From an uncultured Poribacteria bacterium (GTDB lineage Bacteria; Poribacteria; WGA-4E; WGA-3G): a stretch of 64,000 nt of DNA. Both the position numbers and the translations under genes were made by a program. Below the pieces are notes generated by a model that saw nothing but the letters and a program-made list of their open reading frames with translations, searched no databases and was not told where the DNA came from. The stretch lies in assembly GCA_951828385.1 (NCBI GenBank), contig OX639973.1, positions 1,728,470 through 1,792,469 on the forward strand. The letters are read 5' to 3'. Positions 1 through 64,000 of this stretch are shown here, piece after piece (within the stretch, counting starts at the first letter, position 1; every line of letters starts with the position of its first letter).

Positions 1-40
1 TGGCGGCGCGTTAAGACAAACACCACTCGGCTCTTATTGG

Positions 41-466
41 ATGCGCTGGTGGGGACGCAACAATGTCAAAGTGACAACGAATAAAGCTGGACCTGTGAAT
101 GCTTGGCAACCGTTCCCTGTGAAAGGTGGACAAGCGCAGGCGAACTACGCGCAAGGATCAGACCATTTCATATTGAAGGCAGCGATAATGACGCAGGAAA
201 AGCGCGTCACCGTTCATATATGGGATGTCACTGAGAAACAAGCGATACAGGTCGCCGAGTGGGAAATCAAAGATAATACTTACAAGTCAGGAAATATCAG
301 TTTTGACTGCTGGAAATTCGGTATTTATGGTGTTGATAACGTGGTTGTTGCCACGCCTGAACATGAGGCGGAGATATTCGCCGACAACTTTGATCCTACA
401 AGACTTGCCGTTCAACCTGAAGGAAAACTCGCAACTGTGTGGGGACACCTAAAGTTGAATGATTGA
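41..466 (+). CDS. Hypothetical protein, possibly N-terminally truncated by the window edge. It ends with the C-terminal motif PEGKLATVWGHLK.
   Basis: ORF track. The frame stays open upstream from position 2 with no stop, so the true start may lie outside the window. The C-terminal GKL(A/T)TxW motif is shared with the proteins at 5864..6661 and 32576..33409. Confidence 0.45.
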   Translation: MRWWGRNNVKVTTNKAGPVNAWQPFPVKGGQAQANYAQGSDHFILKAAIMTQEKRVTVHIWDVTEKQAIQVAEWEIKDNTYKSGNISFDCWKFGIYGVDNVVVATPEHEAEIFADNFDPTRLAVQPEGKLATVWGHLKLND

Positions 467-486
467 TAAACAGAAAGGAATTTAGC

Positions 487-1467
487 ATGACAAAATGTGC
501 ACTTATCAGCGGTAGAGGTATGGGGATGATGCACGGCGGAAACTTTCACGCCCATCCCGATGCAGAAGTGGTAGCTGTCTGTGATATGGACCCAGAACTC
601 CTCGCAAAAGCAAAAGAACATTTTGGGGTACCGGGGTATACGACAATTGAGGAACTCTTAGCGAATTGTGACCCGGATCTTGTGCTTCTCATTGTGAATG
701 AGACCCGACGTATCCCACCGCTGCACCAGCTGCTCGAAGCCGGACAGAATGTATTCACCGAGAAACCGCTCTGTGGGTTAGAGGGACAGGCGCGAGTACG
801 TGAGGAAGACCTCGGAATTGCGGCACCTGCTATCGGAACATGGCGTGATTCTAACCTCAAATTCGGCATCGATTTCAACTATCGGTTTATGCACCATTTC
901 CGTAAACTTCATGACGATGTGGCTGAGGGACGGCTGGGTGAAATTCGGATGGTACACGCGCGGGCACATTTCAACTGTTGGTCCCATATTATCGACCAAA
1001 TTCTCTGGACGGTGGGGAGGCCGGAGTGGGTGAGTGTTGTCGGTGATCCGAGCGAATCGGGTGGATGGGGACGCTTAATTCATATCGGTTGGGAAAATGG
1101 CGTTATCGGCACTCTCAGCGGTACGAACCTATGGGGCTACGATGATCATCCACTCCGGGTCAAGGTGCTTGGCGATGAATTTTACGCCGAGGCAAAAGGC
1201 CTGGAAGGCGTTTATTCCCGCAGAAAAGCGAATAACTCTGAAATAGAAGAAGTCTGGGAAGCAGAGGAAGGCAACCCGGAAATGCCGGAGTCTTTCAAGC
1301 GGATGGCTGATGGTGTGATCAAAGCGATGCATGCCGATACAGCCTTCCCCGCAGATGGTGAAGCCGCATGGAATGAACTGCTGTTTGAAGCAGCCGTGCA
1401 TAGATCGGCTTTGCAGAATAATGCCCGTGTATTTCTCGCTGATGTCGAAGAAGATGCGTTTGCCTAA
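487..1467 (+). CDS. Gfo/Idh/MocA family NAD(P)-dependent oxidoreductase
   Basis: N-terminal Rossmann-type segment CALISGRGMGMMHGGNF followed by AEVVAVCDMDPELLAKAKEHFG and the TEKPL motif typical of the family. The ATG at 487 has an AAAGGA SD 9 nt upstream, and the alternative ATG at 463 overlaps the upstream stop. Confidence 0.7.
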   Translation: MTKCALISGRGMGMMHGGNFHAHPDAEVVAVCDMDPELLAKAKEHFGVPGYTTIEELLANCDPDLVLLIVNETRRIPPLHQLLEAGQNVFTEKPLCGLEGQARVREEDLGIAAPAIGTWRDSNLKFGIDFNYRFMHHFRKLHDDVAEGRLGEIRMVHARAHFNCWSHIIDQILWTVGRPEWVSVVGDPSESGGWGRLIHIGWENGVIGTLSGTNLWGYDDHPLRVKVLGDEFYAEAKGLEGVYSRRKANNSEIEEVWEAEEGNPEMPESFKRMADGVIKAMHADTAFPADGEAAWNELLFEAAVHRSALQNNARVFLADVEEDAFA

Positions 1468-1476
1468 AGTTGGTTG

Positions 1477-1502
1477 TAGGCGCGCTTTCAAAGCGCGCCT
1501 AT
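1477..1502. terminator. Bidirectional hairpin terminator between convergent genes
   Basis: Perfect 12-bp stem taggcgcgcttt / aaagcgcgccta with a 2-nt loop, located between the stop of 487..1467 (+) and the stop of 1506..2558 (-). Confidence 0.5.
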
Positions 1503-1505
1503 AGT

Positions 1506-2558
1506 TTAAACAGTCCCTCCTTTGACAGCGATCTTAATCGCATCCTTTCCATCTAAGTGATAACTACCGTGGAGTGCGTCAAAACCTTTAGGCACATCCT
1601 CTAACGGGAGAATATGGCTCACAAACCCGTCGAAGAGGGAGGCGTGTTTCTCTAACATCGGGATGGCACGTAGGAAATGCTTCCTTTCAAAACCCCATCC
1701 GGCTTCCAACCGCAGATTTTTACGCATGAGCATCTGGTTCGGATTGCAGTCAAAGCTGCCGACATCCACGAAATGCCCATACACAACATAAGTACCGCCG
1801 TATCTGATGTAATCCAAGCCTTCAGGAATAGCGGCAAGGAAGCCTGTGCATTCGTAGACGACATCTGCGCCTTCGCCTTGTGACGTATTTTCTCGGACAA
1901 TCCGCTTGCGTTCTTCAGGATCCGGCACTTCGGCGATGTCTATAATGAGGTCTGCCCCCAACCTTTTCGCCATCTCAAGCCTGCCTGGAGGCCCACCGAC
2001 GACGATAAGCCTCCCTGCTCCAGAGACTCTTGCCCAATTAAGCGCGAGCAGTCCAATCGGACCGGTTCCCTGAATCACAACCGTATCCCCGAATTCAATT
2101 TTTCCGCGTGATATACAGTGTGCGGCACACGAAGCCGGTTCCGCAAGCACCGCAATCTCAGGCGGCAGATCGGTTTTAAGAAACATATTTGTTGACGGGT
2201 TTGATAGGTAAATGTACTCACTGAAGCCGCCGCGCAGATACGGCGCTTCTTCCGATGGAGAAAAGCCGAGACCACCGCTCGGCGAGAGCGCAACCCTGTC
2301 ACCTACTTTGACCGGATTCCCAAGGTAGTCCGTTTCGACACCCTCGCCTAAAGTATCAATCACGCCAACGTTTTCGTGTCCGAGAATAATATCGTGATGG
2401 ATACGCTGAAATTCCCAGTTGTGGAGGTCGGTACCACAAATACCCCCCAATTCCTGACGCACGAGTACTGTGCCGGGTTCAGGGTCAACGATCGGATACT
2501 CTCGGATTTCAAAACTTTTGCCACTCATCACAGTGGCGCGTGCGGTTCTGGTTCCCAT
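1506..2558 (-). CDS. Zinc-dependent alcohol/threonine dehydrogenase-like MDR oxidoreductase
   Basis: GHENVGVI and GICGTDLH motifs (catalytic Zn ligands of MDR ADHs) and a Rossmann segment VVIQGTGPIGL. Confidence 0.8.
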   Translation of the reverse strand: MGTRTARATVMSGKSFEIREYPIVDPEPGTVLVRQELGGICGTDLHNWEFQRIHHDIILGHENVGVIDTLGEGVETDYLGNPVKVGDRVALSPSGGLGFSPSEEAPYLRGGFSEYIYLSNPSTNMFLKTDLPPEIAVLAEPASCAAHCISRGKIEFGDTVVIQGTGPIGLLALNWARVSGAGRLIVVGGPPGRLEMAKRLGADLIIDIAEVPDPEERKRIVRENTSQGEGADVVYECTGFLAAIPEGLDYIRYGGTYVVYGHFVDVGSFDCNPNQMLMRKNLRLEAGWGFERKHFLRAIPMLEKHASLFDGFVSHILPLEDVPKGFDALHGSYHLDGKDAIKIAVKGGTV

Positions 2559-2610
2559 TGTAAACTCCTTTCCTGCTGTGGAAGCAAACTGTTGTCTCTA
2601 ATCCGTATGT

Positions 2611-3606
2611 TTATTCAGATCCAACTTTAACAATTATCTTCCCAAATTTTTCGCCTGTGAAAAGCGCGATAAAAGCCTTTGGCGCGTTCTCTAAACCTTC
2701 TATGATTGTCTCTTCCCACTGTATTTTGCCTTCACCTATCCATTCGCGCATATCACGGTAAAATTCAGCGTTCCGTTCCATGAAATCAGTAACGATGAAC
2801 CCTTGTAATTTAATGCGTTTACCGATCGCTGCACTGAGGTTCGTCGGACCCGGCGTAGGTTCAATATCATTATATTGGGCGATCATACCACACAGAGGGA
2901 TACGTCCGTGCATATTCATCACTGCAAGCGCAGCTTGGAGATGTCTACCGCCGACGTTCTCAAAATAGATGTCGAGTCCATCTGGACAATGTTTTCTGAG
3001 TTCGGCCTCCAAGTCGTCGACATTTTTATAGTTAAATGCTGCGTCAACACCTGCTGTTTCAAGTAGCCACGCGACTTTCTGATCAGAACCCGCACTCGCC
3101 ACGACGCGGCACCCTTTGATTTTGGCGATCTGACACACAATTGAACCGACAGCACCCGCCGCTGCGGACACGAAAACCGTTTCGCCAGCTTTCGGTTGAC
3201 CGATCTCCAGAAATCCGAAGTAGGCGGTGCGTCCGGGCATACCGACCGCCCCTAAAAACGACTGGAGTGGTGCGATTGTTGTATCAACAGCAGTTACACT
3301 CTCTGCTGATGCGATGTAATGGTCCCGCCACCCCAGCGGACCCGTCACATGGTCTCCAACTTTAAACTGATCGCTATTTGATTGCACAATCTGTCCGGCA
3401 CATCCGCCTTCAAGGGGTTGACCGGATTGAGCGGACCGCATGCCACCGCGCATGTAGGGGTCTACTGACGTATAAAGGTTTTGGACGAGTACCTCTCCTG
3501 ACGCAGGTTCAGGAAGGGGTACCTCTACAAGCGCAAAGTCGCTTTCCTTAGGCATACCCACAATGCGATTTTTAAGACGAATTTGCCGGCTTACAAGATT
3601 CGACAT
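2611..3606 (-). CDS. NADPH-dependent MDR oxidoreductase (CurA/YncB-like, leukotriene B4 dehydrogenase/prostaglandin reductase family)
   Basis: N-terminal IRLKNRIVGMPKESDF...EVLVQNLYTSVDPYMRG is characteristic of the YncB/CurA subfamily. Nucleotide-binding AAGAVGSIVCQIAKIKG. Confidence 0.75.
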   Translation of the reverse strand: MSNLVSRQIRLKNRIVGMPKESDFALVEVPLPEPASGEVLVQNLYTSVDPYMRGGMRSAQSGQPLEGGCAGQIVQSNSDQFKVGDHVTGPLGWRDHYIASAESVTAVDTTIAPLQSFLGAVGMPGRTAYFGFLEIGQPKAGETVFVSAAAGAVGSIVCQIAKIKGCRVVASAGSDQKVAWLLETAGVDAAFNYKNVDDLEAELRKHCPDGLDIYFENVGGRHLQAALAVMNMHGRIPLCGMIAQYNDIEPTPGPTNLSAAIGKRIKLQGFIVTDFMERNAEFYRDMREWIGEGKIQWEETIIEGLENAPKAFIALFTGEKFGKIIVKVGSE

Positions 3607-3849
3607 CTGTTTCTCCTATTGCTTGGTGGTCTAATCTTATTTGATAAGGTATGGACGTTATCATATCATATATGAGAAAAAAGTCAAGATTAGAAGCATT
3701 CGGCTGCAGAACCATTCAGTTCTCCTAATTGGCAGATCCAACACCTACGCCCGCATGACCGATTTTGTTTGTCAAAATTCATTAAGTGCGGTAAAATAAA
3801 GGATAAACCTGTACGCGGAACAATCTATCTTTGACTTTAGGAGGAAAGA

Positions 3850-4011
3850 ATGAACGATCTCGCTTGCGAGTTCCTTAGAACCGATTTTGGGCATGAAGTA
3901 TATGATGGATGGTACCTTGAACATGCCAGCTATAATTTCGAGTCCCCGGAATTTGTTAAAAAACACTTCCGTTTCTATGAAGAGGTGCTACAGCTATCTA
4001 AAAGTCAGTGA
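3850..4011 (+). CDS. Small hypothetical protein (53 aa, MNDLACEFLRTDFGHEVYDGWYLEH...)
   Basis: Below the ORF-track cutoff. The ATG is preceded by a strong AGGAGG SD at 5 nt spacing inside an otherwise ORF-free 870-bp gap. No homolog recognised. Confidence 0.3.
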   Translation: MNDLACEFLRTDFGHEVYDGWYLEHASYNFESPEFVKKHFRFYEEVLQLSKSQ

Positions 4012-4484
4012 CCCCCAGCTAAAGCATGGGGCTTGTTCAATACGGCAGCCAAGCCTATCGGTTGAACGGGGGTAACTCGCTGTCTACAGTAATATATCGC
4101 AGTATCTCGGTATGGCAGCCGAAACAACGGTTATTAAACGATAGCCCGAACTGGTAGTAGGTCTATCTAAGGATGCTCCCAAAGTCTTAACCTCACTTGG
4201 ATACTGTGATCTGGAAGGGGCAACATATACCCGCTTTTGCGGAGAGCCGAAAGGTCATTACCTGTTTTTTCAAAGACACCGGGTCAGGTCGGATCGGGGA
4301 TGGTGACAGCACTTCCGAAAAGAAGCAGCCCACTCGGAGAAAATCGCCCACGAGTTTGTGGCGAAAAAACAACTCGCACCCCACTTCGGGGAATCTAAAA
4401 CTAAAATAAAGGATCGGTGTTTCCTCCCCTGCCTAAAGTGTTTTTGCTTGGGCGTTTCTTCTAGGGGTTTCCACACCGAAGAAT

Positions 4485-5327
4485 TTGATGAAAGTCGAAA
4501 AACCAAAAGAGAAATACGATCAATTAATTGCTGACGGTTATTGTGTCGTTGAAGATGTTTTAAAGCAAAAGATGCTTGAACGGCTTCGGTTGGTAACTGA
4601 CCAACTGCTCGATGCCCAGACAGAAGATGAGCGTGCCGCCCAGCGTTCCTCTGGTAGCATGATCAGCGTGTATATGCATCCGCTGTTCGCGGAACTGGTC
4701 GTTTATCCGCGGGCATTGCAGGCTCTTGACGCTTTGGGCTTCCTGAGACCGAAATGGTCGTCGGGATATGTCATCAGCAAACCGCCCCAGAGTCCACCCC
4801 TATTTTGGCATCAGGACTGGTGGGGTTGGAACGATCCCTGCAGCTACACGGCACTGCCGCAACAGTTGTTCCTCATGTATTATTTGGTTGACACAACGCC
4901 GTCCAACGGGTGCCTCCGTGTGATTAGAGGTTCGCATCTGAATCGACATCCGCTCCATGATATATTGCCAAGTGCCCACGGTGAAGCACTCCAACGCGTC
5001 GATGATGCTGACCATCCCGCATATCAACACTTTCAGGGTGAAGTTGATATACCCGTGAAAGCCGGAGACTTGGTTATCGGCGATTCTCGTTTGTTACACG
5101 CTTCACACGGCAATCAATCAGATGAACGCCGAACCGTGATTACGCTCTGGTATCATCCATTTTTTGCGCTGCTACCAGCCGAAATGCAAGCACATATCGG
5201 TAGACTCCGACAGAGTCTTGCTTGGTCGGATGCCGATTGGGCACGAATTGCCGAACTCGCACCGGTCTGTGAAGGCGACGTTGAACCGCTAAAGTGGAAT
5301 CGGAATCCGGGCCCTGAACTGAAGTAG
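4485..5327 (+). CDS. Phytanoyl-CoA dioxygenase (PhyH) family Fe(II)/2-oxoglutarate oxygenase
   Basis: Canonical PhyH motifs: WHQDWWGW (HxD), VIRGSHL, and LLHASHGNQS (distal His with Arg/Ser 2OG-binding segment). Confidence 0.65.
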   Translation: MMKVEKPKEKYDQLIADGYCVVEDVLKQKMLERLRLVTDQLLDAQTEDERAAQRSSGSMISVYMHPLFAELVVYPRALQALDALGFLRPKWSSGYVISKPPQSPPLFWHQDWWGWNDPCSYTALPQQLFLMYYLVDTTPSNGCLRVIRGSHLNRHPLHDILPSAHGEALQRVDDADHPAYQHFQGEVDIPVKAGDLVIGDSRLLHASHGNQSDERRTVITLWYHPFFALLPAEMQAHIGRLRQSLAWSDADWARIAELAPVCEGDVEPLKWNRNPGPELK

Positions 5328-5452
5328 CGAAGCTCCAGCATAAACGATTTGATTTGAAAAAAACGGTATTTCATGGTATACTACACAGGACCGAGACCGA
5401 AAGTTTATATTGAGACGACAGTTGTGAGTTATCTGGTGGCGAGGAGTTTCAC

Positions 5453-5650
5453 ATGAAAGAGGTACCTGAGGACTACACTGATCCTATCCTTGAAGAATGC
5501 CTGCGGATGAAGGCGGAGTTCAACGCCCAATTTAACTCTATGGAGGAACTCTCCGCGTACTTGAAATTGGAAAATGAAAAGTTCAAAAAACAGGGATGGA
5601 AATACGTCTCATACTATAAGCCACCAGAACAATCTGGAAAGGATACCTAA
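5453..5650 (+). CDS. Small hypothetical protein (65 aa)
   Basis: GAGGAG SD 7 nt upstream of the ATG. No recognisable domain. Confidence 0.35.
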   Translation: MKEVPEDYTDPILEECLRMKAEFNAQFNSMEELSAYLKLENEKFKKQGWKYVSYYKPPEQSGKDT

Positions 5651-5668
5651 GCTAAAGGAGAGATTCCA

Positions 5669-5760
5669 TGCCACAACCTTCGGTTTTTCATGCCCACATG
5701 TTTGGTGAATAGGAACGAAAAACCTCGGGTAGCGACGGGTATTTCGTTTTCCCGAGCTTG
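5669..5760 (+). pseudogene. Remnant N-terminal fragment of a third PhyH-like paralog (MPQPSVFHAHMFGE*ERKTSGSDGYFVFP)
   Basis: Its translation parallels the N-termini of 6767..7555 and 7568..8326 (MPQNPIFHDYTFGAQERKQLDHDGHFVLPG) but has an in-frame stop after 14 codons. The remainder of the gene is absent. Confidence 0.5.
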
Positions 5761-5863
5761 TTTACGCTAACTGCTCAGGGAAAACTAACAAACTCATTTG
5801 AGGAATAACCAGTGGATCACTCGCTGGCTTTCGCTTTGAGAATAATGAAGGAGGTAAGAAAAG

Positions 5864-6661
5864 ATGAAAACTACAGTTACAAGGTTAAAACTATTATGTG
5901 TCAGTTTAATGGTTATGAGCCTGATGTTTGTAGGTATCAGCTCTGCTAAAATTGACTTCGGAGATTGCGTCGGCATGTGGCTCTTTGATGAGGGGAATGG
6001 TAACAAAGCCAAAGACTCCTCTGGAACAGGCAATGACGGCACAATTGAAGGTGGTGCAAAATGGGTGAATGGCAAATTCGGCAAGGGTTTGAGTCTTGAC
6101 GGTTCAGATGATTACGTCGAAATTGCGCACGATGATTCTTTAAACGTTGGCGGCGAACACACGATCGCCCTTTGGTTTAAATTAGATAAGCCTCCTGCCG
6201 GTGGGATGGGGGTTGTGACCAAAGATGATTGGGCACCTGGATTTTGGTGGGATGGCGGTGTAATTCGACATCACACGCATGACCCACCTGCCACGCTTCA
6301 CTATATAGATGCACCTTGGAGTCCGGATACGGATTGGCATCATGTTGCCGCTATTTGGGATGGCGAAGAGTTTAGAATATATCTCGACGCTGACGAGATT
6401 GGTGCTGGTGTAACTGGACCCAACTTAGGAAGGAATCCATTAACCGATAAACCCCTTTTGATAGGTATCTATCTCGCCACTGGACAACACGGTCAGTGGG
6501 GTGCGTTTCTCGGTGCAATCATTGACGATGTTGCTATCTTCAGTGTGGCGTTGGACGATGGTGATATTGAAACTCTCATGAATGATGGACTAAAAACAGC
6601 AGCTGATATTGAGCCTGCGGGTAAGCTCACAACGACCTGGGCTGCCATTAAAGCCGATTAA
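5864..6661 (+). CDS. Secreted LamG-like (concanavalin A-like lectin/glucanase, LamG_3) domain protein with C-terminal AGKLTTTWAAIK motif
   Basis: Signal peptide LLCVSLMVMSLMFVGISSA. The stretch GMWLFDEGNGNKAKDSSGTGNDGTIEGGAKWVNGKFGKGLSLDGSDDYVEI is the hallmark of LamG_3 domains. Confidence 0.7.
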   Translation: MKTTVTRLKLLCVSLMVMSLMFVGISSAKIDFGDCVGMWLFDEGNGNKAKDSSGTGNDGTIEGGAKWVNGKFGKGLSLDGSDDYVEIAHDDSLNVGGEHTIALWFKLDKPPAGGMGVVTKDDWAPGFWWDGGVIRHHTHDPPATLHYIDAPWSPDTDWHHVAAIWDGEEFRIYLDADEIGAGVTGPNLGRNPLTDKPLLIGIYLATGQHGQWGAFLGAIIDDVAIFSVALDDGDIETLMNDGLKTAADIEPAGKLTTTWAAIKAD

Positions 6662-6766
6662 CCTACTCCGAAACCCAAAGATTGCGTTGGTTGGCAAGAC
6701 CGAGTGCGGTTCAATACTGCGCCCCCTCGGTCTTGTCAAAAGTATCACTAAATCGGAGGCTTTTTT

Positions 6767-7555
6767 ATGTCGCAAAACCCCCTGAACGCCTGTCTTGGCA
6801 GGCGAGATTCACTGCTTCATGCCTACACGTTTGGTGAACAGGAACGGGAAAAGTTAGATCGGGATGGACATTTTGTTTTGCCGGGCGTGCTTACACCCGA
6901 TGCACAGGAAAACCTGACCCGCTCGCTGTCGCATATTCATGAACTCTCACGCACACCGACAGAAGGGCATGAGCCGAACCGGTTTTCTGCAGAATACGAC
7001 AGTTATCTCGAAAGTCTGATCGCACATCCACAGATGCTTGAACTCGCACGAAAGGTGTTGGGTGATAATATCCGATACGATCATTGTGTCAGTCTCAACA
7101 GACCGGGTGGCAACGGCGGCATTGGGTGGCATAGCCACGGATACTCCGATGACGATCCGAGTTTAGGTTTTGTCCGTATCTTCTTCTATGTCAACGGTTT
7201 TGAACCGGACGATGGCGGTTTAAAGGCTGTCCCCGGAAGTCATCTTTATCGGGATGCAAAAATCCATGGACGCACAGATGACGCGCTACGAGAAGGATGG
7301 TTGGCCGGAAAAACGCACCCTGAGACAAACCAACCCTTAGAGATTGAGGCGTTATTTGCGCCCCCGGGCACAGTCGCGCTGATGTGGACGCATGCAGCAC
7401 ATGCTGTGTCACCAAGAAAACCGGATAGCGATACGCGTTGGTGCGTCGTTTATGCCTACCGCAACCCCGGCAGACCGTCCGGTGCCCGCTGGATTACACC
7501 CGAATTTGAACAAAAACCCATTCCCGGCACAGAAGGCTTGATGTCCCTTTATTAA
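6767..7555 (+). CDS. PhyH-like 2OG/Fe(II) oxygenase family protein, tandem paralog 1
   Basis: VPGSHLY and THAAHAVSP segments match the PhyH fold, but the first metal motif reads GWHSHGY (HxH rather than HxD). About 65% identical to the adjacent gene. Confidence 0.55.
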   Translation: MSQNPLNACLGRRDSLLHAYTFGEQEREKLDRDGHFVLPGVLTPDAQENLTRSLSHIHELSRTPTEGHEPNRFSAEYDSYLESLIAHPQMLELARKVLGDNIRYDHCVSLNRPGGNGGIGWHSHGYSDDDPSLGFVRIFFYVNGFEPDDGGLKAVPGSHLYRDAKIHGRTDDALREGWLAGKTHPETNQPLEIEALFAPPGTVALMWTHAAHAVSPRKPDSDTRWCVVYAYRNPGRPSGARWITPEFEQKPIPGTEGLMSLY

Positions 7556-7567
7556 AAGGAATTTTTT

Positions 7568-8326
7568 ATGCCACAAAACCCGATTTTTCATGATTACACC
7601 TTTGGTGCTCAAGAACGAAAACAATTAGATCATGATGGTCATTTTGTGCTTCCGGGGCTCCTAACGATTAATGCTCAGGAACGATTGACAGAATCGTTGG
7701 CTCGGGTTGAATCGCTTATACCGGGGGGCAAAAAAGGGTATGAGCCGAATCGGTTTGCTGCGGAATATGATAGTTATCTCGAAAGCCTGATCCCACATCC
7801 GCAAATGCTTAAACTCGCGCGCGAAGTGCTTGGTGAAGATATTCGCTACGATCACTGTGTGAGCCTTAATCGCCCAGGCGGCAATGGTGGCATCGGTTGG
7901 CATAGCCACGCATACGCTGAAGACGATCCGCGCTACGGTTTTGTCCGTGTCTTTTTTTATGTTAATGGATTTGCGGCAGATGATGGCGGTTTGAAGGCGG
8001 TTCCCGGAAGCCATCTGTACCGCGATCCCAAAATTCAGGGTACGACTGATGAGGCACTGCGAGAAGGTTGGTTGGCTGGGAAAACCCATCCTCAAACCGG
8101 CAAACCGTTAGCAATTGAAGCGTTATCAGTACCACAAGGAACGGTCGTCCTGATGTGGACGCATGCAGCACATGCAGTAACCCCAAGAAAACAAGAGAGT
8201 GACACCAGATGGACAGTCGTTTATGGCTATTATAAACCCGGTAAAGACGCAGGTGAAAGGTGGATTACGCCAGAATTTGCGCAAAAACTGATACCCGGTG
8301 CAGAAGGATTGATGTCTCCTTATTAG
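7568..8326 (+). CDS. PhyH-like 2OG/Fe(II) oxygenase family protein, tandem paralog 2
   Basis: Same architecture as 6767..7555 (GWHSHAY, VPGSHLY, THAAHAVTP). Starts 12 bp after the upstream stop. Confidence 0.55.
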   Translation: MPQNPIFHDYTFGAQERKQLDHDGHFVLPGLLTINAQERLTESLARVESLIPGGKKGYEPNRFAAEYDSYLESLIPHPQMLKLAREVLGEDIRYDHCVSLNRPGGNGGIGWHSHAYAEDDPRYGFVRVFFYVNGFAADDGGLKAVPGSHLYRDPKIQGTTDEALREGWLAGKTHPQTGKPLAIEALSVPQGTVVLMWTHAAHAVTPRKQESDTRWTVVYGYYKPGKDAGERWITPEFAQKLIPGAEGLMSPY

Positions 8327-8331
8327 CAATT

Positions 8332-8571
8332 ATAGTGAATCCTAAAAATAAATAGACACATTCGTAGCACAAACTTCCAGTTTGTGCCAGTCTGAATGCC
8401 TGTTATAGGTATTCAGACTGTTTGAGAATGCCCAATTAATTCTAAACTTTACTATAAAATAAATAGACACATTCGTAGCACAAACTTCCAGTTTGTGTTT
8501 CCAGTCTGAATGCCTGTTATAGGTATTCAGACTGTTTGAGAATGCCCAATTAATTCTAAACTTTACTATAG
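8332..8571 (+). repeat. Two tandem copies of the ~120-bp REP-like palindromic intergenic element
   Basis: Each unit reads tatagtgaatcctaaaaataaatagaca...cgtagcacaaacttccagtttgtgc (perfect palindrome), then cagtctgaatgcctgttataggtattcagactg (second hairpin), and ends ...actttactata. The same element recurs at 10320, 12877, 19311-19880, 27165, 32438, 34085 and 45133. Confidence 0.85.
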
Positions 8572-8662
8572 CAATTGATAGTTGGTAAGAAGAGGCTTAG
8601 CTTAATCAAAAATCTTTTAACTGATAACCAACAACCAACAACTGATAACCCTTAAAACAGCC

Positions 8663-10087
8663 ATGCCACAAAACAAACCGCATATTCTATTCCTCATCAA
8701 TGACGAACACCGTCCCGATGTCCTGCCCATCGAAGGGGACACGGCTATCCGCACGCCGACACTCTCTCGGTTTATGGATGAGGGTATCTACTTCCGCAAC
8801 GCCTATACACCTTCACCGATTTGTGTCCCTGCACGCCAAAGTTTTCTTTCAGGACTCTATCCGCGTAACTGTGGAAGTCTCAACTTTGGTGATCCGATGC
8901 CAACAGAGGTCCGAACGATTCCGGGGCAGTTAGGAAACTACGGGTATTACGCATGCTGCGCCGGTAAAATGCACTTCGTCGGGACAGATGTGATGCACGG
9001 TTGGCAGGAACGGGTCGGACGCGATATCATCGGTGCGAACGGGTATCCATATCCGACTGTTAAGGATGAACACTACGCGCGGACTGAACGAGAGCCAGGG
9101 ACGGGTCCGAAGCAGAACAAGGTGATTCAGGAGGTTCGCGATGCACAACCCGGCTTGGGACAATGGATGCTTCATGACCAATACAATGTAGATGGTGCGC
9201 TGCTGTTTCTTGAGGAGTATTTCGTTAATGCCTCTTATGATCGTCCGAAGTCCAATCCGCTCTGTATGGCGGTCAGCCTTATAGCACCCCACTATCCGTA
9301 TCAGTGCCCACTTGACCTGTTTACTTACTATATGCAGCGGGTGGAACCGATTGTTGAAGAACCGAACGAGCAGTTTGGATACGACGAGTTTTTCAGAGTC
9401 AGGGTCGGTCAAGATGTGACCTATCGTCAGGCACACCGAGCGACCGCGGCGTATTACGGCATGATTGAGTGGATGGACGCACAATTCGGTCGGGTCATTG
9501 AGCAGCTGGAACACTTGAACGTTTTGGACGATTTTATCATCGTTTTCCTCTCTGACCACGGCGAGATGCTCGGCACGAAAGGCCTTTGGGAAAAACAGAG
9601 TTACTTTGAGGCTTCGGCACGCGTACCACTTTCTATCTGGTATCCGAAGCGATTTGGACGCGAACCGAAGGTCGTTGAGCAGAATGTATCGTTAGTTGAC
9701 CTATTTCCGACTATATGCGAGTTAGCAGAGATTCCAGCACCTGACGAACTTGATGGAAGCTCTCTCGTGCCACTTATTGAAGGAGATACGGCGAATTGGC
9801 ATGATACCGTTTACAGCGAACTGTGGCGCGCCCAAAACGGACCCTCTGTGATGGTCAAAGAGGGCAGTTTAAAGTATTTCCGATTTAACAACAATAAGGG
9901 ATGGCCCGAGCAACTCTTTGATCTCTCCAAAGACCCCGATGAACGAAACAACCTGATTGATGTCCCTGCTTATGCCGATGCCCTCTCAAAGCTGCGTGCT
10001 AAAGCCGATGCCTTACCTGAACCACGCCGTAAAAATGAAAATAACAGGTTCATCGACCCGCATCGCCCGATAGCCACCCCGCATTAA
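8663..10087 (+). CDS. Sulfatase (arylsulfatase family, formylglycine-dependent)
   Basis: Sulfatase signature SPICVPARQSFLSG (C-x-P-x-R) near the N-terminus, and alkaline-phosphatase-superfamily metal ligands (LINDEHRPD, FLSDHGEMLG). Confidence 0.85.
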   Translation: MPQNKPHILFLINDEHRPDVLPIEGDTAIRTPTLSRFMDEGIYFRNAYTPSPICVPARQSFLSGLYPRNCGSLNFGDPMPTEVRTIPGQLGNYGYYACCAGKMHFVGTDVMHGWQERVGRDIIGANGYPYPTVKDEHYARTEREPGTGPKQNKVIQEVRDAQPGLGQWMLHDQYNVDGALLFLEEYFVNASYDRPKSNPLCMAVSLIAPHYPYQCPLDLFTYYMQRVEPIVEEPNEQFGYDEFFRVRVGQDVTYRQAHRATAAYYGMIEWMDAQFGRVIEQLEHLNVLDDFIIVFLSDHGEMLGTKGLWEKQSYFEASARVPLSIWYPKRFGREPKVVEQNVSLVDLFPTICELAEIPAPDELDGSSLVPLIEGDTANWHDTVYSELWRAQNGPSVMVKEGSLKYFRFNNNKGWPEQLFDLSKDPDERNNLIDVPAYADALSKLRAKADALPEPRRKNENNRFIDPHRPIATPH

Positions 10088-10319
10088 GCGGTGGGAACTT
10101 TTGACATAATCTCCGTAGCTGGTCCCTGGTTGGACAGTAGCCGAATGACTCGTCGCCGCCTAAACAAAGATTCCCGGCTTTTCTGTCGATTAGGATCCGG
10201 CAAATTTGATATAATGACGCTCCACATCTCAGCAACACCTACGTGATGATGTCGGTGCGCGTTTGACATCACAAATTTGAAACCGCTCCTACCAAGGAAG
10301 TGTGTAAGTCTCAATCTTT

Positions 10320-10442
10320 TATAGTGAATCCTAAAAATAAATAGACATCGTAGCACAAACTTCCAGTTTGTGCCAGTCTGAATGCCTATTATAGGTATTC
10401 AGACTGTTTGAGAGTGCCCAATTAATTCTAAACTTTACTATA
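10320..10442 (+). repeat. REP-like palindromic element (single full copy)
   Basis: Near-identical to the 8332..8456 unit, including both hairpins and the tatagtg/actata termini. Confidence 0.8.
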
Positions 10443-10458
10443 AGAAGGAAATTTTCTG

Positions 10459-12267
10459 ATGAAAACGCAAGTTTTAATTTCAAAAAGTTTTGTGTTACTG
10501 CTTATAGGTGTTTTTGTAAGTTTCGGCATACAAGGTATGAGTTACGGTGCCCCTGGCGGGGTCTGTGAAGTCGGTGATGTGCTTTCGCCGGGACAGAGTT
10601 GTACCTACCCCGGCACCGGGACCGAGTTCACGGTTCTTGATGACGGAACTGGACAGTTCCTGTTCGCTACCGCCGATGTTGCATTGAATCTCAGAGACAC
10701 GCTTGTCAATGGCAAGCCTTATACCTTCGCTGCCAGCAAACGCGAGGGGAACTGGGTCATCGAGGAACTCGGAGGTATTGTTGACCTTCAAGCACCGCCA
10801 ATATTCTGGACCGACCGGGGCACGGATAAAATCCAGCGTATGAACCTGGATGGCACCAGTGTTGAAGACCTCATCACCATCGACATAGGTATCTTAGGTG
10901 GCATCGCCTTAGACGTGGCAGGTGGCAAGATGTACTGGGCAAACTGGGGGTTCCCAAGCGGAATCCAGTGTGCCAACCTTGATGGCTCAAATGTACAAAC
11001 CCTCGTCAATACCGATGATGATCCCGCGGACATCGCTTTAGATGTCGCCGAGGGTAAGGTGTACTGGACGGTAGGACCTATCGCGGAGGATGGCCAGGGT
11101 AAAATTCAGCGCGCCAACCTTGATGGCACTAACGTCGAAACCCTCGTATCCGGATTAATCAAGAACCCAGATTACATCACCTTGGATGTCACTGAACGTA
11201 AAATGTACTGGTCAATGGCAGGGTACGCCGAGGGTACCAATGAGAGTAAAATCCAGCGTGCGAACTTAGATGGCACCAATGTTGAAAATGTTATTCCGTC
11301 GTTAGAATTCGGACTTCCAGGGGGAGTCGCCTTAGCCGTGGGCGATGGCAAGATATACTGGACAAATTGGGGGACCCCAGAGGGAATCCAGTGTGCCAAC
11401 CTTGACGGTTCAAATCCCCAAACCCTCGTCAACACCGATGATCATCCCTGGGGCATCGCTTTGGATGCAGCCGGCGGTAAAGTGTACTGGACGCTAGGGC
11501 CTATCTCGGTGGATGGCCACGGTAAAATTCAGCGCGCCAACCTTGACGGAACCAACGTCGAAACCCTCGTCTGGGGATTGGATTCACCAAGATACATCGC
11601 CCTTGCTATCCCATCTCTACAAACCCCTGAGGGCACTGGGACTGGGCAGATCGTCCGTGCGGATGTCAATGGTGATGGTATGGTAAACATCCAGGATTTG
11701 GTAATCGTTGCTACAAATCTTGACAAACAGGGCGAGAATGCCGCGGATGTCAACACCGATGGCATCGTGAACATTCAAGACTTAGTGTTGGTTGCTGCTG
11801 CCCTTGGTCAAGACGACGCAGCCGCACCGTCTTGGCATACGGACTTTTTCGGAGGGATCTCCACCGCAGATGTGCAAGGTTGGTTATCCGAGGCACAGCA
11901 AATGAACGGGACAGACCCAAGGACCCGAAGAGGTGTGCTGTTCTTAGAGCAACTCCTCGCCGCGTTGCTCCCGCAAGAAACGACGCTCTTGGCGAACTAT
12001 CCGAACCCCTTCAATCCAGAAACGTGGATCCCCTATCAGTTGGCGAAACCGGCGGATGTGAATGTCTCCATCTATGCTACCGATGGCGCATTGGTTCGGA
12101 CGTTGGCACTTGGACATCAAGCAACAGGTGTGTATCAAAGTCGTGGGCGTGCAGCCTATTGGGATGGTAGAAACGCACTCGGGGAACCCGTCGCGAGTGG
12201 TGTCTATTTCTATACGCTTACAGCAGGCGAGTTCATCGCGACGCGACGGATGCTCGTTTTGAAGTAA
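10459..12267 (+). CDS. Secreted YWTD (LDL-receptor class B) beta-propeller protein with dockerin-like repeats and a T9SS C-terminal sorting domain
   Basis: Signal peptide. Repeated KMYWAN/KVYWTV/KIYWTN blades with IQRANLDGTNVETLV linkers. DVNGDGMVNIQDLVIVATNL and DVNTDGIVNIQDLVLVAAAL are dockerin-type Ca-binding repeats. The last ~90 aa (NYPNPFNPETWIPYQL...VYFYTLTAGEFIATRRMLVLK) match the Por_Secre_tail (T9SS CTD) pattern. Confidence 0.8.
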   Translation: MKTQVLISKSFVLLLIGVFVSFGIQGMSYGAPGGVCEVGDVLSPGQSCTYPGTGTEFTVLDDGTGQFLFATADVALNLRDTLVNGKPYTFAASKREGNWVIEELGGIVDLQAPPIFWTDRGTDKIQRMNLDGTSVEDLITIDIGILGGIALDVAGGKMYWANWGFPSGIQCANLDGSNVQTLVNTDDDPADIALDVAEGKVYWTVGPIAEDGQGKIQRANLDGTNVETLVSGLIKNPDYITLDVTERKMYWSMAGYAEGTNESKIQRANLDGTNVENVIPSLEFGLPGGVALAVGDGKIYWTNWGTPEGIQCANLDGSNPQTLVNTDDHPWGIALDAAGGKVYWTLGPISVDGHGKIQRANLDGTNVETLVWGLDSPRYIALAIPSLQTPEGTGTGQIVRADVNGDGMVNIQDLVIVATNLDKQGENAADVNTDGIVNIQDLVLVAAALGQDDAAAPSWHTDFFGGISTADVQGWLSEAQQMNGTDPRTRRGVLFLEQLLAALLPQETTLLANYPNPFNPETWIPYQLAKPADVNVSIYATDGALVRTLALGHQATGVYQSRGRAAYWDGRNALGEPVASGVYFYTLTAGEFIATRRMLVLK

Positions 12268-12278
12268 CGTCCTTTCTG

Positions 12279-12304
12279 TTGGCGAGGTTTCGGAATCTCG
12301 CCAA
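12279..12304 (+). terminator. Hairpin downstream of 10459..12267
   Basis: Stem ttggcgag / ctcgccaa with a 10-nt loop. No U-run, so intrinsic-terminator status is uncertain. Confidence 0.35.
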
Positions 12305-12343
12305 CCGCCCATATCAACACATAAAATATCGCTTTGTTAAGTT

Positions 12344-12817
12344 TCATCTGATGAAAGTCGTCGTTTCGCCACTATAGGCATCTTTAATCCGTTGCGCGTG
12401 GTTCAAAAGCATGTCCAATTTTTGTATCTCTTGATAAGAAAAATATCCGTATTCGGTTGTTTCGCAACTCAGCTGGAGTTCACCACCCACGATTTCCGCT
12501 TCAAAGCATAAAGCCACCAACTGGATCTTGTTTCCGTCTTGGTACACAACTAACTCATGTGGGGTTGTATAAACGCCAATTAAGCGTTTGATTGCAACTT
12601 GCAAACCTGTTTCTTCGTCAACTTCCCGGATACACGCCTCGTTTGCACTTTCTCCCGGCTCCATCCCTCCACTCGGTAAACACCATTGGTTATTATCTTC
12701 GCGTCTCGTTAACAGTATTTTTTCCCGATCCTTATCAAAAATGACAGCCGAACATCCAACACGGATTGTACCATTTTGCCCAACACGATGCCCTGTAATA
12801 ATTTTAGCCATTTCCAT
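12344..12817 (-). CDS. NUDIX hydrolase
   Basis: Nudix box GGMEPGESANEACIREVDEETGL. The ORF-track start at 12928 runs into the REP element, whereas the internal ATG at 12817 (MEMAKII) lies just downstream of the REP and has GGAG upstream. Confidence 0.8.
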   Translation of the reverse strand: MEMAKIITGHRVGQNGTIRVGCSAVIFDKDREKILLTRREDNNQWCLPSGGMEPGESANEACIREVDEETGLQVAIKRLIGVYTTPHELVVYQDGNKIQLVALCFEAEIVGGELQLSCETTEYGYFSYQEIQKLDMLLNHAQRIKDAYSGETTTFIR

Positions 12818-12876
12818 CTCTCCATCTGTTATTGAAAATATGTGTTGTTCAATAAACAAGCTAAAATAACGCGAGT

Positions 12877-13017
12877 TATAGTGAATCATTCGTAGCGCAA
12901 ACTTCCAGTTTGTGCACATTCGTAGCACAAACTTTTAGTTTGGGTTTCCAGTCTGAATGCCTGTTATAGGTATTCAGACTGTTTGAGAGTGCCCAATTAA
13001 TTCTAAACTTTACTATA
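12877..13017 (+). repeat. REP-like element with duplicated first hairpin (gtagcgcaaacttccagtttgtgc + gtagcacaaacttttagtttggg) and standard second hairpin
   Basis: Read directly from sequence. Same termini as the other copies. Confidence 0.8.
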
Positions 13018-13022
13018 CCACC

Positions 13023-13086
13023 TTGTAGCATAGACTGTTAGTCTGTGCATCAGGGCGCGCAACCTAACAGGATACGCTACAAAACC
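13023..13086. repeat. Diverged REP pair in inverted orientation (REPIN-like doublet)
   Basis: ttgtagcatagactgttagtctgtgc is followed by ...gcgcaacctaacaggatacgctacaa, and the latter is the reverse complement of a related ttgtagcgtatcctgttaggttgcgc unit. Confidence 0.5.
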
Positions 13087-13158
13087 GGGCGGCGCCTCAA
13101 CGATTTTCAATGAAAAATGGACGCTATATGCCGAAAATCTTATCAGTAGCAACTTGGG

Positions 13159-14562
13159 TCAAAACAGGTCATTTGCCGCAATAAGGCAGACATGTCCGTT
13201 TTCTGCTTTCTCTTTGAGCGCATCCGTGAAACCGTTCGCAGAAAATAAGATGTATCGTGGGTGCTGCTGCCACCTATCTGGGACTTTTTCAGTATTTTCA
13301 ATGAGACGTTCTAAAACATTTTCTCCGACTGGAGCGTTCCACCATTTGCACTCCGCAAACCAGTGGCTGCCATCAATATTTTCTGTCAATATATCAATTT
13401 CAAAATCTGACCCCCAATGTGCGCCGATCTGCTTCGGAGCAATCTTTAGTTTCTCCTCCCAATAGCGTCCGATGTATTGGCGGCAAACGTCTTCAAAGAT
13501 TTCTCCCATATAATGCGATAGGTTTGGGGCGATCATCTCCTCATATACCAAATCCGCGTTTCCAGATTCGATGAGACTCCGATTCGGTAGCACAAACCGA
13601 AACCAGAACTTGACGTAGTTATCCGCGATTTTATAAAGTCCTTTTTTGCTCTTTTGAGGGGCACGGTCGGTGATGGGTGTCTCGCGTTTGACCAATCCCA
13701 GGTCTCGAAGCACGCTCAGATATTTATTCACATTCGTTGCGTCAAGTCCGACCCGTTGGGAAATCTCATTTAATCGCGTCGCACCACCAGCAATCGCCTG
13801 TAACACACTTGCGTACGTTCTCGGCTCCCTGAGTTCTGTGCGTAACAAGAAATTAACCTCATCGAATAAGTACCCTTGCGGTGTGAGCAGCTCGTTTTTG
13901 ATATGTTGTTCAACCGTTCTTTGCGGAGCGTTTGAGGCGCGCAACGCAAATTGATTGAGATACGCTGGCATACCGCCGAGGATACCATAAAAGAGCAGTT
14001 TCTCTTTCGCAGAATATTCTGGAAAGAAGTATCCACTATCGCGATAGGACAACGGCATCAAACGGAGTTGTCCAGTGCGCCGCCCATATAATGGTGAGCG
14101 TTCCGCTAATATCTCTCGCTCCATGAAACTCATCTGTGACCCACACAGAATCAAGAAGAGTTTGCTGTTTTTTCCGTGTAGATCCCAAAAGCGTTGAATT
14201 AATGAAGGAAGTGCTGTGTTATCCTCACAGAGATATTGAAATTCATCAAGCACCAAAATCAGGCGTTCTTTTTCTGACTGTTGGGCAAAATAGACGAGTG
14301 CGGCTTCCCAATCATCAAAGACAAGGTTTTGAAGTAGCGGATCATCAAATAGATGCCGAGCGGTTTCGGTAAGCTGCCGGAGATGGTCGCGTTCTTTCAA
14401 TTGGCTGGCGAGAAAGTAAATGCTCCTTTTACCCTTACAAAATTGCGTCAATAGTTCAGTTTTCCCGACCCGCCGCCTGCCGTACAACACGAAAAATTCC
14501 GCTAATTCTGATTGGAACATCTGCTCTAAAGCCGCTAATTCTTGATCCCGATCAATAAACAT
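13159..14562 (-). CDS. AAA+ ATPase of the archaeal-type ATPase / DUF234 family
   Basis: The N-terminal pattern MFIDRDQELAALEQMF...FFVLYGRRRVGKTELL is the classic Arch_ATPase Walker A context. Walker B LILVLDEFQYL. C-terminal DUF234-like region. Confidence 0.75.
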   Translation of the reverse strand: MFIDRDQELAALEQMFQSELAEFFVLYGRRRVGKTELLTQFCKGKRSIYFLASQLKERDHLRQLTETARHLFDDPLLQNLVFDDWEAALVYFAQQSEKERLILVLDEFQYLCEDNTALPSLIQRFWDLHGKNSKLFLILCGSQMSFMEREILAERSPLYGRRTGQLRLMPLSYRDSGYFFPEYSAKEKLLFYGILGGMPAYLNQFALRASNAPQRTVEQHIKNELLTPQGYLFDEVNFLLRTELREPRTYASVLQAIAGGATRLNEISQRVGLDATNVNKYLSVLRDLGLVKRETPITDRAPQKSKKGLYKIADNYVKFWFRFVLPNRSLIESGNADLVYEEMIAPNLSHYMGEIFEDVCRQYIGRYWEEKLKIAPKQIGAHWGSDFEIDILTENIDGSHWFAECKWWNAPVGENVLERLIENTEKVPDRWQQHPRYILFSANGFTDALKEKAENGHVCLIAANDLF

Positions 14563-14586
14563 GAATTTTCTCCCTAAATGCGGTGC

Positions 14587-14640
14587 AAAGTATTATACGC
14601 TAAAGTATTATACGCTAAAGTATTATACGCTAAAGTATAA
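14587..14640. repeat. 3.6 tandem copies of a 15-bp direct repeat aaagtattatacgct (reverse complement carries TATAAT) immediately upstream of the ATPase gene
   Basis: Seen directly, about 25 bp upstream of the ATG at 14562 on the minus strand. Confidence 0.6.
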
Positions 14641-14678
14641 TTCAAATCCAGTGAATTCTGGTGAAGCTTCGATTTTCC

Positions 14679-14708
14679 TTGCACATATTTCACGTTAAAT
14701 GGTATATT
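14679..14708 (+). promoter_or_regulatory. Sigma70-like promoter inside a conserved ~60-bp element (TTGCAC, 18-bp spacer, TATATT)
   Basis: The element gattttccttgcacatatttcacgttaaatggtatattataa recurs almost identically at 19915-19960, also upstream of a large secreted-protein gene. Confidence 0.4.
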
Positions 14709-14752
14709 ATAATAACCTAAGTTGCCACCTTTGTCGCAGCATCTGTTAGATT

Positions 14753-14816
14753 ATAAAAGTGATTGTAGCTTATGCTGTGAGTCTGTGCTACCGCGTGTGC
14801 AAACTAACAGTGGACG
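14753..14816. repeat. Diverged inverted REP doublet
   Basis: ttgtagcttatgctgtgagtctgtgc followed by gcgtgtgcaaactaacagtggacgctacgaa (reverse complement = ttcgtagcgtccactgttagtttgcacacgc). Confidence 0.45.
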
Positions 14817-15338
14817 CTACGAAATCTCTGCGTGTCTAAAATATAGGGCTGTTTCAAGTTGAGGGTGTTGGCTGGGTGTCTGGCGAGGCAACCTCAAAAA
14901 AACACCCAAGCAAAAACCCGCTACGGTGAACCGATTGCGGTTGTAGTAAGGAAACCATTTCCCGTTAGAGACGTTCTATAAATCACACGCCTACGAGCCG
15001 TTAGCACTATTTATTACGATAAACGTCAGTTCGATAATAAAAATTGGATATAGATGTAGAAACCCAACACCTCAAACGCCGCCGGTGAGAGAATGCATTG
15101 GGTTTCACGCATGTTAACACTAAATGGGTATTTAGTTCGTTTGTAGAGGGATCTCCGAATCCCAGCATATCCCTGTAGGCGCGAGTGTTTTTGCTTACGT
15201 ATTTCCGTGTATTTCTGCGGATTTCCGGCGCTCGCGATTTGATAGACAAAGTGCGTAAAAAACGAAAACTAAATAACCCGAACACTACACAATTTTGGTT
15301 TCGTTTTGAAATCGAAAAACGAATATAAGGAGTTTTTC

Positions 15339-18300
15339 ATGTTGAATATAATTGGGAATAGAAAAATCATTGTATCCATTCTAACGATGATGTTCCTGAT
15401 AGTTGGCGTGCAGGGCATTAGTTATGCCCAAGCACCTGACTTAAGGGTTAGTCTAGAAGATGTTAATCCAACCTCCGTAGCTCCTGGTGGAAATATCACG
15501 CTCACAGCTACTGTCAGAAACCACGGTGGTGCACCATCTGTGTCTACGTTTTTGGACTATTATCAAGGTGTCGGTCCCACACCGGCTACAACCGGTTCAC
15601 TTATTCGTTCAGTGTCCGTTAAAGCACTCGATGCCAGTAATCCAAGCACCAGTGATGAAGACAAGATCAGCATTTCTGAGGCTGCACCGACCGGAACAGG
15701 GACATACTATTATTACGCCCGGGTAAGATCTAGTAATAATTCATCAAGGGTTGTCCGTCTCGAAGTTACGAATGTACAGCCGAACTTAACCGTAAGCCTT
15801 CTCTACTCTCAAGGTTCCTACAACTCGGTAGTCCCTGGTGGAACTTTCACACTTGTTGCCACGGTCGAAAACATAGGTAATGGGCCATCTGATCCTACAA
15901 ACTTGACATATTCTTATCGCGCCGCCACCACCACGCAAACTTGGACAAACGAATTTCCTATTAGTGGTGTCACAATTCCGTCCCTCAGCGTCAATGAATC
16001 AATCCAGCGTTCTGTAACACTGCCTGCGCCGTCTATCTCGGCCCCCTACTTCCCGGGTGCCTACTATTACCGTGTTCGGGTAACCCCTGTCAATAACGAG
16101 AGTGATGCGCCTGGTTATTCCAATAATCATTCTGCTTCTGTATATATCACAACTGCCTCAGGGGATTTAGTTGTTGACACCCCGACAGTTGACAAATCTA
16201 CCTTAGCCCCCGGTGAAAGTTTCACGCTCACGGCTACCGTCAGGAACAATGGTATCGGTAACTCCGGTGCTGCAACATTGCGGTATTATCGTTCTACGGA
16301 TGCTACCATTTCTCCTGATTCAACCACTGGTACAGCCGATACGGAAGTCGGAACAGCAGATACGATTAGTGCCCTCTCTGGTTATAATACCGTTAATCAG
16401 ATTTACCCCAACACTAGCACGCAGACCGTTGAGCTGACTGCCCCGACTACAGCGGGTACCTATTATTATGGTGCCTGCGTAAGCACCAGCTACTATGAGA
16501 CCAGGAGCGATAATAACTGCTCCGCTGCCGTAACCATTACTGTATCGGCACCCCCGGATTTAGTTGCTGAGCTTTTTGAGCTCAGAGGGACGGCTACCTT
16601 AGCCCCCGGTGAACGGTTCACGCTTGATGCCACTGTCACAAACGAAGGCGAAGGGCAATCTGCTGCTACCACCTTACGGTTTTATGAATCCATCGATCGC
16701 AGGTTTAGAAGTGAGGACGAGGTCGGTCGGGTTTCGGTGAGCGCACTCGCCAAAGATGGTACCAGTAATGAGGGCATCAGACTGGTCGCTCCGTCTGAGC
16801 CCGGCATTTATTATTACCGTGTGCATGTAGACGAAGTTGCAAATGAAGAATCTACCTCTAATAACTGGTCGGGGTACATAGAGGTCTTTGTAGAGGCACC
16901 ACTGGTCATTGAATCCGTGCAGCCGAGCAAGTTTGCCTTAAGTCCCCGTGAACGTTTCACGCTCACTGCCACCATCAAAAACGACGGAGATACGGTATCT
17001 GCCAGGACAGTGGTAGAGTATTATCTTTCTGATGATGATAGTCTTACCACAAGAGATACCTCTATCGGCACAGATACTGTGAGTGCGATCGCCGCGGGAC
17101 GGACAACCGAAGTTAGCCGCTCGCTGACTGCCCCGAATGCAGCGGGTACCTACTATTACGGTGTCTGCGTAGGCGATGGCATCAGCAGTGATGCGTGTGA
17201 GGTTATTGAAATCACTGTCGTAGCGGTCTTAATCCGTGAATCCCAACGTCCACCGATGTATTGGGTGGATGCGGATGTCGGCACACTCCAAAGTTTGACG
17301 GGCTCGAGCGTGGATCGCCTTGTGCCAAATGTCCAGAACGCAACCAGCGTGGTGGTGGATATGGCGGGCGATAAGGTCTACTGGGCAGAGCAAACGGGCA
17401 ATAACAGCGGTAGAATCCGCCGTGCGAACCTCAATGGTTCAAACGTCCAGTTGGTTCGGGAACTAACAAGCGTCCCCCAAGGGCTTGCACTTGATACCGC
17501 AAATGGCACGTTGTATCTGACCAACTCTCGCGGCAAAGTGCAGCGGATGAATCTCAACGGGTCGGATTTTGAAGCCGACCTCATCGTTAACTTGCAATCT
17601 CCGCGAGGGATCGCCGTAGATCCTGCCGGTGGTAAAGTCTATTGGACAGAGCAGACAGGCGATAACAGCGGTAGAATCCGCCGTGCGAACCTCAATGGTT
17701 CAAATATTCAGTCGGTTCGCGAGGTAAGAAGCGTCCTCCAAGGGCTCGCGCTTGATGCCGCAAATGGAAAGTTGTATCTGACCAACTCTCGAGGCAAAGT
17801 ACAGCAGATGAATCTTAATGGTTCAGGTTTCCAACCGAATCTTATCGTCGACTTGGATTCTCCGCGAGGGATCGCTGTGGATGTGGCGGGTGATAAGGTC
17901 TATTGGACAGAAGAAGGTAAGATCCGGCGTGCCAATCTCGATGGCAGTAACCCCCAAGATGTTGCCACAGGTTTAGGGACACCTGACGGGATTTTCCTGC
18001 AGGTTGCCCCAATTGCCGCAGTTGAAATCTTAGTCCGTGAATCCCAACGCCCACCGATGTATTGGGTGGATGCTGGCGTCGGCACACTCCAAAGTTTGAC
18101 GGGATCGAGCGTGGATGCCCTTGTGTCAAATGTCCAAAACGCAACCAGCGTGGCGCTCGATATCGCAGACGATAAGGTCTACTGGGCAGAGCAGACGGGC
18201 AATCACAGCGGCAGCGTCTGGCGCGCGAACCTCAATGGCACCAACCCCGAACTGGTGCGGGAGTTAACAACCGCACCCCGCCGGATTGCGCTTGATACCG

Positions 18301-19148
18301 CAAATGGCAAGTTGTATTTGACCAACTCTCGGGGCAAAATGCAGCAGATGAATCTCAACGGTTCAGGTTTCCAACCGAATCTCATCGTCAACTTGGATTC
18401 TCCGCAAGGCATCGCCATAGATACTGCGGGTGGTAAAGTCTATTGGACAGAACAGACGGGCAATCACAGCGGCAGCATCCAGCGTGCCAATCTCGATGGT
18501 TCAAACGCCCAGTCGGTTCGGGAACTAATAAGTGCCCCCCAAGGGCTTGCGCTTGATACCGCAAACGGCAAGTTGTATCTGACCAACTCTCGGGGCAAAG
18601 TGCAGCAGATGAATCTCAACGGTTCAGGTTTCCAACCGAATCTCATCGTCAACTTGAATGCGCCGCAAGGCATCGCCATAGATCCTGCCGGTGGTAAAGT
18701 CTATTGGACAGAGGAAGGTAAGATCCGGCGTGCCAATCTCGATGGCAGTAGCCGCCAAGATGTTGCCACAGGTATAGGGACACCCATCAGCATCGCTTTG
18801 GACGCTGCCCCTGTGAGTGCGCCGTCCGCACCCGCGGCGGCTCCTGCAGTGCCCAACACGACGGTGCTACACCCGAACTATCCGAATCCGTTCAACCCCG
18901 AGACGTGGATACCGTATCAGTTGCAAAAACCTGCCGATGTCCAGATCTCCATCTACAGTCAAAGTGGCGTTCTCGTCCGTGAACTCTCTCTTGGGTATCA
19001 ACGCGCAGGTCAGTACATGTCGCGCAGTCGTGCCGCGTACTGGGATGGCCGCAATCAATTAGGTGAGCCGGTCGCGAGTGGTCTTTACTTTTACACGCTC
19101 ACCGCGGGCGATTTCTCCGCAACGCGGCGGATGCTCATCTTGAAGTAG
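15339..19148 (+). CDS. Very large secreted adhesin-like protein with N-terminal tandem CARDB-like Ig-fold domains, YWTD beta-propeller blocks and a T9SS C-terminal sorting domain
   Basis: The ATG at 15339 has an AAGGAG SD 6 nt upstream and gives the signal peptide MLNIIGNRKIIVSILTMMFLIVGVQGISYAQA. About 8 repeats of the form PDL.V....V.P..LAPGE.FTLTATV.N.G (CARDB). Repeated KVYWAEQTGN..G.I.RANLNGSN / KLYLTNSRGKVQQMNLNGSGF blades. The C-terminal 90 aa are ~75% identical to the CTD of 10459..12267. Confidence 0.8.
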   Translation: MLNIIGNRKIIVSILTMMFLIVGVQGISYAQAPDLRVSLEDVNPTSVAPGGNITLTATVRNHGGAPSVSTFLDYYQGVGPTPATTGSLIRSVSVKALDASNPSTSDEDKISISEAAPTGTGTYYYYARVRSSNNSSRVVRLEVTNVQPNLTVSLLYSQGSYNSVVPGGTFTLVATVENIGNGPSDPTNLTYSYRAATTTQTWTNEFPISGVTIPSLSVNESIQRSVTLPAPSISAPYFPGAYYYRVRVTPVNNESDAPGYSNNHSASVYITTASGDLVVDTPTVDKSTLAPGESFTLTATVRNNGIGNSGAATLRYYRSTDATISPDSTTGTADTEVGTADTISALSGYNTVNQIYPNTSTQTVELTAPTTAGTYYYGACVSTSYYETRSDNNCSAAVTITVSAPPDLVAELFELRGTATLAPGERFTLDATVTNEGEGQSAATTLRFYESIDRRFRSEDEVGRVSVSALAKDGTSNEGIRLVAPSEPGIYYYRVHVDEVANEESTSNNWSGYIEVFVEAPLVIESVQPSKFALSPRERFTLTATIKNDGDTVSARTVVEYYLSDDDSLTTRDTSIGTDTVSAIAAGRTTEVSRSLTAPNAAGTYYYGVCVGDGISSDACEVIEITVVAVLIRESQRPPMYWVDADVGTLQSLTGSSVDRLVPNVQNATSVVVDMAGDKVYWAEQTGNNSGRIRRANLNGSNVQLVRELTSVPQGLALDTANGTLYLTNSRGKVQRMNLNGSDFEADLIVNLQSPRGIAVDPAGGKVYWTEQTGDNSGRIRRANLNGSNIQSVREVRSVLQGLALDAANGKLYLTNSRGKVQQMNLNGSGFQPNLIVDLDSPRGIAVDVAGDKVYWTEEGKIRRANLDGSNPQDVATGLGTPDGIFLQVAPIAAVEILVRESQRPPMYWVDAGVGTLQSLTGSSVDALVSNVQNATSVALDIADDKVYWAEQTGNHSGSVWRANLNGTNPELVRELTTAPRRIALDTANGKLYLTNSRGKMQQMNLNGSGFQPNLIVNLDSPQGIAIDTAGGKVYWTEQTGNHSGSIQRANLDGSNAQSVRELISAPQGLALDTANGKLYLTNSRGKVQQMNLNGSGFQPNLIVNLNAPQGIAIDPAGGKVYWTEEGKIRRANLDGSSRQDVATGIGTPISIALDAAPVSAPSAPAAAPAVPNTTVLHPNYPNPFNPETWIPYQLQKPADVQISIYSQSGVLVRELSLGYQRAGQYMSRSRAAYWDGRNQLGEPVASGLYFYTLTAGDFSATRRMLILK

Positions 19149-19188
19149 CATGGGCTGTTGATAAATACGGCACAACATCGAAAAAATA

Positions 19189-19217
19189 GGGAGGCGCGCT
19201 CCGGAAGCGTGCCTCCC
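19189..19217 (+). terminator. Hairpin terminator after 15339..19148
   Basis: gggaggcgcgc tccggaa gcgtgcctccc stem-loop 40 bp after the stop. Confidence 0.45.
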
Positions 19218-19310
19218 TATGCTTTCCGAGAGACGCATACGATACCCTCTCACACCTCAACCCCTTCCACCACTCGCAAGGGGATGCTATCCTCTAAAAC
19301 AACCCGCAGA

Positions 19311-19880
19311 AACATTCGTAGCATTTCGCTACAAAGACGTCCAGCTTTGTAGCATAAACTTTTAGTTTGTGCTTTGTAGTATAAACTTCCAGTTTGTGCA
19401 TCTTTGTAGCATAAACTTTTAGTTTGTGCATCTTTGTAGCATAAACTTTTAGTTTGTGCATCTTTGTAGCATAAACTTTTAGTTTGTGCATCTTTGTAGC
19501 ATAAACTTTTAGTTTGTGCATCTTTGTAGCATAAACTTTTAGTTTGTGCATCTTTGTAGCATAAACTTCCAGTTTGTGCATCTTTGTAGCATAAACTTTT
19601 AGTTTGTGCATCTTTGTAGCATAAACTTTTAGTTTGTGCATCTTTGTAGCATAAACTTTTAGTTTGTGCATCTTTGTAGCATAAACTTCCAGTTTGTGCA
19701 TCTTTGTAGCATAAACTTTTAGTTTGTGCATCTTTGTAGCATAAACTTCCAGTTTGTGCATCTTTGTAGCATAAACTTCCAGTTTGTGCTTTGTAGCATA
19801 AACTTTTAGTTTCGGTTTCCAGTCTGAATGCCTGTTATAGGTATTCAGACTGTTTGAGAGTGCCCAATTAACTATAGGTT
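19311..19880 (+). repeat. Tandem array of ~16 copies of a 30-bp REP head unit (tctttgtagcataaactt[tt/cc]agtttgtgca), terminated by the standard second-hairpin REP tail
   Basis: Seen directly. Units alternate cc/tt at two positions. No unique spacers are present. Confidence 0.85.
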
Positions 19881-19923
19881 TTCCTATAAAATTGAATGGC
19901 TCTGAACTATTCCTCGATTTTCC

Positions 19924-19953
19924 TTGCACATATTTCACTTTAAATGATATATT
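19924..19953 (+). promoter_or_regulatory. Second copy of the conserved promoter-bearing element (TTGCAC, 18-bp spacer, TATATT), ~200 bp upstream of 20153
   Basis: Near-identical to 14679..14708 and followed by the shared leader motif tgtttttgcttgggtatttctgcg. Confidence 0.4.
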
Positions 19954-20152
19954 ATAACCCAAGTTGCTACTAACAAATTTTGATGTTTTTGCTTGGGTAT
20001 TTCTGCGTATTTCAACGAAGGTGCTTAGGCATTTTCCTCACCCCTTGGGCGTGCTATGTCTATAGAAACGACTTACGTTAAATATACGGAGCAAACAACA
20101 GGCAAATAATGTGGTATTGCCTGTGTAGAAGAAATGGAGGAAACATTCTACA

Positions 20153-23100
20153 ATGTCACTGACACAGCTATTACGTTTAGACGCTTCAATATGGGTTCGC
20201 ACCAGTTGCTTGGGTTTTATAATACTCCTGCTGGGGGTATCAACTGCACTGCAACCTGCCGATGCCGAGAAACTTCAATTTGACCGCGATATCCGACCGA
20301 TCTTGTCGGATAAATGTTACGCCTGCCACGGTCCCGATCCGGCAGTCCGACAAGCCAACCTACGACTTGATACCAAAGACGGGGCGTTTTCTGCACCGAG
20401 CGGCTACCCGATCATCGTTCCGGGTGAACCCGAAAATAGCGAACTCGTCCTCCGTATAACACACGAGAATATTGACGAGCGGATGCCGCCGCAAATCTCC
20501 AATCGACAACCAACGCAGGAACAGATTGACACGCTCATCCAGTGGATTGCTGAAGGTGCCGAATGGGAAGAACACTGGGTCTATAATCTACCTAACCGGG
20601 TTGAACCCCCTACTGTCGAGAATACGGCATGGGTCCGCAACCCCATTGACGCGTTTATACTTGGGAAATTGGAACCGGAAGGACTTGCACCATCAACAGA
20701 AGCGGACAAACGGACGCTCATCCGTCGTTTGAACTTTGATCTGACCGGGCTGCTGCCGACACCCGCTGAAGTGGATCAGTTCTTAAGGGATGAAAGTCCT
20801 GATGCTTATGAATCACTTGTCAATAGACTTCTGTCTAAACCCCAGTACGGTGAGCAGTTGGCAATGTACTGGCTCGATCTCGTGCGCTACGCGGATACGA
20901 GCGGTTACCATGCTGACGAAAACGTGAGCGTCTGGCCCTATCGCGACTATGTCATAAAAGCATTTAATGACAATATGCCGTTTGATCAGTTCACAATCGA
21001 AAACCTCGCTGGCGATCTTCTACCAAACGCTACGCCTGCACAGAAAGTGGCTTCCGGTTATAACCGTCTGAATCAGACAACCTCAGAGGGGGGCGCACAA
21101 GCGAAGGAGTATCTCGCAATCTATGCAGCAGACCGGGTCCGGACAACCGCATCTGTCTGGTTAGGCGCGACCCTCGGCTGCGCACAGTGTCACGACCATA
21201 AGTTTGATCCCTTCACAGCAAAAGATTTTTACAGTTTCGCCGCGTTCTTCGCGGATGTCAAGGGACCTGGTGTATACGGCGGCGGTAGTAAATGGGAACC
21301 CGTCGTTATGCTACCCACACCGGCACAGGAATCAGGACTACATGAGATTGACGACGAATTAGCGAAGTTGGAGCAGATATTCAAAGCATCTTCTCCGGGA
21401 TTGGAAGCAGAGCAGACGAAATGGGAACACGAGATTCGTTCGCTTCTCGAATCAACAGAACCGACTGATTTCGCTTGGGTGGACGACGCGCAGGCAAACG
21501 GTGGTAGGAATCAAGGGACATGGACGTTTGTCGGCAAAAACGAAGCACCTGTTTTCAGTAAATTGTTATCACGTCGCCAGACAACCACAGATGAAAAAAC
21601 CATCCAGCACGCTTTCCAAGGTGCGAATCGGAAGTTTACCCTCGCTGAAGGCGATCAACTGTTTGCTTATGTCTGGATGGATCCTGAAGATTCCCCAAAA
21701 ACAGTTATGCTCCAATGGAACGACGGCAATTGGGATCACCGTGCCTTTTGGGGTGAAGACAAGATTGACTTCGGCGGGATTGGCAATGACACGCCTGCTC
21801 ACAAACCTATGGGACCACTACCCGCAGCCGGCGAGTGGGTTCGACTTGAAGTCGATCCAGCGGATGTCGGGTTGAAACCGGGAAGTGTCCTAAATGGGAT
21901 GGCTTTCGCGCAGTTTGGGGGTACCGCTTATTGGGATGTGGCTGGGATCGCAACCACTCGCGGTTCAGCAGTAAAACACACCCATACCGAACAGGTCATC
22001 GCAGCAATTCAGGTGGATTCCGCTGTTAGAACGACAAGTCAACGCGAACAGATTGCAGCGGCGTATCGCCGTATTACGCCCGCACTTGACGGTATCCGAA
22101 ACCAGATGGCGGAGTTGCGGAAGCAGAAAGCCGAAATCGAGAAACAGATTCCTTACTCACTTACCACTGAATCCACACTACCCCGTACGACGCGTGTGCT
22201 ACCGCGAGGCAACTGGTTGGACGATTCCGGTGAGATCGTCGAACCGATGATTCCGAGGTTCCTCGGCGATCTCGGTATCAAAAACCGGCGTCCGACCCGA
22301 TTAGAGCTCGCGCGATGGGTCGTCTCAAGGGATAATCCGTTGACAGCGCGTGCCTTTGTGAATCGTTTATGGGCACTTTACTTTGGAACAGGGCTCTCCC
22401 GTGTTTTAGATGACCTCGGCGCACAAGGTGAACCACCTGTACATCCTGAGCTGCTCGACTGGCTCGCCGTGGAATTTATGGAAAGCGGTTGGAACGTCAA
22501 ACATATCGTGAAACTTATTACCACCTCAAACACTTACCGTCAGTCCTCGAAAGCGACTGAGGTGTTACGCGAAAAGGACGCTTACAATCGCTTGATCGCA
22601 CGCCAATCCAGCTGGCGGCTCAATGCAGAGACCGTCCGCGACAACGCACTCCTATTGAGTGGGCTGCTTGTCCCCAAAATTGGCGGTCCGAGTGTGAGAC
22701 CTTACCAACCAATAGGATACTACTCGAACTTGAACTTCCCGAAGCGTACCTACGTGCACGACAAGGGAGAAAGCCTATATCGCCGTGGACTCTATACGCA
22801 TTGGCAGCGCACTTTCTTGCATCCAAGTATGATGGCGTTTGACGCACCGAGTCGTCAGGAATGCACCGCCGAGCGCGCAACATCGAATACACCGATGCAG
22901 GCATTGACCCTACTCAACGATCCAACTTACGTTGAGGCGGCACGTGTCTTTGCGACACGGATTATCCGCGAAGGGGGTGAATCCGTCGCGGAGCGTATCA
23001 ACTGGGCGTACCAATCGGCACTATCTCGGATGCCGCAGCCGAAGGAATTAGAGATTATGACAAATCTCTATGAGAAGCATCACGCCGAGTATACCGCTCA

Positions 23101-23236
23101 TTTTGATGCTGCTGGCGCGTTGGTCGCAGTAGGTGAGACACCTGCAACAGAGGATGTTAAACCCGCTGAACTTGCTGCGTGGACTTCTGTCGGACGGGTA
23201 ATACTGAATTTGCATGAAACAATCACTCGGTATTAA
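20153..23236 (+). CDS. PSCyt1/PSCyt2-DUF1549-DUF1553 family protein (planctomycete-type cytochrome c containing)
   Basis: Signal peptide, then DRDIRPILSDKCYACHGPD (PSCyt1 CxxCH). The central WLDLVRYADTSGYHADE... and C-terminal ...FDAPSRQECTAERATSNTPMQALTLLNDP are hallmarks of DUF1549/DUF1553. Confidence 0.85.
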   Translation: MSLTQLLRLDASIWVRTSCLGFIILLLGVSTALQPADAEKLQFDRDIRPILSDKCYACHGPDPAVRQANLRLDTKDGAFSAPSGYPIIVPGEPENSELVLRITHENIDERMPPQISNRQPTQEQIDTLIQWIAEGAEWEEHWVYNLPNRVEPPTVENTAWVRNPIDAFILGKLEPEGLAPSTEADKRTLIRRLNFDLTGLLPTPAEVDQFLRDESPDAYESLVNRLLSKPQYGEQLAMYWLDLVRYADTSGYHADENVSVWPYRDYVIKAFNDNMPFDQFTIENLAGDLLPNATPAQKVASGYNRLNQTTSEGGAQAKEYLAIYAADRVRTTASVWLGATLGCAQCHDHKFDPFTAKDFYSFAAFFADVKGPGVYGGGSKWEPVVMLPTPAQESGLHEIDDELAKLEQIFKASSPGLEAEQTKWEHEIRSLLESTEPTDFAWVDDAQANGGRNQGTWTFVGKNEAPVFSKLLSRRQTTTDEKTIQHAFQGANRKFTLAEGDQLFAYVWMDPEDSPKTVMLQWNDGNWDHRAFWGEDKIDFGGIGNDTPAHKPMGPLPAAGEWVRLEVDPADVGLKPGSVLNGMAFAQFGGTAYWDVAGIATTRGSAVKHTHTEQVIAAIQVDSAVRTTSQREQIAAAYRRITPALDGIRNQMAELRKQKAEIEKQIPYSLTTESTLPRTTRVLPRGNWLDDSGEIVEPMIPRFLGDLGIKNRRPTRLELARWVVSRDNPLTARAFVNRLWALYFGTGLSRVLDDLGAQGEPPVHPELLDWLAVEFMESGWNVKHIVKLITTSNTYRQSSKATEVLREKDAYNRLIARQSSWRLNAETVRDNALLLSGLLVPKIGGPSVRPYQPIGYYSNLNFPKRTYVHDKGESLYRRGLYTHWQRTFLHPSMMAFDAPSRQECTAERATSNTPMQALTLLNDPTYVEAARVFATRIIREGGESVAERINWAYQSALSRMPQPKELEIMTNLYEKHHAEYTAHFDAAGALVAVGETPATEDVKPAELAAWTSVGRVILNLHETITRY

Positions 23237-23299
23237 TCTAACGGGTAGGCGCGGTTTTCAACCGCCCTGCCATTACGCATTGACAGGAGACATTCACAA

Positions 23300-23713
23300 A
23301 TGGAACAGACAACACGAATCGAAATCGCGAATCAAAGCGATCTCGTTGCGGTCAGATTAGGTGTTATGAAATCCGAAGATGTTCGACGATTGACCGTTGA
23401 AGAAGCACTCGTTGATACCGGTGCCACAGGACTTTGTTTACCTGCACCACTCATCGAACAACTCGGACTCACGCCACTCAGAAGGGTTCAAGCAGAAACC
23501 GCCAATGGTACGGTAGAGCGCGTCATTTATTCAGAGGTAGAATATACCGTTCTGGAACGAAGCGACTCTATCCGGGTAACAGACCTGCCTGAGGGTATGC
23601 CTGTCCTCGTTGGACACATGGTTTTGGAAGCTCTTGACCTCTGTGTTGACATGAAAAAAGGATTAATTCATAATCCTGCACACGGTGGGGAATGGCGGAT
23701 AAGGATTCTCTGA
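23300..23713 (+). CDS. Putative retropepsin-like (clan AA) aspartic protease
   Basis: LVDTGATGLCLP contains the D-T-G-A active-site motif. Size (~137 aa) fits a single-lobe retropepsin. Confidence 0.5.
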   Translation: MEQTTRIEIANQSDLVAVRLGVMKSEDVRRLTVEEALVDTGATGLCLPAPLIEQLGLTPLRRVQAETANGTVERVIYSEVEYTVLERSDSIRVTDLPEGMPVLVGHMVLEALDLCVDMKKGLIHNPAHGGEWRIRIL

Positions 23714-23778
23714 AAACTAAATGACGCGTTGGCTGTTCCGTCGAAAACCTAAGTTCCATTTGTAAAAAGGAATTTGTC

Positions 23779-24177
23779 ATGGCTCTTTCACATTTAGATG
23801 TGTTTATGAGTACGATTTTCCTGCTATGTGTTTTTGTAGTGGTTGTGAACATACTGCGCGGAGGCCCAAGCATTTTCGGGCGTTTCATAAGAGGATTTAA
23901 CGGTAAGAATTCTGAATCTGGTGACGGAAATCATAAACAGGTAAAGTCCATAAATTGGAAAAAAGGGACGTTTAGACTTACGCTTGTCTTGTCCGTTCCA
24001 TTGGCGTGGTTATTTGGAGGAGATATTGGAGAAGAATGGTTTGGATCAGGGATGAGGGGCTTTTTGACCGGAGTCCTTATATTTTTCCTACTAATTTGGC
24101 TGGTTTATTTTCTAATCGGTCCCGCAATCATAAGAACCATAACATTTGTCATGAAAGGATTTATGGATAAAAACTGA
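23779..24177 (+). CDS. Hypothetical membrane protein (about 4 predicted TM helices)
   Basis: Hydrophobic segments IFLLCVFVVVVNIL, LTLVLSVPLAWLFGG, LTGVLIFFLLIWLVYFLIGPAII. Confidence 0.4.
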   Translation: MALSHLDVFMSTIFLLCVFVVVVNILRGGPSIFGRFIRGFNGKNSESGDGNHKQVKSINWKKGTFRLTLVLSVPLAWLFGGDIGEEWFGSGMRGFLTGVLIFFLLIWLVYFLIGPAIIRTITFVMKGFMDKN

Positions 24178-24264
24178 GAAGTCTAACAAGTGAAAACTAT
24201 TGGATAGAGTACCGACTATCTAGTTTTTTAATGGCGATCATCGAATGAACGGGAGGTATCAGGT

Positions 24265-25704
24265 ATGGCTATGGATATTCATGAAGAAACCAAATTGCGC
24301 CTTACGAGGCGTACGTTTTTAGGGAAAACAGTGCGCGGTGTCGGATCCCTCGCACTCGCATCTTTACTGAGCCCATCAATTATCAATGCTGCAACGGAGA
24401 TTGAGAGATGGCCGGGAATTATTACCGAGCCCCATGTGCCACCCAAGGCGAAAACCATTATCCATCTCTGTATGGCAGGCGGTCCCTCGCATTTGGAGAC
24501 TTTGGATTACAAACCAAAACTGGCAGAATTACACGGGCAACCGATGCCAAAGTCTTTCACCGAAGGGCAGCCAATTGCGCAACTCCAAGGACAAGCGAAT
24601 TCGCTCAAGTGCTTGGGGCCCACACATGAATTCAAAAAATGGGGTGAATCCGGCCAAGATATGAGTACAGCGTTCCCACACATCGGGAGCCTCGCCGACG
24701 ATATTTGCATCGTCCGCTCCCTGAAAACCGAGCAGATTAATCACGACCCGGCACACACTTTCATGAACACCGGCACTGCAATCGCTGGTAGACCGAGCAT
24801 GGGGTCGTGGCTACTCTACGGACTTGGCAGTGAAAACGAAAACTTGCCGGGGTACGTTGTCCTCACCTCCTCTGGTGGCGGGCAGGACCAACCGATTGCG
24901 ACACGGCAGTGGCACAGCGGTTTTCTCCCAGGTCAGTTTCAAGGCGTTCAGTTCCATTCAACCGGCGATCCTGTTCACTATGTCACCAACCCCGGTGGCG
25001 TGAACACGGAACAGCAACGGGATGTTGTAGATGCCGTGCAATCGTTGAACAGTATGCTTGACGAAACAGTGGACGATCCAACCATCTCGACACGTATCAG
25101 TCAGTACGAAATGGCGTTCCGGATGCAGACGAGTGTCCCCGAATTGACTGACATCTCCAAAGAGCCCCAGAACGTTCTTGATATGTACGGCGCGAAGCCA
25201 GGTGACGGTTCCTATGCCTCAAACTGTCTGCTCGCGCGGCGGTTGGCGGAGCGCGGTGTGCGGTTTATCCAACTCTACCATCGCGGGTGGGATCATCACG
25301 GCGGTATTGAGAACGCGATTAAGACAACCGCTGGCTATGTTGATAAGGCAACCGCTGCGCTCGTCAACGATCTGAAACAACGTGGTATGTTAGACGAAAC
25401 TTTAGTCATCTGGGGTGGCGAGTTCGGTCGGACACCGATGGCACAAGGTACCGGGCGCGACCATCATATCAAAGGGTTCTCAATGTGGATGGCGGGTGGC
25501 GGTGTCAAAGGTGGTATCAGTTACGGGAACACCGATGAGTTGGGATACAATGCCGTTGAAAACATCGTCCATGTCCACGACTTCCACGCCACGATGTTAC
25601 ACCTCTTCGGGATTAACCACGAAAAGCTGGTCTACCGCTTCCAAGGACGGGATTTCCGCCTCACCGATGTCCACGGACACGTCGTCCGCGACATTTTGGC
25701 TTAA
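24265..25704 (+). CDS. DUF1501 family protein (sulfatase-like, Tat-secreted), the usual partner of DUF1549/DUF1553 proteins
   Basis: Tat motif LTRRTFLGKTVRG. Characteristic DUF1501 segments HLCMAGGPSHLETLDYKP and WGGEFGRTPMAQG...GRDHH. Confidence 0.85.
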   Translation: MAMDIHEETKLRLTRRTFLGKTVRGVGSLALASLLSPSIINAATEIERWPGIITEPHVPPKAKTIIHLCMAGGPSHLETLDYKPKLAELHGQPMPKSFTEGQPIAQLQGQANSLKCLGPTHEFKKWGESGQDMSTAFPHIGSLADDICIVRSLKTEQINHDPAHTFMNTGTAIAGRPSMGSWLLYGLGSENENLPGYVVLTSSGGGQDQPIATRQWHSGFLPGQFQGVQFHSTGDPVHYVTNPGGVNTEQQRDVVDAVQSLNSMLDETVDDPTISTRISQYEMAFRMQTSVPELTDISKEPQNVLDMYGAKPGDGSYASNCLLARRLAERGVRFIQLYHRGWDHHGGIENAIKTTAGYVDKATAALVNDLKQRGMLDETLVIWGGEFGRTPMAQGTGRDHHIKGFSMWMAGGGVKGGISYGNTDELGYNAVENIVHVHDFHATMLHLFGINHEKLVYRFQGRDFRLTDVHGHVVRDILA

Positions 25705-25712
25705 AGTAGTAG

Positions 25713-25729
25713 GCACGCTCCGCGTGCCG
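25713..25729 (+). terminator. Short perfect hairpin ggcacgc-tcc-gcgtgcc after the DUF1501 gene
   Basis: The identical 24-bp string agtaggcacgctccgcgtgccgt also follows the stop of 32576..33409. Confidence 0.45.
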
Positions 25730-25809
25730 TTCACAAGTAGCGCACGCTCCGTCGGGTTCTCCATCAACCAAGAGAAGAAACCATTCTACAGAAATAGTGA
25801 GGTTGCAGA

Positions 25810-27099
25810 GTGACTTATGTGAAAAAAACTGACAGAATTTTAGTATACATCTCGTTCTTGCTGATGCTGACGGTATCTGCCTTCAGTCATGAGCTCCCGA
25901 TGGTGGAGCCTGAAGCAGTTGGGCTTTCTACCGAAAGGCTCTCAAGGGTTGATAAAGTAATGGAAAAGTATGTCGCGCAGCAGGAAATCGCTGGCGGCGT
26001 TACATTGCTTGCCCGACACGGAAAGATCGCACATCTCGGCACTTACGGTATGATGGATGTTGAGGCGGGAAAGCCGATGACACCGGACACCATTTTTCGT
26101 ATTGCGTCAATGACGAAGCCGATCACGAGCGTCGCTGTGATGATGCTTTATGAAGAAGGGCATTTTCGGTTGCATGAGCCGGTCTCAAAGTTCATTCCCG
26201 CTTTCAAAGAGATGCACGTGTTGCCGCCGGAAGATGCTGAAGATTCGGCATCACCTGTACCCGCAACACGGCAGATTACCATTTGGAACCTGCTCACCCA
26301 CACGTCCGGTCTAACGTATCACTGGAATGAGCGACTCGGTCCGAAATATAACGATGCGGGGATCACCCACGGGCTTCTGCAGGATGAGAGCACCCTCGCG
26401 GAGAAGATGAAAGTGTTGGCGACGATCCCGTTATTGCATCAACCGGGTGAAAAATTTGAGTACGGCCTATCAATAGATGTACTCGGTTACCTCGTCGAAG
26501 TCGTATCAGGGATGCCGTTCAATGAATTTCTCGCTGAGCGTATCTTTAAACCGCTTGGCATGACAGATACACACTTTTTTATTCCGGAAGCGAAACGTGA
26601 ACGGCTTGCGACAGTATATGAGCGAACCGGAGATGGTCCGATCATGCGAAAATCCAAAGAACCGACAGTGAATGGTCCACTGATTTATTCAACGGACTAT
26701 CCATACAACGGTCCACAAACCTATTTCTCTGGCGGTGCCGGGTTAGTCTCTACTGCCTCTGATTATGCCCGTTTTACACAGATGATGCTTAACGACGGGG
26801 AACTTGATGGTGTCCGATTGCTAAGCCGAAAGACTGTTGAATTCATGACGGCGGATCAGTTCGCTAAGATGGGTCTCGGCTCCGGATCCGGTCTCGGCTT
26901 TAGCATTGTCCGAGACGCATCGGACCTTAGAGACCTTGGGTCAGTTGGAGCGTATGGCGGGGGCGGTTTCTTCTTTACCAGTTTTTTCATTGACCCTCAA
27001 GAGCAGATGCACGGTCTCTTTATGTGTCAATTGCATCCGGGCGGTAGTGATCTCGCAGAGAGAATTCGCATCCTCTACTACCAAGCGATCGCCGACTGA
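25810..27099 (+). CDS. Serine hydrolase of the beta-lactamase/PBP family (class C-like)
   Basis: SxxK active-site motif in RIASMTKPITSV. Tyr-x-Asn region YHWNERLG...YSGGAG typical of the family. Confidence 0.8.
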   Translation: MTYVKKTDRILVYISFLLMLTVSAFSHELPMVEPEAVGLSTERLSRVDKVMEKYVAQQEIAGGVTLLARHGKIAHLGTYGMMDVEAGKPMTPDTIFRIASMTKPITSVAVMMLYEEGHFRLHEPVSKFIPAFKEMHVLPPEDAEDSASPVPATRQITIWNLLTHTSGLTYHWNERLGPKYNDAGITHGLLQDESTLAEKMKVLATIPLLHQPGEKFEYGLSIDVLGYLVEVVSGMPFNEFLAERIFKPLGMTDTHFFIPEAKRERLATVYERTGDGPIMRKSKEPTVNGPLIYSTDYPYNGPQTYFSGGAGLVSTASDYARFTQMMLNDGELDGVRLLSRKTVEFMTADQFAKMGLGSGSGLGFSIVRDASDLRDLGSVGAYGGGGFFFTSFFIDPQEQMHGLFMCQLHPGGSDLAERIRILYYQAIAD

Positions 27100-27164
27100 A
27101 ATCGAACATTACCCTCTCACAAATAAGAGGACTACTGCGCGTTCATCTGACTTTGAGCCGCAAA

Positions 27165-27290
27165 TATAGTGAATCCTAAAAATAAATAGACATATTCGTA
27201 GCACAAACTTCCAGTTTGTGCCAGTCTGAATGCCTGTTATAGGTATTCAGACTGTTTCGGAGTGCCCAATTAATTCTAAACTTTACTATA
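27165..27290 (+). repeat. REP-like palindromic element (full copy)
   Basis: tatagtgaatcctaaaaataaatagacatattcgtagcacaaacttccagtttgtgccagtctgaatgcc...ctttactata. Confidence 0.8.
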
Positions 27291-27459
27291 ATACCATTTC
27301 TGTTAATAAGTCTCTCTTTTGTAGAATGATGCACGTCGCATCTGGGCGAGTACGCCACAAAACTGTTAGTTTGTTCCGCATCGCCACACACTTCAGGAGA
27401 ACCGGTAATGCGACATCATGATTTAGAAATGGTATAACATAGGAAGGAAATTAAACGAT

Positions 27460-28491
27460 ATGCCAAGAGAACTCATTGCACCGGCACAAGAACAAGTCGC
27501 TTTCCGAGAATATGAAAGCCAACCCTTGCAAGCCAATGAAATTCGGGTCAAGAGCCAGTTTGGTGCCGCCAAACACGGTTCAGAGATGGCATCGTATAAG
27601 GGCTATGCAGGCCCACGCGGTGGCTACGATGGAGAATATAAGGTCTTTCAAGCAAACACCTCCGGGATGGTGCACTATCCTTCAGGACTTGGGAATATGT
27701 GTGTGGGTGAAGTAACCGAAATTGGGGCGGACGTTACCGAATTTGAGGTCGGAGACCGCGTTTTTCGGCACAGTTCCTTTCGCGAGGAAAATGTTTGGGG
27801 CGCAGCGGGTGTCCGTAAACTGCCTGAGGGGGTGCCTTGGCAGGCAGCTGTCTGTTTAGACCCGACGGATTTCGCCTTAGGTGCGGTGCGCGACGGTCAT
27901 ATTCGCATTGGTGATGCCGTGGCAGTCTTTGGAATGGGGGGCATTGGACTGATGGCACTGCAGCTCGCCAAGTTAGCCGGTGCCTATCCTGTCATTGGTG
28001 TCGATCCGCTCGAATTGCGCCGAAATGTTGCCCTCGAATGTGGTGCGGATATGGTTATTGACCCTACAACAGATGATGCCGGTTTGGAGATTAAAAAAGC
28101 CACTAACAAACGCGGTGCTGATGTTTGTATTGAATATAGTGGGCATCATACAGCACTCCAAGCGGCGATTCGCGGTGTAACGTATTTAGGAACGGTTGTC
28201 GCTGGCGCATGGCCCGGTATCTACCCAGCAGGATTAGACCTCGGTGCCGAAGCACATTTCAATCGACCGACGATTGTGTTCTCACGCGCCTGTAGCGAAC
28301 CGAACCCCGAATATCCGAATTGGAACGAAGGCAGACTCTTTGAAATCAGTTTGCGACTCCTGTATGAGGGCAGTCTGAAGTCTGAACCTGTTATTTATCC
28401 TGTTGTCGATTTCGACGACCTATTGGACGAATATCCGAAGATCGCAACGCATCCGGGTGAGAACGTAAAGTTAGGCGTTCGATTTGCATAA
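27460..28491 (+). CDS. MDR-family zinc-binding dehydrogenase-like oxidoreductase
   Basis: Rossmann segment AVFGMGGIGLMALQLAKLAGA and a GroES-like N-terminal region. Specific subfamily not resolved. Confidence 0.6.
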   Translation: MPRELIAPAQEQVAFREYESQPLQANEIRVKSQFGAAKHGSEMASYKGYAGPRGGYDGEYKVFQANTSGMVHYPSGLGNMCVGEVTEIGADVTEFEVGDRVFRHSSFREENVWGAAGVRKLPEGVPWQAAVCLDPTDFALGAVRDGHIRIGDAVAVFGMGGIGLMALQLAKLAGAYPVIGVDPLELRRNVALECGADMVIDPTTDDAGLEIKKATNKRGADVCIEYSGHHTALQAAIRGVTYLGTVVAGAWPGIYPAGLDLGAEAHFNRPTIVFSRACSEPNPEYPNWNEGRLFEISLRLLYEGSLKSEPVIYPVVDFDDLLDEYPKIATHPGENVKLGVRFA

Positions 28492-28626
28492 CCTTGATTA
28501 GGACTTACGCATTCCCTCTCAAAGTCCCCCTGATAAGGGGCGGGGAATGCCCATAAGGCATTCATACCGTTGATTCTGATTCTTTAGGGGGTTTAAAGGA
28601 CGGAAATTCCCACTTTTTGCGTCTAC

Positions 28627-29601
28627 ATGTCCGACACCCTGAAGGGAAGGGAAGCTATGACTGTTGGAATCATGCTGGCTTTAATGGGGCTTGCATCATC
28701 TCAAATTATGAGCGACAACGCAATCGGAAGCATTGAAGTAACACCGAGCATCGAAATCGTAGAGATACCGAGCAAATTTTCTGTCTTCAGACAAGTCGGT
28801 TGTGACAAATACGTCAACGTTTTCGGTGTTCACATCTTCGCAAGCCGAACAACACCTGAAAATAAACTCTCTCACGCCGCAGGCATTTTGGCACAATACC
28901 TCGATAACAACGAAGACGGTATCCCCGATAATACACGGGTTCTCAGTCACCTTGTGAGTCGAAACGTCTTTATCATTATGCCTGGAACAGAGGCGGAGAT
29001 GGAACGGGTGGAAATGGGCCTGATAGCAGAAGCGGGCTATCGATTTGGTCAAGGCCTCTATGGCGAAGAAACCAAACCGGATTTCCTTGTTGATGGTAAA
29101 ATCAACGCTCCCGATGGTCACTACTACGACGGCGCATTAGAGGAAATTCTACATCCCATTACACAACACGGTTATGCCAACGCTTACCCCGAGGTGTTCG
29201 GAGAGGTACGAGGGTCCACCTTAGCGAACTGCATGGATGCCGCCCGCGGCGGATATTTTGAGCGGGTACCGAAAGGTGGTCCCAAGAGCGGCTATCCAGC
29301 AGAGGCGTGGTATCACTATACGGATGAAACCTGTGACTACGGTTGCATGGTTACGGAGTATCTCTACTGGGCTTTGACATCAATATTGGGGACACAGGAT
29401 TTCCCAGAACGACGCGAGGCACTCGAAGTCGAATGGGAATTGAATACCAGAGAACGGGTCAGAACTGGCGATGCTGCAGTCTATGAACTTCTAACAGACC
29501 CACAGTACAAATTCCCGACCAAAGCACCAGATGGAGACTACAAACCATCGGCATTTCCCGTTACAACTATTCCTATCATCGCTATCGCAGATGAGGATTA
29601 A
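28627..29601 (+). CDS. Hypothetical secreted protein
   Basis: Signal-peptide-like MTVGIMLALMGLASSQI. No recognisable domain. Confidence 0.45.
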   Translation: MSDTLKGREAMTVGIMLALMGLASSQIMSDNAIGSIEVTPSIEIVEIPSKFSVFRQVGCDKYVNVFGVHIFASRTTPENKLSHAAGILAQYLDNNEDGIPDNTRVLSHLVSRNVFIIMPGTEAEMERVEMGLIAEAGYRFGQGLYGEETKPDFLVDGKINAPDGHYYDGALEEILHPITQHGYANAYPEVFGEVRGSTLANCMDAARGGYFERVPKGGPKSGYPAEAWYHYTDETCDYGCMVTEYLYWALTSILGTQDFPERREALEVEWELNTRERVRTGDAAVYELLTDPQYKFPTKAPDGDYKPSAFPVTTIPIIAIADED

Positions 29602-29631
29602 TAAGTATTGTGATACGAAAGGTGTAATACT

Positions 29632-30489
29632 ATGAAAAATTCTCTGGATCAATTTTATACCAAAGAAACAATAGCAAAATTATGTTGGAATCATCTTATT
29701 GAGACTATTCCTAGTAGTATAGAAAAAAATATAAATGATCTATTCTTTTTGGAACCTTCTGCAGGAAAAGGAGCATTCTACAAACTAATGCCAGAACAAA
29801 GACGCATTGGAATGGATTTAGAACCTAAGTGTGATGGTGTTAAATTACAAGATTTTCTAAAAACCCTAAAAATTGAGTTTGAGTCACACAATACAATAGT
29901 TGTTGGTAATCCACCATTTGGCAAAAGAGGTCATTTAGCGGTAGCATTTTTCAATCATTCCGCCTGTTTAGCTGAAACCGTAGCGTTTATAGTACCTGTA
30001 ATTTTCCGAAAGTTCATGATACATAAAAAATTGGATTCCAGAATGAAATTTATCAGTAAATTAGAGCTGCCTAAAGAATCCTTTGAATTTGATGATGGAA
30101 AACCCTACTCCGTGAATACTGAATTCCAGATATGGACTCGTTTACCATGCTCTCGCGAAGATATGAGAGAATCTGAAGCACCACCTATCTGCCATAAGGA
30201 TTTTCAAATGTGGCAATATAATAACACTCCTGAAGCACTAAAAGTATTTAAAAATGATTTTGATTTTGCTGTTCCGTCTCAGGGTTGGCAAGACTACTCT
30301 AGAAGGGAGACAAAAACTAATAATTGTGAGAAACATAAGCAATGGATATTATTAAAGGCTAAAAATGACATCATTTTGGCACGCTTATTGGATATTGATT
30401 ACAACAAGCTGGCACACAGATGTACAACAGCCATTCCGGGCTTTAGAAAAGGCGATTTGGTTAAGGAGTATTCTGAACTCTATGAGTAG
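29632..30489 (+). CDS. Gamma-class N6-adenine DNA methyltransferase (Type II R-M modification subunit)
   Basis: Motif order X-I-IV: DQFYTKETIA, then EPSAGKGAF (SAM-binding motif I), then VVGNPPFGKRG (NPPF motif IV). The region is only ~35% GC. Confidence 0.7.
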   Translation: MKNSLDQFYTKETIAKLCWNHLIETIPSSIEKNINDLFFLEPSAGKGAFYKLMPEQRRIGMDLEPKCDGVKLQDFLKTLKIEFESHNTIVVGNPPFGKRGHLAVAFFNHSACLAETVAFIVPVIFRKFMIHKKLDSRMKFISKLELPKESFEFDDGKPYSVNTEFQIWTRLPCSREDMRESEAPPICHKDFQMWQYNNTPEALKVFKNDFDFAVPSQGWQDYSRRETKTNNCEKHKQWILLKAKNDIILARLLDIDYNKLAHRCTTAIPGFRKGDLVKEYSELYE

Positions 30490-31153
30490 AATTTACGATT
30501 TTTTCTTAGATATAAAAAATAATCCCATGGATTATGTTGGCTGGTCAAGTAACTCCGATTTTGAAAAACAAGTAATAAATCAGTTGGAAACGTTTGGTTA
30601 CTATGAAACTAACTTCAATGAGTTAGGAAATAGCTACAGGACATATTGGCGAGAACTGATAGAAATCGATGACGGAATTATAGAAAACACAACACGATTC
30701 AAGCAAAACTATATTTTTCAACCTTTCGGTACACAAAGCTACCCGGACACCCTGATAATAGACAACAAAACCGTGTTGTGTTTAGAGTTAAAATCCAGTA
30801 AGGGCACAAGACCTGTTTGGAATTCTGGATTGCCTAAGGCAAATGGTATATATGCATTCGGATCCTATGTCAAAAAGGATATTACATTTTTTAGAGGTTG
30901 CGATATACTCAATGATGAAGATAGGAAACGACTCTCAGGATTCTTTGAAAACGCAATGAAAAATGCTGAATCATTTAATCAGGAATACATGTCAAACCAA
31001 GAATTCGGTTTTGGCGTGTATGCGAGAAAAATGTATCAAAATCAACGAACATACAATTCTAAAGCTATTATTAACTTTTTTCAAAATCATAGACGATACG
31101 ATTTAGAAAGGCAAGTATTAGAATATTGCAAAGGATTACAGGATTCTGACTAA
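30482..31153 (+). CDS. Putative Type II restriction endonuclease (PD-(D/E)xK)
   Basis: The ATG at 30482 overlaps the MTase stop (tATGAGTAG). SYPDTLIIDNKTVLCLELKSSKG gives the PD...(E)xK nuclease motif. AT-rich like the MTase. Confidence 0.5.
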   Translation: MSRIYDFFLDIKNNPMDYVGWSSNSDFEKQVINQLETFGYYETNFNELGNSYRTYWRELIEIDDGIIENTTRFKQNYIFQPFGTQSYPDTLIIDNKTVLCLELKSSKGTRPVWNSGLPKANGIYAFGSYVKKDITFFRGCDILNDEDRKRLSGFFENAMKNAESFNQEYMSNQEFGFGVYARKMYQNQRTYNSKAIINFFQNHRRYDLERQVLEYCKGLQDSD

Positions 31154-31213
31154 CAGAATTAACCTGATGTCCGAAAATAAAAGGAAACCTTGCACTTCTA
31201 CACGGAGAGGCAG

Positions 31214-32203
31214 TCAATGCAATCCTGCTGCCCGCAGCACCGTTTCCTGAACTGTGAACTCATGATCAAGCGAACGATCAGGGGATTTCTCGCCCCGAAT
31301 ATCAGCGACAAACGCTCGAAGGCTGTCGACGTAACGTGGTCGCCGCTCCACAGGCACTGTCTGCCAACCTTTCGCATACCCATCCCGTTCTTCGTCAAGA
31401 CATAATCGCAATGCTGGCGGTTCGAGCGGTTCAAGAATTGCGCTGCCGCGTGTCCCGTAGACTTCCAATCGCCTTGCTTTACCCGAATCAATTTCCAACG
31501 CCGTTGACTCAAGAATCGCCAATGCTCTCGGATATTCAAGGACAGCAGCGGTATTGTTTCGATACCACGGCACGTCATGTCCATCGTGCCTTGAAAAGGG
31601 TGTCACTCGTGTCGGTCGTCCCAGCAAGGCAACGATAATATCGGTGAGATGGCAGGCAAGGATGAACATAATGCCCCCGGAGTGTTCACCGAGCGAATCC
31701 CAGCGTTGCCAGTGGGCTTCGCTTGAAAGACTTGATGAAATTCTTGCCCGAACGGAAAAAATGTCACCGAGTTTGCCGGAGTTCGCCCAATCAAGGATAA
31801 ACTGAAAGCCAGCGTTGTATCGGAACATATAGCCGAGTTGAACGAGCAGATTTTTGTCGCGGGCAATATCTAAAACCTCTTGAAACGTATCCAAGTTATC
31901 ACCCGCAGGTTTGTCAAACCAAACATGCTTGCCGTGTTCAAGAATCTCCCGTGCAAAGGTGAGATTCTGTGACACACGTCCCTGCGCCGCGACCCCAACG
32001 ATTGTTTCATCATCAAGCATCTCTTCTTTGGACGTAAACCAGTGAACGCCATCATAGACTGAGCTTTGACCAAGGGTAGCTCGGACTTCCGCTAACGGTT
32101 CAAAAACACCGGCAAAGTCGATCTCATCACTTTCCTTCATCACGTTGGCTTTCCCTGAAGCGTGGTCGTGGGAAATACCGTATTGTGCAAGTCTCATTTT
32201 CAC
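31214..32203 (-). CDS. Gfo/Idh/MocA family oxidoreductase
   Basis: N-terminal Rossmann region (MRLAQYGISHDHASGKA...) and the family-typical EKPxA-like segment WFDKPAGDN plus the C-terminal alpha/beta domain. Confidence 0.7.
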   Translation of the reverse strand: MKMRLAQYGISHDHASGKANVMKESDEIDFAGVFEPLAEVRATLGQSSVYDGVHWFTSKEEMLDDETIVGVAAQGRVSQNLTFAREILEHGKHVWFDKPAGDNLDTFQEVLDIARDKNLLVQLGYMFRYNAGFQFILDWANSGKLGDIFSVRARISSSLSSEAHWQRWDSLGEHSGGIMFILACHLTDIIVALLGRPTRVTPFSRHDGHDVPWYRNNTAAVLEYPRALAILESTALEIDSGKARRLEVYGTRGSAILEPLEPPALRLCLDEERDGYAKGWQTVPVERRPRYVDSLRAFVADIRGEKSPDRSLDHEFTVQETVLRAAGLH

Positions 32204-32437
32204 GTCTTTTCTCCTTTTTGAAATCTATAATTGCCAAAAACATTGGGTAAAGTGTCACATGATTCTATCACATAATCCGCATTGTCTGATAGAAAAAATG
32301 AATGCAATTACCACACCGATCAAAGCAGCGGAATTGGAACACGCCGATTTTTCTTGATTTAAGGGTGGCACGGCTATTAAAATAGAGACACCTATTACGA
32401 CACTTTTGCTAATTTTATAGCCCATAAATAAGTGGGC

Positions 32438-32539
32438 ATCTTTGTAGCATAGGAGACCGTTAGCCTGTGCCAGTCTGAATGCCTGTTATAGGTATTCAAA
32501 CTGTTTGAGAGTTCCCAATTAACTATAGGTTTTACTATA
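32438..32539 (+). repeat. REP-like element, variant head (tctttgtagcataggagaccgttagcctgtgc) plus standard second hairpin
   Basis: Seen directly. Ends ...aactataggttttactata. Confidence 0.7.
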
Positions 32540-32575
32540 ATACGAGTAACGCGAAATAGAAAAGGAGACAAGAAA

Positions 32576-33409
32576 ATGAAAAGATATTTCTGGATACTCA
32601 CGGTTCTTGCGTTTTGTGTTGTAACTTTCGAGGCAACCGCGCAAGTGACGAAAGGCTTACACTTTTACCTACCGTTCAACGAAGGAAAAGGCGATATTGC
32701 CAAAGATGTCGGTCCGAAAGGGTTTGAAGCCGAACTCCACGACAGCGCGAAATTCGTTGCAAAAGGCAAAGTCGGCGGCGCGATAGAATTTTCGGGAGGA
32801 CCTGCATGGATAAAAGATCCGGGTGGACAGAGCGAAGTCTATGTCGAACATCTGACCGTTGCGGTCTGGATACACCCTTTTGAAATATCCAATGTCGCTC
32901 TCGGCAATGGACACGTCTATGGGAATATCTTTTACGATAAGTCTGGGGCAAGCGATGATAATGTCGAATTTGGACTCGGTAGCGGTGAAGGATTGTATTG
33001 GTATATCAATTCTGGGAAAAAAGATATGGGACCCTTTAATGGTGCCGATGTCGATACAACGGTTTCACTGCCGAATTTAGGTTTAAAACCGAATAATTGG
33101 TATCATGTCGTTGGCACTTTTGATGACGAAAACCTTAAAATCTACCTTGACGGGGAACTTGTGGGTGAGAAAGCGACCCCAAAGAACGCTCCCGTGATGG
33201 TCTGGAACGACAACAACATCGAAATCGGCGGACGACCTGATACGAACAATGGTGCTAATCTCTACAAAGGTTTGCTCGATGAATTGGCGGTATACGATCG
33301 CGCATTAACCGCAGCAGAGGTAGAAACAGTCATGAACGCCAGAGACATCCTAACCGTAGATATTGCAGGTAAATTAACAACAACATGGGGTGCACTCAAG
33401 ACAAGGTAG
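32576..33409 (+). CDS. Secreted LamG-like (LamG_3) domain protein with C-terminal AGKLTTTWGALK motif
   Basis: Signal peptide ILTVLAFCVVTFEATA. LHFYLPFNEGKGDIAKDVGPKGFEAELHDSAKFVAKGKVGGAIEFSGG matches the LamG_3 N-terminal pattern. The C-terminus parallels 5864..6661. Confidence 0.7.
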   Translation: MKRYFWILTVLAFCVVTFEATAQVTKGLHFYLPFNEGKGDIAKDVGPKGFEAELHDSAKFVAKGKVGGAIEFSGGPAWIKDPGGQSEVYVEHLTVAVWIHPFEISNVALGNGHVYGNIFYDKSGASDDNVEFGLGSGEGLYWYINSGKKDMGPFNGADVDTTVSLPNLGLKPNNWYHVVGTFDDENLKIYLDGELVGEKATPKNAPVMVWNDNNIEIGGRPDTNNGANLYKGLLDELAVYDRALTAAEVETVMNARDILTVDIAGKLTTTWGALKTR

Positions 33410-33412
33410 TAG

Positions 33413-33429
33413 GCACGCTCCGCGTGCCG
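33413..33429 (+). terminator. Hairpin ggcacgc-tcc-gcgtgcc, identical to the one at 25713
   Basis: Immediately after the stop codon of 32576..33409. Confidence 0.45.
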
Positions 33430-33484
33430 TACACAACCCATCCAAAACAGTAGGTGCGGTTTTGCGGTCTACTCGCCTGCCCCT

Positions 33485-33865
33485 TTACCGCAGGATAAAT
33501 AATCCCGCATTTGCGTTCCTCGCAAATTCTTTAATATCAGCGAAATGCCTTCTCAAATTGTATTCGACAGTGCTTGTAGCACAATTCCCTATCTTGACCC
33601 AAATAACTTTTGGCGGATAACCGTGAATAACACTCCTATTCCTAAAGTCTGTATCCTTTGAAACGATGAGATAGTCGTTATCACGAGCGTAATTCCATAA
33701 CTCGGTATCCGCTGCCGTATTTAACCCTATCGTTTTGACATGGGTGGAATTAGGAAACAGGTCCGTCAGCAGTGTCACCAGTTGGTCGGATAGGTTCTGA
33801 TCGAATAGAAGTTTTATCTGTGTAAACGACCATCTGCGTTTTTTCCTTGTCCGCAGCGTAAGCAA
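33485..33865 (-). CDS. DUF5615 (PIN-like, Mut7-C type) toxin-like protein. The start codon is uncertain.
   Basis: IKLLFDQNLSDQLVTLL...LIVSKDTDF matches the DUF5615 N-terminus (consensus MKLLLDENLS). There is no in-frame ATG. The ORF-track start is a TTG lying 116 bp inside the upstream DUF433 frame. Confidence 0.5.
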   Translation of the reverse strand: MLTLRTRKKRRWSFTQIKLLFDQNLSDQLVTLLTDLFPNSTHVKTIGLNTAADTELWNYARDNDYLIVSKDTDFRNRSVIHGYPPKVIWVKIGNCATSTVEYNLRRHFADIKEFARNANAGLFILR

Positions 33866-34052
33866 AACAGGCGCGAATATCTGTCTCGGTTAACTCGGGA
33901 AAATCGTGAAGCACTTCCGCAACTGTCATACCGGATGCCAAGTATTCAAAGACATCGTAAACAGTGATCCGCATTCCCCGAATACACGGCTGCCCACTGC
34001 GTTTCCCCGGTTCAATGGTAATAATGTCTCTATAGTCGTTCATGGTGTTCAC
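33750..34052 (-). CDS. DUF433 antitoxin-like protein
   Basis: RDIITIEPGKRSGQPCIRGMRITVYDVFEYLASGMTVAEVLHDFPELTETDIRACFAYAA matches the DUF433 consensus. The 25-aa C-terminal extension probably reflects read-through into the overlap. Confidence 0.6.
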   Translation of the reverse strand: MNTMNDYRDIITIEPGKRSGQPCIRGMRITVYDVFEYLASGMTVAEVLHDFPELTETDIRACFAYAADKEKTQMVVYTDKTSIRSEPIRPTGDTADGPVS

Positions 34053-34084
34053 CTCTTCCTATAAATATAGGACTTACGCATACT

Positions 34085-34120
34085 GGTCTTTTGTAGCATA
34101 GGCTGTTAGCCTGTGCCAAG
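34085..34120 (+). repeat. REP head fragment (tcttttgtagcataggctgttagcctgtgc) without second hairpin
   Basis: Seen directly. It is followed by a 16-bp string catctgcgttttttcc that also occurs at 33831-33846. Confidence 0.5.
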
Positions 34121-34295
34121 AGAACATCTGCGTTTTTTCCAAGCACCTCATTTACCAGTGTGTGCTTAAAATCAAAATTGCGTAAGTCCTAAAATAGTTG
34201 AAAAAAATATATCACAACTCGCGTCGGTTATCAACGGTTTTAGTAGGAAATTTCAGGGCTATTTAGTTCTCGGTTTTTCGTTACCCTATTATGTG

Positions 34296-34733
34296 TCACT
34301 TTAGCGGAATATCGTACTCGACAAGGGGCAGTCTTTCCCATTCCCGCCATTCCGGATCGTTTTCGTAGAAATCCGCCATCTCCTTCGCTTGTTCGCTTAG
34401 GATACGGTTTCTCTCCGCCTTTGGTAATTGCAGAAACTTACGACGTTCACTAAGGGGTTTATCAGTAGACGGATCCATCGGCTGATTAAGAAGGGGTTCG
34501 GCTTCTGTATCACAAGTCGACTCACCCCACAGTTGGGCGGACTTAATTCCAAGGGCGGAAGCAATTCGATTAAGGACTCTCGCTGTCGGTTGAAGTTTCC
34601 CATGCTCATACTTCGACAACGTCTGACGGCTAACCGACCTATCAATTGCATCCTCCAAGTCCCCGAGTGACATACCACGAGCAAGTCTAAATCTTCTCAG
34701 TGGTTCTCCTACCATGATTACAATACCCTTCAT
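34296..34733 (-). CDS. XRE-family helix-turn-helix transcriptional regulator
   Basis: LRRFRLARGMSLGDLEDAIDRSVSRQTLSKYEHGKLQPTARVLNRIASALGI is a typical HTH_3 domain. Starts 2 nt after the Panacea-gene stop. Confidence 0.7.
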   Translation of the reverse strand: MKGIVIMVGEPLRRFRLARGMSLGDLEDAIDRSVSRQTLSKYEHGKLQPTARVLNRIASALGIKSAQLWGESTCDTEAEPLLNQPMDPSTDKPLSERRKFLQLPKAERNRILSEQAKEMADFYENDPEWREWERLPLVEYDIPLK

Positions 34734-34735
34734 TT

Positions 34736-35305
34736 TTAGAACGGAATATGATCAGATTCATCGGTTGTTATCCGCTTTAGAAAGGAGAGGACGCTTTTGA
34801 TATCCTTTGTACTCACGTCCCAGCCGTACTCTTTAGCAATCTGCTGAACCTGTGTGAGTGTGAGCGTTCCGTTCCGTTCCCAGCTGACAATGTAATAGAC
34901 CTTTGCCGCAATAGAGAGTATGTTAAAGTGTTTAGAGATAGGCTGTTCGTTTATCCGATTTATAGCATTTTGCCATTCCAAAAACTGAGGTTTCTGCTGA
35001 ATGTCCTCCCAGACTGGCTCAACATTATCGGGAACAGAATAAGTATGCCGGCGGATTTCACCAAAAACATTCTGATCATTTGAAAAGGACTCTGTCACTT
35101 CTTTAAGTAACCCACAGTTTACCAAACTATCTAAGTGGCTTGCAACGTAACTACTGTAGGGCCCATAATAATGTGGCGAGAACCCTAAATCAAACTTCAT
35201 CAGGACTGATAAAAAATAAACCTTCTTCTGCAGAAGCGTTCTGCCGCGCAGTCCATTTTCGCCTTCACTCTTCACAACGAGGAGAAGGATGTCAATAATG
35301 TGCAT
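34736..35305 (-). CDS. Panacea-domain (DUF4065, SocA/PanA-like) protein
   Basis: LQKKVYFLSVLMKFDLGFSPHYYGPYSSYVASHLDSL fits the DUF4065 core (LQKLLYF....F.A...GP). The ATG at 35305 (MHIIDI) has an AAGGAGG SD 4-5 nt upstream and lies 11 nt after the HD-gene stop. The ORF-track start at 35329 lacks an SD. Confidence 0.6.
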   Translation of the reverse strand: MHIIDILLLVVKSEGENGLRGRTLLQKKVYFLSVLMKFDLGFSPHYYGPYSSYVASHLDSLVNCGLLKEVTESFSNDQNVFGEIRRHTYSVPDNVEPVWEDIQQKPQFLEWQNAINRINEQPISKHFNILSIAAKVYYIVSWERNGTLTLTQVQQIAKEYGWDVSTKDIKSVLSFLKRITTDESDHIPF

Positions 35306-35316
35306 GTTGCCTCCTT

Positions 35317-36690
35317 TTAGACAGAACACAAAATGTTTTGAATGTCAGCCTCAAGTTCGGAAGGAGCTTTCTGTTTTTTGGACAGATTCCAATCATCGGG
35401 CGAGGCATAAACTTGTACCGTTTCTAAAGAAGCATCGTCGCCAGGGGGACGTACGAAAGATAGTTCACTTGCATAATACCCAATACGCCTTAGTACATCA
35501 TACTTCTCGTCAAGAATTTCGATCGATTCTGGATTTAGAATTTTGCTCCGCCTTCCATAGTCAGGGTTCCGAATCTGACGCTTATGGACAATCACATCGG
35601 TAGCGTCAATTTCGAGATAATGTGCGATCTTTTGCTCCCATTGCTGCTTTTGGGCATCCGCCATTTCAAGTAGTCTTGGTAGACTCCTTGCATCTTCAAC
35701 TTCTTTAAGTGGCAATTCGGCGATCTTTTTGAAAAGTTTTCTGTGGTAAAGTCGATTGAAAATTTCACATGCTTTCTCTTGTTTGCAGTGCCTCAAAATG
35801 TCAATCACCTTTTCGTCGTGATAATTTAGATACCTCTGAATGAAGTTTTCTTTATCATTTTCATCGTATTGATAGAGTTCTTTCATGTCAGAATTGCCGC
35901 TTTCAATTGCAAGCGTAATCCCACGGATAATCATCTGGTTGGAAATCAAACTGACTTTGTGCCAATAGACCTGCTGTGTCATGTGATAGCGCGCAAGCAG
36001 GAGTTGTTCAAGAGCATAAATTCCTGCACTACTCATAACAAGGGAGGTTGTGTTTCTATCCTTATCAATACGGCAGGATTCAATTATTTGTTCCAAATCG
36101 TACTGTCCATACTTGACACCGGCGAAATAGGAATCTCGCAGGAGATAATCCATTTTATCGGCATCAAGTTCACTGGAGATAACGTTACGCCGCCAATCCC
36201 GCATATCCTTCTCTTTAATCAGCCTAACCACAAATTCCCGTTCATCATCGTCCAGAATAGATCTAATCTTCGGGTCTGTTTCGATTATATCAACCGTGAT
36301 CTGTTCGTGTATTTTTTCCCGTGTTTCACCGATACCAGTCTGATCGCGAGCGTACTTTTCTAAGAGATCTTCAGAAACATGACTGAACGGCCCATGCCCA
36401 ATATCATGGATCAACGCAGCCAAGCGCATTAAGTCAACATCTCGATCATTTACGTCATTAGATCCCAACTCTTTGAGCCTGGAACAAATTCTCCCGACAA
36501 TGTGCATCACCCCAATTGAATGATCAAAGCGAGTATGCAAGGCCCCTGGATACACCAAAAACGTCATCGCCAACTGTCGGATCCGACGAAGCCGTTGAAA
36601 AGCCTTTGTGTTAATCAGTTTGACCTCTTTTTCTGAAAGTTCAATGAGCCCGTGAATCGGATCCCGGACTCGATATCTTCGTTCTGTCAT
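35317..36690 (-). CDS. HD-domain phosphohydrolase of the SAMHD1/dGTPase-like dNTP triphosphohydrolase family (COG1078)
   Basis: VRDPIHGLIELSEKEVKLINTKAFQRLRRIRQL...PGALHTRFDHSIGVMHI...LIHDIGHGPFSH and DADKMDYLLRDSYFAGVKYGQYD are the signature segments of this family. Confidence 0.8.
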   Translation of the reverse strand: MTERRYRVRDPIHGLIELSEKEVKLINTKAFQRLRRIRQLAMTFLVYPGALHTRFDHSIGVMHIVGRICSRLKELGSNDVNDRDVDLMRLAALIHDIGHGPFSHVSEDLLEKYARDQTGIGETREKIHEQITVDIIETDPKIRSILDDDEREFVVRLIKEKDMRDWRRNVISSELDADKMDYLLRDSYFAGVKYGQYDLEQIIESCRIDKDRNTTSLVMSSAGIYALEQLLLARYHMTQQVYWHKVSLISNQMIIRGITLAIESGNSDMKELYQYDENDKENFIQRYLNYHDEKVIDILRHCKQEKACEIFNRLYHRKLFKKIAELPLKEVEDARSLPRLLEMADAQKQQWEQKIAHYLEIDATDVIVHKRQIRNPDYGRRSKILNPESIEILDEKYDVLRRIGYYASELSFVRPPGDDASLETVQVYASPDDWNLSKKQKAPSELEADIQNILCSV

Positions 36691-37100
36691 ATTAAAATTA
36701 TACCATTTTTTGATAAGTAATTCAAATTATTTTCACTAAAATCTGCACAAAGCGTAGATTTATCAAGTTTATATTTGCTGCATCTGGAAACCGGAGAAGG
36801 TATTAACGTTTGCTCCAGCGGAGCAATATGTCTATAGCAGCCAGGAGAACCGGTCCTGCACTCCAGCGGAGTGCTATGTGTCTTGAAAGCATACCCGGAA
36901 ACCTCTGTGGAAACAATGCAGCGTTTCTATGGAATACATTGGGTTTTACTCGCTTTCAAGCAACAGATTGAAAATTGTCCAAAGTTTGGCATGAGTATAT
37001 CAGAGGCGTATTTCATTTTCAAGGGAAAAGCTTGGTGTGGATTGCGCAGAAATGGGTTTGTGTGTTCAGGGTTTGTTTTCTAAATGGCAGTTTCTTGACT

Positions 37101-37150
37101 ATCTGAATCGCGGATTATCACGGATGACACAGATTTCGCGGATTGATACT
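37101..37150 (+). repeat. Copy A of a 45-bp direct-repeat-containing motif tgaatcgcggatt.tcacggatgacacagatttcgcggattg
   Basis: Two further copies at 37791-37835 and 37868-37912. Confidence 0.6.
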
Positions 37151-37245
37151 CTATAACATCATGTAATCCGATAAAAGGATAGTTTTTACTTTACTGCTGT
37201 GTCTACAAGGGAATTAGCATTGCGGCAATGTCTTCCGGGAGTTTA
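37150..37245 (-). pseudogene. Orphan duplicate of the 3' end of a TIR-TPR-like gene (encodes ...LPEDIAAMLIPL*)
   Basis: About 85 bp closely similar to 37935-38020, the last codons of 37973..39694 (...LPADIAALLTPSQT*) plus downstream sequence. No upstream gene body. Confidence 0.45.
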
Positions 37246-37442
37246 AATTATGTTTCTGTTCAACGACCGCAATGCTTGAATATGCCCGGCTGAACGGATT
37301 CTGTTAAGGTAAATGACTTCCTCTGCCCGTTTGCGACCAGAAATCTTCGGCAGCCTGTTGATGGTTTTGATGCAGCCAAAGATGAATTCGCCTAAGGATG
37401 CGCGGCAACCCTATCGCGTCCAGCCCACGCGGCGCGGGTTGA

Positions 37443-37679
37443 TCAAAAGATAAGGTCATCACCACTCACCTCGGACAAGTCAAGTGCCGAGGTATTCCCT
37501 ATTTTGAGTTTCTCGGCATAAATCTCGTCCCATGTCTGTGCAAGGGATGGACGGATTAGGATGCCATCATCTGTTCTTTCAAGCACAACACCCGATTCCA
37601 ACCCCAATTCTTTCACCCAGTCAAGAGGCAATTTGATTTTATAATCAGTTTCCAACGCAAGCGTTTTCATGGTATCCAC
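37443..37679 (-). CDS. AbrB/MazE/SpoVT-like swapped-hairpin DNA-binding protein (antitoxin-like)
   Basis: KIKLPLDWVKELGLESGVVLERTDDGILIRP resembles the AbrB/MazE-type beta-barrel. No adjacent toxin gene. Confidence 0.5.
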   Translation of the reverse strand: MDTMKTLALETDYKIKLPLDWVKELGLESGVVLERTDDGILIRPSLAQTWDEIYAEKLKIGNTSALDLSEVSGDDLIF

Positions 37680-37790
37680 CTTTTCCTACAAATAGTTAAG
37701 AAAGTATACCACAACTCGCGTCGGTTATCAACGGTTTTAGTGGCAAATTTCTAATTGGCGGGGTGAGGAGTTGGCGTTTTCTTGTTATCT

Positions 37791-37912
37791 GAATCGCGGA
37801 TTAGCACGGATGACACAGATTTCGCGGATTTTAAGAGTAACTCTGTTCGTAGTTGCGCAATTCATTGCGTCTCTTGTCAGAATCGCGGATTTTCGCGGAT
37901 GACACAGATTTC
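37791..37912 (+). repeat. Copies B and C of the cgcggatt...cacagatttcgcggatt motif, in tandem 33 bp apart
   Basis: Seen directly. They lie between the AbrB-like gene and the 3' end of the TIR-TPR gene. Confidence 0.6.
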
Positions 37913-37972
37913 GCGGATTGGCACTCTGTAACATCAAGTAATCTACTAAAAGCACAGTTTTTTGTTTTGCTG

Positions 37973-39694
37973 CTATGTCTGTGAGGGAGTTAGCAGTGCG
38001 GCGATGTCTGCTGGCAACTGGATACCCGTTTTCTGCTCAAAATCTTCGACGTTTGCGTAATCATTATGGAGTTCAGCAATGAGGTCCATACCAAGGTCTT
38101 GGGCTGTGATAAAGTCGGATTTGGCTTTTTCCCATTTTTTCATGTATAACCACAGTTGCGCGCGGATGACATAAGCTTGGGCAGAATCCGGACTGAGTTG
38201 TATCACTTTGGTACAGTCTTCAATAGCACTGTCAAAATCACCTTTAGTATAGTAAGTAGCACTTCGATTGTAATAAGTTATGGCATCATTCGGATTGAGT
38301 AGTATCACTTTGGTATAGTCTTCAATAGCACTGTCAAAATTGCCTTTTTCCCTATAAACATTGCCTCGATCGCGATATGCCTTGACATAATCAGGTTTTA
38401 GTTCTATTGCTTTTGTATAGTCTTCAATAGCAAGATCAATCTTATCTATTTCCTCGTAAACAGCACCTCGGTTGTAATAAGCGTTGGCATAATCAGGTTT
38501 GAGTTTTATTGCGGTGTTATAGTCTTTTATGGCATTATCAAGATCGTCTTTGTCAGCGTAAGCATTACCCCGATTGTTATATGCCGTGCTATAATTAGGG
38601 TCTATTTTTATCGCTGTGTTATAGTCTCTGATAGCATTGTCAATGTCGCCTTTATCTCTATAAGCATTGCCTCGATTGCTATATGCCTCGGTATAATCTG
38701 GGTTGAGTTTTATCGCTGTGTTATAGTCATTGATAGCATTGTCAAAATCGTCTATGTTAACGTAAACATTGCCCCGATTGTTGAAGGCACTGGCATTACA
38801 AGGGTCCATCTCCATAGATTTGTTCAAGTCTCGAAGAGCACTGTCAAAATCGTCTTTTATATTGTAAGCCGCTCCCCGGTTACTGTAGGCCGTGGCATAA
38901 TTGGGATTGAGTTGTATCGCTTTACTATAGTCTTTAATAGCTTTGTTAACCTCACCTTTGCGGATGTAAGCTGTTCCTCGATTGTTGTAGGCTGTGGCAT
39001 AATCGGGATTGAGTTGTATCGCTTTGCTCAAATCCACAATAGCTTTGTCAAACTTGTCAAGATTAATATAAGCAGCCCCCCGGTTGTTATAGGCTGCAAC
39101 ATCTTTCGGACTGAGTTCAACTGTTCGTGAGTATGCCTTTAACGCCTCGTCTATTTGCCCCAAAATCATCATGAAGTTACCCCGATGGAATGCTAAAGAA
39201 GCGAGTGTTTCTATTTCCTCGGGTGTTACACTGGGTGAAGGCTTTGCTTGAGATTGCATTTCGTTTATAACCTTTCGGATGCCCTCTACTACACTCATCC
39301 ACCCTTTGCTCTCAGGGTTCCATTCGTTAATATCGTAAATTGGTTTGCCTTTTTCGGGAAGAGCTTGGAAATCACTAAGTTGATGATTTTGCCAATCGCA
39401 GTGTTCAAGGATAATCGGAATCACTCTTATGTTTGGATTTAACGCAGCAGTTAATTCTTTATTGCAGTTTTCAGAAGCGAGACTATACCGACAAGTAAGG
39501 TAGAGTAGAATGTCCGAATCGGCAAGATTGTTGAAAATTGCATCCCGCCATCTATCACCGGGTAGGATTTCGTTGTCGTGCCAGACATCAATTAACCCGT
39601 TTTGCCTCAGAACATCAAGGCTGGTTATCAATTCGTCCTTTGCTTCTGAATTTTTATGTGCATAGGTAATGAAAATCTTCAGCCCTTTATTCAT
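37973..39694 (-). CDS. TIR-domain protein with about 10 C-terminal TPR repeats
   Basis: The N-terminus KIFITYAHKNSEAKDEL...DVWHDNEILPGDRWRDAIFNNLADSDILLYLTCRYSLASENCNKEL matches bacterial TIR_2 domains (FISYxxxD ... YxxSxWCxxEL). This is followed by repeated AxYNNRGxAYxxxxxFDxAIxDYxxAIxLxP TPR units. The ATG at 39694 overlaps the MTase stop (ATGAATAA) and sits 5 nt after a GGAGGG in the MTase 3' end. Confidence 0.75.
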   Translation of the reverse strand: MNKGLKIFITYAHKNSEAKDELITSLDVLRQNGLIDVWHDNEILPGDRWRDAIFNNLADSDILLYLTCRYSLASENCNKELTAALNPNIRVIPIILEHCDWQNHQLSDFQALPEKGKPIYDINEWNPESKGWMSVVEGIRKVINEMQSQAKPSPSVTPEEIETLASLAFHRGNFMMILGQIDEALKAYSRTVELSPKDVAAYNNRGAAYINLDKFDKAIVDLSKAIQLNPDYATAYNNRGTAYIRKGEVNKAIKDYSKAIQLNPNYATAYSNRGAAYNIKDDFDSALRDLNKSMEMDPCNASAFNNRGNVYVNIDDFDNAINDYNTAIKLNPDYTEAYSNRGNAYRDKGDIDNAIRDYNTAIKIDPNYSTAYNNRGNAYADKDDLDNAIKDYNTAIKLKPDYANAYYNRGAVYEEIDKIDLAIEDYTKAIELKPDYVKAYRDRGNVYREKGNFDSAIEDYTKVILLNPNDAITYYNRSATYYTKGDFDSAIEDCTKVIQLSPDSAQAYVIRAQLWLYMKKWEKAKSDFITAQDLGMDLIAELHNDYANVEDFEQKTGIQLPADIAALLTPSQT

Positions 39695-42600
39695 CCTTTC
39701 CCTCCACAATCGCAATCTCATCTTCCGTTAAATTATACAATTCATACACCAATTTATCAATCTCATCTTCAAGGGAGGAAGTGTCTGCTTCGGAGTCAGT
39801 GTGTTTAGCGTCAAGGATTTCGTCAACTTGCATTTCAATCTGTTTGACAATGGATTGGTTTGCATCGGTGATAGGTGGAATAGGAAAGTTTTTCATAAAC
39901 TCACTTTTAAACCTGACTCCTTTTGAACCTAAATGACCACCAGCATAGTAACTTTTGAATGCGAAAAGGAAAAACCCTGAATTTAAGAGACCAAGCAAGT
40001 AAGTGAGATTTTTGCCCGTTAAAAACCTTGTCGTATCAAGCGAATAGAATTTGTTTTTATCAATAAGAAATTTCCCTTCTTTTGCCATCTCTTGCCAAAC
40101 AATCTTTTCCTTATCAAATTCTGAGTAGTAGGCACAAGCCCTGAGATTCCACCAATTTTCGCCTTGATCGTCTCTATTCAAGAGTCCTTTACCTTTCATT
40201 TTTATGATTCCCGAGTCCATCCGTTTTGCTAAGGTCTCAAGGTGATTATAGATAGCGGGATATTTATTGGGAATATCCAGATCGGAACCTGTTGCGAGTA
40301 TGTAAAATTTCCCTTGTTGAGCATGGTAACGTTTAATGTCTTTTCCGCGTAGGAGTGGTTTTATGATTTCTGCTGACTTTGGGTCTTGCTTTATGAGTTG
40401 CTCACGTTTTGCTTCGTCTATGATGAATGCTTCATTACAACCTGTTATGATTCCACGATAGATGTTTATATCCCAATCTTTAAGCGGTTTGCCGATACCC
40501 TCTATTTTGCGTTTCAGGTTGAGTTCGGCAGGTGAGAGTATCGCCCACGGTTCACCTTTAGCAGGCATCTCCATAGTCGCGCCATTGGTACTCAAATACC
40601 GGACTATGCTGCCGGTCTGTCTGTCAAAGTCTGCTCCCAGAGATACACCTCTAAAGGCAGCGGGTACATCGGATACACTCTTTTGAAAAAGCAAGATGTT
40701 TGTGTCAACGGTGGCATCAAACACGTCTGGTCCCATATCCAGCAGTTGAATCGGTTGGGTAAGTGTTACAAAGTAATCCCTCAATTTTTTACCGTAACCA
40801 GCGCGCATCCATTTATTAGAAGTAATCAAACAGGCATGTCCATTGGTTTTCAAAAGTTGATTCGCTTTTTCATAGAACAAACAGTAAATATCGCCTGTAC
40901 GGGCGAAGGTTTCAAAACCTGCGCCTTGATAAAGTTTCCCAAGTCTCCCATTTTCCTTTTGCAATTGGACATAAGGCGGATTTCCAAGTACCACATCAAC
41001 TCCGTCTCTGATGCCAAACATCCGTTCCGGTTCAAACCAATCTGTCTTTGCGTTCTGGTCGTAGGGTTTCCAGCGAACGATTTTGCGAGCGTTTTCAAAT
41101 TCGGCATCAAATTCTTTCTTACGCGTTTCAAACGTTTTCTGTTCCTTCTCTCGCAACTGTTCACGCAGTTCAGCGGTGGGAAGTTGGTTCACTTTTTGAT
41201 CTATTTCTCGTTGTCGGCTCTCTATCCATTCTGTTCGCTGCCGCTCCAATTCTTCCTCCAATTGTTGGCGGCAATCTTCTTCTTGCTCTTCAAGTTTACG
41301 TTTTTGTGTTCGGTTGTTTGCGAGAAAAAACTTTTCACGAATCCCGTCAATTTCTTTTAGCAATTGCTGTACGGTATCATCTTGAAACAATCCCCTTGTT
41401 TCGGATAAATCTATGCCTATCAGTGTATCCGCAGCAACAAAACGTGTCTCCAAATTCGGCAGCGGTTTGATACCGAAGTTCTCCGCGTCTCTGTCCGGTT
41501 CCTGCTCAATAGCAAGCGATATGAAAAAGCGGAGTTTAGCGATTTGACACGCAATCGGTTGGATATCCACACCGAAGATGCTATTTTGGATTAGGTATAA
41601 TTTCCGTCCAAAATCCGAATCACGGTAACGCTCAAAAGTATCACTGATTTCGGAGAGCTCATCCTTCCGTTCCTGTGGATTTTGGGTGTTGAAGGCATTT
41701 GCAGCGCGTTCTTTTGCAAGTTGCATCTGTAATGCTTCCCATCGGTTGTTATCAGGGTCAAGTCGCCGGAGTGCCAGCGTCAACTTGTGGAGTATACCCA
41801 TTGGAAATGCCCCGGAACCGACGGCTGGATCCAATATCTTGAGTTCAGAAATTGTTTTCACAATCGCGTCCGTTTCGCGGTTGTCAAACCATTCGTGAGC
41901 ATCGTCAAACATTTTGGCATAGTCAAACAGGTATCGCAATCGTTCGTCCCAAAGTTCTGAATTACCATCACTCGGTTGACACTTTTGGGATAACGCAGCA
42001 ACTAACGCCTCCTCCACCATATAGTCTACGATAGCGCGTGGGGTGTAATAGGAGCCTGTCATCTTGCGCGCCGTTTCTCCCGTTTCCGGGTTGATAGCGG
42101 CGAGTAGGTTTTCAAACACCCTGCCGAGCAGTTCGGGGTCCAGTGCAACCTCCTGATCTACCGGCGTGTTCTCTTCAACGGTGAATTTGTAGTGTTCAAG
42201 TAAAGGGATCAATCCGTGCTGTGCGTCAAAAAAGAGGTGGTTCGGGATGGATAGCTTATGGTACTGATTATCAGAAAAGCAGTCTATTCGGTAACCGCCT
42301 TCACCTGTTGCCTTGAAACTATCCAGACAGTCAAACAAGCCACCGTTGATGAACGGCGTTTTGTCAAAAAATTCTAATAGCTTATCAGGCGCGCGCATCT
42401 GCTTCTTGTAGCGATACCGTGAGAAATTGCGGTGATTAGAATTGCCGCCCTTGCTAAACGTCCGTTTGTCTATCTCTGTGTTCAACGTTGCGAAAAAGAG
42501 GTTTTGTAGCACAGCACGGTAGTAAGAATCGCCGTTGTCAAAACCATTCTCTGTCAAAAGGTTTTGAACTTGTGCTTTGTTAAAGAGTTCATCTGCCACC

Positions 42601-43442
42601 AATCCTTTTTCCTTGATAAACCAGATAAAGAGCAGACGCGTGATGAGTCGGATAACATGCTCTTCCGGTTTTATCATACGATTCTCATCTGTCGGGAAGG
42701 TTGCCTCTTTAACTGCCCATTCATACCACGCGAACAGTTTCCGATAGAATTGCTTGTTGAGTGCTTCTGTATTGAGAATACCTTCCCACGCTTTATGGAG
42801 TGTGTCAAAGTTGGTAACGTCTTCAATTTCAATAAGGCTACGGAGGTGGAGTTCCGAGAGGATGTCAATATGGGCGCGCTTGGGGGAATCAAGGTTAATG
42901 TCCTTGATGAGCGTCACTTTTTCCAATACCTGCTTATTAGAGGTACGTTTGTGGTGCCTGCGGTTGATTATGGCGAGCGAGAGCACAGCACCGTATCGGA
43001 ACATCACCATGATAGATTTTTCAAATGCTTTGTTAATAAAACGGGTGATGTCAGCAAGTTGTGTGCGCGTGTAGGTATTTTTAGTCAGTTGAACGGTGAC
43101 GAACATATAAGAGGTTCTGAGTGCATCGTCTATGTGGGTACTCTCAAATAACGAACCCTGCTCTGGGTCTACCTGTTGGTTAATCTCATCGTCCGCTACT
43201 TGCATGATTTGGAAAAAGGATTGCCACTCTTCAATGCGGAGTTTATCAGATGGCTTGGCGGTGTCAAGGGCGGATTCGACGAGACGGTCAAACCTATTGC
43301 TGTCGATTGCATCATTTCCGACTCGCTTGCTGTAGTAGCCGAGGGTGTTCAGGAGAGTTGTGGCGGCTTCCCTTAGCGGTTGGTTATCGAAATTCTTTAG
43401 GGCGTTCTCAATGTTCTGTTTAATTGTTATGTCTGAATTCAT
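39687..43442 (-). CDS. Large (1251 aa) gamma-class N6-adenine DNA methyltransferase of the Eco57I / Type IIG / BREX-PglX-like kind
   Basis: TGSYYTPRAIVDYMVEEAL (motif X, the FxTP-type segment), DPAVGSGAFPMGILHKL (motif I), VVLGNPPYVQLQ (motif IV NPPY). An HsdM-like helical segment RLITRLLFIWFIKEKGL precedes the catalytic core, and a long C-terminal region is consistent with a target-recognition domain. Confidence 0.8.
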   Translation of the reverse strand: MNSDITIKQNIENALKNFDNQPLREAATTLLNTLGYYSKRVGNDAIDSNRFDRLVESALDTAKPSDKLRIEEWQSFFQIMQVADDEINQQVDPEQGSLFESTHIDDALRTSYMFVTVQLTKNTYTRTQLADITRFINKAFEKSIMVMFRYGAVLSLAIINRRHHKRTSNKQVLEKVTLIKDINLDSPKRAHIDILSELHLRSLIEIEDVTNFDTLHKAWEGILNTEALNKQFYRKLFAWYEWAVKEATFPTDENRMIKPEEHVIRLITRLLFIWFIKEKGLVADELFNKAQVQNLLTENGFDNGDSYYRAVLQNLFFATLNTEIDKRTFSKGGNSNHRNFSRYRYKKQMRAPDKLLEFFDKTPFINGGLFDCLDSFKATGEGGYRIDCFSDNQYHKLSIPNHLFFDAQHGLIPLLEHYKFTVEENTPVDQEVALDPELLGRVFENLLAAINPETGETARKMTGSYYTPRAIVDYMVEEALVAALSQKCQPSDGNSELWDERLRYLFDYAKMFDDAHEWFDNRETDAIVKTISELKILDPAVGSGAFPMGILHKLTLALRRLDPDNNRWEALQMQLAKERAANAFNTQNPQERKDELSEISDTFERYRDSDFGRKLYLIQNSIFGVDIQPIACQIAKLRFFISLAIEQEPDRDAENFGIKPLPNLETRFVAADTLIGIDLSETRGLFQDDTVQQLLKEIDGIREKFFLANNRTQKRKLEEQEEDCRQQLEEELERQRTEWIESRQREIDQKVNQLPTAELREQLREKEQKTFETRKKEFDAEFENARKIVRWKPYDQNAKTDWFEPERMFGIRDGVDVVLGNPPYVQLQKENGRLGKLYQGAGFETFARTGDIYCLFYEKANQLLKTNGHACLITSNKWMRAGYGKKLRDYFVTLTQPIQLLDMGPDVFDATVDTNILLFQKSVSDVPAAFRGVSLGADFDRQTGSIVRYLSTNGATMEMPAKGEPWAILSPAELNLKRKIEGIGKPLKDWDINIYRGIITGCNEAFIIDEAKREQLIKQDPKSAEIIKPLLRGKDIKRYHAQQGKFYILATGSDLDIPNKYPAIYNHLETLAKRMDSGIIKMKGKGLLNRDDQGENWWNLRACAYYSEFDKEKIVWQEMAKEGKFLIDKNKFYSLDTTRFLTGKNLTYLLGLLNSGFFLFAFKSYYAGGHLGSKGVRFKSEFMKNFPIPPITDANQSIVKQIEMQVDEILDAKHTDSEADTSSLEDEIDKLVYELYNLTEDEIAIVEGKDE

Positions 43443-43461
43443 AGGCTACCTTTCTCAGTTA

Positions 43462-43701
43462 TCAATCCATAATGACACCTATCGGGTATTGTCCGGTCGG
43501 CGCAGTCGGTTCGATAGAGAATCCGAAGTTCGGATGCGACGGGTCCGGGTCCGTGCCGATCGAGTACGTGAACGGCACCGTGATGATATGCGTACCATAT
43601 CCCGTAATGGTTTTCTTTCGATGGGCTTCCGGTATTTGAAGCGTACAATTGATGTTAACCGTCACACAAACCGTAAATACATCCGTACAAATCGAAGACA
43701 T
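43462..43701 (-). CDS. Small hypothetical ORF (79 aa) between the lipoprotein gene and the MTase
   Basis: ORF track only. A competing 69-aa frame exists. GAAAGG lies 7 nt upstream of the MTase ATG that follows. No homology recognised. Confidence 0.25.
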   Translation of the reverse strand: MSSICTDVFTVCVTVNINCTLQIPEAHRKKTITGYGTHIITVPFTYSIGTDPDPSHPNFGFSIEPTAPTGQYPIGVIMD

Positions 43702-43724
43702 TTGCTATTCCTCTAACATTACCC

Positions 43725-43946
43725 CTAATTGCATGTGTTGTGAGATGACGCGACCGGGGCCCGGATCGTAATCTGGGTCCATATAGACGCACGCAATCCC
43801 TTCCCGTTTTTTATTGCCGTGTTGCACTTCAACGATTTCCCAAAAGTTACGGGTCTGCCTACTAATGCTTCTTGCATTGGGGTCTCCTTTAGTTCATCCA
43901 CCACAATTAGCGGATATTGGTTTTCGATACACTTATTTGTCGCCAT
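43725..43946 (-). CDS. Small hypothetical ORF (73 aa) abutting the stop of 43947..44927
   Basis: ORF track only. The start is immediately adjacent to the upstream stop, suggesting co-transcription. Confidence 0.3.
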   Translation of the reverse strand: MATNKCIENQYPLIVVDELKETPMQEALVGRPVTFGKSLKCNTAIKNGKGLRASIWTQITIRAPVASSHNTCN

Positions 43947-44927
43947 TTATTCATACTTCCTCGATTCAACTGCACGTAGATTTATCGGATCAAACCACTC
44001 CGCGAGCAACGTATACATCAACGGCTCTCTCTCACGAAATAGGTCGAGGGCATGTGCTTTCTCTTCTAACGAAAACCAGAGAAACCAGTGTTTTACGCCC
44101 TCTGCCCAGTATTCCCCCTTCGTTGTCAGTGCGTAACTTCCGAGAGAACTGCCAGTTTCTCTTGCAGACTGGAAAGCGGCTTTGAGACGGGCATCAAAAG
44201 TCGTATCTAAGAGCTCAATTGCTATATGGATGGCATGCGCAAACTCATGGATGAATATCTCAAAACCCGAGTTAAAACCCGGTACAACATATACATTCGC
44301 CCAACCATAAGAAGAACCAAGTCCCCCTATCGTTACGATAGGATAGTCAATCGCACCATTCCCTAAGTGTATCTCAGGTATCACTGTGCGACCCTGATGT
44401 GCATTTACAAGAATCATACGGAATTTAGGGCTCGGTGTCGTGCGTCCGGTAACATCGTGTCTACAGCAGTGCTGCGTTGCGCCGGGTCGGTTTTCACGCG
44501 TAGGTGTGAGTAGTTCCCGGAGTTCAGGTCTCTTAAATGTCATGCCCAAAACGATGTCCCGTGCTACATAAAATAAACGGTCATCGATAAGCCCGTTCCC
44601 CATGATCGCAACACCGCCAGCGCTCACATATTTCGTGTAGTACGCTTCCTGCTCACGTCTGAGACATATCTGGTGGATCAGGGCCTTTGCCCGAATATCG
44701 TCGGGGTCATTATCACCCTCTATAGTATCCTCAAGTTCTGCCATGAGCGTGTCCACATCCTTGCCCCAGATGATGTCTTGGATGTTTATTGGCACGGGTC
44801 CGACATCCGGCAACGCTGCAGGTGCGGTCGGCGCAAGCCCGTCGAGCAGCACGCCTTCATCGCCACAGCCCCACGTCAAACAGAGAAAAAGTATCAGAAT
44901 TAGAAACGCTTTTATTTTTATGTGCAT
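43947..44927 (-). CDS. Putative secreted zinc metallopeptidase-like lipoprotein (HExxH)
   Basis: Signal peptide ending LTWGC (possible lipobox Cys). FIHEFAHAIHIAIE contains an HExxH motif. Family not recognised. Confidence 0.5.
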   Translation of the reverse strand: MHIKIKAFLILILFLCLTWGCGDEGVLLDGLAPTAPAALPDVGPVPINIQDIIWGKDVDTLMAELEDTIEGDNDPDDIRAKALIHQICLRREQEAYYTKYVSAGGVAIMGNGLIDDRLFYVARDIVLGMTFKRPELRELLTPTRENRPGATQHCCRHDVTGRTTPSPKFRMILVNAHQGRTVIPEIHLGNGAIDYPIVTIGGLGSSYGWANVYVVPGFNSGFEIFIHEFAHAIHIAIELLDTTFDARLKAAFQSARETGSSLGSYALTTKGEYWAEGVKHWFLWFSLEEKAHALDLFREREPLMYTLLAEWFDPINLRAVESRKYE

Positions 44928-45132
44928 TGGATGTCCTCCTAACTGCCGCTACCACTGCCACTGTCATAGATCGTGAACGAAAAATCAAATGAATCGTCTG
45001 GCATACTCAACATCGCTGGCATCACCTGCTTCTGTTTTCTCTTGTTCCGCCGCAATGGGTTCTCCTGTAGCGGTCTGTGAACCCGAAGTCGCGACCGCAA
45101 GCCGTTGTTCGTCTTGATAGTCGACAAGGAAT

Positions 45133-45240
45133 ACGTAGCATTTACATCTATATCGTAGCACATACTTCCAGTTTGTGCTCTATATCTATATCGTAGCACA
45201 TACTTCCAGTTTGTGCTACGAAGATTTCAGATATTGCTAC
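45133..45240 (+). repeat. Pair of REP heads (cgtagcacatacttccagtttgtgc x2, plus a partial third) immediately 3' of the RAYT gene
   Basis: Seen directly. Same palindrome core as the dispersed REP elements. Confidence 0.7.
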
Positions 45241-45908
45241 AAGTCGCATGTTTTGGATAGGTAATTCCACTTCCATTCTTTCCATTCTTTGACTAAACCT
45301 ATTTTTACCGGATTATTGAGGACATATCTAATAATCCGATGCAGTTCATCTGGATTACGGATACAATGGTCGTAACTTTCGTGTTGCCAGAATGCACCAC
45401 TACGTCCCAATATTTGATTTGCTTTTTGTGCTGTATAACTTTTGAGTGAATGCATGATGGAAGCTAACGAATGGTAACGCATATTGTGAGTCTGTTTATC
45501 GTCTGTTACAGAAGGTTGGATTTCCAGTGGTGTAAATACGACATGGACATGGTTTGCCATGATGCAGTATGAAATTAAAGAATATACTTTCCCATTTAGG
45601 TGGTGAAGACTCTCGGCTACCAATTTAGCTATCTGTTCGTTTTTGAGCCACACGGGTCCGTTATTTGCTTGGTCTAATGTTTCTTCAAATTTTCGGAACC
45701 ACTCACGTTTCTTGTCTGGGATATCTTGCTTCTGTTTGAAGGTTATCTGTTCTGCTGCTTCAAGTTTTCTCTTTTCTGTGATGTACTGTTGTAAGATATG
45801 TTTCGGTATTGATCCTGTCAGGTTAAATGTTATGAAGAAGGTTGCCCCTGGGGGTTGTATATGTGGTAAGTTACGACGATAGTATGATTTGTAGTTATAT
45901 TGATTCAT
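45237..45908 (-). CDS. REP-associated tyrosine transposase (RAYT, IS200/IS605 TnpA-like HUH Y1 transposase)
   Basis: N-terminal YYRRNLPHIQPPGATFFITFNL matches the RAYT R-R-x-L-P-H...F-x-T-F signature. HUH motif in ANHVHVVF. The catalytic Tyr region ESYDHCIRNPDELHRIIRYVLNNP. It is flanked by REP copies. The ATG at 45908 was chosen over the ORF-track start because RAYTs begin near the RR.LPH motif. Confidence 0.75.
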   Translation of the reverse strand: MNQYNYKSYYRRNLPHIQPPGATFFITFNLTGSIPKHILQQYITEKRKLEAAEQITFKQKQDIPDKKREWFRKFEETLDQANNGPVWLKNEQIAKLVAESLHHLNGKVYSLISYCIMANHVHVVFTPLEIQPSVTDDKQTHNMRYHSLASIMHSLKSYTAQKANQILGRSGAFWQHESYDHCIRNPDELHRIIRYVLNNPVKIGLVKEWKEWKWNYLSKTCDL

Positions 45909-46055
45909 TTTTAGCTTTTCCGTTTTACATCTATATTTTTTGTAGTGTCCACTTCCGAAGTGGCGCATCCATTATCTGTGTAGCGTCCATTTCTATTTGG
46001 CGAAAAACAGAATTCTACAGAAGACACAATCTGGAAGATTGTGGTACAACATGGG

Positions 46056-49000
46056 CTAATGTCTAATGACTAACCACGTAACGAGTTCAAATTCAGTTTT
46101 TTCTGTAATCTGACTATCGGCGGTTGGGAGCAGTGCATCAGGGCTTGCATCGAGTTGGTCGTTGACTTTTTGGTTGTATTCCTTGCGAATTGAATTGAGG
46201 GCTACATCGAGTAGCATCTCATAGATCGTCATATCGTTGCCGTTGTCGGTTTCTTCGTTGAAATAGTTGCAGAGCTCTTGATCGTGATTTGTCTTTCCGA
46301 CACAGAGAATGCTGAAGCGTTCTAAAATCCGTTTAGGATTTGTGAATCCGATAGAGATTTCGCCATCATCGCTGATATGGACGAGGTAGTACGGGTGAAT
46401 GGGGTTAAGTTTTTTCCCTTCTTCACTGTCTTCTGCCTCATCGGTCTGCTTTAGACAGAAGATAACCCCCGGTTTAATATTTACAGGAGTGCCATCGTGT
46501 GTGAGCGGTGCGGTAACGGCATATAAGCCAAGCGGGGCATCCCGAAGTTTCGCTTCGTTTTCACGCAGATAGTTGAGTAGCTGCGCACGGAAATCGTCAA
46601 GCGTGAATTGGTTGAGATTCAATTGCTCTTCGATATCCTCAAAGTCAAGGATATCGGTTTGCATGCGGCGGAGTTGCTCGTCGCGGTGCGACCAGACCTG
46701 TTCCATACTCTCTTTTTCCGTCAATGAGAGCAGGTCATCATCACCCGTAGCAGTAAGATTGACGAGTGCCATGCGTGCCTCAACGCGAGGTTTTAAGTTA
46801 ATATATGCGTCGAGTTCAGGGGTAGGCCAGAAGTTGATAAGATGAATTTTCTTGTTCTTGCTGCCGATACGGTCAATTCGTCCGAAACGTTGGATAATCC
46901 GGACGGGGTTCCAGTGGATGTCGTAATTGATGAGATAATCGCAATCTTGTAAGTTTTGTCCTTCGGAGATACAATCGGTAGCGATGAGCAGATCAATTTC
47001 TGGGAGTTCATCTTCGCCTTCTGTTTCACCTTCGTCCCTCTCTTTGGAAATCGGTGAGAAATTGGTAAGAATCTCGTCAAAATCGTTTCGGACGAGTTCG
47101 CTTCTGCTTGCACCACCGGTAACGACAGCGGATTCAATATTAAGCGTCTCCTTTGCCCATTCGTATAGATTATCGTAGAGATAGTTGGCGGTATCGGCAA
47201 AGGCGGTAAAGACGAGAACCTTGCGATTCTCTTTTCCACATCGGTTTTTTGCGGGGTTCTGCACCTTAGCGGCGATCAGCTGCTTGAGTTGCTCCAATTT
47301 GGCATCCCGATCGGACGTAATATTTTGTGCGATTTTGTAAATTTTATCCAATTGCGTTCTATCGTCGTGAAGGTCAGCAAGCCAAGCGTCAAGATCAAGA
47401 TGTTCATAGCGGTAGGTCTGATTTTTTCCCGCCTGCACGCCGGTTTGTAGTTCGTCATCCTCTCCATATTCTTCCGTTGTTTCGGCAAAGGGATCGAACC
47501 CGTTTTCGCTTACAACACTTGCGGTCGCATTCAGAAAGTCCTGAATTTCAGACGCACGCGCTTTGATATTTTCAATGGTGCGTTCAAGGGTTGATGCGAA
47601 GGAGTGGACGCTGCTCTCAAGCCGTTTGAGAAAGTTCACCTTCATCATACCGATGAGGTTAAACTCGCGCTGCTGAAGAAGTCTCTCTCCGTAATGGTGA
47701 CGGCATTCCTGACGAATGTATCTTGACGGATTGAAGATTGCAAGTCGATACCCATCAATCTGGTGGCTGATGGTTTGGTAAGTGGGAAATTTCCCTTGCA
47801 GGTCAATTTCAGGAAAGATGGACTGCGGTGGTTCACGATCCGGGAATTGACCGACCTCTTCAATCGCATTCTCATAGAAGTTTATGACATGGGTCCGAGA
47901 ACGAGCGATAGTGAGTCTATCGAGCAGGGGAAAAAAGTCAGCATTCAGACTTTCCGCAAGACTTTCGTGTTGTTGAGAATTTTTAGGTATCTGCTCTGTT
48001 TCTGTTGTCCACGTATCAAAACGACTTTGTGCAGCGTTGAGCGTTCCTTTAATGCTTGGAATACCAGTCTGTCTAAAAGCGTCGTCCCTATCCTCAGTGA
48101 TTAAACATATTTGATTATCAAGGTCGGTAAGCCGATTGTTGACTGGGGTCGCAGAGAGCATTAAGACTTGGGTTTTGCCGCCACTCTGGATGACATCTTC
48201 CATCAATTTCTCGTAACGGGCACCGCGATTTCGGAAGTTGTGGGATTCGTCGATGACAATAAGATCATATCCATCCCATTCGTGTTGTGCAAGGTCAATA
48301 CCGTTGGATTCTCCACTGTCTCGGCTTAGATCCGTGTGTGCAAGCACGTTGTAACGAAACCGATCGGCTTTCAGGGGATTACGTTTCCTGCGAAAGTGTA
48401 TTGGATAAAGCGTCCAGTTCTTTTCTAATTTTTTAGGGCATAGGACTAAAACATTAGCGTTTCGCAATTCAAAGTACTTGATAATCGCGAGTGCCTCGTA
48501 GGTTTTACCCAATCCGACGCTATCAGCGATAATACAACCGTTGTGTGCCTTGAGTTTCTGGAGGCATGCCTGAACACCGTGTTTTTGAAAAGCGTAGAGT
48601 TTCTGCCAGATTTCTGTCTCCAGGAATGAAGGATTCGCTTCAGCGAACTGCATATCGCTTGCATCTGCCAATATGTTTTCAAAGAGGTGGTAAAGCGTTT
48701 TGTAGTAGATGAATTCGGGGGCTTTGTCCTGATAAGCATTTTTGAGGGTTTGCAACACCTGTGCTTTTACATCCGCCACCTGATCCGATTCCCAAAGGTT
48801 ATCAAACCATGTCTTAAGGTCAGCACAGTCACTTTTACTGTCAACTTCGAGGTTGAGTTCAATGTTGCTTGCTTTTTCGCTTAACCCCAAGCCACGCACG
48901 GTAAAGTTTGAGCTCCCGATAATCGCATCTTCAGTCCTATCGTTCTCTATATAATACATTTTGCCGTGCAGGAAATTTGATTTACGGACTGAACGGATCT

Positions 49001-49322
49001 CGACCTTTTTTTCAATCCACTCGGCGCAAGCTCTGGCGACCTCTTTTTGGGGAAGATAGTTTTGGAGTTTTAACCCAGTTTCGGTAAGTTGGAACGCCTT
49101 GCTTTCGGTTTTGTCGGGATCAATGTGAATAAAACTGGGTTCACCGAACAAGAAACGGAGTCCTTTGATACTTGTTAATTCGTCTCTGAGTTTGTCGAAG
49201 GCGTAAATCGTGAAATAGGCGGAGACAATGGAGAGATCAGAACCGTCTTGGATTTTATCTCGCAGAAAATCGGCGACGGTGCCGTACATGCTGTTGTCTC
49301 GGATACGGGAGGTTTTTGACAT
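46056..49322 (-). CDS. PLD-family nuclease fused to an SNF2-family helicase
   Basis: N-terminal HKD motif context HGKMYYIEN...AIIGSSNFT (PLD nuclease). Helicase motifs GLGKT (Walker A), DESHNF (DExH), and a helicase C-terminal domain (QRFGRIDRIG). Confidence 0.8.
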   Translation of the reverse strand: MSKTSRIRDNSMYGTVADFLRDKIQDGSDLSIVSAYFTIYAFDKLRDELTSIKGLRFLFGEPSFIHIDPDKTESKAFQLTETGLKLQNYLPQKEVARACAEWIEKKVEIRSVRKSNFLHGKMYYIENDRTEDAIIGSSNFTVRGLGLSEKASNIELNLEVDSKSDCADLKTWFDNLWESDQVADVKAQVLQTLKNAYQDKAPEFIYYKTLYHLFENILADASDMQFAEANPSFLETEIWQKLYAFQKHGVQACLQKLKAHNGCIIADSVGLGKTYEALAIIKYFELRNANVLVLCPKKLEKNWTLYPIHFRRKRNPLKADRFRYNVLAHTDLSRDSGESNGIDLAQHEWDGYDLIVIDESHNFRNRGARYEKLMEDVIQSGGKTQVLMLSATPVNNRLTDLDNQICLITEDRDDAFRQTGIPSIKGTLNAAQSRFDTWTTETEQIPKNSQQHESLAESLNADFFPLLDRLTIARSRTHVINFYENAIEEVGQFPDREPPQSIFPEIDLQGKFPTYQTISHQIDGYRLAIFNPSRYIRQECRHHYGERLLQQREFNLIGMMKVNFLKRLESSVHSFASTLERTIENIKARASEIQDFLNATASVVSENGFDPFAETTEEYGEDDELQTGVQAGKNQTYRYEHLDLDAWLADLHDDRTQLDKIYKIAQNITSDRDAKLEQLKQLIAAKVQNPAKNRCGKENRKVLVFTAFADTANYLYDNLYEWAKETLNIESAVVTGGASRSELVRNDFDEILTNFSPISKERDEGETEGEDELPEIDLLIATDCISEGQNLQDCDYLINYDIHWNPVRIIQRFGRIDRIGSKNKKIHLINFWPTPELDAYINLKPRVEARMALVNLTATGDDDLLSLTEKESMEQVWSHRDEQLRRMQTDILDFEDIEEQLNLNQFTLDDFRAQLLNYLRENEAKLRDAPLGLYAVTAPLTHDGTPVNIKPGVIFCLKQTDEAEDSEEGKKLNPIHPYYLVHISDDGEISIGFTNPKRILERFSILCVGKTNHDQELCNYFNEETDNGNDMTIYEMLLDVALNSIRKEYNQKVNDQLDASPDALLPTADSQITEKTEFELVTWLVIRH

Positions 49323-49489
49323 TGTATTCTTTTTCCGAAAGTTTCTATAAATATATTATCATTTCAGGGTCGCTCCTACAGCGATCACTTTTTATGATAC
49401 CAATTCTGTTCATAATTTGCAAGCATAAAAACTCAAAATGTGCTATACTAATTGCATTGCAAATTGGAATATAAACATAGGAGCAAAAA

Positions 49490-52192
49490 ATGAGAAAATT
49501 AACGCTATGCATAGCGATATTCCTCTGTTTAGGAATCGCCGCACACAATAGCAGTGCAAAAGAACTTACATTAGACGATATTTTCCCAACCGATCGGGTT
49601 ATAGATGTGCAAATCACCGTTTCGGATAAGGATTGGAATACGATTCGATATCAGTCACGGAATTTTATGACTGCGTTGAACGAGAAACGGCAGTTCGGTC
49701 CGCTGGATCATCCGTATACTTATGTCGAAGCGAGCGTGAGTATTGACGGTGTGGTCTTTCCGAAAGTCGGAATTCGCAAAAAAGGGTTCATCGGTTCGCA
49801 AAGCCATACGCGTCCCTCTCTGAAAATCAAGCTAAATCATATTGACAAAAAGGGGGAGATTGAAGGACTGACGAACCTGACCCTGAATAACAACAAACAA
49901 GATACAAGTTTAGTGAGCCAATTTATGGGGTACGCGCTGTTTAATGCAATCGGATCGCCCGCGCCCCGCTGCGCGTATGCGAAAGTAACAGTGAACGGAA
50001 AAAACCTCGGGATATACGCACACGTAGAGACCATCCGCAAACCGTTATTGAAACGCGCCTTCGGCAACAGCAAGGGCACCCTCTATGAAGGGACAGTAGT
50101 GGATTTTTACGAAAATTGGGAAAACAGTTTTGAACACAAACGTGGTGACGACACACGCGGGAGGGCACAAATTAATGCCTTAATCGACTTGCTCGCGAAC
50201 CGAGAAACAACAGAAGCTGACATCGGTGAATTGGTCGATTTGGAGTCGTTTTACAAATTCTGGGCAACTGAGGGTTTAGTCGGATTCTGGGACGGGTACT
50301 CCGGAAATAAAAACAACTTCTTCGTTTATTTGAACCCGGAAGACAATAAATTTCACTTCATTCCTTGGGGAATGGACTCTATCTTTACAAAGATGAGTAA
50401 ACTTGAGTTCATGAACGACCGGCGAGCACCGATCTCAGTCAAGACGCAGGGTTTGATTGCATACAAATTGTATCAATTCGAGTCTGGTCGGAAACGGTAT
50501 GCAGAAGCACTCACCGAGATTTTAGACAATCATTGGAATGTCCCAGAATTGTTAGCCGCTTTAGACAAAATCGCTGTGATGGTTGAACCCCATTTAGTGT
50601 CTGCGCAACGCGTCATTGAAGAAGAATGGGATAGAGGGGAAAGATGGGGGGACAAGTCTAAGAGACCGACCTTTGAAAGTGAACTCGAGGCAGTCCGAGA
50701 CTTCATCCGCAACCGCAAAAGTGACATACAAGCAGAAATCGCTAACGAGATGCCGGTATGGCGCAGGCGACCGGATCCGCCGTTCGTTATGGGACCTGAA
50801 GGGTTCGATATGAAAAAATTCATTCGATTGCCCGAAGAAGGGTTGTGGCATGCCGCACGCATCGGTGATATTCCAGCAATGAAACGCTACATCGCTGAAG
50901 GTGCCGATGTCAACGCACCAGATGATGATTTAAACATATTTCCGTTAGCATGGAGCGTACTTCATGGACAAACCGAAGCGACCCGGCTTCTTATTGAAAA
51001 TGGTGCTGACGTTAATATGAAAGACGATAACGGTAGCACACCCTTGCACGGTGCCGCAGTTTTCGGTAGAGCAGATGTCGCAAAACTTCTTGTTGAGAAC
51101 GGCGCAAACCTACAGGTACGCAACGACGATGGCGGAACACCAGCCGATGCCTTGCATCTTGATTGGGGAACAACAGCGTTCATTGGCGGTATGGTAGGTG
51201 TAGAGGTCAAGGATGAAATTGCAGTCATGCAAACAGGTAGAAATGAGATTGCGAAACTCTTTGGGGTCAAAGAATTTGACAGCAAGGGCATATCCTCCGC
51301 CCAGGATCTATCGGGAGCAGTATTTATTGGGAATCTCGCAGCAGTTAAACAAGCACTCACAGATGGAGCAGACCCTAATGGGATGGATCCGCAATCCGGA
51401 AGTACAATACTGTCGATTGCTGCCCTGATGGGGCACACGGAAATTGTAGCACTCCTCCTTGAACACGGCGCAGATGTCAATGCGAAAAGTCGGGACGGTG
51501 GAACGGCACTGCATGCGGCAGCTTTCCTGGGACGTGCTGAAGCAGCAGAACTGCTCCTTGAGAAAGGCGCAGATACGACACTCCCAAATAATACGGGCAG
51601 CACAGCAATAGATGGAGCAAAACTGGACTGGGAGTTTACCAAAGCCATCATCAGTATGATACAAATTGAGGTGGACGAGGCAGAGGTGAAAGTCGGCAGA
51701 ACCAAAGTTATCCAACTGCTCTCTGAACGACCCAATAAGCCATCCGAATCACACAACTTATGGAAAGCAGCTGCGGCAGGCGATCTTTCGGCTATCAAAG
51801 ACGCTTTAGACGATAGTGCAGATCTGAACGCACAGGATCCACAATTCGGAATCACACCGCTGGCATGGGCAGCACTCATGGGACAGACCAAAGTTGCAGC
51901 ACTCCTCCTTGAAAACGGTGTAGATATTAATGTGAGAAATCGGGACGGTGCCACTCCATTACACTCGGCGGCTTTTCTTGGACATATCGAAACAGTGAAA
52001 TTACTGCTTGAGAGAGGTGCCGATACTACGCTCCAAAATAATGACGGCGCAACACCTATGGATACAACACAAGTCGACTGGCAGTTGACCCAGTTTGTGG
52101 CTGGGCTATTGCAAATAGAGATAGACGAATCAGAAGTGAAAGCGGGTAGAACCGAGGTTATAAAACTTATCTCTCGCCACAATAAGAGATAA
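49490..52192 (+). CDS. Secreted CotH-like (atypical kinase fold) domain protein fused to a C-terminal array of ~9 ankyrin repeats
   Basis: Signal peptide. The N-terminal half has CotH-like segments (SLKIKLNH...NLTLNNNKQDTSLVSQFMGYALFNAIGSPAPRCAYAKVTVNGKNLGIYAHVE ... NFFVYLNPEDNKFHFIPWGMDSIF). The C-terminal half has repeated G.TPLH.AA..G...V..LL..GADVN ankyrin units. Confidence 0.75.
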   Translation: MRKLTLCIAIFLCLGIAAHNSSAKELTLDDIFPTDRVIDVQITVSDKDWNTIRYQSRNFMTALNEKRQFGPLDHPYTYVEASVSIDGVVFPKVGIRKKGFIGSQSHTRPSLKIKLNHIDKKGEIEGLTNLTLNNNKQDTSLVSQFMGYALFNAIGSPAPRCAYAKVTVNGKNLGIYAHVETIRKPLLKRAFGNSKGTLYEGTVVDFYENWENSFEHKRGDDTRGRAQINALIDLLANRETTEADIGELVDLESFYKFWATEGLVGFWDGYSGNKNNFFVYLNPEDNKFHFIPWGMDSIFTKMSKLEFMNDRRAPISVKTQGLIAYKLYQFESGRKRYAEALTEILDNHWNVPELLAALDKIAVMVEPHLVSAQRVIEEEWDRGERWGDKSKRPTFESELEAVRDFIRNRKSDIQAEIANEMPVWRRRPDPPFVMGPEGFDMKKFIRLPEEGLWHAARIGDIPAMKRYIAEGADVNAPDDDLNIFPLAWSVLHGQTEATRLLIENGADVNMKDDNGSTPLHGAAVFGRADVAKLLVENGANLQVRNDDGGTPADALHLDWGTTAFIGGMVGVEVKDEIAVMQTGRNEIAKLFGVKEFDSKGISSAQDLSGAVFIGNLAAVKQALTDGADPNGMDPQSGSTILSIAALMGHTEIVALLLEHGADVNAKSRDGGTALHAAAFLGRAEAAELLLEKGADTTLPNNTGSTAIDGAKLDWEFTKAIISMIQIEVDEAEVKVGRTKVIQLLSERPNKPSESHNLWKAAAAGDLSAIKDALDDSADLNAQDPQFGITPLAWAALMGQTKVAALLLENGVDINVRNRDGATPLHSAAFLGHIETVKLLLERGADTTLQNNDGATPMDTTQVDWQLTQFVAGLLQIEIDESEVKAGRTEVIKLISRHNKR

Positions 52193-52205
52193 CCCTACCA
52201 CGGAG

Positions 52206-52784
52206 GTGGAACAGATGCATAACTCGCAGACCAACCCTGAATCTATTCAAGACAACACAACACACGGAAGCCCGATAACGCCGGAAGAATTTCTTGAAAA
52301 CGATTTCGAGGGGTATGAATATGTAAAAGGAGAATTAGTTCCTATGGCACCTCCATCCATGGAACATGGTGAAATAAGTATCAAGGTGATTCGGTATTTG
52401 GATTTACATGTTCATACACATCAGTTGGGACATCTGTACACTGCTGAAACTACGTTCCAATTGGGGGACCGCGTCGTGAAACCAGATGTTGCGTTTGTTT
52501 CAACAAACCGGCTGCCCGAGGACAGGCGTCAGGGGTCGCCTGTACCGCCGGATCTCGCCGTAGAAATAGTCTCACCGTCAGACAAACACTACGATATCAC
52601 TGAAAAAGCGTTCGCTTACCTAAAAGCAGGTACACGTCTCGTCTGGGTTATTGAACCGGTCGCAAAGACGGTAATGGTCTATCGTTCTGAAACAGATTTC
52701 ACACTGCTTACCTGTGAAGATACACTGACAGGTGAAGATGTTGTCGAAGGGTTTACGTGTTCAGTTGCACAGTTGTTTGAATAA
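52206..52784 (+). CDS. Uma2-family (DUF820) putative PD-(D/E)xK endonuclease
   Basis: YEYVKGELVPMAPPSMEHGEIS...KPDVAFVS...PPDLAVEIVSPSD...AFAYLKAGTRLVWVIEP is the canonical Uma2 layout. Confidence 0.75.
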   Translation: MEQMHNSQTNPESIQDNTTHGSPITPEEFLENDFEGYEYVKGELVPMAPPSMEHGEISIKVIRYLDLHVHTHQLGHLYTAETTFQLGDRVVKPDVAFVSTNRLPEDRRQGSPVPPDLAVEIVSPSDKHYDITEKAFAYLKAGTRLVWVIEPVAKTVMVYRSETDFTLLTCEDTLTGEDVVEGFTCSVAQLFE

Positions 52785-52849
52785 GTTCCTGGATTAATAC
52801 AAGAAAACTTATGGTATTTATACCTTTACGCTTAGTCCCCCGAAAAAGT

Positions 52850-52878
52850 TTGATTCTTTTTATCCTATGTGCTAAAAT
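52850..52878 (+). promoter_or_regulatory. Strong sigma70-type promoter (TTGATT, 17-bp spacer, TGc-TAAAAT extended -10) upstream of the 52997..53885 cassette
   Basis: Read directly, about 120 nt upstream of the ATG at 52997. Confidence 0.45.
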
Positions 52879-52996
52879 GTTCTTCACTTCAGTTTACGAG
52901 AGGTTCTCGACGATCTCATTCTTAAGTTTACATGAGATTTATGAACAAGCGGCGAGTTTGGTCCGGCAACACTTGATTAACTGAGGCTCTTAACCC

Positions 52997-53410
52997 ATGC
53001 GCTTAAAAAAATTCAAAACAGAACTAAAAGATTTCACCCAATACTTGCTGAGACAGGAAATTTTAGATCGATTTACTGTCCTAACGCAACGGGAAGACAA
53101 CTGGGATGGATACGACTCAAAAAAACCAACGGAGTTAACCTTAGTTCATGCGAAAAATCTTATGGAGGAATTTTTAGATTCTATCATTTCTGCTGGATAC
53201 TCGTGGCTTAGACCTTTCATTTCCAGTGATGAGGATGGTAACGTAACTGTAGAATGGTCCGAAGGAAAACGCAGATTACATATTCAAATTGGAGAAAATG
53301 AAGCCGAGTATATCCAAGTCTGGGGAATAAATATTGATACGGAGATGCATGTAGATTTTCTAAATCGTGACGATTATCTAACACTTTGGGAATGGTTGCT
53401 TGATGAATAA
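52997..53410 (+). CDS. Hypothetical protein (137 aa), first gene of an AT-rich two-gene cassette
   Basis: ORF track. No recognisable domain. GC is well below that of the neighbours. Confidence 0.45.
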   Translation: MRLKKFKTELKDFTQYLLRQEILDRFTVLTQREDNWDGYDSKKPTELTLVHAKNLMEEFLDSIISAGYSWLRPFISSDEDGNVTVEWSEGKRRLHIQIGENEAEYIQVWGINIDTEMHVDFLNRDDYLTLWEWLLDE

Positions 53411-53885
53411 AAATGACTTTATACGGGACGATGAGGTACTCTATCGAAGTATCCGAGGAAGATATGGGGAGGAGTACTCTTATGATAATATAGGAAAACT
53501 CAAAATTAGTAGTGAAGCCTTTCGCGATAGAGAAAGAAAACCATCCGTAGATAGAGCGGAGTTAAAAGAATCTAATCCGTCTTTGTCTAAACGAAATGAC
53601 ACAGATGGTATTGTTAATCTTATTACTGCTGATGTCCGCGCAATAGGAACAGTGAAAACAAAAAATCAGAATATAGATACCATCGTTCACGCCGTAGATG
53701 TCATCTATGATCCCATCCGTGAAAATCCCGCCCATTCAAAAATTATTGTAAATCCTGAGTTCTTTGGTTCAAAAAATAAGCAAAAAAATGTGTTCAAATT
53801 ACTACAGCTTGCGCTTGCGGAACTTGCCGAAAAAAACGGATGGACTGTCAAACCAAATGTAGTAAGTTCAGACCAGCAGGTATAG
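53400..53885 (+). CDS. Hypothetical protein (161 aa), second gene of the cassette, overlapping the first by 11 bp
   Basis: ORF track. No recognisable domain. Confidence 0.45.
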   Translation: MMNKNDFIRDDEVLYRSIRGRYGEEYSYDNIGKLKISSEAFRDRERKPSVDRAELKESNPSLSKRNDTDGIVNLITADVRAIGTVKTKNQNIDTIVHAVDVIYDPIRENPAHSKIIVNPEFFGSKNKQKNVFKLLQLALAELAEKNGWTVKPNVVSSDQQV

Positions 53886-53971
53886 GTACATTTCTACTGA
53901 CAATATATCTGAGTGAATTCAGTAACATCTGCCACGAGAAATAAAATTAAGGTAAACACTACCCATAGGAA

Positions 53972-55954
53972 ATGTATAGCATGGCAAAACCGATTAACTA
54001 CACTGACATCTTAGAAACCGGCGATAGCGAGATTTATGATATCCAAACGCATGCCGCCGGTCCCGAAGGCAGCCTGCCGCTCACGGCGGAGATGCTCCTC
54101 AATCGACCGAGTGGGGACGTATTTGGCTTGACCCACAACGCCGCCATGGGCTGGGCGCCGACAGAACTCCGACGCGAGGAATTCCTGATTCTCAGCACAC
54201 AAGGCGGTATCCGCGCCCCTGATGGCAGCCCGATTGCCCTTGGGTATCACACAGGACACTGGGAGGTCGGGCTTCTCATGCAGGCGGTCGCGCACGAATT
54301 GAAGAACCTCGCGGCGATCCCGTTTGCAGGCTACTGCTCCGACCCGTGTGACGGACGCACCCAAGGCACCGTCGGGATGATGGACAGCCTCGCCTATCGC
54401 AACGATGCTGCACAGATCTTCCGCCGACTCATCCGTTCCCTACCCACACGGAAAGGCGTTGTCGGTGTTGCGACCTGTGATAAAGGCTTGCCCGCGATGA
54501 TGATGGCACTCGCTTCAATGCGCGATCTCCCGGCTGTACTCGTTCCGGGGGGTGTGACATTACCACCCACGACAGGCGAAGACGCTGGAAAAATCCAGAC
54601 GATCGGTGCCCGTTTCGCACACGGTGAAATTAGCCTCCAAGACGCAGCGGATATGGGATGCCGTGCCTGCGCAACCCCTGGCGGCGGCTGCCAATTCCTT
54701 GGAACCGCGGCGACTTCACAAGTTGTCGGTGAAGCGTTAGGGATGAGCCTGACGCATACCGCATTAGCACCCTCTGGTCAGAATATCTGGTCGGATATGG
54801 GACTCCGATCCGCACGTGCTGTCGTGAACTTAGCCGCGAAAGGGTTGACGATGAAGGACATCGTTACACCCGAAGCGATTCGGAACGCCATGGTTGTACA
54901 TGCTGCATTTGGCGGCTCAACCAACCTCCTGTTGCATATCCCTGCCATTGCACACGCCGCTGGACTTGAACGTCCGTCGGTAGACGACTGGACTGAAGTG
55001 AATCAGAGTGTCCCGCGTCTTGTTGATGTCCTGCCGAACGGACCCGTTGGGCATCCGACAATCCGAGTCTTCCTTGCGGGCGGTGTGCCTGAGGTGATGC
55101 TCCATCTGCGTGAATTGGGATGCCTCAACGAAGACGTGCTGACAGCAACAGGCGAAACCCTCGGTAGTAACCTCGATTGGTGGGCAGCCTCTGAACGGCG
55201 TGAACGCGTCCGTCAAACACTGGAGGACAAAGATAACATTGCCCCCGACGCAGTAATTCTAAATCCAGATGCCGCGAAAACAGCAGGATTGACGAGCACT
55301 GTCACATTCCCACGGGGTAGCCTCGCACCAGAGGGATCTGTCATTAAAAGCACTGCTATTGATCCGAATGTCGTTGATGCCGATGGTGTTTATCGGATGA
55401 CAGGACCCGCACGCGTCTTTGTCCGGGAATCCGATGCAATCCAGACCCTTAAAGGTCAAGGTGAGAGGGACATCCAACCTGGGGACATCATGGTACTGTG
55501 TTGCCGCGGTCCGAAAGGCACAGGCATGGAAGAAGTTTATCAGTTGACAGCAGCATTGAAACACCTTTCGTTCGGTAAGAACATTGCCTTGATTACGGAT
55601 GCCCGGTTCTCTGGTGTCTCAACAGGAGCATGTATTGGACACGTCGGACCAGAGGCACTCGCTGGTGGTCCTATCGGGAAAGTGCTTGATGGCGACATAA
55701 TTCAGATTGAGATTGATACCCGGCAACTCGTCGGGAGCATCGATTTGGTTGGACACGGCAATGAGCACTTCGGTGCTGCAGCAGGTGAACGCGTGTTAGC
55801 AGAACGTCAAGCGCGACCCGATCTCTCACCGGACGAGGCGTTACCAGATGATACACGACTCTGGGCAGCACTGCAATCTGTCGGTGGCGGCACATGGGGC
55901 GGCTGTGTCTACGATGTAGACGCGATCCTCAATGCTCTGAATGGTAGTCAGTAG
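53972..55954 (+). CDS. IlvD/EDD-family dehydratase (dihydroxy-acid / sugar-acid dehydratase)
   Basis: [16 protein letters not shown] (the CDK Fe-S ligand motif), [12 protein letters not shown], and the C-terminal [19 protein letters not shown] segment are characteristic of the family. Confidence 0.8.
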
Positions 55955-56143
55955 TCAGTTTTCAGTGATGTAGCAAAGGAAGGATACTTACTTGAAAGCA
56001 AAAGCAGGTTCCTTGGTTAAGTGCTGATAACCGATAGTCATTCCTCCGATAAGTAGTAACCACTAAAGACGTTTTAGATATAGTAAGAGCGTATCGTTAC
56101 CCTCTTTAACCGATTACTGATAACCAACAACTGATAACTACTC

Positions 56144-56515
56144 ATGAAGTATTGGATACCGCCGCTGCTGTACATGGCACTCATTTTTGCCGTCTCGTCT
56201 ATGAAGCAACCGCCACTTCCGATGCCAAAATTCGAGTGGCTGACGATTGATAAACTCTACCATTTTATCGAATACGCAATACTCGGTATATTACTGACGC
56301 GGGCGTTTGTGAAAGCGAAGCCTTCGGTAGTGCCATCAAAACTTATATGGCTCATCGCAGCGGCACTCTCAATTCTCTACGGGGCAAGCGATGAGTGGCA
56401 TCAGACGTTTGTCCCTGGTAGGTGTGCTACCCTCGCAGATTGGATCGCAGACGTGCTTGGATCAATCGCCGGAGTGCTGGCAGTCTATCTCTATTATAAA
56501 AAAAAGGGTTCTTAA
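56144..56515 (+). CDS. VanZ-like family membrane protein
   Basis: KLYHFIEYAILGILL and SDEWHQTFVPGRCATLADWIADVLGSIAGVL match VanZ-family conserved segments. Confidence 0.75.
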   Translation: MKYWIPPLLYMALIFAVSSMKQPPLPMPKFEWLTIDKLYHFIEYAILGILLTRAFVKAKPSVVPSKLIWLIAAALSILYGASDEWHQTFVPGRCATLADWIADVLGSIAGVLAVYLYYKKKGS

Positions 56516-56551
56516 ATATTGGGTTTCCCCTTGGAACGTTAAATAAGAATC

Positions 56552-57376
56552 TTGCCTGACCGAACCGCAAGGAAAGTTAAAAATATGCATCCACTTGTTG
56601 AATTGAAGGTACCGGAAGGTTCCGTTGCTGTTCACTGGTTTGAACAGAGTAGTTTTGCTTTGAAGGATCCAACCGGGACCATTGTCCAAATTGATCCCTA
56701 CTTTCCGCGGGAACGTCCCGCGGACCGTTTTATTCATACCGAACCGCCACTCGATGAATCGGCACTTCCAACCGATTTTGTTCTCTTGACACACGCTCAC
56801 GGAGATCACACCTGTCCGGAGTCTATACGTCGGATGTGGGAAACCTCCAGTGAAATACAGTTTGTGGGACCCGAAGAGAGTGTGCGTCAAATCTCAGCAG
56901 AAACAGATGTCGCAGCTGCGAACATCTCGGAGATCCGTGCTGGAGAATCCACAACACTCAACGGTCTCACCGTACATGCCGTTTATGCCAAACCGCCTGA
57001 CGGCGATGCATCCGCTGACATAGCACCCCCGGATGTTACGCATTTGGGATACGTGATTGTTAGCAATGACGTAACACTTTACTTCAGCGGCGATCCAATC
57101 AACAATTTCGCAGAACACGACACACTAATTTCAGCGGTGGCAGCCCATAAACCGGACATCGGTTTCCTGACGAATCATCCAACCGAGGGTGAATTTCCGT
57201 TTTACGACGGGTGCGTCAAAATGGCGACGCGGATCGGACTGAAGCATGCAGTTCCGGTGCATCGCGCCTGTTTCGTCACCCGTGATTATGACCCGAACGA
57301 ATGGGCAGCACAGTTTCCGTCAAGCGGCCCCGAACCATTGATTATTGAGAGAAATTCGCATATTATTTATCAATAG
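56552..57376 (+). CDS. MBL-fold metallo-hydrolase
   Basis: VLLTHAHGDHTCPE (HxHxDH metal-binding motif). An alternative start MHPLVELKV at 56585. Confidence 0.75.
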   Translation: MPDRTARKVKNMHPLVELKVPEGSVAVHWFEQSSFALKDPTGTIVQIDPYFPRERPADRFIHTEPPLDESALPTDFVLLTHAHGDHTCPESIRRMWETSSEIQFVGPEESVRQISAETDVAAANISEIRAGESTTLNGLTVHAVYAKPPDGDASADIAPPDVTHLGYVIVSNDVTLYFSGDPINNFAEHDTLISAVAAHKPDIGFLTNHPTEGEFPFYDGCVKMATRIGLKHAVPVHRACFVTRDYDPNEWAAQFPSSGPEPLIIERNSHIIYQ

Positions 57377-57524
57377 TTATCAGTCGTCAGTACGATTTTT
57401 TCTGCGAAAAAATCTTTCAGTTTTCAGAAAGAGACTTTGGAACTATCCAAAACCTCTTGTAACTGATAACTGATAACTAATTCAACCGATAACTGACAAC
57501 TCTAAAAAAGGTACAAATACAGAT

Positions 57525-58052
57525 ATGTCGCTTCAAGCACAAAAAACGCCATTGGTTGGTATCGTGATGGGAAGTGATTCCGACTTGGAAAAGATGGCGG
57601 AAGCCGCGAAGGTTTTAGAGGAATTTGAGATCCCATTTGAGATAACGATCTCTTCCGCACACCGTTCACCTGAACGGACAACAGCGTGGACAGAGAAGAT
57701 TAAAGCAGAAGGTGGACAGGTAATTATCGCCGGTGCCGGACGTGCCGCACATCTTGCCGGTGTCATCGCAGCGCATACAACACTGCCAGTCATCGGCGTA
57801 CCGATTGACGGCGGCCCCCTTGACGGTGTTGACGCGCTTTACGCAACGGTTCAGATGCCCCCCGGTATCCCTGTCGGAACAATGGCAATCGGTTCTGGGG
57901 GGGCACGCAATGCTGGACTATTTGCTGTCCAAATTCTGGCACTTCAATTCCCCGAATTGGACGCAAAACTGCTGGCGTATAAAGAAAAACTCAGTGATGG
58001 CGTTGCGGAGAAAGCGGCGCGCCTGCAAAAAGTCGGCTATCAGGATTATTAG
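57525..58052 (+). CDS. purE: N5-carboxyaminoimidazole ribonucleotide mutase (PurE)
   Basis: LVGIVMGSDSDLEKM...ISSAHRSPERT...VIIAGAGRAAHLAGVIAAHTTLPVIGVP is the highly conserved PurE sequence pattern. Confidence 0.9.
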   Translation: MSLQAQKTPLVGIVMGSDSDLEKMAEAAKVLEEFEIPFEITISSAHRSPERTTAWTEKIKAEGGQVIIAGAGRAAHLAGVIAAHTTLPVIGVPIDGGPLDGVDALYATVQMPPGIPVGTMAIGSGGARNAGLFAVQILALQFPELDAKLLAYKEKLSDGVAEKAARLQKVGYQDY

Positions 58053-58064
58053 AGGCTGTCAATT

Positions 58065-58748
58065 ATGGAAACCGAAATAACCAAACAGTGGGACAACGAC
58101 ACAGAACTGTTTGATATGATGCAAGAACAGTTATACGCCGCTGTGATTTCGGACGCACTCGACGCAGCGGGGTACCGCGAGCAGGCACTGCGACATACCA
58201 TCCGCCCCCTTACCCCAACCACGGTTGTCGTCGGTCGCGCGATGCCTGTGCTGTGCGTAGAGGTTTACGAGATTCCAGATGAACCGTATCAGCAAGAGAT
58301 TGCAGCAGTGGATAGCCTCAAACACGATGACGTTCTCATCTGCTCAACAAACGGGAGTACCCGCATCTGTTTTTGGGGCGAACTCCTCTCAACGGCAGCC
58401 CGTGCGAGAGGGGCGCGTGGCGCGGTCATTGAAGGGTTTATCCGGGACGCTCGCCAGATCATGGCAATGGGGTTCCCAGTATTCACGACCGGATTGTCGC
58501 CTGTTGACTCAAATGGACGCGGCGATGTCGTGGCGTACAATGTTCCAATCGAATGTGGGGGTGTCACCGTCAATCCCGGCGATATCGTGTTCGGCGATGC
58601 AGACGGGGTCGTTGTTATCCCACAAGCCGTGGAAACAGAGGTGATTGTCGCTGCAGTGGAAAAGGTCAGCGGTGAAAACCGGACTCGCGATGCACTCCGC
58701 AACGGAGCAACATTGCGAGAAGTTTATGACAAATATGGAATTCTATAA
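58065..58748 (+). CDS. RraA-family protein (RraA / 4-hydroxy-4-methyl-2-oxoglutarate aldolase-like)
   Basis: GAVIEGFIRDARQIMAMGFPVFTTGLSP and GDIVFGDADGVVVIP segments typical of the RraA/DlpA fold. Confidence 0.7.
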   Translation: METEITKQWDNDTELFDMMQEQLYAAVISDALDAAGYREQALRHTIRPLTPTTVVVGRAMPVLCVEVYEIPDEPYQQEIAAVDSLKHDDVLICSTNGSTRICFWGELLSTAARARGARGAVIEGFIRDARQIMAMGFPVFTTGLSPVDSNGRGDVVAYNVPIECGGVTVNPGDIVFGDADGVVVIPQAVETEVIVAAVEKVSGENRTRDALRNGATLREVYDKYGIL

Positions 58749-58896
58749 TTTGTACTATGGTTTGGACAATTTTAAGATGACCCTAAGGCTTCTGATCAGA
58801 TGTTATCTTTCACGGAAAATAGTCCAAAGTTTAGTAATTTGTACGGGCGAGGGGATCTTGCCCCTACGTTTCTGCCTCTTACTTAGGAGAAAACGA

Positions 58897-59226
58897 ATGA
58901 TCTATGAACTACGCACATATCAGGTTGTGCCGGGGAAAATGAAAAACCTGAATGACCGGTTTGCAAATATCACCGTTCCGCTGTTTGAGAAGCACGGTAT
59001 GAAGGTTATCGGGTTTTGGGAAACAGCAATTGGTGAAGCAACGACGACAGAACTTATCTACATGCTTGCGTTTGAAGATTTGGGGCACTATCAACGGGCA
59101 TGGGATGCATTCATCGCCGATCCAGAGTGGCAAGCGGCGAAACGACTCACCGAAGTCGGGGGTCCGCTGGTGAACGTGGCGAGTTCCAAGATTATCGAAC
59201 CGACAGATTATTCACCGCTGCAATAA
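58897..59226 (+). CDS. NIPSNAP-family protein
   Basis: MIYELRTYQVVPGKMKNLNDRF...VIGFWETAIGEATTTELIYMLAFEDLGHY matches NIPSNAP. The ATG at 58897 has an AGGAG SD 7 nt upstream. The longer ORF-track start at 58645 overlaps the RraA-like gene by ~100 bp and is unlikely. Confidence 0.7.
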   Translation: MIYELRTYQVVPGKMKNLNDRFANITVPLFEKHGMKVIGFWETAIGEATTTELIYMLAFEDLGHYQRAWDAFIADPEWQAAKRLTEVGGPLVNVASSKIIEPTDYSPLQ

Positions 59227-59292
59227 GACATTTTGCCGGTCGGGATTACAAATCCCGCCTACATGGCTGACGGTTTCCGATGGTTTCCATTT

Positions 59293-62200
59293 TTATCGTA
59301 AAATGGCGAGTTTTCCCACCTGCTCTATTTTTCCATTTTCGGTGTCCGCAATGACGCGATAGAAGTATACGCCGTTGGCACAGCGCACGCCCGCTTCATC
59401 TCTGCAATCCCAACCGGTTTCGTTGGTCCCACGGTTCGCACTCACATCGTCAAGCGTTTTGAGGAGCCTGCCGTTAACACTATAAATTTTGATTGTAACC
59501 GCGTCGGGTGCCTGGGCAAGGTGATAGGTGAAAAAAGTCTTCCCGCCAAATGTCCGATCCACAGGATTCGGGACATTGAACACTTCACTGAGTGTGACTT
59601 TTTCATTTAAGGTAAAGGTCGTAACAAACTCCGCTATGTTCTCACTGGTGTCTGCCGCAGTAATCTGGAGTTGATAGTCCCCATTAGCGAGGTCCGGTGA
59701 GTATGTAATCTCGGCGTCCGCGGGAGTCGCCGGATCAAAGGTTTGCGTGTAATTGCTCGCATCTAAGGGTTCAAGTGCCTCATACAGACTTCCAAAATTG
59801 AATCGAAAAGTGGTTGCGTCAAGTGCACTATCATCAGTGAGGATAATCTTGAAGCGGGGTTGTTCTGTGAGCATTGCGCCATCTGTCAAAGGTTCATCAA
59901 GCTCTTCGTTTGCGCGCGCACCGACTTGGATATCAATAGTCGGTGGTGCGATATCAGGGGCTTCAATGACAAAAAACCTGTAACTGATCATACCCTCATC
60001 GCCGCCAATAGTGTTCCTGTTGAAATCTTGCGCGCGAATGTTGAAAGTATACTCGCCGGGGAAGAGTATCGGTCGATAATCAATCGGGACGGTTTGAAGT
60101 CCGCCTTGTGTGCGGAGTTCGTAGTCGGTAACAGTTTCAAAGGGGCCACCATCTTTTTGCTGCTCAAGCGCAAAGAACTCTGTATCAATACCGTTGGCAT
60201 CTTGCAGCAGCATAGAGATAGCAGGGCGCGGTGCAATGACACTACCGGTCTGCGGTTGAAGACCATCTACCCAGAAGTTAAAAGTCGGGGGTTCAGTATC
60301 GGTGCTACGCATGAGAGCAAACCGTGTGAGTTCAGTGACTTCCGTTGTGATAGTGGCAACGCGCGCCGTACTGAATTTAATCTTATCGCCAAACCCATAT
60401 TCTTCGGAACTTGCATTAACAAGCACTTCAAACCCGAGATGGCTAAGAAAAATCGGTTCGTTGATCTTCCCGCGTATTTTGACACCATTGGGATGATAGG
60501 AAGGTTCGTTAGAGGTATCACGGAGTTCATAGTAATTCGGATCGGTAAAGAAAATAAACCAATCGCCTGTCTCAAACTCCGCCTTGGGACCAAGTCTACT
60601 CACTACCGTTGCATTGCCGTTACCGAGATTAGCATTCCATGTGCGCGTAAGAACGACATCACCTTGTGGGTCATAGTCGGTTTCAAAAGCGAGTATATCG
60701 GCAAATTCAAAGGCGTAATTGACATCACGAGATGGATTCTCTTGCCGTGGAATCCGTAATTCTAAACCGAAGGCTTCCTCCCTGAACGGATTGTCAAGTT
60801 GCCCAGTTTTATCAAGTTTTTGACTTTGGGTTTCCCTCTTCGGCTTGAGAAATACCTCGTATTCATTTCCATCGAGAAAAATGATAATCCAAGTGCCTGC
60901 TGGCGTGAGGTTTGGGTTGATGCTGATAGCATCAGTTTCTAATTTCTGTTGGCTCGCATTTTCCATCTGTACGGGTGTAACATAATTTTCGAGCAGAAAG
61001 TCGCCTTCAGGGGTGTAGTTAATTTTCGATGGCAACCGTCGCCATGCTGATAAGTTAACATTCGCCTCATAGGGGCTGGGTACCCCGGTTTCTCCTACGT
61101 CTTGTGAACCTCGCGCAACATTTGCCTGCCACGCATAAATTGCTAACTGGTTCGTGATCTTATCGAACTCATGTTCAAATAGGGGATTGTCAGGTTGAAT
61201 ACTTTTTTCCGCTCGCACGATGTCTTCCAAAGCACTCACATCAAAACGGAGCTTGATCTCGGCAGGTTTCGCGAGCACTGACGCGCCCGTGCGAAATGCG
61301 GCCTCGTAGGATTGCGCAACCGCCCTACCTTGCCGAATGAGACCGCGCCGGAGCGCAGCGACACGCGGAATCGGGGCAAAGTGGAGGTCAGGTTGTGTCG
61401 GATCCATCGGTGATTGTGATGTAACGGCGAGGGGGATCCCCACCGTATTCTGTGTTTTGGTTTCAAGCGCGTCTGGAGGGAAATGAATGTCAAACACCCG
61501 ATCTAAACTAAAGGCTGGTAACGCTTCCTGTCTATAGATAAAATCGTTGACGATAAAAGAGAAGTGCTGCTTGTTGTCATGGTCACGCGCTTCATCAAGA
61601 TTCCCACGAATTTTGTCTTCAATACTCGGGTCGTCTGGATCGACAAGCACAAAAACTGTGTGGACACCTGTCTCAAGCGGGATTTTGAGGTCTAAAATAG
61701 CCGTTGCGCGTTGCCAGACGTACGTCCCGGCCACCCAATCCGTGGCTTTCACGACTACAGTCCCCAGAATGTCCGCGTCTTCGTCAACGACATAATCCCC
61801 ATCAGCGTCAGGGTTCCCTTCAGCGAACACGACCTCAATATCCACCAGCACTGGACGAAGCCCATTATTGACTAATTCTGCTACGAGTTGGTAAGCGTTT
61901 TTCTTCTCATCAAAAGCATATCGGATCGGTGCCCTATCTGCCTCGTCAGTACCAAGTGCAAGGTTGGGTCCCTCACGGACCCAAACGACGTTGCGTTCAT
62001 CTTTCGACGGAATAATGACTTCGTGTCCAGTACTATCGGTAATGTGAATTTGATAACGTATCTGCCGTCCCTTTCGTGGAAGCGGGATAGGTGTCTGAAG
62101 CTCATACCATTGTCCACCCTGTGGCACATCACCGAGCGGTGTGCGTGCACGGACCATAGGCGTTACCATGTCTTTAAAGTCGGCAGTATTATCCCATAAA

Positions 62201-64000
62201 ACGGTTATACTTCGTATGCCGCCCGGGCCTTTATCATCAAGGACGAGAGCACCGATACTCAGGGTATCCGTGACCTTAGTATCAAGCGTTTCACGGATGT
62301 CCTGCACGACAGGCGTATCTACCCAGAATCGGGTGCCGCCCACAGCAGCATAGGTGTCGTCATAAGCAAAAATACGGGCGATACCACCCCCGGGTAAGGC
62401 GTTGTTTGGAACATCAATCCGAACAGTTCCGTACTCTCCCCGCCAGACGTTGCCACCGACGCGCTGTCTAATATCATTGCGAAGATTATCATCAAAATTA
62501 TTTGCAAAAACCGCGAAAGCAGAAAATGTGTCTGTGCTAAAATCGGATGCACGCGTGAAACTGACACCGCCTGTACCCTCGATGCCCGAATTTCGGATCA
62601 CCCCTATCTCATTCGCCTTAATCACAATTTTATGTGTGTCATTGAGTGCGATGCGTTCCAATTCCACTTTTATATCAAGTTGAGGACGCGCAAGACGAGA
62701 TGCCGGATCACCAAAAAGCGTATATTGTTCGGCACCGGGGATCCAATCTGTGTTCCGAATCCGGTTGAGAAAACTAATTTTGGCATCGGCAACAATATAT
62801 CCTATCGTTGGCTGTGAAGGGATACTTTTAGTCCCAGCCAATTCAGGAGATTCGTGAACAACACGAAACAGTGCCTCAAAGAGGTCTATGTCAAATTCAG
62901 TATTTGCTTGTCCGTAGGTGAGCCGTGTCGCCGAGAGTGCCGCAATAGCCCCGTATTTTCCCAACAGAAACTGTTCACTGAGGCAGAAATTTCCAGCTTG
63001 CTGTGGCTTATCAAACTGTCCATTGAGACAGGTCGTTGTGATAACAAAGGGGAGGTATCGGTTCCGCAAACCGGCGGCATCCTCAATACGGAAAATAGAC
63101 TCATCCGCCCAGGTCTGGCTGCCACCGTGCCCAGCGTATTCAATTGCGAGCGCGCCTGTATTGATAGCATCGAGAATTTTTAAACGTGTGTTGTTAGGGC
63201 TCCCAATTTTTCGGAGATAGATTTGGCGAGTGTCATATCCGGGCGGGATAACCTCCTGTACCAGTTTGTCGCGTGACTCTTCAAAGATACCATCGTTGGG
63301 TTTGTCTGTATGGTCGTCTGCTACCTGAATTAATGTACCCTGCCACGCCCCGATCTTCGGATTTTTTTCATAGTCAATAATCTTTTCTACCATGGTTGTG
63401 AGGGCTTCAGGGGTTTGCACCGAGAGCCTACCAATAAGCATATCCGGCAACGGATCCTCGCCACTGATGTTGACAAAACGCTGGTCCATAGAAGTTTCAC
63501 CGCTCGCAGGTGCCCATCCATGGTACGTCGGTACGAAGTTCGGATACAGCTTATAGGTGCTGCCAAACGTCGTATCTTTGTTGTAGATTTCAACAGTGGC
63601 GCCCTTGTAATCGTAGTGTGCATCCCCAACAAGGAGCACGTATGTAGGTGCCGGTTGCTGATAGTTGTTATAAGCATACCGTAGGAATTTCTGGATCGCA
63701 AAAGGGTTGAAGAGGCCATCGCTAAATTCATTGTAGATGTCGTCAATATCAACAACCATCGTTGTTAAACCTTGCGAACGCCGGAATTCGACGAGCGGAA
63801 GAATAGTCTCAGCAAAAGTCGAGTGTGTAATAACGACATAGTCTACTTGATTAGCAGGGTTCCTTAACGGTGTCGGTGGTGTCGGAACGAGCGCGTTGAT
63901 ATTTTTATAGCTCCTACGACTGATTACAAAATAACGTCTATGCCGGTTGACAGTATCCTGAAATAAAATCTGATGACTCGCACCCGTTCGAGAAACTTCC
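59293..64000 (-). CDS. Peptidase C25 (gingipain)-like secreted protein with T9SS C-terminal sorting domain; the N-terminus runs off the window
   Basis: The reading frame continues upstream of the ATG at 63759 to the window end, encoding ...YVVITHSTFAETILPLVEFRRSQGLTTMVVDIDDIY, the conserved C25 N-terminal segment. The C-terminal ~85 aa (TFFTYHLAQAPDAVTIKIYSVNGRLLKTL...GVYFYRVIADTENGKIEQVGKLAILR) fit a T9SS/FlgD-Ig-like CTD. Confidence 0.75.
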   Translation of the reverse strand, partial: EVSRTGASHQILFQDTVNRHRRYFVISRRSYKNINALVPTPPTPLRNPANQVDYVVITHSTFAETILPLVEFRRSQGLTTMVVDIDDIYNEFSDGLFNPFAIQKFLRYAYNNYQQPAPTYVLLVGDAHYDYKGATVEIYNKDTTFGSTYKLYPNFVPTYHGWAPASGETSMDQRFVNISGEDPLPDMLIGRLSVQTPEALTTMVEKIIDYEKNPKIGAWQGTLIQVADDHTDKPNDGIFEESRDKLVQEVIPPGYDTRQIYLRKIGSPNNTRLKILDAINTGALAIEYAGHGGSQTWADESIFRIEDAAGLRNRYLPFVITTTCLNGQFDKPQQAGNFCLSEQFLLGKYGAIAALSATRLTYGQANTEFDIDLFEALFRVVHESPELAGTKSIPSQPTIGYIVADAKISFLNRIRNTDWIPGAEQYTLFGDPASRLARPQLDIKVELERIALNDTHKIVIKANEIGVIRNSGIEGTGGVSFTRASDFSTDTFSAFAVFANNFDDNLRNDIRQRVGGNVWRGEYGTVRIDVPNNALPGGGIARIFAYDDTYAAVGGTRFWVDTPVVQDIRETLDTKVTDTLSIGALVLDDKGPGGIRSITVLWDNTADFKDMVTPMVRARTPLGDVPQGGQWYELQTPIPLPRKGRQIRYQIHITDSTGHEVIIPSKDERNVVWVREGPNLALGTDEADRAPIRYAFDEKKNAYQLVAELVNNGLRPVLVDIEVVFAEGNPDADGDYVVDEDADILGTVVVKATDWVAGTYVWQRATAILDLKIPLETGVHTVFVLVDPDDPSIEDKIRGNLDEARDHDNKQHFSFIVNDFIYRQEALPAFSLDRVFDIHFPPDALETKTQNTVGIPLAVTSQSPMDPTQPDLHFAPIPRVAALRRGLIRQGRAVAQSYEAAFRTGASVLAKPAEIKLRFDVSALEDIVRAEKSIQPDNPLFEHEFDKITNQLAIYAWQANVARGSQDVGETGVPSPYEANVNLSAWRRLPSKINYTPEGDFLLENYVTPVQMENASQQKLETDAISINPNLTPAGTWIIIFLDGNEYEVFLKPKRETQSQKLDKTGQLDNPFREEAFGLELRIPRQENPSRDVNYAFEFADILAFETDYDPQGDVVLTRTWNANLGNGNATVVSRLGPKAEFETGDWFIFFTDPNYYELRDTSNEPSYHPNGVKIRGKINEPIFLSHLGFEVLVNASSEEYGFGDKIKFSTARVATITTEVTELTRFALMRSTDTEPPTFNFWVDGLQPQTGSVIAPRPAISMLLQDANGIDTEFFALEQQKDGGPFETVTDYELRTQGGLQTVPIDYRPILFPGEYTFNIRAQDFNRNTIGGDEGMISYRFFVIEAPDIAPPTIDIQVGARANEELDEPLTDGAMLTEQPRFKIILTDDSALDATTFRFNFGSLYEALEPLDASNYTQTFDPATPADAEITYSPDLANGDYQLQITAADTSENIAEFVTTFTLNEKVTLSEVFNVPNPVDRTFGGKTFFTYHLAQAPDAVTIKIYSVNGRLLKTLDDVSANRGTNETGWDCRDEAGVRCANGVYFYRVIADTENGKIEQVGKLAILR

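Follow-up and report, generated by a model that had tools for sequence, protein, structure and literature searches.

The 64,000-nt window analysed here (the whole stretch of contig OX639973.1 under study) carries a Candidatus Poribacteria (sponge symbiont) locus that, on balance, appears to be a layered anti-phage module, whose first line would be R-M-like and whose second line would be a TIR NADase expressed together with it. According to the model that we propose, the first layer would be a two-gene, ATP-dependent R-M-like system, a reading based on domain content and on the conserved pairing of the genes: a methyltransferase (MTase) with its TRD would recognise the target and methylate host adenines, and an HKD-SNF2 protein would translocate on and cut unmodified DNA. 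Such a layer would resemble a split Type ISP enzyme, the DrmD/DrmMI pair of DISARM or the BREX-related 'Hma' enzyme set. The second layer would be a TIR-TPR cassette attached to the MTase gene at its conserved 3′ tail, the two being co-expressed through translational coupling. Its TPRs and C-terminal tail would sense infection and its TIR domain, through residue E80, would consume NAD+ and abort the infection, as TIR-II does. Cassettes would be swapped through homologous recombination on the MTase tail, which would account for the range of genes found in this slot among relatives: TIR-TPR, FRG-TPR or others of abortive-infection type.

Does a nuclease accompany the MTase? The original prediction held that none does and that the TIR-TPR protein stands in its place. 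This is wrong, since a 1088-aa protein with an HKD(PLD) nuclease and a SNF2 helicase, identified by domain profiles, motifs and synteny, is encoded at 46056..49322 on the minus strand, the strand of the MTase gene. Profile searches found PLDc_2 (2.6e-11), RE_NgoFVII, SNF2-rel_dom, ResIII and Helicase_C in this protein, and PADLOC matched it to C3a139 'HKD+Snf2' (6.3e-124), DrmD (2e-39) and, partially, HmaA (6e-26). Its motifs H119-x-K...GSSN, GLGKT270, DESH358 and QRFGRIDR811 are intact. The gene lies directly upstream of the MTase gene, on the same strand, in all five close relatives (L001-L005), and a homologue lies upstream of the family MTase in 44 of 46 distant metagenome loci, where MTase identity is 34-55%. 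HKD-SNF2 is thus the near-universal partner of this MTase family, and we predict from sequence that it is the restriction and translocase subunit. In the window, 2.6 kb occupied by a transposase gene and an insertion parts the helicase and MTase genes, and their co-transcription is therefore uncertain.

The MTase itself (1251 aa, 39687..43442, minus strand) is a gamma-class N6-adenine DNA MTase with a TaqI_C-type TRD at its C-terminus. Profile searches confirmed the domains called earlier in this protein (Eco57I, 4.8e-35; N6_Mtase) and in the TIR-TPR protein (TIR_2, together with TPRs), and added TaqI_C (7.8e-9) and the PADLOC model REase_MTase_IIG (2.6e-135). The motifs NPPY (residue 821) and PAVGSGAF (residue 539) are intact. 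The enzyme resembles Type IIG, PglX and DrmMI proteins and is predicted to be the modification and specificity subunit. Its gamma-class motifs and C-terminal TRD are those of a Type IIG enzyme. At the N-terminus, no PD-(D/E)xK motif with conserved catalytic residues was found among 38 homologues, and fold matches are weak; a single-chain Type IIG enzyme with an intact nuclease was rejected on these grounds. The string D-x12-VQLTK, suspected earlier of being a degenerate nuclease motif, is not conserved among the same 38 homologues, whose consensus reads AVxLxxNTY. Compared with Type ISP and Type IIG(L) enzymes (LlaGI, MmeI, DrdV, BpuSI), nuclease and motor here form a separate polypeptide of the HKD and SNF2 type.

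These observations bear on the scheme originally put forward, in which self/non-self discrimination would be the work of two components, MTase and TIR-TPR, with the TIR-TPR protein as sole effector reading methylation status. The overlap of the two genes, their conserved adjacency and the MTase N-terminal domain, with its weak fold matches and no conserved PD-(D/E)xK, would all suit it. However, an intact HKD-SNF2 gene lies in the same-strand cluster, and the conservation of this helicase-nuclease in the 44/46 and 5/5 loci largely refutes the scheme. Moreover, the majority of family MTases occur without TIR-TPR, and TIR-TPR is also found without MTase. We give this scheme hardly any credence.

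To which known class does the HKD-SNF2/MTase pair belong? The original prediction that BREX and DISARM core genes are missing stands, there being no match to BrxA/B/C, PglZ, BrxL, DrmA/B, DUF499 or ThsA across the window. For BREX, the MTase scored 69.9 bits against the NCBIfam model BREX_1_MTaseX (cut-off 500), and no Brx or PglZ protein was matched in the scanned window ORFs. Class 1 DISARM is similar in that a SNF2 helicase stands beside a large Eco57I-type MTase and PLD nuclease activity (DrmC) is part of the system; here, by contrast, the PLD domain is fused to the helicase, the NCBIfam DrmD score is 155.8 bits against a cut-off of 610, and DrmA and DrmB (DUF1998) are missing from the window. 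Similar too are the BREX-related Type-2 'BR'/Hma systems (HmaA-C), which likewise combine an HKD endoDNase fused to a Swi2/Snf2 helicase with a large N6-adenine MTase, the very combination seen in our locus. An R-M-like action has been proposed for them and their loci often contain embedded 'back-up' suicidal effectors (PMC12839542, Rakesh & Krishnan 2026); the paper makes no mention of TIR effectors (PMC12839542). Nevertheless, the HmaA match here is partial (6e-26) and far below that to 'C3a139 HKD+Snf2' (6e-124), and neither the DUF499 AAA+ ATPase (HmaC) nor a standalone DUF3780 was matched among the island ORFs and the larger window ORFs. Membership of BREX, DISARM, Hma/BR and, as discussed below, Thoeris was rejected in each case, core genes being missing.

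The gene downstream (37973..39694, minus strand) encodes a 573-aa protein starting MNKGLKIF, with a TIR domain (aa ~7-150), 9-10 TPRs (aa ~169-525) and a conserved non-TPR C-terminal tail (aa ~521-573). It matched TIR_2 (5.1e-16) and TPR_1 (1e-99), and no signal peptide was evident on it. In PDB, a profile of the TIR domain retrieved the Cat1 TIR NADase at 1.7e-6; a single-sequence search, unlike the profile search, gave nothing useful. Residue E80, conserved in at least 90% of 48 homologues, aligns with the glutamate of a motif, C-x-x-E-L, that Cat1 and TLR TIR domains have in common. One TIR homologue search that listed solely proteins of up to 290 aa, and missed the identical full-length protein, was left out of the architecture statistics. 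We infer the enzymatic activities of this and the other two proteins from such domains and motifs, and predict that the TIR-TPR protein is an NAD+-consuming second-line effector and sensor. Its role in defence is likely. TIR-II of E. coli has a similar architecture, being a single TIR-TPR protein that needs its active-site residue and brings about cell death or growth arrest (PMC11350192). The likeness in architecture extends to TIR, TPRs and a catalytic-site glutamate (E80) in one polypeptide; our protein differs in having a family-specific C-terminal tail and a gene that overlaps the MTase gene.

The TIR domain could also be a signal generator and not an NADase, for instance in a Thoeris-like pathway where it would make a cyclic ADPR-type signal for a separately encoded effector. 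Indeed, the best PADLOC match of the protein is to ThsB (ThsB1, 2.4e-24), and its TIR domain is thus of the ThsB type. Nevertheless, neither an adjacent ThsA (SIR2/SLOG or Macro) nor any other candidate receiver was found in the window, and the TIR domain shares one polypeptide with a TPR sensor of its own, as it does in TIR-II, a single-gene system. Signalling of this kind seems to us very improbable, and the preferred reading remains that of an NADase.

The MTase and TIR-TPR genes meet at a translational-coupling junction that can be read directly from the sequence (39687..39704, minus strand). The MTase stop codon TAA (39689-39687) and the TIR-TPR start codon ATG (39694-39692) give an overlap of 8 nt, and an SD, GGAGGG (39704-39699), lies 5 nt before the ATG. 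Both the overlapping start and the SD inside the MTase 3′ end had been noted originally. The junction, usually an ATGA 4-nt overlap, is near-identical in nucleotide sequence in 11 other loci. The conserved same-strand adjacency makes co-expression of MTase and TIR-TPR plausible. That co-expression is obligate, as first proposed, does not hold, given that MTase-less TIR-TPR relatives and orphan MTases (L141, L143) show neither partner to be obligate. Further upstream, the MTase 3′ tail contains a sigma-70-like TTGATA-N17-TATAAT (39732..39760, minus strand), a candidate internal promoter that matches 11 of 12 consensus positions and lies ~40 nt before the TIR-TPR start, in a scan whose overall outcome was at chance level; promoter and terminator scans of the locus gave no signal above that level. 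Of 61 MTase tails, 17 keep the element; these belong without exception to the Poribacteria clade, and the gene that comes next makes no difference. The idea that it is TIR-specific was thus rejected, the site being clade-wide instead.

Is the association between the two genes more than local? Among 54 loci sampled solely by way of the TIR domain, a family MTase lies upstream on the same strand in 29 and never downstream or on the opposite strand, a linkage that is far from random, although the events are not independent because the sampled genomes are related sponge symbionts. In about 16 of the TIR-sampled loci, the TIR-TPR gene abuts or overlaps an MTase gene, and these MTases are 39-83% identical and come from four phyla-level lineages. 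The neighbourhood is therefore conserved elsewhere, as the original prediction required. The linkage is partial, with ~23 of the 54 TIR-TPR relatives having no MTase nearby. Even there, the neighbours are defence genes (SIR2, ABC ATPase, GmrSD/HNH, EcoRI MTase).

A striking feature of the linked loci is that the junction nucleotides hardly differ, even between loci whose MTase bodies share only 39-68% identity. Besides, orphan remnants of the MTase tail flank the cassettes in six loci (L008, L015, L011, L046, L039 and L026). Both the conserved junction and the remnants suggest that cassettes are exchanged at the conserved MTase 3′ tail, which would serve as their anchor. An example comes from a close relative, in whose orthologous locus (L005, flanks 95-98% identical) FRG-TPR replaces TIR-TPR; outside the head, the FRG-TPR proteins of L001 and L005 are homologous to TIR-TPR, their TPRs and tail being 52-59% identical to its own. 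The FRG domain has been predicted to be an NADase effector of the ART superfamily (PMC9503650). More generally, the slot downstream of the MTase gene may hold FRG-TPR, CBASS, TPRs only, an ABC ATPase, or PifA-like, AbiJ-like or Schlafen genes. Non-sponge lineages have Rad50-like ABC ATPases with a weak HEPN match in the same slot in 19 loci, and also PifA-like KAP NTPase, AbiJ_NTD4/PDC-S32, Schlafen and HEC-01A/AriA-like genes; in 18 loci, slot gene and MTase gene share 4 nt at the MTase stop.

Exchange of this type raises the question of whether the adjacency means anything for function. The MTase 3′ tail might be a recombination hotspot for an expanding X-TPR-tail family of great size, perhaps of eukaryote-like sponge-host interaction proteins, and the linkage could be its neutral by-product. 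The remnants flanking the cassettes fit this idea, and so do the 86 ORFs that carry the TPR-associated C-terminal tail, which often form tandem arrays and differ in their heads. Expansions of TPR and ankyrin proteins are a known trait of Poribacteria, and the locus has an ankyrin-CotH gene as a neighbour. Yet the heads (TIR, FRG as a predicted NADase, DUF2971-like) are typical defence effectors, the MTase-less contexts are still defence genes and the start-stop overlap is preserved. Furthermore, the equivalent slot in non-sponge lineages contains abortive-infection genes, and the TIR-TPR protein has no evident signal peptide. We regard a meaningless adjacency as improbable and retain the layered defence module.

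How might the two layers be related? In EcoprrI, and with HEPN genes, an abortive-infection effector sits inside an R-M operon as a co-expressed second line (PMC3710099, Anantharaman et al. 2013). Our locus shares with PrrC-EcoprrI an effector gene embedded in an R-M operon, as judged from the stop/start overlap and conserved gene order, with predicted co-expression; in distant MTase relatives the slot even holds a PrrC-like Rad50-type ABC ATPase. The effectors differ, being a TIR NADase type with TPRs here and an ABC-HEPN anticodon nuclease in PrrC, and so do the R-M parts, an HKD-SNF2/MTase pair as opposed to the Type Ic EcoprrI. By analogy, the TIR- or FRG-TPR protein may be a guard that its TPRs and tail keep bound, and inactive, on the complex of MTase and HKD-SNF2; once a phage anti-restriction protein disables this complex, the guard would be released and deplete NAD+. 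The translational coupling and strictly conserved order of the genes would agree with such a guard, as would the conserved C-terminal tail common to TIR and FRG versions, the PrrC/RloC-architecture Rad50-like ABC ATPases and other abortive-infection genes that occupy the slot in distant lineages, often with a 4-nt overlap, and the precedents of PrrC/EcoprrI (PMC3710099) and of PARIS-like back-ups in BREX loci (PMC12839542). On the other hand, the ~23 MTase-less TIR-TPR loci, and tandem arrays as well, have tail and TPRs just the same, which leaves the tail unsupported as an MTase-specific docking motif. In addition, a single gene suffices for TIR-II in E. coli (PMC11350192), and variation in the MTase TRD and C-terminus does not co-vary with TIR versus FRG. 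Such co-variation, sought as a hint of physical contact, was rejected, the divergent block being a TRD swap independent of the downstream gene. The guard is thus possible but doubtful, and any trigger or communication between layers is something that we infer.

Taken a step further, and held a shade more tentatively still, head-TPR-tail proteins (TIR-TPR and FRG-TPR) might be interchangeable NAD+-depleting guards that dock on the HKD-SNF2/MTase complex, fire upon phage anti-restriction and reach divergent R-M loci through recombination at the MTase 3′ tail, which would perhaps carry the promoter and SD of the cassette. If true, this would be a plug-in second-line immune layer that is new for TIR domains. 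The architecture as such was originally called undescribed; R-M-like systems with an embedded abortive-infection effector are already known (PMC3710099, PMC12839542), as is defence by a single TIR-TPR protein (PMC11350192). The TIR-TPR cassette on the end of the MTase gene is a new form of a known habit, that of restriction systems carrying back-up abortive-infection genes. A predicted NADase head, TIR or FRG, borne on the same TPR scaffold would extend the PrrC-type logic of restriction plus suicide back-up to NAD+-targeting effectors, and the 3′ end of the MTase gene would serve as a conserved site where interchangeable abortive-infection cassettes dock. Also, the large 'Type IIG-like' MTases, of which there are several copies per sponge-symbiont genome, are not stand-alone enzymes but, on this reading, provide modification and specificity in a widespread two-gene restriction-like system of the HKD-SNF2 type, and 'orphan Type IIG' annotations in metagenome-assembled genomes deserve to be re-read together with the neighbour genes. 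The locus provides a clonable three-gene unit for asking whether R-M systems and TIR effectors communicate.

The remaining genes of the region lie between the helicase and MTase genes. All five ORFs called originally (TIR-TPR, MTase, two small ORFs and a lipoprotein) have the coordinates given to them, but the proposed operon of lipoprotein and small ORFs was rejected. The HExxH lipoprotein gene (43947-44927) and the two small ORFs (43462-43701 and 43725-43946), all on the minus strand, belong to a lineage-specific insertion of ~1.7 kb (43467..45140, minus strand) that is missing from the orthologous loci. In blastn comparisons with L005 and L001, homology ends at 45208 and resumes at 43466, with matches in between confined to REP-like repeats. 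A REP-like palindromic repeat array (45136-45235) is the host site of the insertion, which is outside the defence system. The small ORFs had no family match and no homologue in the compared loci, and are unsupported as genes. The lipoprotein does have the signal/lipobox and an HEFAH motif, as foreseen, together with 93 homologues and a weak anthrax-lethal-factor-like match (E 0.009). A homologue elsewhere sits among metabolic genes, whose products gave no tblastn match in the insert; this unrelated context and the synteny both speak against operon membership. Next to the insertion, a RayT-like REP-associated tyrosine transposase gene (45237..45968, minus strand) matched NCBIfam REP_Tyr_transpos at 8.1e-19, its 67.9 bits falling short of the curated cut-off of 80, and Pfam Y1_Tnp at 7e-4. 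The gene is present in both orthologous loci, the region being 96-98% identical to L005 and L001, and is a passenger. Low GC content, first taken as a sign of acquisition, is a weak one here (0.444 versus 0.472 for the window), 18% of equal-sized windows being as low or lower. An ankyrin-CotH gene adjoins the locus.

All ORFs named in the original prediction are present on the minus strand of the window. The methyltransferase (MTase; 1251 aa, 39687-43442) is a gamma-class N6-adenine enzyme that matches Pfam Eco57I (4.8e-35), N6_Mtase and TaqI_C as well as PADLOC REase_MTase_IIG (2.6e-135); it carries motif I (PAVGSGAF539) and motif IV (NPPY821), its C-terminal half has a PDB match to CamA (7e-17), and its homologues bear Candidatus Poribacteria names. 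The gene directly downstream (37973-39694, minus strand) encodes TIR-TPR, a 573-aa protein read from MNKGLKIF; its N-terminal TIR domain (TIR_2 5.1e-16, PADLOC ThsB 2.4e-24) is followed by some ten TPRs. A profile built on 48 TIR homologues matched the CRISPR-associated TIR NADase Cat1 (1.7e-6) and also TLR TIR domains, and the glutamate E80, kept in at least 90% of these 48 homologues, aligns with the Glu of the C-x-x-E-L motif common to both. The junction is as first described, with an 8-nt overlap: on the minus strand, TIR-TPR starts with the ATG at 39694-39692, preceded by GGAGGG (39704-39699), and the MTase ends with its TAA at 39689-39687. A near-consensus sigma-70-like TTGATA-N17-TATAAT (39732-39760, minus strand) is found inside conserved MTase tail codons (EIDKLVYELYNLT), ~40 nt upstream of the TIR-TPR start. 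This motif, present in 17 of 61 MTase tails, exclusively in the Poribacteria clade and irrespective of the next gene, may be a candidate internal promoter for the downstream cassette; promoter and terminator scans performed no better than chance level.

Does TIR-TPR take the place of a nuclease? The original prediction said so, having overlooked an upstream gene on the same strand (46056-49322) whose 1088-aa product, HKD-SNF2, fuses an N-terminal PLD/HKD nuclease to an SNF2 helicase (PLDc_2, RE_NgoFVII, SNF2-rel_dom, ResIII and Helicase_C; PADLOC 'HKD+Snf2' 6.3e-124 and DrmD 2e-39), with intact HxK...GSSN, GLGKT, DESH and QRFGRIDR motifs. In this genome the helicase and MTase genes are 2.6 kb apart owing to an intervening RayT-like transposase gene and the insertion that carries the lipoprotein gene and small ORFs. 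The HKD-SNF2 gene lies directly 5′ of the MTase in 5 loci (MTases 76-86% identical), with gaps of 20-1400 bp, and upstream on the same strand in 44 of the 46 loci whose upstream flank spans 3.5 kb or more within a distant set (80 metagenomic loci found by MTase alignment at 34-55% identity, many from non-sponge environments). These close and distant loci largely refute nuclease replacement, to which we give hardly any credence. Since HKD-SNF2 is conserved upstream, the MTase would be not an orphan but one subunit, supplying modification and specificity, of a two-gene restriction-modification (R-M)-like system that is widespread. Orphan MTases of the family exist too. One Poribacteria genome encodes HKD-SNF2 followed by two tandem family MTases of 1247 and 1207 aa (L142:1-11624) and also holds helicase-less orphan MTase copies (L141 and L143).

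BREX and DISARM core genes are absent not only beside the MTase, as predicted, but from all ORFs scanned across the window, with family scores far under curated cut-offs. The BREX-related Type-2 'BR'/Hma systems have an HKD-Snf2 helicase and an MTase in common with this locus; their defining components, however, are a DUF499 ATPase and DUF3780, neither of which was present among the island ORFs and larger window ORFs searched. The ThsB match brings to mind Thoeris-like signalling by TIR-TPR, but ThsA is missing here and this reading appears most improbable.

How firmly are MTase and TIR-TPR linked? Scanning the genome collection with the TIR domain alone gave 54 loci, a set skewed towards TIR heads (45 from Poribacteria MAGs, 5 Latescibacterota, 2 Oxydemutator, 1 Thermodesulfobacteriota and 1 unclassified bacterium). 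The preponderance of Poribacteria here and the names of the MTase homologues assign the window to a Poribacteria sponge symbiont. A family MTase, called at 400 or more aligned residues, is upstream on the same strand in 29 of the 54 and downstream or on the opposite strand in none, and it abuts or overlaps the TIR start in about 16; because the sampled genomes are related symbionts, these counts are not independent events. The link is real in the genomes compared. It is not obligate: about 23 loci have TIR-TPR without the MTase, and its neighbours there are chiefly defence-type genes (SIR2, ABC ATPases, EcoRI-type MTase with GmrSD/HNH). Over the final ~75 nt of the MTase gene (…EIDKLVYELYNLTEDEIAIVEGKE) and the ATGA overlap, nucleotide sequences are near-identical even where the MTase bodies share just 39-68% identity. 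Orphan MTase-tail remnants of 20-60 codons sit directly before or after TIR-TPR genes, sometimes without any MTase gene (L008:11999, L015:11022, L011:1446, L046:2355, L039:9930 and L026:6063); the window has none. These remnants look like the footprint of cassette recombination, and together with the near-identical junction they form the probable signature of cassette exchange through the conserved MTase 3′ tail.

The slot after the MTase holds various genes. Loci L005 and L001, orthologous to the window region, encode there an FRG-TPR protein homologous to TIR-TPR in its TPRs (52-59% identity) and in a distinctive non-TPR C-terminal tail (…HNDY.SVEDFEQKTGIQLPADIAALLTP); the heads alone differ. 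As FRG, an ART-superfamily domain, is a predicted NADase effector (PMC9503650), two distinct, putatively NAD+-directed heads would alternate on one TPR-tail scaffold. The C-terminal tail recurs in 86 ORFs across the sampled loci, with TIR, FRG, DUF2971-like or no heads, often as 2-4 tandem genes downstream of the MTase. Among close relatives, the slot carries CBASS in L002 and a head-less TPR gene with VapBC in L004. In 18 distant metagenomic loci there is a 4-nt overlap between the MTase stop codon and the next gene. The commonest slot gene there (19 loci) encodes a Rad50-like ABC ATPase of 480-640 aa (PDB Rad50 match 5e-12, weak HEPN match) with an N-terminal ATPase of PrrC/RloC type; others encode a PifA-like KAP NTPase, AbiJ_NTD4/PDC-S32, a Schlafen AlbA_2 protein and a HEC-01A/AriA-like ATPase. 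The distant ABC ATPase (L061-L139, e.g. L114:11942-13513 and L101:11921-13831) has the 4-nt overlap in many loci, its weak HEPN match is C-terminal, and it is mad3/LmuB-like by PADLOC; the same type also follows TIR-TPR genes in L030, L035, L044, L045 and L058. Swaps of the MTase target-recognition domain (TRD, aa ~1050-1200) bear no relation to the effector that follows. Comparison of window 39687-40300 with L001-L006, L010, L014 and L016 reveals a mosaic MTase, whose identity switches from ~30% to >90% between loci; the N-terminal ~250 aa, the central coiled region (aa ~650-800) and the TRD switch independently, which suggests frequent specificity shuffling.

We lean, with some reserve, towards a layered module with predicted functions throughout. 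The HKD-SNF2/MTase pair would be an ATP-dependent restriction system discriminating by methylation, and TIR-TPR a cassette-borne abortive-infection effector expressed together with it, whose TPRs and tail would sense infection and whose TIR domain would consume NAD+. That R-M operons can harbour effectors is established for PrrC/EcoprrI and many HEPN families (PMC3710099), and by analogy the R-M proteins might regulate TIR-TPR in PrrC fashion, a tentative alternative. A purely neutral hotspot, or a role in host interaction, seems unlikely. A recent catalogue of 'back-up effectors' in BREX and BR loci makes no mention of TIR (PMC12839542), and TIR-II, a single-protein TIR-TPR defence, was validated in E. 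coli (PMC11350192). What is new is the family of TIR/FRG-TPR-tail cassettes, together with the way these attach to, and are exchanged via, the MTase 3′ tail of the HKD-SNF2/MTase system.

The lipoprotein and small ORFs, originally counted as operon members, fall outside this unit. The window differs from L005, whose flanks are 95-98% nucleotide-identical, in three respects: its effector head is another one, and it has in addition an HD and 197-aa gene pair and a ~1.7-kb insertion (43467-45140) that carries the lipoprotein gene and small ORFs within a REP-like palindrome array beside a RayT-like transposase gene. The lipoprotein family is genuine (93 homologues) and a homologue elsewhere sits amid metabolic genes; the small ORFs matched no family in Pfam, PADLOC and NCBIfam searches. 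None of these genes is part of the defence unit. The lipoprotein (43947-44927, minus strand) weakly matches the anthrax lethal factor zinc-metalloprotease core (aa 222-279, E 0.009, covering HEFAH), and cyclophilin domains are fused to some distant homologues. The REP-like repeats (GTAGCACAAACTGGAAGTATGTGCTAC...), in whose array the 1.7-kb insertion sits, occupy 45136-45235 and adjoin the REP-associated tyrosine transposase gene (45237-45968); repeats of a second family, which read ...NRGLSRMTQISRI... in translation, occur on the flanks of the TIR-TPR 3′ region at 37037-37156 and 37771-37931.

The low GC of the region, read originally as a mark of acquisition, stands as a value (0.444 vs 0.472 for the window) but is weak, 18% of equal-sized windows being as low or lower. 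At 29632-31153 (plus strand), in the part of the window with the least GC (0.354), a Type II MTase (PADLOC MTase_II 7.5e-58) and a 262-aa ORF that matches no family overlap; the two may make up a small R-M system of their own. The pair at 34741-36682 (minus strand), an indel relative to L005, comprises a dGTPase-like HD/HD_assoc_2 protein (457 aa, PADLOC dGTPase 6e-14) and the overlapping 197-aa ORF (weak DarG-C and NDT_II-A matches), a candidate second defence cassette of the island; beyond it, an HTH gene (34296-34733) and a DUF433 gene are common to the window and L005. A 467-aa ORF (13159-14562, minus strand) matches PADLOC PDC-S27, a candidate single-gene defence family (1.5e-52). Finally, a 78-aa ORF (37443-37679, minus strand) lies in a stretch ~72% nucleotide-identical to the part of L004 where a 75-aa gene and a PIN-domain gene form a VapBC-like pair; the alignment ends before the PIN gene, so this ORF may be an orphan antitoxin-like remnant.

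Follow-up and report, generated by a model that had tools for sequence, protein, structure and literature searches.

A RAYT gene bracketed by inverted REP hairpins, and dispersed repeats of the same hairpin family, in Candidatus Poribacteria

The DNA described here, called the window below, is a stretch of 64,000 nucleotides from an uncultured Poribacteria bacterium (GenBank assembly GCA_951828385.1, contig OX639973.1, positions 1,728,470 to 1,792,469). It contains one gene for a REP-associated tyrosine transposase (RAYT), which has defence genes as neighbours and is bracketed on both sides by short footed hairpins. The locus comprises the following features.

45155-45178, plus strand: distal REP of the 3' flank, a direct repeat of the proximal REP with a 38-nt period
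45193-45219, plus strand: proximal REP of the 3' flank, a 'double foot' hairpin, GTAGCACATACTTCCAGTTTGTGCTAC, inverted with respect to the gene and forming one end of the REP-to-REP block
45237-45908, minus strand: RAYT (TnpA-REP, Y1 HUH) gene, intact, 223 aa
45942-46004, plus strand: two degenerate GTAG-footed hairpins, GTAGTGTCCACTTCCGAAGTGGCGC and GTAGCGTCCATTTCTATTTGGCGA, between the 5' REP and the start codon, conserved in L001
46024-46047, minus strand: REP variant of the 5' flank, GTAC-CACAATC-TTCCA-GATTGTG (GTACCACAATCTTCCAGATTGTG), on the sense strand of the gene and forming the other end of the block

A doublet of REPs directly 3' of the gene had been described in a first-pass annotation of this DNA, and it was found as two plus-strand copies of GTAGCACATACTTCCAGTTTGTGC, at 45155-45178 and 45193-45216, each one base away from the core sequence given in that annotation. 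The unit at 45193-45216 extends to a 'second foot', CTAC, at 45219, and a truncated GTAGCAT remnant lies at 45135, beside the distal copy. The REP of the 5' flank had been missed. A longer protein of 243 aa, read from an upstream ATG at 45968, is unlikely, since the start methionine is the same across the orthologues, which all begin with MNQ or MSH.

The 223-aa protein contains the motif series MNQYNYKSYYRRNLPHIQPPGATFFITFNL...ANHVHVVF...FWQHESYDH...RYVLNNPVK, as well as RRNLPH...ATFFITFNL. The HUH motif corresponds to N119-H120-V121-H122, the WQ pair to W174-Q175, and the predicted catalytic tyrosine is Y195 in YVLNNP. The RAYT identity proposed in the first-pass annotation was borne out by these motifs and by profile comparisons. 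The NCBIfam model NF047646 (REP_Tyr_transpos) matched the protein with E=7e-19 and 68.2 bits; this score lies under the curated equivalog cut-off of 80 bits, and the protein has therefore been filed in the wider class 2 and not as an equivalog of the NF047646 seed. The Pfam model Y1_Tnp gave 20.8 bits, just below its 23-bit cut-off. TnpAREP of Escherichia coli (4ER8) was the sole sequence match in the PDB (phmmer E=0.009, C-terminal part). An hhalign comparison with the same protein reached 90% probability and placed HUH on HUH and Y195 on the catalytic Tyr, aligning NHVH and YVLNNP with HMH and Y-I-Y-I-N-P; two segments of the E. coli sequence used for it were confirmed by the 4ER8 match. Residues H120, H122, W174, Y195, N198, N199, and P200 are invariant across 25 homologues, and dN/dS for orthologue pairs is 0.17-0.36, showing that the gene is under purifying selection. 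An AlphaFold2 model made from the 25-sequence alignment had a pLDDT of 40, too low for use. The wider protein family comprises 9,347 clusters at 50% identity (E<=1e-3). Balneola and KSB1 are among the sources of relatives, and IMG lists one relative under the name 'REP element-mobilizing transposase RayT'. All close homologues with a named host come from Candidatus Poribacteria, and an exact look-up of the 223-aa sequence found no identical entry in protein records.

Hairpin-ended Y1 genes are also known as insertion sequences, and the gene with its hairpin ends could be read as an autonomous element of the IS200/IS605 type instead of a domesticated RAYT. Both share the Y1 HUH fold family, hairpin-defined ends, and a block that moves between contexts. 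The REP-to-REP block, 861 bp long (46049-45189), shares 94% identity with positions 9877-10720 of L001, and the context in L001 is unrelated, from which it follows that the unit, with its hairpin-defined ends, has relocated at least once. In addition, a 47-bp direct duplication brackets the unit in L005 and L135, which form a sister clade. However, the tyrosine motif is Y-x-x-x-N-P, the signature of class 2, and not the Y-x-x-x-Q of IS200 (PMC6006769). Whereas NF047646 matched all 25 family members tested, the IS200 model NF033573 matched a single one, weakly (9e-4). There is one copy of the gene in the window, no tnpB accompanies it, and no RAYT gene was found at the 116 REP loci listed; its clusters occupy 1-3 contigs, and paralogues on the same contig reach only ~57-60% identity with the query. 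Moreover, four genomes have the gene in the same place, flanked by HKD-Snf2 and Type IIG genes (81-94% identity), and its flanking hairpins are massively dispersed without it. The ordinary IS200 transposase with IS ends, which the first-pass annotation had named as the finding that would overturn its reading, was thus not what was found, and an autonomous insertion sequence is highly improbable. From its profile matches, the protein is predicted to be a RAYT-type Y1 HUH enzyme, closer to the RAYT models than to IS200.

The arrangement of the flanks is a conserved trait. The pair of a 5' GTAC-hairpin and an inverted 3' GTAG-hairpin is common to the orthologues L001-L005 and L135 (81-96% identity), and bracketing of the RAYT gene by footed hairpins was kept in every orthologue examined. 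The paralogous clades represented by L124, L125, L133, L134, and L136 (55-69% identity) present the same flank architecture with other loops. The locus is very probably a REPtron, composed of a domesticated single-copy Y1 HUH RAYT and its inverted cognate REPs in Candidatus Poribacteria, and belonging to TnpA-Y1 class 2, nearest to subclass 2.4 (group 4 of Bertels).

Hairpins of the same family recur along the window. The core sequence of the first-pass annotation, searched with up to 3 mismatches, gave 22 matches, all on the plus strand, compared with 0 in 100 shuffles. The family amounts to 11 loci (8364; 8475; 10350; 12892/12922; 13025; 19345-19812; 27198; 32444; 34093; 45155/45193; 46024) with ~27 units, the difference being due to 16 units that share one tandem array. 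The density noted before is therefore beyond chance, but the count of at least 12 loci becomes 11. The near-uniform orientation held, 46024 being the only locus on the minus strand, as did the intergenic placement. Nine of the 11 loci are strictly intergenic in a window with a non-coding share of only ~16%, and the overlaps of the remaining two are limited to a doubtful ORF start and an ORF built of repeat. That a single core is present in all the dispersed elements was correct as to the hairpin family; however, the 24-mer itself is found in exact form only 3 times, the loops fall into three variants, and the copies are part of a ~125-nt element.

The Poribacteria REPs are short, with a stem of 9 bp and a loop of 3 nt, and mostly perfect. 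Folding as single-stranded DNA is much stronger for the hairpins than for shuffled sequences (z between -4.6 and -10.5 for the main ones), in agreement with the hairpins expected from the first reading. A loose pattern fixing only the foot and the outer stem, applied to all the sequence gathered, returned 336 sites, of which 313 keep all four inner pairs through 5 Watson-Crick stem types; the hairpin stem thus covaries.

Most dispersed copies are not bare REPs, since six of the window copies lie inside TIR-bounded mosaics of ~125 nt. The layout consists of a left arm TATAGTGAATCC...ATAGACA, the REP, a second hairpin CAGTCTGAATGCCTGTTATAGGTATTCAGACTG of 14 bp unrelated to the REP, and a right arm ending in TTACTATA. 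The element ends are TATAGTGAA...TTACTATA, and the two arms are inverted repeats. Mosaics, array, and solo variants are distributed as follows.

8331-8570, plus strand: two overlapping mosaics, each with left arm TATAGTGAA.., REP GTAGCACAAACTTCCAGTTTGTGC, hairpin CAGTCTGAATGCCTGTTATAGGTATTCAGACTG, and right arm ..TTACTATA; 5-bp GCAAT on both sides
10320-10442, plus strand: mosaic with a TTCCA-loop REP
12877-13017, plus strand: mosaic with two head-to-tail REPs, one with a TTCCA loop and one with a TTTTA loop
13025-13048, plus strand: solo REP variant GTAGCATAGACTGTTAGTCTGTGC, TGTTA loop, compensated stem
19345-19888, plus strand: head-to-tail REP array (15.8 units, period 30) followed by the second hairpin and right arm of a mosaic
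27165-27290, plus strand: mosaic with a TTCCA-loop REP and 96% identity to the 8331 copy
32416-32539, plus strand: mosaic with a variant frame and a TGTTA-type REP with an indel
34093-34116, plus strand: solo REP variant GTAGCATAGGCTGTTAGCCTGTGC, TGTTA loop, compensated stem

The tandem repeat at 19345-19812 was considered as a CRISPR array and rejected, because its period of 30 is made of a 24-nt hairpin and a linker of 6 nt that is identical throughout. REP arrays were also seen in other genomes, where the period is 30-34 nt. Tandem BIMEs have been proposed to arise by TnpAREP strand transfer (PMC3333891), and replication slippage could be an alternative route to array growth. A terminator scan flagged neither the REP nor the second hairpin. 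A known structured RNA was also considered for the repeats and dropped, as Rfam at gathering thresholds gave no matches, the mosaics returning only chance miRNA-like ones.

The mosaic structure raises another explanation, in which the repeats are MITEs, that is, TIR mosaics of ~125 nt moved by a DDE transposase (e.g., of the IS630/Tc1-like type), with the REP as mere cargo and the RAYT leaving their density unexplained. The mosaics have defined ends, with a TIR that is a perfect 14 nt in L037 and L068 (TATAGTAAAACCTA), and the double element at 8331-8570 has its GCAAT on both sides. At least three other TIR frames (ATACCATTTCT..., TAGGACTTACGC...) hold the same REP, mostly with TA-like flanks, and IS630-like transposases are present in Poribacteria genomes. 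On the other hand, at least four unrelated frames contain the same REP, which is also present in free inverted doublets and in arrays; this implies that the hairpin, and not the frame, is the common mobile or selected module. A single frame hosts REPs of three loop classes, a search of ~1 Mb of sampled loci found no autonomous insertion sequence with matching TIRs, and a comparison of flanks revealed no consistent target duplication at the mosaics. Dispersal as MITEs appears rather unlikely, and the RAYT, rather than another enzyme, may spread the mosaics and arrays.

The loops of the hairpins provide a link between individual REPs and individual RAYTs. Flanking REPs have a TTCCA loop in the clade of the window RAYT, TGCCA in its 81-85% sister clade, TTTTA in the 55-60% clade, and TGTTA in the basal L133 and L136. 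This pattern tracks the RAYT protein tree, so that RAYT clades and hairpin loops co-diversify. For short perfect REPs, experiments have identified bases of the loop as determinants of recognition (PMC8266576), and loops that match clades are accordingly what is expected of cognate pairs. In the window, TTCCA loops are found at 8364, 8475, 10350, 12892, 27198, and the gene flanks; TTTTA loops at 12922 and in most array units; and TGTTA loops at 13025, 32444, and 34093. It follows from the co-diversification that the window RAYT is cognate only to the TTCCA copies. The proposal of the first-pass annotation, that this gene explains the dense REPs, therefore holds for these copies, but the RAYT accounts for only part of the window repeats: TTTTA and TGTTA copies match paralogous clades, whose RAYTs are not encoded in the 64 kb, which suggests that paralogous RAYTs lie elsewhere in the genome. 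The array mixes TTTTA and TTCCA loops, indicating that loop-based specificity is not absolute or that loops mutate in place.

Outside the window, the REP 23-mer was found in at least 116 dispersed stretches in a search of 185,579 species genomes, and, among the matches listed, every one with a named host belongs to Poribacteria. The matches are spread over Mb-scale contigs, as in OZ244889.1 (0.90, 2.66, 2.78, 4.55, 5.07, and 5.15 Mb), so that confinement to one contig region, which had been named as a possible objection to a REP/RAYT system, was refuted. Inverted doublets (REPIN-like), whose count had been suggested at the same time, were present at 23 of 125 sites in other Poribacteria genomes, but not among the dispersed copies of the window.

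Orientation follows the neighbouring genes. At non-doublet sites, the strand bearing GTAG coincides with the sense strand of the upstream gene in 64 cases versus 29 when the four from the window are included (binomial estimate p ~3e-4), and in 60 versus 29 outside it. The near-uniform plus orientation in the window tracks the direction of the upstream gene and is largely explained by it. An explanation by replication strand was rejected, as REP orientation was unrelated to local GC skew (52:44 at sites outside the window, or 56:44 with it), and for this reason a lagging-strand model is unsupported here.

The same bias would fit a view in which the RAYT is a retained relic that no longer mobilises anything, while REPs and mosaics persist through host slippage, recombination, and selection as 3'-UTR or DNA-structure elements. 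Replication slippage could expand the array units in this case, and a T.T stem mismatch in the RAYT-proximal REP is fixed in all orthologues. Nevertheless, the purifying selection with invariant catalytic residues, the co-diversification of loops and RAYTs, and the near-identical mosaic copies inside the window all disagree with it. Furthermore, different elements occupy orthologous intergenic sites in related genomes; in L126-L130, these regions contain other GTAG hairpins and are not alignable. A non-mobilising relic is improbable, and the REP/RAYT system may still be active at present.

Among known families, the closest appears to be TnpA-Y1 subclass 2.4 (Quentin et al. 2018, PMC6006769), equivalent to RAYT group 4 (Bertels et al. 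2017, PMC5581495), which is found mainly in Cyanobacteria, Bacteroidetes, Chlorobia, and Caldilineae. The placement is derived from motifs, double-foot REPs, and in-frame REPs, and the motifs would also fit the small subclass 2.7. Subclass 2.4 has the motifs NH[IFV]H, WQ, and YIxNNP, and the present protein has NHVH, WQ, and YVLNNP, with V for I. In both, the segment between HUH and helix C is variable, double-foot REPs are present (GTAG...CTAC, here at 45193-45219), and copy number is low, the host here being Poribacteria. The N-terminal half differs in being longer here, with an insertion of ~50 aa between strand 1 and helix A. The most diagnostic trait of the subclass, an in-frame REP between HUH and Tyr, is present in the Poribacteria paralogues. 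In them, the inverted REP GCA CAA ACT AAA AGT TTG TGC TAC encodes AQTKSLCY, and its loop codon is AAC (N) instead in paralogues of the TGTTA clade; L124, L125, L133, L134, and L136 thus show AQT[KN]SL[CR]Y, with the loop of the internal REP matching that of the flanking REPs. Some paralogues also have a forward in-frame REP encoding VPQTFSL. By contrast, the window RAYT is without an internal hairpin and retains only a decayed remnant, KQTHNMRY.

The REPtron of E. coli (TnpAREP/YafM, PDB 4ER8, BIMEs) shares with the present one the HUH/Y1 core and the GTAG contacts W94, Q95, H101, and R104, with E100 replaced by D here. Both have a REP-flanked gene, REPs in mosaics with other motifs, and variable tandem amplification. 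However, sequence similarity is weak, and the REPs of E. coli are long, bulged, and alternating, whereas those of Poribacteria are often in a single orientation or head-to-tail. The group 3 REPtrons of Stenotrophomonas and Marinomonas (Corneloup et al. 2021, PMC8266576) have short perfect palindromes that need their loop bases, which is consistent with the co-diversification described above; they differ in belonging to protein subclass 2.5 and to Gammaproteobacteria, and in that their activity was demonstrated experimentally. The REPIN-RAYT systems of Pseudomonas (Bertels & Rainey 2011, PMC3116915) also combine a single-copy RAYT with dispersed non-autonomous hairpins, largely vertical inheritance, and several RAYT paralogues, each with its own REP family. 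Inverted doublets like theirs exist in other Poribacteria genomes, whereas the dispersed copies of the window are solo hairpins in mosaics or head-to-tail arrays.

Such systems had been considered poorly documented in PVC-like and candidate phyla. GTAG REPs and RAYTs have already been reported in the PVC superphylum, in Planctomycetes and Verrucomicrobia (PMC3733652), and class 3 relatives are known in Planctomycetes (PMC6006769). A literature search for REP/RAYT in Poribacteria found no earlier description. Only the Poribacteria case therefore appears to be new, the REP/RAYT kind itself being ordinary.

The mechanism can be modelled on the TnpAREP enzymes of E. coli, Stenotrophomonas, and Marinomonas. 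By this analogy, the window enzyme would bind folded single-stranded REPs through the GTAG or GTAC foot and, in the case of short perfect hairpins, also through the loop. Nearby single-stranded DNA would be cleaved through Y195, with a metal held by H120 and H122, and the strands would be rejoined. Cleavage and rejoining might in this way disseminate REPs, diversify their linkers, and build tandem copies. A broader and more tentative proposal, which we regard as a minority possibility, is that of a loop-coded network of several paralogous RAYTs that is still dynamic: each clade would serve hairpins with its own loop, the hairpins would be swapped among TIR frames and arrayed by the RAYTs, and the REPtron itself would relocate.

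These observations extend REP/RAYT biology to an uncultured, sponge-associated candidate phylum in which the genes are annotated only as 'hypothetical protein'. For annotators, it is of importance that the repeat arrays create spurious ORFs (e.g., 19294-19962) and can fragment assemblies. The four close RAYT clades, with hairpins differing mainly in the loop, provide a comparative set for the recognition of short hairpins. If the loop-coded network is true, it would offer a natural system for studying the specificity of RAYTs and their co-evolution with REP populations.

The REP-associated tyrosine transposase (RAYT) gene at 45237-45908 (-) lies within a defence island that extends from 34736 to 49322. 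The other members of the island are:

35317-36690, dGTPase-like HD protein
37973-39721, ThsB-like TIR+TPR protein
39687-43442, Type IIG restriction-methylase
46056-49322, HKD(PLD)+Snf2 helicase

In four genomes, the neighbors of the RAYT are the Type IIG gene on one side and the helicase gene on the other. Two RAYT paralogues are enclosed by Type III R-M-like operons, and other paralogues are located outside such operons.

Relative to the orthologous locus L004, the window carries an insertion of 1.67 kb (43467-45150), which immediately adjoins the distal REP of the RAYT 3' flank. It contains a lipoprotein-like ORF of 326 aa (43947-44927), for which no family match was found. In the sister clade, whose REPs have a TGCCA loop, the entire REP-RAYT-REP cluster is flanked on both sides by a direct duplication of 47 bp (9734-9780 and 10972-11018 in L005; 5458-5504 and 6894-6940 in L135). 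The duplicated segment comprises the Type IIG gene's ribosome-binding site and its first codons. Duplications as long as 47 bp are not expected from Y1 transposition.

REPs are also present inside RAYT coding sequences. Five paralogues (L124, L125, L133, L134, and L136) contain a complete inverted REP in frame, and some of them additionally a forward REP in frame. The loop of the in-gene REP is that of the REPs flanking RAYTs of the same paralogue clade. REP loops themselves host an IS630-like (DDE_3) insertion sequence with the ends TGAAGATTGAAA...ATTCGGTAAT, as well as short derivatives with the same ends. Such insertions occur in the RAYT orthologue loci L002 (~8500-9740) and L001 (19870-19990), and in the loci L012, L038, L106, and L114. 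REP-targeting IS elements are known in enterobacteria and pseudomonads, and the insertions in Poribacteria recall them.

A mosaic of a second kind, bounded by the TIR ATACCATTTCT...AGAAATGGTAT, occupies 27291-27435, adjoins a first-kind mosaic, and bears other GTAG/GTAC hairpins. In other Poribacteria genomes, this frame is the most frequent host of the REP and of REP arrays. A distinct GTAG-footed hairpin family, GTAGTAGGCACGCTCCGCGTGCC, occurs at 25706-25728 and 33406-33428, and a further GTAG hairpin at 23245; these are presumably the REPs of additional RAYTs. A compensated variant of the GTAGTAGGCACGCTCCGCGTGCC hairpin (GGCATAC...GTATGCC) lies upstream of the matched gene in three loci of other genomes (L126-L128). 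This hairpin stands in related genomes at the orthologous intergenic site where the window has the mosaics 8331-8570.

The window also harbors other families of small intergenic repeats, none of them related to the REP:

14669-14712 and 19914-19957, 44-nt pair, 95% identity
34187-34254 and 37684-37751, 68-nt pair, 84% identity
37102-37192, 37788-37878, and 37877-37967, 91-nt unit, TCGCGGATT-rich

The 44-nt pair (TTG...TATATTATAA) looks promoter-like. Two large proteins (10459-12267 and 15306-19148) have in common internal repeats and a conserved C-terminal segment of ~120 nt including NYPNPFNPETWIPYQL; together these correspond to families D2, D6, D7, D13, and D15 of the window repeat comparison.

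The 222-aa ORF at 19294-19962 (-) is composed almost wholly of the 30-nt REP array. This ORF is almost certainly spurious and represents a pitfall for gene callers.

What the first reader, a model, noticed from the sequence alone, without database searches (positions are those of the whole stretch)
46056..49322. PLD-nuclease-SNF2 helicase fusion as candidate restriction partner of the nearby orphan-looking MTase, separated from it by a RAYT insertion
An N-terminal HKD/PLD nuclease fused to an SNF2 helicase resembles the DrmC plus DrmD components of DISARM, or NTP-dependent restriction translocases. It lies 2.6 kb upstream of the large adenine MTase on the same strand, with a RAYT transposase, REP copies and a lipoprotein gene between them. 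The pair (translocase-nuclease plus adenine MTase) could be a minimal DISARM-like or Type I/III-like system lacking DrmA/DrmB. The RAYT and REP elements may have inserted into, or be scavenging, a defence island.
Basis: partly seen in the sequence, partly recalled or inferred. Interest (0 to 1): 0.6.

Follow-up and report, generated by a model that had tools for sequence, protein, structure and literature searches.

The report
Motor-nuclease and methylase restriction pair
A gene for an ATP-driven DNA-cutting motor and a DNA-methylase gene 2.6 kb away are the two halves of a widespread restriction-like defence system for which I found no experimental study, and here a mobile-element insertion separates them.

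Summary
Window 46056-49322 (- strand) encodes a 1088-aa protein with an intact single HKD/PLD nuclease motif and intact SNF2 helicase motifs. It lies 2614 bp upstream of a 1251-aa N6-adenine MTase on the same strand. A RAYT gene, REP hairpins and a lipoprotein gene lie between them.

The partner claim is strongly supported. In 72 of 80 related loci from many phyla, a homologue of this MTase follows the PLD-SNF2 gene on the same strand. In 42 of them the gap is -25 to +118 bp. The closest relative, Poribacteria locus L001, has 21 bp where the window has the 2.6-kb insert.

The DISARM reading is not supported. No DrmA or DrmB is present, and the DrmD score is far below cut-off.

One result is new. 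The MTase N-terminus is a DUF4391-like domain (hhalign 93.5%). More distant PLD-SNF2 homologues sit next to a standalone DUF4391 gene plus Type III Mod and Res.

The best reading is a two-gene, ATP-dependent restriction-modification system. The MTase would read and mark sites and recruit a dimerising HKD-SNF2 translocase-nuclease. The closest characterised analogue is MANTIS (Gao_RL, BR type-2), but this system lacks the DUF499 and DUF3780 components. It is a new variant of a known kind, of moderate interest.

The parts
46056..49322 (-). HKD(PLD)-SNF2 translocase-nuclease gene, 1088 aa. This is the proposed restriction subunit.
   Evidence: Pfam and PADLOC. The best PADLOC model is C3a139 'HKD+Snf2' (6.3e-124, aa 28-1052). 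There are 80 full-length homologues at 42-92% identity.
48783..49241 (-). N-terminal single HKD/PLD nuclease domain (about aa 28-180; H119, K121, GSSN136-139).
   Evidence: PLDc_2 and RE_NgoFVII hits. The motif residues are conserved in 96-100% of 77 homologues. This N-terminal domain alone finds 727 representative clusters at E<=1e-10; the full-length ones are about 1000-1200 aa.
46827..48602 (-). SNF2-type SF2 ATPase core (lobe 1 at aa 241-410, insertion, lobe 2 at aa 676-832).
   Evidence: SNF2-rel_dom, ResIII and Helicase_C hits. Motifs I, II, III and VI are invariant. PDB sequence hits are to CHD1L, RapA and the Sulfolobus Snf2/Rad54 helicase.
46059..46826 (-). Conserved C-terminal region (aa 833-1088) with no family assignment.
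   Evidence: No Pfam hit. Conservation is 0.55-0.68 per 50-aa block. The AF2 model is too poor to use.
43444..46064 (-). 2.6-kb insertion between the two core genes (75-bp REP-like element, RAYT, 2 REP hairpins, lipoprotein gene, about 500 bp non-coding).
   Evidence: blastn against L001 shows homology breaking at 46065 and 43443, with 21 bp in L001.
45237..45968 (-). RAYT (REP-associated tyrosine transposase), 243 aa.
   Evidence: NCBIfam REP_Tyr_transpos 8e-19. Pfam Y1_Tnp is weak. The same cassette sits at the same junction in L073 at 89.5% nt identity.
45155..45219 (-). Two tandem REP hairpins immediately downstream of the RAYT gene.
   Evidence: Four further copies lie at 8364, 8475, 10350 and 27198.
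43947..44927 (-). Putative lipoprotein with a HExxH motif. It is cargo of the insertion and not part of the system.
   Evidence: Translation. No Pfam or PADLOC hit. It is absent from all 80 related loci.
39687..43442 (-). Partner N6-adenine MTase with specificity domain, 1251 aa. This is the proposed modification and target-recognition subunit.
   Evidence: Eco57I, N6_Mtase and TaqI_C hits. PADLOC REase_MTase_IIG 2.6e-135. Motif I DPAVGSGAF538-546 and motif IV NPPY821-824 are conserved. A homologue follows the PLD-SNF2 gene in 70 loci and lies upstream in 2.
42771..43364 (-). DUF4391-like N-terminal domain of the MTase (aa 27-224).
   Evidence: Pfam DUF4391 gives E 0.013 for the window protein and 3.2e-6 for homologue P0133. 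hhalign against 5 standalone DUF4391 proteins gives 93.5% probability, E 2.4e-7, over 181 columns. AF2 pLDDT is about 80-94 here. Foldseek finds no PDB match.
39879..40361 (-). TaqI_C-like target-recognition domain. Its sub-region at aa 1101-1200 is swapped between close relatives.
   Evidence: Pfam TaqI_C at aa 1028-1188. Identity to L001 is 32-46% here against 82-98% over aa 1-900.
37973..39721 (-). TIR-TPR gene overlapping the MTase stop by 35 nt. It may be a lineage-specific third gene or a neighbouring defence gene.
   Evidence: TIR_2 and TPR hits. ThsB-like, 2.5e-24. A TIR-TPR gene also lies downstream of the MTase in L001, L002, L003 and L023 (adjacent in L001 and L002, with a gap in L003 and about 3 kb away in L023).

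Best explanation
The two genes form a two-gene, ATP-dependent restriction-modification system.

The 1251-aa protein is the recognition and modification subunit. Its TaqI_C-type domain reads a short, probably asymmetric site. Its gamma-class N6-adenine MTase marks host DNA. Its N-terminal DUF4391-like domain is the docking or activation module for the second protein.

The 1088-aa protein is the restriction subunit. It is an SNF2-type double-strand DNA translocase with one HKD half-site. Two copies must therefore come together to build one PLD active site, as in BfiI, SauUSI and MANTIS MtsD.

On unmethylated foreign DNA, the site-bound MTase would load or license the motor. ATP-driven translocation or looping would bring two motors together, probably from two sites, and the composite HKD site would cut both strands.

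In this genome a RAYT/REP element carrying a lipoprotein gene has inserted into the 21-bp gap between the genes. Both ORFs remain intact.

Shown: domains, intact motifs, gene linkage, the insertion, purifying selection and the swap in the specificity domain. Inferred: physical interaction through DUF4391, the dimerisation requirement, restriction of unmethylated DNA, and the direction of control.
For: Linkage:
- An MTase homologue is present in 72 of 80 loci spanning Poribacteria, Chloroflexota, Verrucomicrobiota, Cyanobacteriota, Pseudomonadota, Bacteroidota, Acidobacteriota and others.
- In 42 loci the MTase starts -25 to +118 bp from the helicase stop.
- Six of the 8 loci with no such MTase homologue have at most about 1.2 kb of downstream sequence. 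One of these, L079, still shows a standalone DUF4391 gene.

Conservation and selection:
- HKD and helicase motifs are invariant or nearly so and are present in the window protein.
- MTase motifs I and IV are present.
- dN/dS against L001 is 0.085 for PLD-SNF2 and 0.17 for the MTase.
- Pairwise identity matrices of the two proteins correlate (r 0.29; 0 of 2000 permutations reach this).
- The specificity sub-domain at aa 1101-1200 is only 32-46% identical between relatives that are 82-98% identical over aa 1-900. This is the usual signature of switching between specificities.

The DUF4391 link:
- The MTase N-terminus is DUF4391-like.
- PLD-SNF2 homologues at 39-44% identity are followed by a standalone DUF4391 gene and a Type III Mod-like MTase; a Res-like helicase follows in L078, Vibrio and B. 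cereus but not in the Desulforapulum plasmid, and L079 ends after DUF4391.
- The helicase-DUF4391-MTase triad is therefore conserved while the MTase type changes.

Analogy: MANTIS MtsD is a PLD plus SF2 dimer with one composite active site. It restricts unmethylated DNA downstream of an MTase complex (bioRxiv 10.64898/2026.09.23.753747).

Context: the locus is a low-GC defence island that also holds a Type II MTase, an HD/dGTPase-like gene and a TIR-TPR gene.
Against: - There is no experimental evidence for any member of this exact family. I found none in the searchable literature.
- In the Type III context a complete Mod and Res pair is already present. There the HKD-SNF2 plus DUF4391 pair may be an add-on rather than the sole nuclease.
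- The window MTase deviates from the family at several positions that are otherwise conserved in at least 93% of members: S143 for P, Q171 for D, and V815 for F.
- After the insertion the MTase has no recognisable promoter of its own, though the scan is uninformative.
- The correlation between the two identity matrices is weak and partly reflects species phylogeny.
Confidence: 0.68

Rival explanations
1. HKD-SNF2 plus DUF4391 is an accessory or back-up effector module that attaches to otherwise complete R-M enzymes. It is not the primary restriction subunit. It might process DNA after first cleavage, or fire when the MTase or REase is inhibited by phage anti-restriction proteins.
For: In Clostridium, Vibrio and Bacillus loci the helicase and DUF4391 genes precede a complete Type III Mod and Res pair. 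PADLOC models class the window MTase with Type IIG fusion enzymes that cut on their own. The BREX-related literature describes auxiliary and back-up nucleases (PMC12839542, abstract).
Against: In the 72 loci of the window's type no other nuclease gene is conserved. The MTase N-terminus is DUF4391-like with no PD-(D/E)xK signature and no MmeI-type nuclease hit. The coupling is tight, with a median gap of about 9 bp.
Confidence: 0.15
2. The two genes are independent neighbours. One is a self-contained Type IIG restriction-modification enzyme. The other is an autonomous SauUSI-like, modification-dependent (Type IV) PLD-helicase. They are co-located only because both live in defence islands.
For: SauUSI has the same PLD plus SF2 order and works alone (as described). 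PADLOC assigns Type IIG to the MTase. The family was first noticed merely as a neighbour of Type III CRISPR-cas cassettes (PMC6546367).
Against: Order, strand and near-zero spacing are fixed in dozens of phyla-spanning loci. This is operon-level linkage, not island-level linkage. There is no DUF3427 or other modified-base reader domain. SauUSI is not retrieved by sequence. The DUF4391 companion is retained whether free or fused.
Confidence: 0.07
3. The system in this particular genome is a decaying remnant. The RAYT insertion uncoupled the genes, and one or both are no longer functional or expressed.
For: The 2.6-kb insertion carries a hairpin with a T-rich tail right after the helicase stop (46043-46025). 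The MTase has unusual substitutions at conserved positions. Many Poribacteria MTase homologues in the protein database are only 470-820 aa long, so they are possibly fragmented.
Against: Both ORFs are full length with all catalytic motifs. dN/dS is 0.085 and 0.17, although this averages over both lineages. Twenty-eight of 80 loci tolerate inserted genes at the same junction. L073 keeps the same RAYT cassette with both genes intact.
Confidence: 0.1
4. It is a reduced DISARM system, with DrmD and DrmC fused plus DrmMI.
For: DrmD models give partial hits (PADLOC 2e-39; NCBIfam 1.6e-45). The MTase hits DrmMI at 1.9e-24. On a B. cereus plasmid a homologue lies directly after drmA and a DUF1998 gene.
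Against: The DrmD score of 155.8 bits is far below the cut-off of 610, and only the helicase C-lobe aligns. tblastn with DrmA and DUF1998 finds nothing in the window or in the 80 loci. The best model by far is a different family, C3a139, at 413 bits.
Confidence: 0.03

Closest known systems
MANTIS (Gao_RL, 'Type-2 BREX-related' system): MtsA-D (bioRxiv 10.64898/2026.09.23.753747; PMC12839542)
   Same: The effector has an N-terminal HKD/PLD nuclease fused to an SF2/SNF2-type ATPase. It is paired with an N6-adenine MTase that carries the specificity. In MANTIS the effector is a dimer with one composite PLD site and acts on unmethylated DNA. Passenger genes also get inserted into these operons.
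   Different: MANTIS and BR-2 systems need a DUF499 AAA+ ATPase (MtsA) and a DUF3780 protein (MtsB). Neither is in the window. Among the 80 loci I found no gene of that kind in the recurrent neighbour clusters, though only a few neighbours were scanned against Pfam. Here the MTase carries a DUF4391-like N-terminal domain instead. The related BR-type-1 helicase model HmaA hits only weakly (6e-26, against 6e-124 for C3a139). No MtsD-specific model or sequence was compared.
Type ISP restriction-modification enzymes (LlaGI, LlaBIII); this comparison rests on established knowledge
   Same: The functional parts list is the same: nuclease, SF2 dsDNA translocase, gamma-class N6A MTase and a specificity domain. 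Type ISP enzymes read asymmetric sites, hemimethylate, and cleave after two motors converge. The window pair looks like a split version.
   Different: Type ISP is one polypeptide with an Mrr-type PD-(D/E)xK nuclease. Here there are two polypeptides, an HKD nuclease, an SNF2-family motor and a DUF4391 domain.
Type III R-M (Mod + Res)
   Same: Both are two-subunit, ATP-dependent systems with an MTase-plus-specificity subunit and a helicase-nuclease subunit. More distant members of this helicase family sit in operons with Type III Mod and Res.
   Different: Res has a C-terminal PD-(D/E)xK nuclease and a non-SNF2 helicase. Mod is a beta-class N6_N4 MTase. The window has an N-terminal HKD, an SNF2 motor and an Eco57I/MmeI-type gamma-class MTase.
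SauUSI (Type IV) and the CglI/NgoAVII ATP-dependent PLD restriction enzymes
   Same: A PLD nuclease is combined with an SF2 ATPase. The Pfam RE_NgoFVII PLD model hits aa 83-176. A single HKD implies dimerisation.
   Different: SauUSI has a DUF3427 reader and targets modified DNA. CglI and NgoAVII split the nuclease and the ATPase into two proteins and use a B3 DNA-binding domain. None of those domains is found here.
DISARM class 1 (DrmD, DrmMI, DrmA, DrmB, DrmC)
   Same: An SNF2 helicase, a PLD nuclease and an N6A MTase occur in one locus.
   Different: The defining DrmA and DrmB are absent. The DrmD and DrmMI models match only partially and far below cut-off.

Membership tests
HKD+Snf2 family (PADLOC C3a139; reported in PMC9881135 as CDD cd09178 PLD domain plus cd18793 SNF helicase domain) | Full-length match to the family model: an N-terminal single HKD followed by an SNF2 ATPase. 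| tested here: met
   PDLC01075 gives E 6.3e-124, 413 bits, aa 28-1052 against model positions 25-922 of 948. Eighty full-length homologues were found.
HKD+Snf2 family | Catalytic HKD residues and helicase motifs I, II, III and VI are intact. | tested here: met
   H119, K121, GSSN136-139, GLGKT270-274, DESH358-361, SAT390-392 and QRxGRxxR811-818 are all present and at least 96% conserved.
HKD-SNF2 / DUF4391 / MTase operon (unnamed; defined here) | An MTase gene lies immediately downstream on the same strand. | tested here: met
   It is 2614 bp away in the window because of an insertion. The gap is 21 bp in the closest relative, L001. Of 80 loci, 70 have the MTase homologue downstream on the same strand and 2 have it upstream.
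HKD-SNF2 / DUF4391 / MTase operon | A DUF4391 domain is present, either free or fused to the MTase. | tested here: met
   hhalign gives 93.5% probability, E 2.4e-7, over 181 columns. Pfam is sub-threshold for the window protein (E 0.013; 3.2e-6 in a homologue). The call rests on profile-profile evidence, not on the curated threshold.
DISARM | DrmA (YprA-like helicase) and DrmB (DUF1998) are present. | tested here: not met
   tblastn with B. cereus DrmA and DUF1998 gives no hit at E<=1e-3 in the window or in the 80 loci.
DISARM | The helicase scores as DrmD. | tested here: not met
   NF038317 gives 155.8 bits against a cut-off of 610, and only aa 553-837 align.
MANTIS / BREX-related type 2 (Gao_RL) | A DUF499 AAA+ ATPase (MtsA) and a DUF3780 protein (MtsB) are in the operon. 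| tested here: not met
   Pfam scans of the main ORFs between 28 and 64 kb show neither. The ORFs at 28627-29601, 31214-32203, 32576-33409 and 53972-55954 were not scanned. In the 80 loci the clusters of neighbours are SMC-like ATPase, AlbA_2-like, DUF1016-like and TPR, but only a few neighbours were scanned against Pfam.
MANTIS / BREX-related type 2 | An HKD-helicase effector plus an N6A MTase. | tested here: met
   This is an architectural match only. No MtsD sequence was available for direct comparison.
Type IIG/IIL R-M fusion (MmeI/Eco57I-like) | An N-terminal PD-(D/E)xK endonuclease domain in the same polypeptide as the MTase. | tested here: inconclusive
Type III R-M | A Res-type helicase with a C-terminal nuclease, and a beta-class Mod MTase. 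| tested here: not met
   The nuclease is an N-terminal HKD, the helicase is SNF2, and the MTase is Eco57I/gamma-class. Bacillus Mod and Res queries do not hit the window.
SauUSI-type Type IV enzyme | A C-terminal DUF3427 modified-cytosine reader and autonomous action. | tested here: not met
   No DUF3427 hit. No PDB sequence match to SauUSI. Autonomy cannot be tested with these tools.
RAYT (REP-associated tyrosine transposase), for the inserted gene | A Y1/HUH transposase fold with flanking REP hairpins that are also dispersed in the genome. | tested here: met
   NF047646 gives 67.9 bits against a cut-off of 80, which is slightly under. The HVH motif is visible in the translation. Two REP hairpins are adjacent and four are dispersed, against 0 expected.

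The most novel reading that the evidence does not exclude
DUF4391 is a dedicated adaptor that plugs an HKD-SNF2 motor-nuclease into any site-specific DNA methyltransferase, whether free beside Type III Mod or fused to an Eco57I-type MTase. The pair in this window would then be the minimal form of a distinct, uncharacterised class of ATP-dependent R-M system. That class would achieve self/non-self control without the DUF499 AAA+ loader that MANTIS and BREX-related systems require.
Probability: 0.4. Interest if true: 0.65.

Novelty: new variant of a known kind. Interest (0 to 1): 0.5.

Why it matters
If the model is right, this is the simplest known way to couple a PLD-type motor nuclease to methylation-based self-marking. 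It uses two genes, has no AAA+ loader, and has an uncharacterised adaptor domain (DUF4391).

The helicase family is common. A genome scan returned 597 confirmed hits and was capped. Homologues occur on 184 plasmids. The N-terminal domain finds 727 representative clusters at E<=1e-10. Yet annotation pipelines name it only 'helicase-related protein', and defence finders score the MTase as Type IIG.

The gain would be threefold:
- A function for DUF4391.
- Corrected annotation of many supposed Type IIG enzymes, which may have no nuclease of their own.
- A compact system for testing how MTase-bound sites license a translocating nuclease. That step is still not reconstituted for MANTIS.

For this genome, the result shows that the 'orphan' MTase is not orphan, and that RAYT/REP elements can settle inside a defence operon without destroying the ORFs.

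Tried and rejected
1. The AF2 model of the full PLD-SNF2 protein (35-sequence alignment, 70-94% identity) failed, with mean pLDDT 42.4. I made no fold search and no statement about the C-terminal domain.

3. I considered RAYT as a functional component. RAYT-like genes sit at the same junction in L073 and L065. They are fused in frame inside the MTase in L026 and L058. I rejected a specific role because the same RAYT family is fused in frame to many unrelated proteins, including Dtd, tRNA ligases, PGDH and response regulators. It is a promiscuous inserter.

4. The promoter and terminator scan of 43300-49700 gave counts within the shuffled expectation. It says nothing about whether the MTase is still co-transcribed.

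5. BLASTP of the MTase N-terminus against a single DUF4391 protein showed nothing. Only profile-profile comparison detects the relationship.

6. Literature searches for a named system with this exact architecture found only passing mentions. These are PMC9881135 Table 3 (a PLD plus SNF CDS next to a Cj0031-like enzyme), PMC6546367 (C3a139), and two unrelated papers that mention DUF4391.

7. There is no HTH or controller gene upstream of the helicase in the window. The plasmid-borne Type III-linked versions do have one.


Full report
**1. Observation**

The ORF at 46056..49322 lies on the minus strand and encodes 1088 aa. Pfam finds a PLD-like domain (PLDc_2, aa 87-177, E 2.6e-11; RE_NgoFVII PLD domain, 4e-8). 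It also finds an SNF2-related N-lobe (1.8e-13), ResIII (3e-9) and Helicase_C (aa 676-820, 4e-14).

The catalytic residues can be read in the translation: H119-G-K121, G136-S-S-N139, GLGKT270-274, DESH358-361, SAT390-392 and QRFGRIDR811-818. An alignment with 77 homologues from other genomes shows each of them conserved in 96-100% of members.

The large MTase (39687..43442, minus strand, 1251 aa) has Eco57I, N6_Mtase and TaqI_C domains. It has motif I DPAVGSGAF and motif IV NPPY. It starts 2614 bp downstream of the helicase stop.

Three features lie between the two genes. The first is a RAYT gene (REP_Tyr_transpos, 8e-19). The second is a pair of tandem REP hairpins, with four more copies elsewhere in the window against none expected by chance. 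The third is a 326-aa ORF with a lipobox and a HEFAH motif.

**2. Are the two genes partners?**

I kept 80 loci with 10-kb flanks, at 42-92% identity. They come from Poribacteria, Latescibacterota, Chloroflexota, Verrucomicrobiota, Cyanobacteriota, Pseudomonadota, Bacteroidota, Acidobacteriota, Planctomycetota, Bacillota and others.

tblastn with the window's MTase finds a homologue in 72 of the 80 loci. In 70 of them it lies downstream on the same strand. In 42 its start lies -25 to +118 bp from the helicase stop, with a median of about 9 bp.

The 8 loci without such a homologue break down as follows:
- Six end within about 1.2 kb of the helicase gene. One of these, L079, still shows a standalone DUF4391 gene after the helicase. 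Another, L055, has a different HSDR_N/N6_Mtase/Methylase_S protein upstream.
- L078 has 10 kb of downstream sequence and carries DUF4391 plus Type III Mod and Res.
- Only L014 has ample downstream sequence and no MTase.

All-against-all clustering of the neighbouring ORFs shows that these two genes are the only ones conserved across the set. Identity matrices of the two proteins correlate (r 0.29; 0 of 2000 permutations reach this). This is weak and partly phylogenetic.

**3. The insertion**

The closest relative is L001, a Poribacteria MAG with 92% aa identity. It reads ...TAG-GAGGAGATAT-ATG... between the two genes. blastn shows window homology to L001 breaking at 46065 and resuming at 43443. 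The 2.6-kb block at 43444-46064 therefore replaces 21 bp.

The junction is a recurrent landing site. Twenty-eight of 80 loci have inserts of 0.2-2.5 kb there. Nine carry a gene that I read as DUF1016-like and seven carry one that I read as AlbA_2-like; both labels are from inspecting the sequences, not from a Pfam scan. From my own knowledge, these are the same kinds of passenger genes that occur in Type I R-M operons.

A second Poribacteria genome, L073, has the same RAYT cassette at the same junction. The cassette is 89.5% identical at the nucleotide level, while the flanking genes are only 71-81% identical.

**4. What the MTase N-terminus is**

PADLOC's Type IIG models match the MTase strongly, but from about aa 345 onward. 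The first roughly 460 aa are highly conserved within the family.

Residues 27-224 align to DUF4391:
- Pfam gives E 0.013 for the window protein and 3.2e-6 for the homologue P0133, both under the gathering score.
- hhalign of a 44-sequence N-terminal alignment against two standalone DUF4391 proteins gives 84.6% probability.
- Against five standalone DUF4391 proteins it gives 93.5% probability, E 2.4e-7, over 181 columns.

An AF2 model of aa 1-470 is confident over the domain (pLDDT 80-94). It has no Foldseek match in the PDB below E 0.05. The conserved residues (R126, R134, R161, R162, K165, D171, K175) show no PD-(D/E)xK pattern.

**5. The wider family**

On plasmids, 184 records carry homologues at about 39-41% identity. 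There the helicase is followed by a standalone DUF4391 gene and a Type III Mod-like MTase. A DEAD-box Res-like gene follows in Vibrio and B. cereus but not on the Desulforapulum plasmid. The chromosomal locus L078 has the full set, and L079 ends after DUF4391. On the B. cereus plasmid, drmA and a DUF1998 gene lie directly upstream.

The invariant core is therefore HKD-SNF2, DUF4391 and an MTase, with DUF4391 either free or fused. The family is rare in phages, at 5 of 50,697 records. The N-terminal HKD domain alone retrieves 727 representative clusters at E<=1e-10. The full-length ones are about 1000-1200 aa, with the domain at the N-terminus.

**6. State of the system in this window**

Both ORFs are intact. 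dN/dS against L001 is 0.085 for the helicase and 0.17 for the MTase.

The MTase is 82-98% identical to L001 over aa 1-900. It drops to 32-46% at aa 1101-1200 inside the TaqI_C domain. This points to a swap of specificity between close relatives, as expected for a system under selection from phages.

There are caveats. The window MTase has S143, Q171 and V815 where at least 93% of the family have P, D and F. A hairpin with a T-rich tail follows the helicase stop. Expression of the MTase after the insertion is untested.

**7. Mechanism (inferred)**

A single HKD motif means two copies must pair to make one active site. This is established for Nuc, BfiI and SauUSI, and is now shown for MANTIS MtsD by cryo-EM.

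SNF2 ATPases translocate on double-stranded DNA. Eco57I/MmeI/PglX-type MTases read asymmetric sites and methylate one strand; this is established knowledge.

I propose the following sequence. The MTase binds an unmodified site and recruits or licenses the motor through its DUF4391 domain. ATP-driven translocation brings two motors together. The composite HKD site then cuts. This is the logic of Type ISP and Type III enzymes and of MANTIS, where inverted site pairs are restricted best.

**8. Comparison with known systems**

- **DISARM:** not a member. DrmD scores 155.8 bits against a cut-off of 610. DrmA and DUF1998 are absent.
- **MANTIS / BREX-related type 2:** the effector architecture and the logic are the same. 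The defining DUF499 ATPase and the DUF3780 protein are absent, and the related BR-type-1 helicase model HmaA hits weakly.
- **Type III, Type ISP, SauUSI and CglI/NgoAVII:** each shares some parts but fails a defining feature. The membership table gives the details.
- **This exact pairing in the literature:** I found only passing mentions. PMC9881135 lists a PLD plus SNF CDS beside a Cj0031-like enzyme. Shah et al. list the helicase as C3a139, a neighbour of Type III CRISPR-cas. I found no experimental study and no name for it.

**9. Verdict**

The thing itself is a widespread, unnamed, two-gene ATP-dependent R-M variant, and I found no experimental study of it. Its distinguishing feature is the DUF4391 link. 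It is a new variant of a known kind, of moderate interest.

Noticed in passing
L026 3835-8496 and L058 14211-18785 (Chloroflexales); compare window 45237-45968: A RAYT-like domain (REP_Tyr_transpos, 75-76 bits) is inserted in frame inside the partner MTase ORF, after about aa 486 and before motif I. This gives uninterrupted ORFs of 1553 and 1524 aa. The same RAYT family appears fused in frame to D-Tyr-tRNA deacylase, tRNA ligases, phosphoglycerate dehydrogenase, helicase C-terminal domains and response regulators. Widespread in-frame RAYT fusions are unexplained.
   Followed up: partly
window 45155-45992 and 45975-46049; L073 13467-14296, 14325-14399 and 14513-14587: The RAYT cassette is 89.5% identical at the nucleotide level between the window and L073, at the same helicase/MTase junction. 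The flanking genes are only 71-81% identical, and the nearer relative L001 lacks the cassette. This suggests recent transfer or targeted re-insertion of a RAYT/REP unit. RAYTs are usually regarded as immobile, domesticated genes.
   Followed up: partly
window 37973-39721 (-): A TIR-TPR gene (TIR_2 5e-16; ThsB-like 2.5e-24) overlaps the MTase stop codon by 35 nt. A TIR-TPR gene also lies downstream of the MTase in L001, L002, L003 and L023, from Poribacteria and Latescibacterota (adjacent in L001 and L002; with a gap in L003; about 3 kb away in L023). It may be a lineage-specific third component or a co-transcribed NADase-type effector.
   Followed up: partly
window 29632-31153 (+): A Type II MTase (PADLOC MTase_II, 7.5e-58) overlaps a 262-aa ORF that has no family hit. 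That ORF is a candidate cognate restriction endonuclease.
   Followed up: no
window 34736-36690 (-): An HD-domain protein with HD_assoc_2 (dGTPase-like in PADLOC, 6e-14) overlaps a 197-aa ORF that weakly resembles the DarG C-terminal region (1.8e-6). This may be a two-gene defence module.
   Followed up: no
window about 28-50 kb: GC content is 0.41-0.46 over roughly 28-50 kb (apart from one 2-kb bin), against about 0.48-0.52 over most of the window's first 28 kb and 0.48-0.56 beyond 54 kb (two bins at 12-16 kb and one at 52-54 kb are also low). Together with the gene content at 29.6-49.3 kb, this marks a horizontally acquired defence island.
   Followed up: partly
L007 17207-18826 and 15 other loci: An SMC_N/AAA_23-like ATPase of about 540-660 aa lies directly after the MTase in 16 of 80 related loci. 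It is absent from the window. It may be an optional third subunit.
   Followed up: partly
L082 (B. cereus plasmid NZ_AP022875.1) 4140-17873: drmA and a DUF1998 gene lie directly upstream of an HKD-SNF2, DUF4391, Mod and Res block. This is either a composite DISARM/Type III hybrid or two stacked systems.
   Followed up: no
window 43947-44927 (-): The cargo lipoprotein has a lipobox (LTWGC) and a HEFAH zinc-protease motif. It has no Pfam, NCBIfam or PADLOC hit and no homologue in the 80 loci.
   Followed up: no
window 49490-52192 (+): A CotH-kinase-like domain is fused to about 450 aa of ankyrin repeats, behind a signal peptide. The gene is syntenic in L073 and L001. It is a typical eukaryote-like protein of sponge symbionts.
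   Followed up: no
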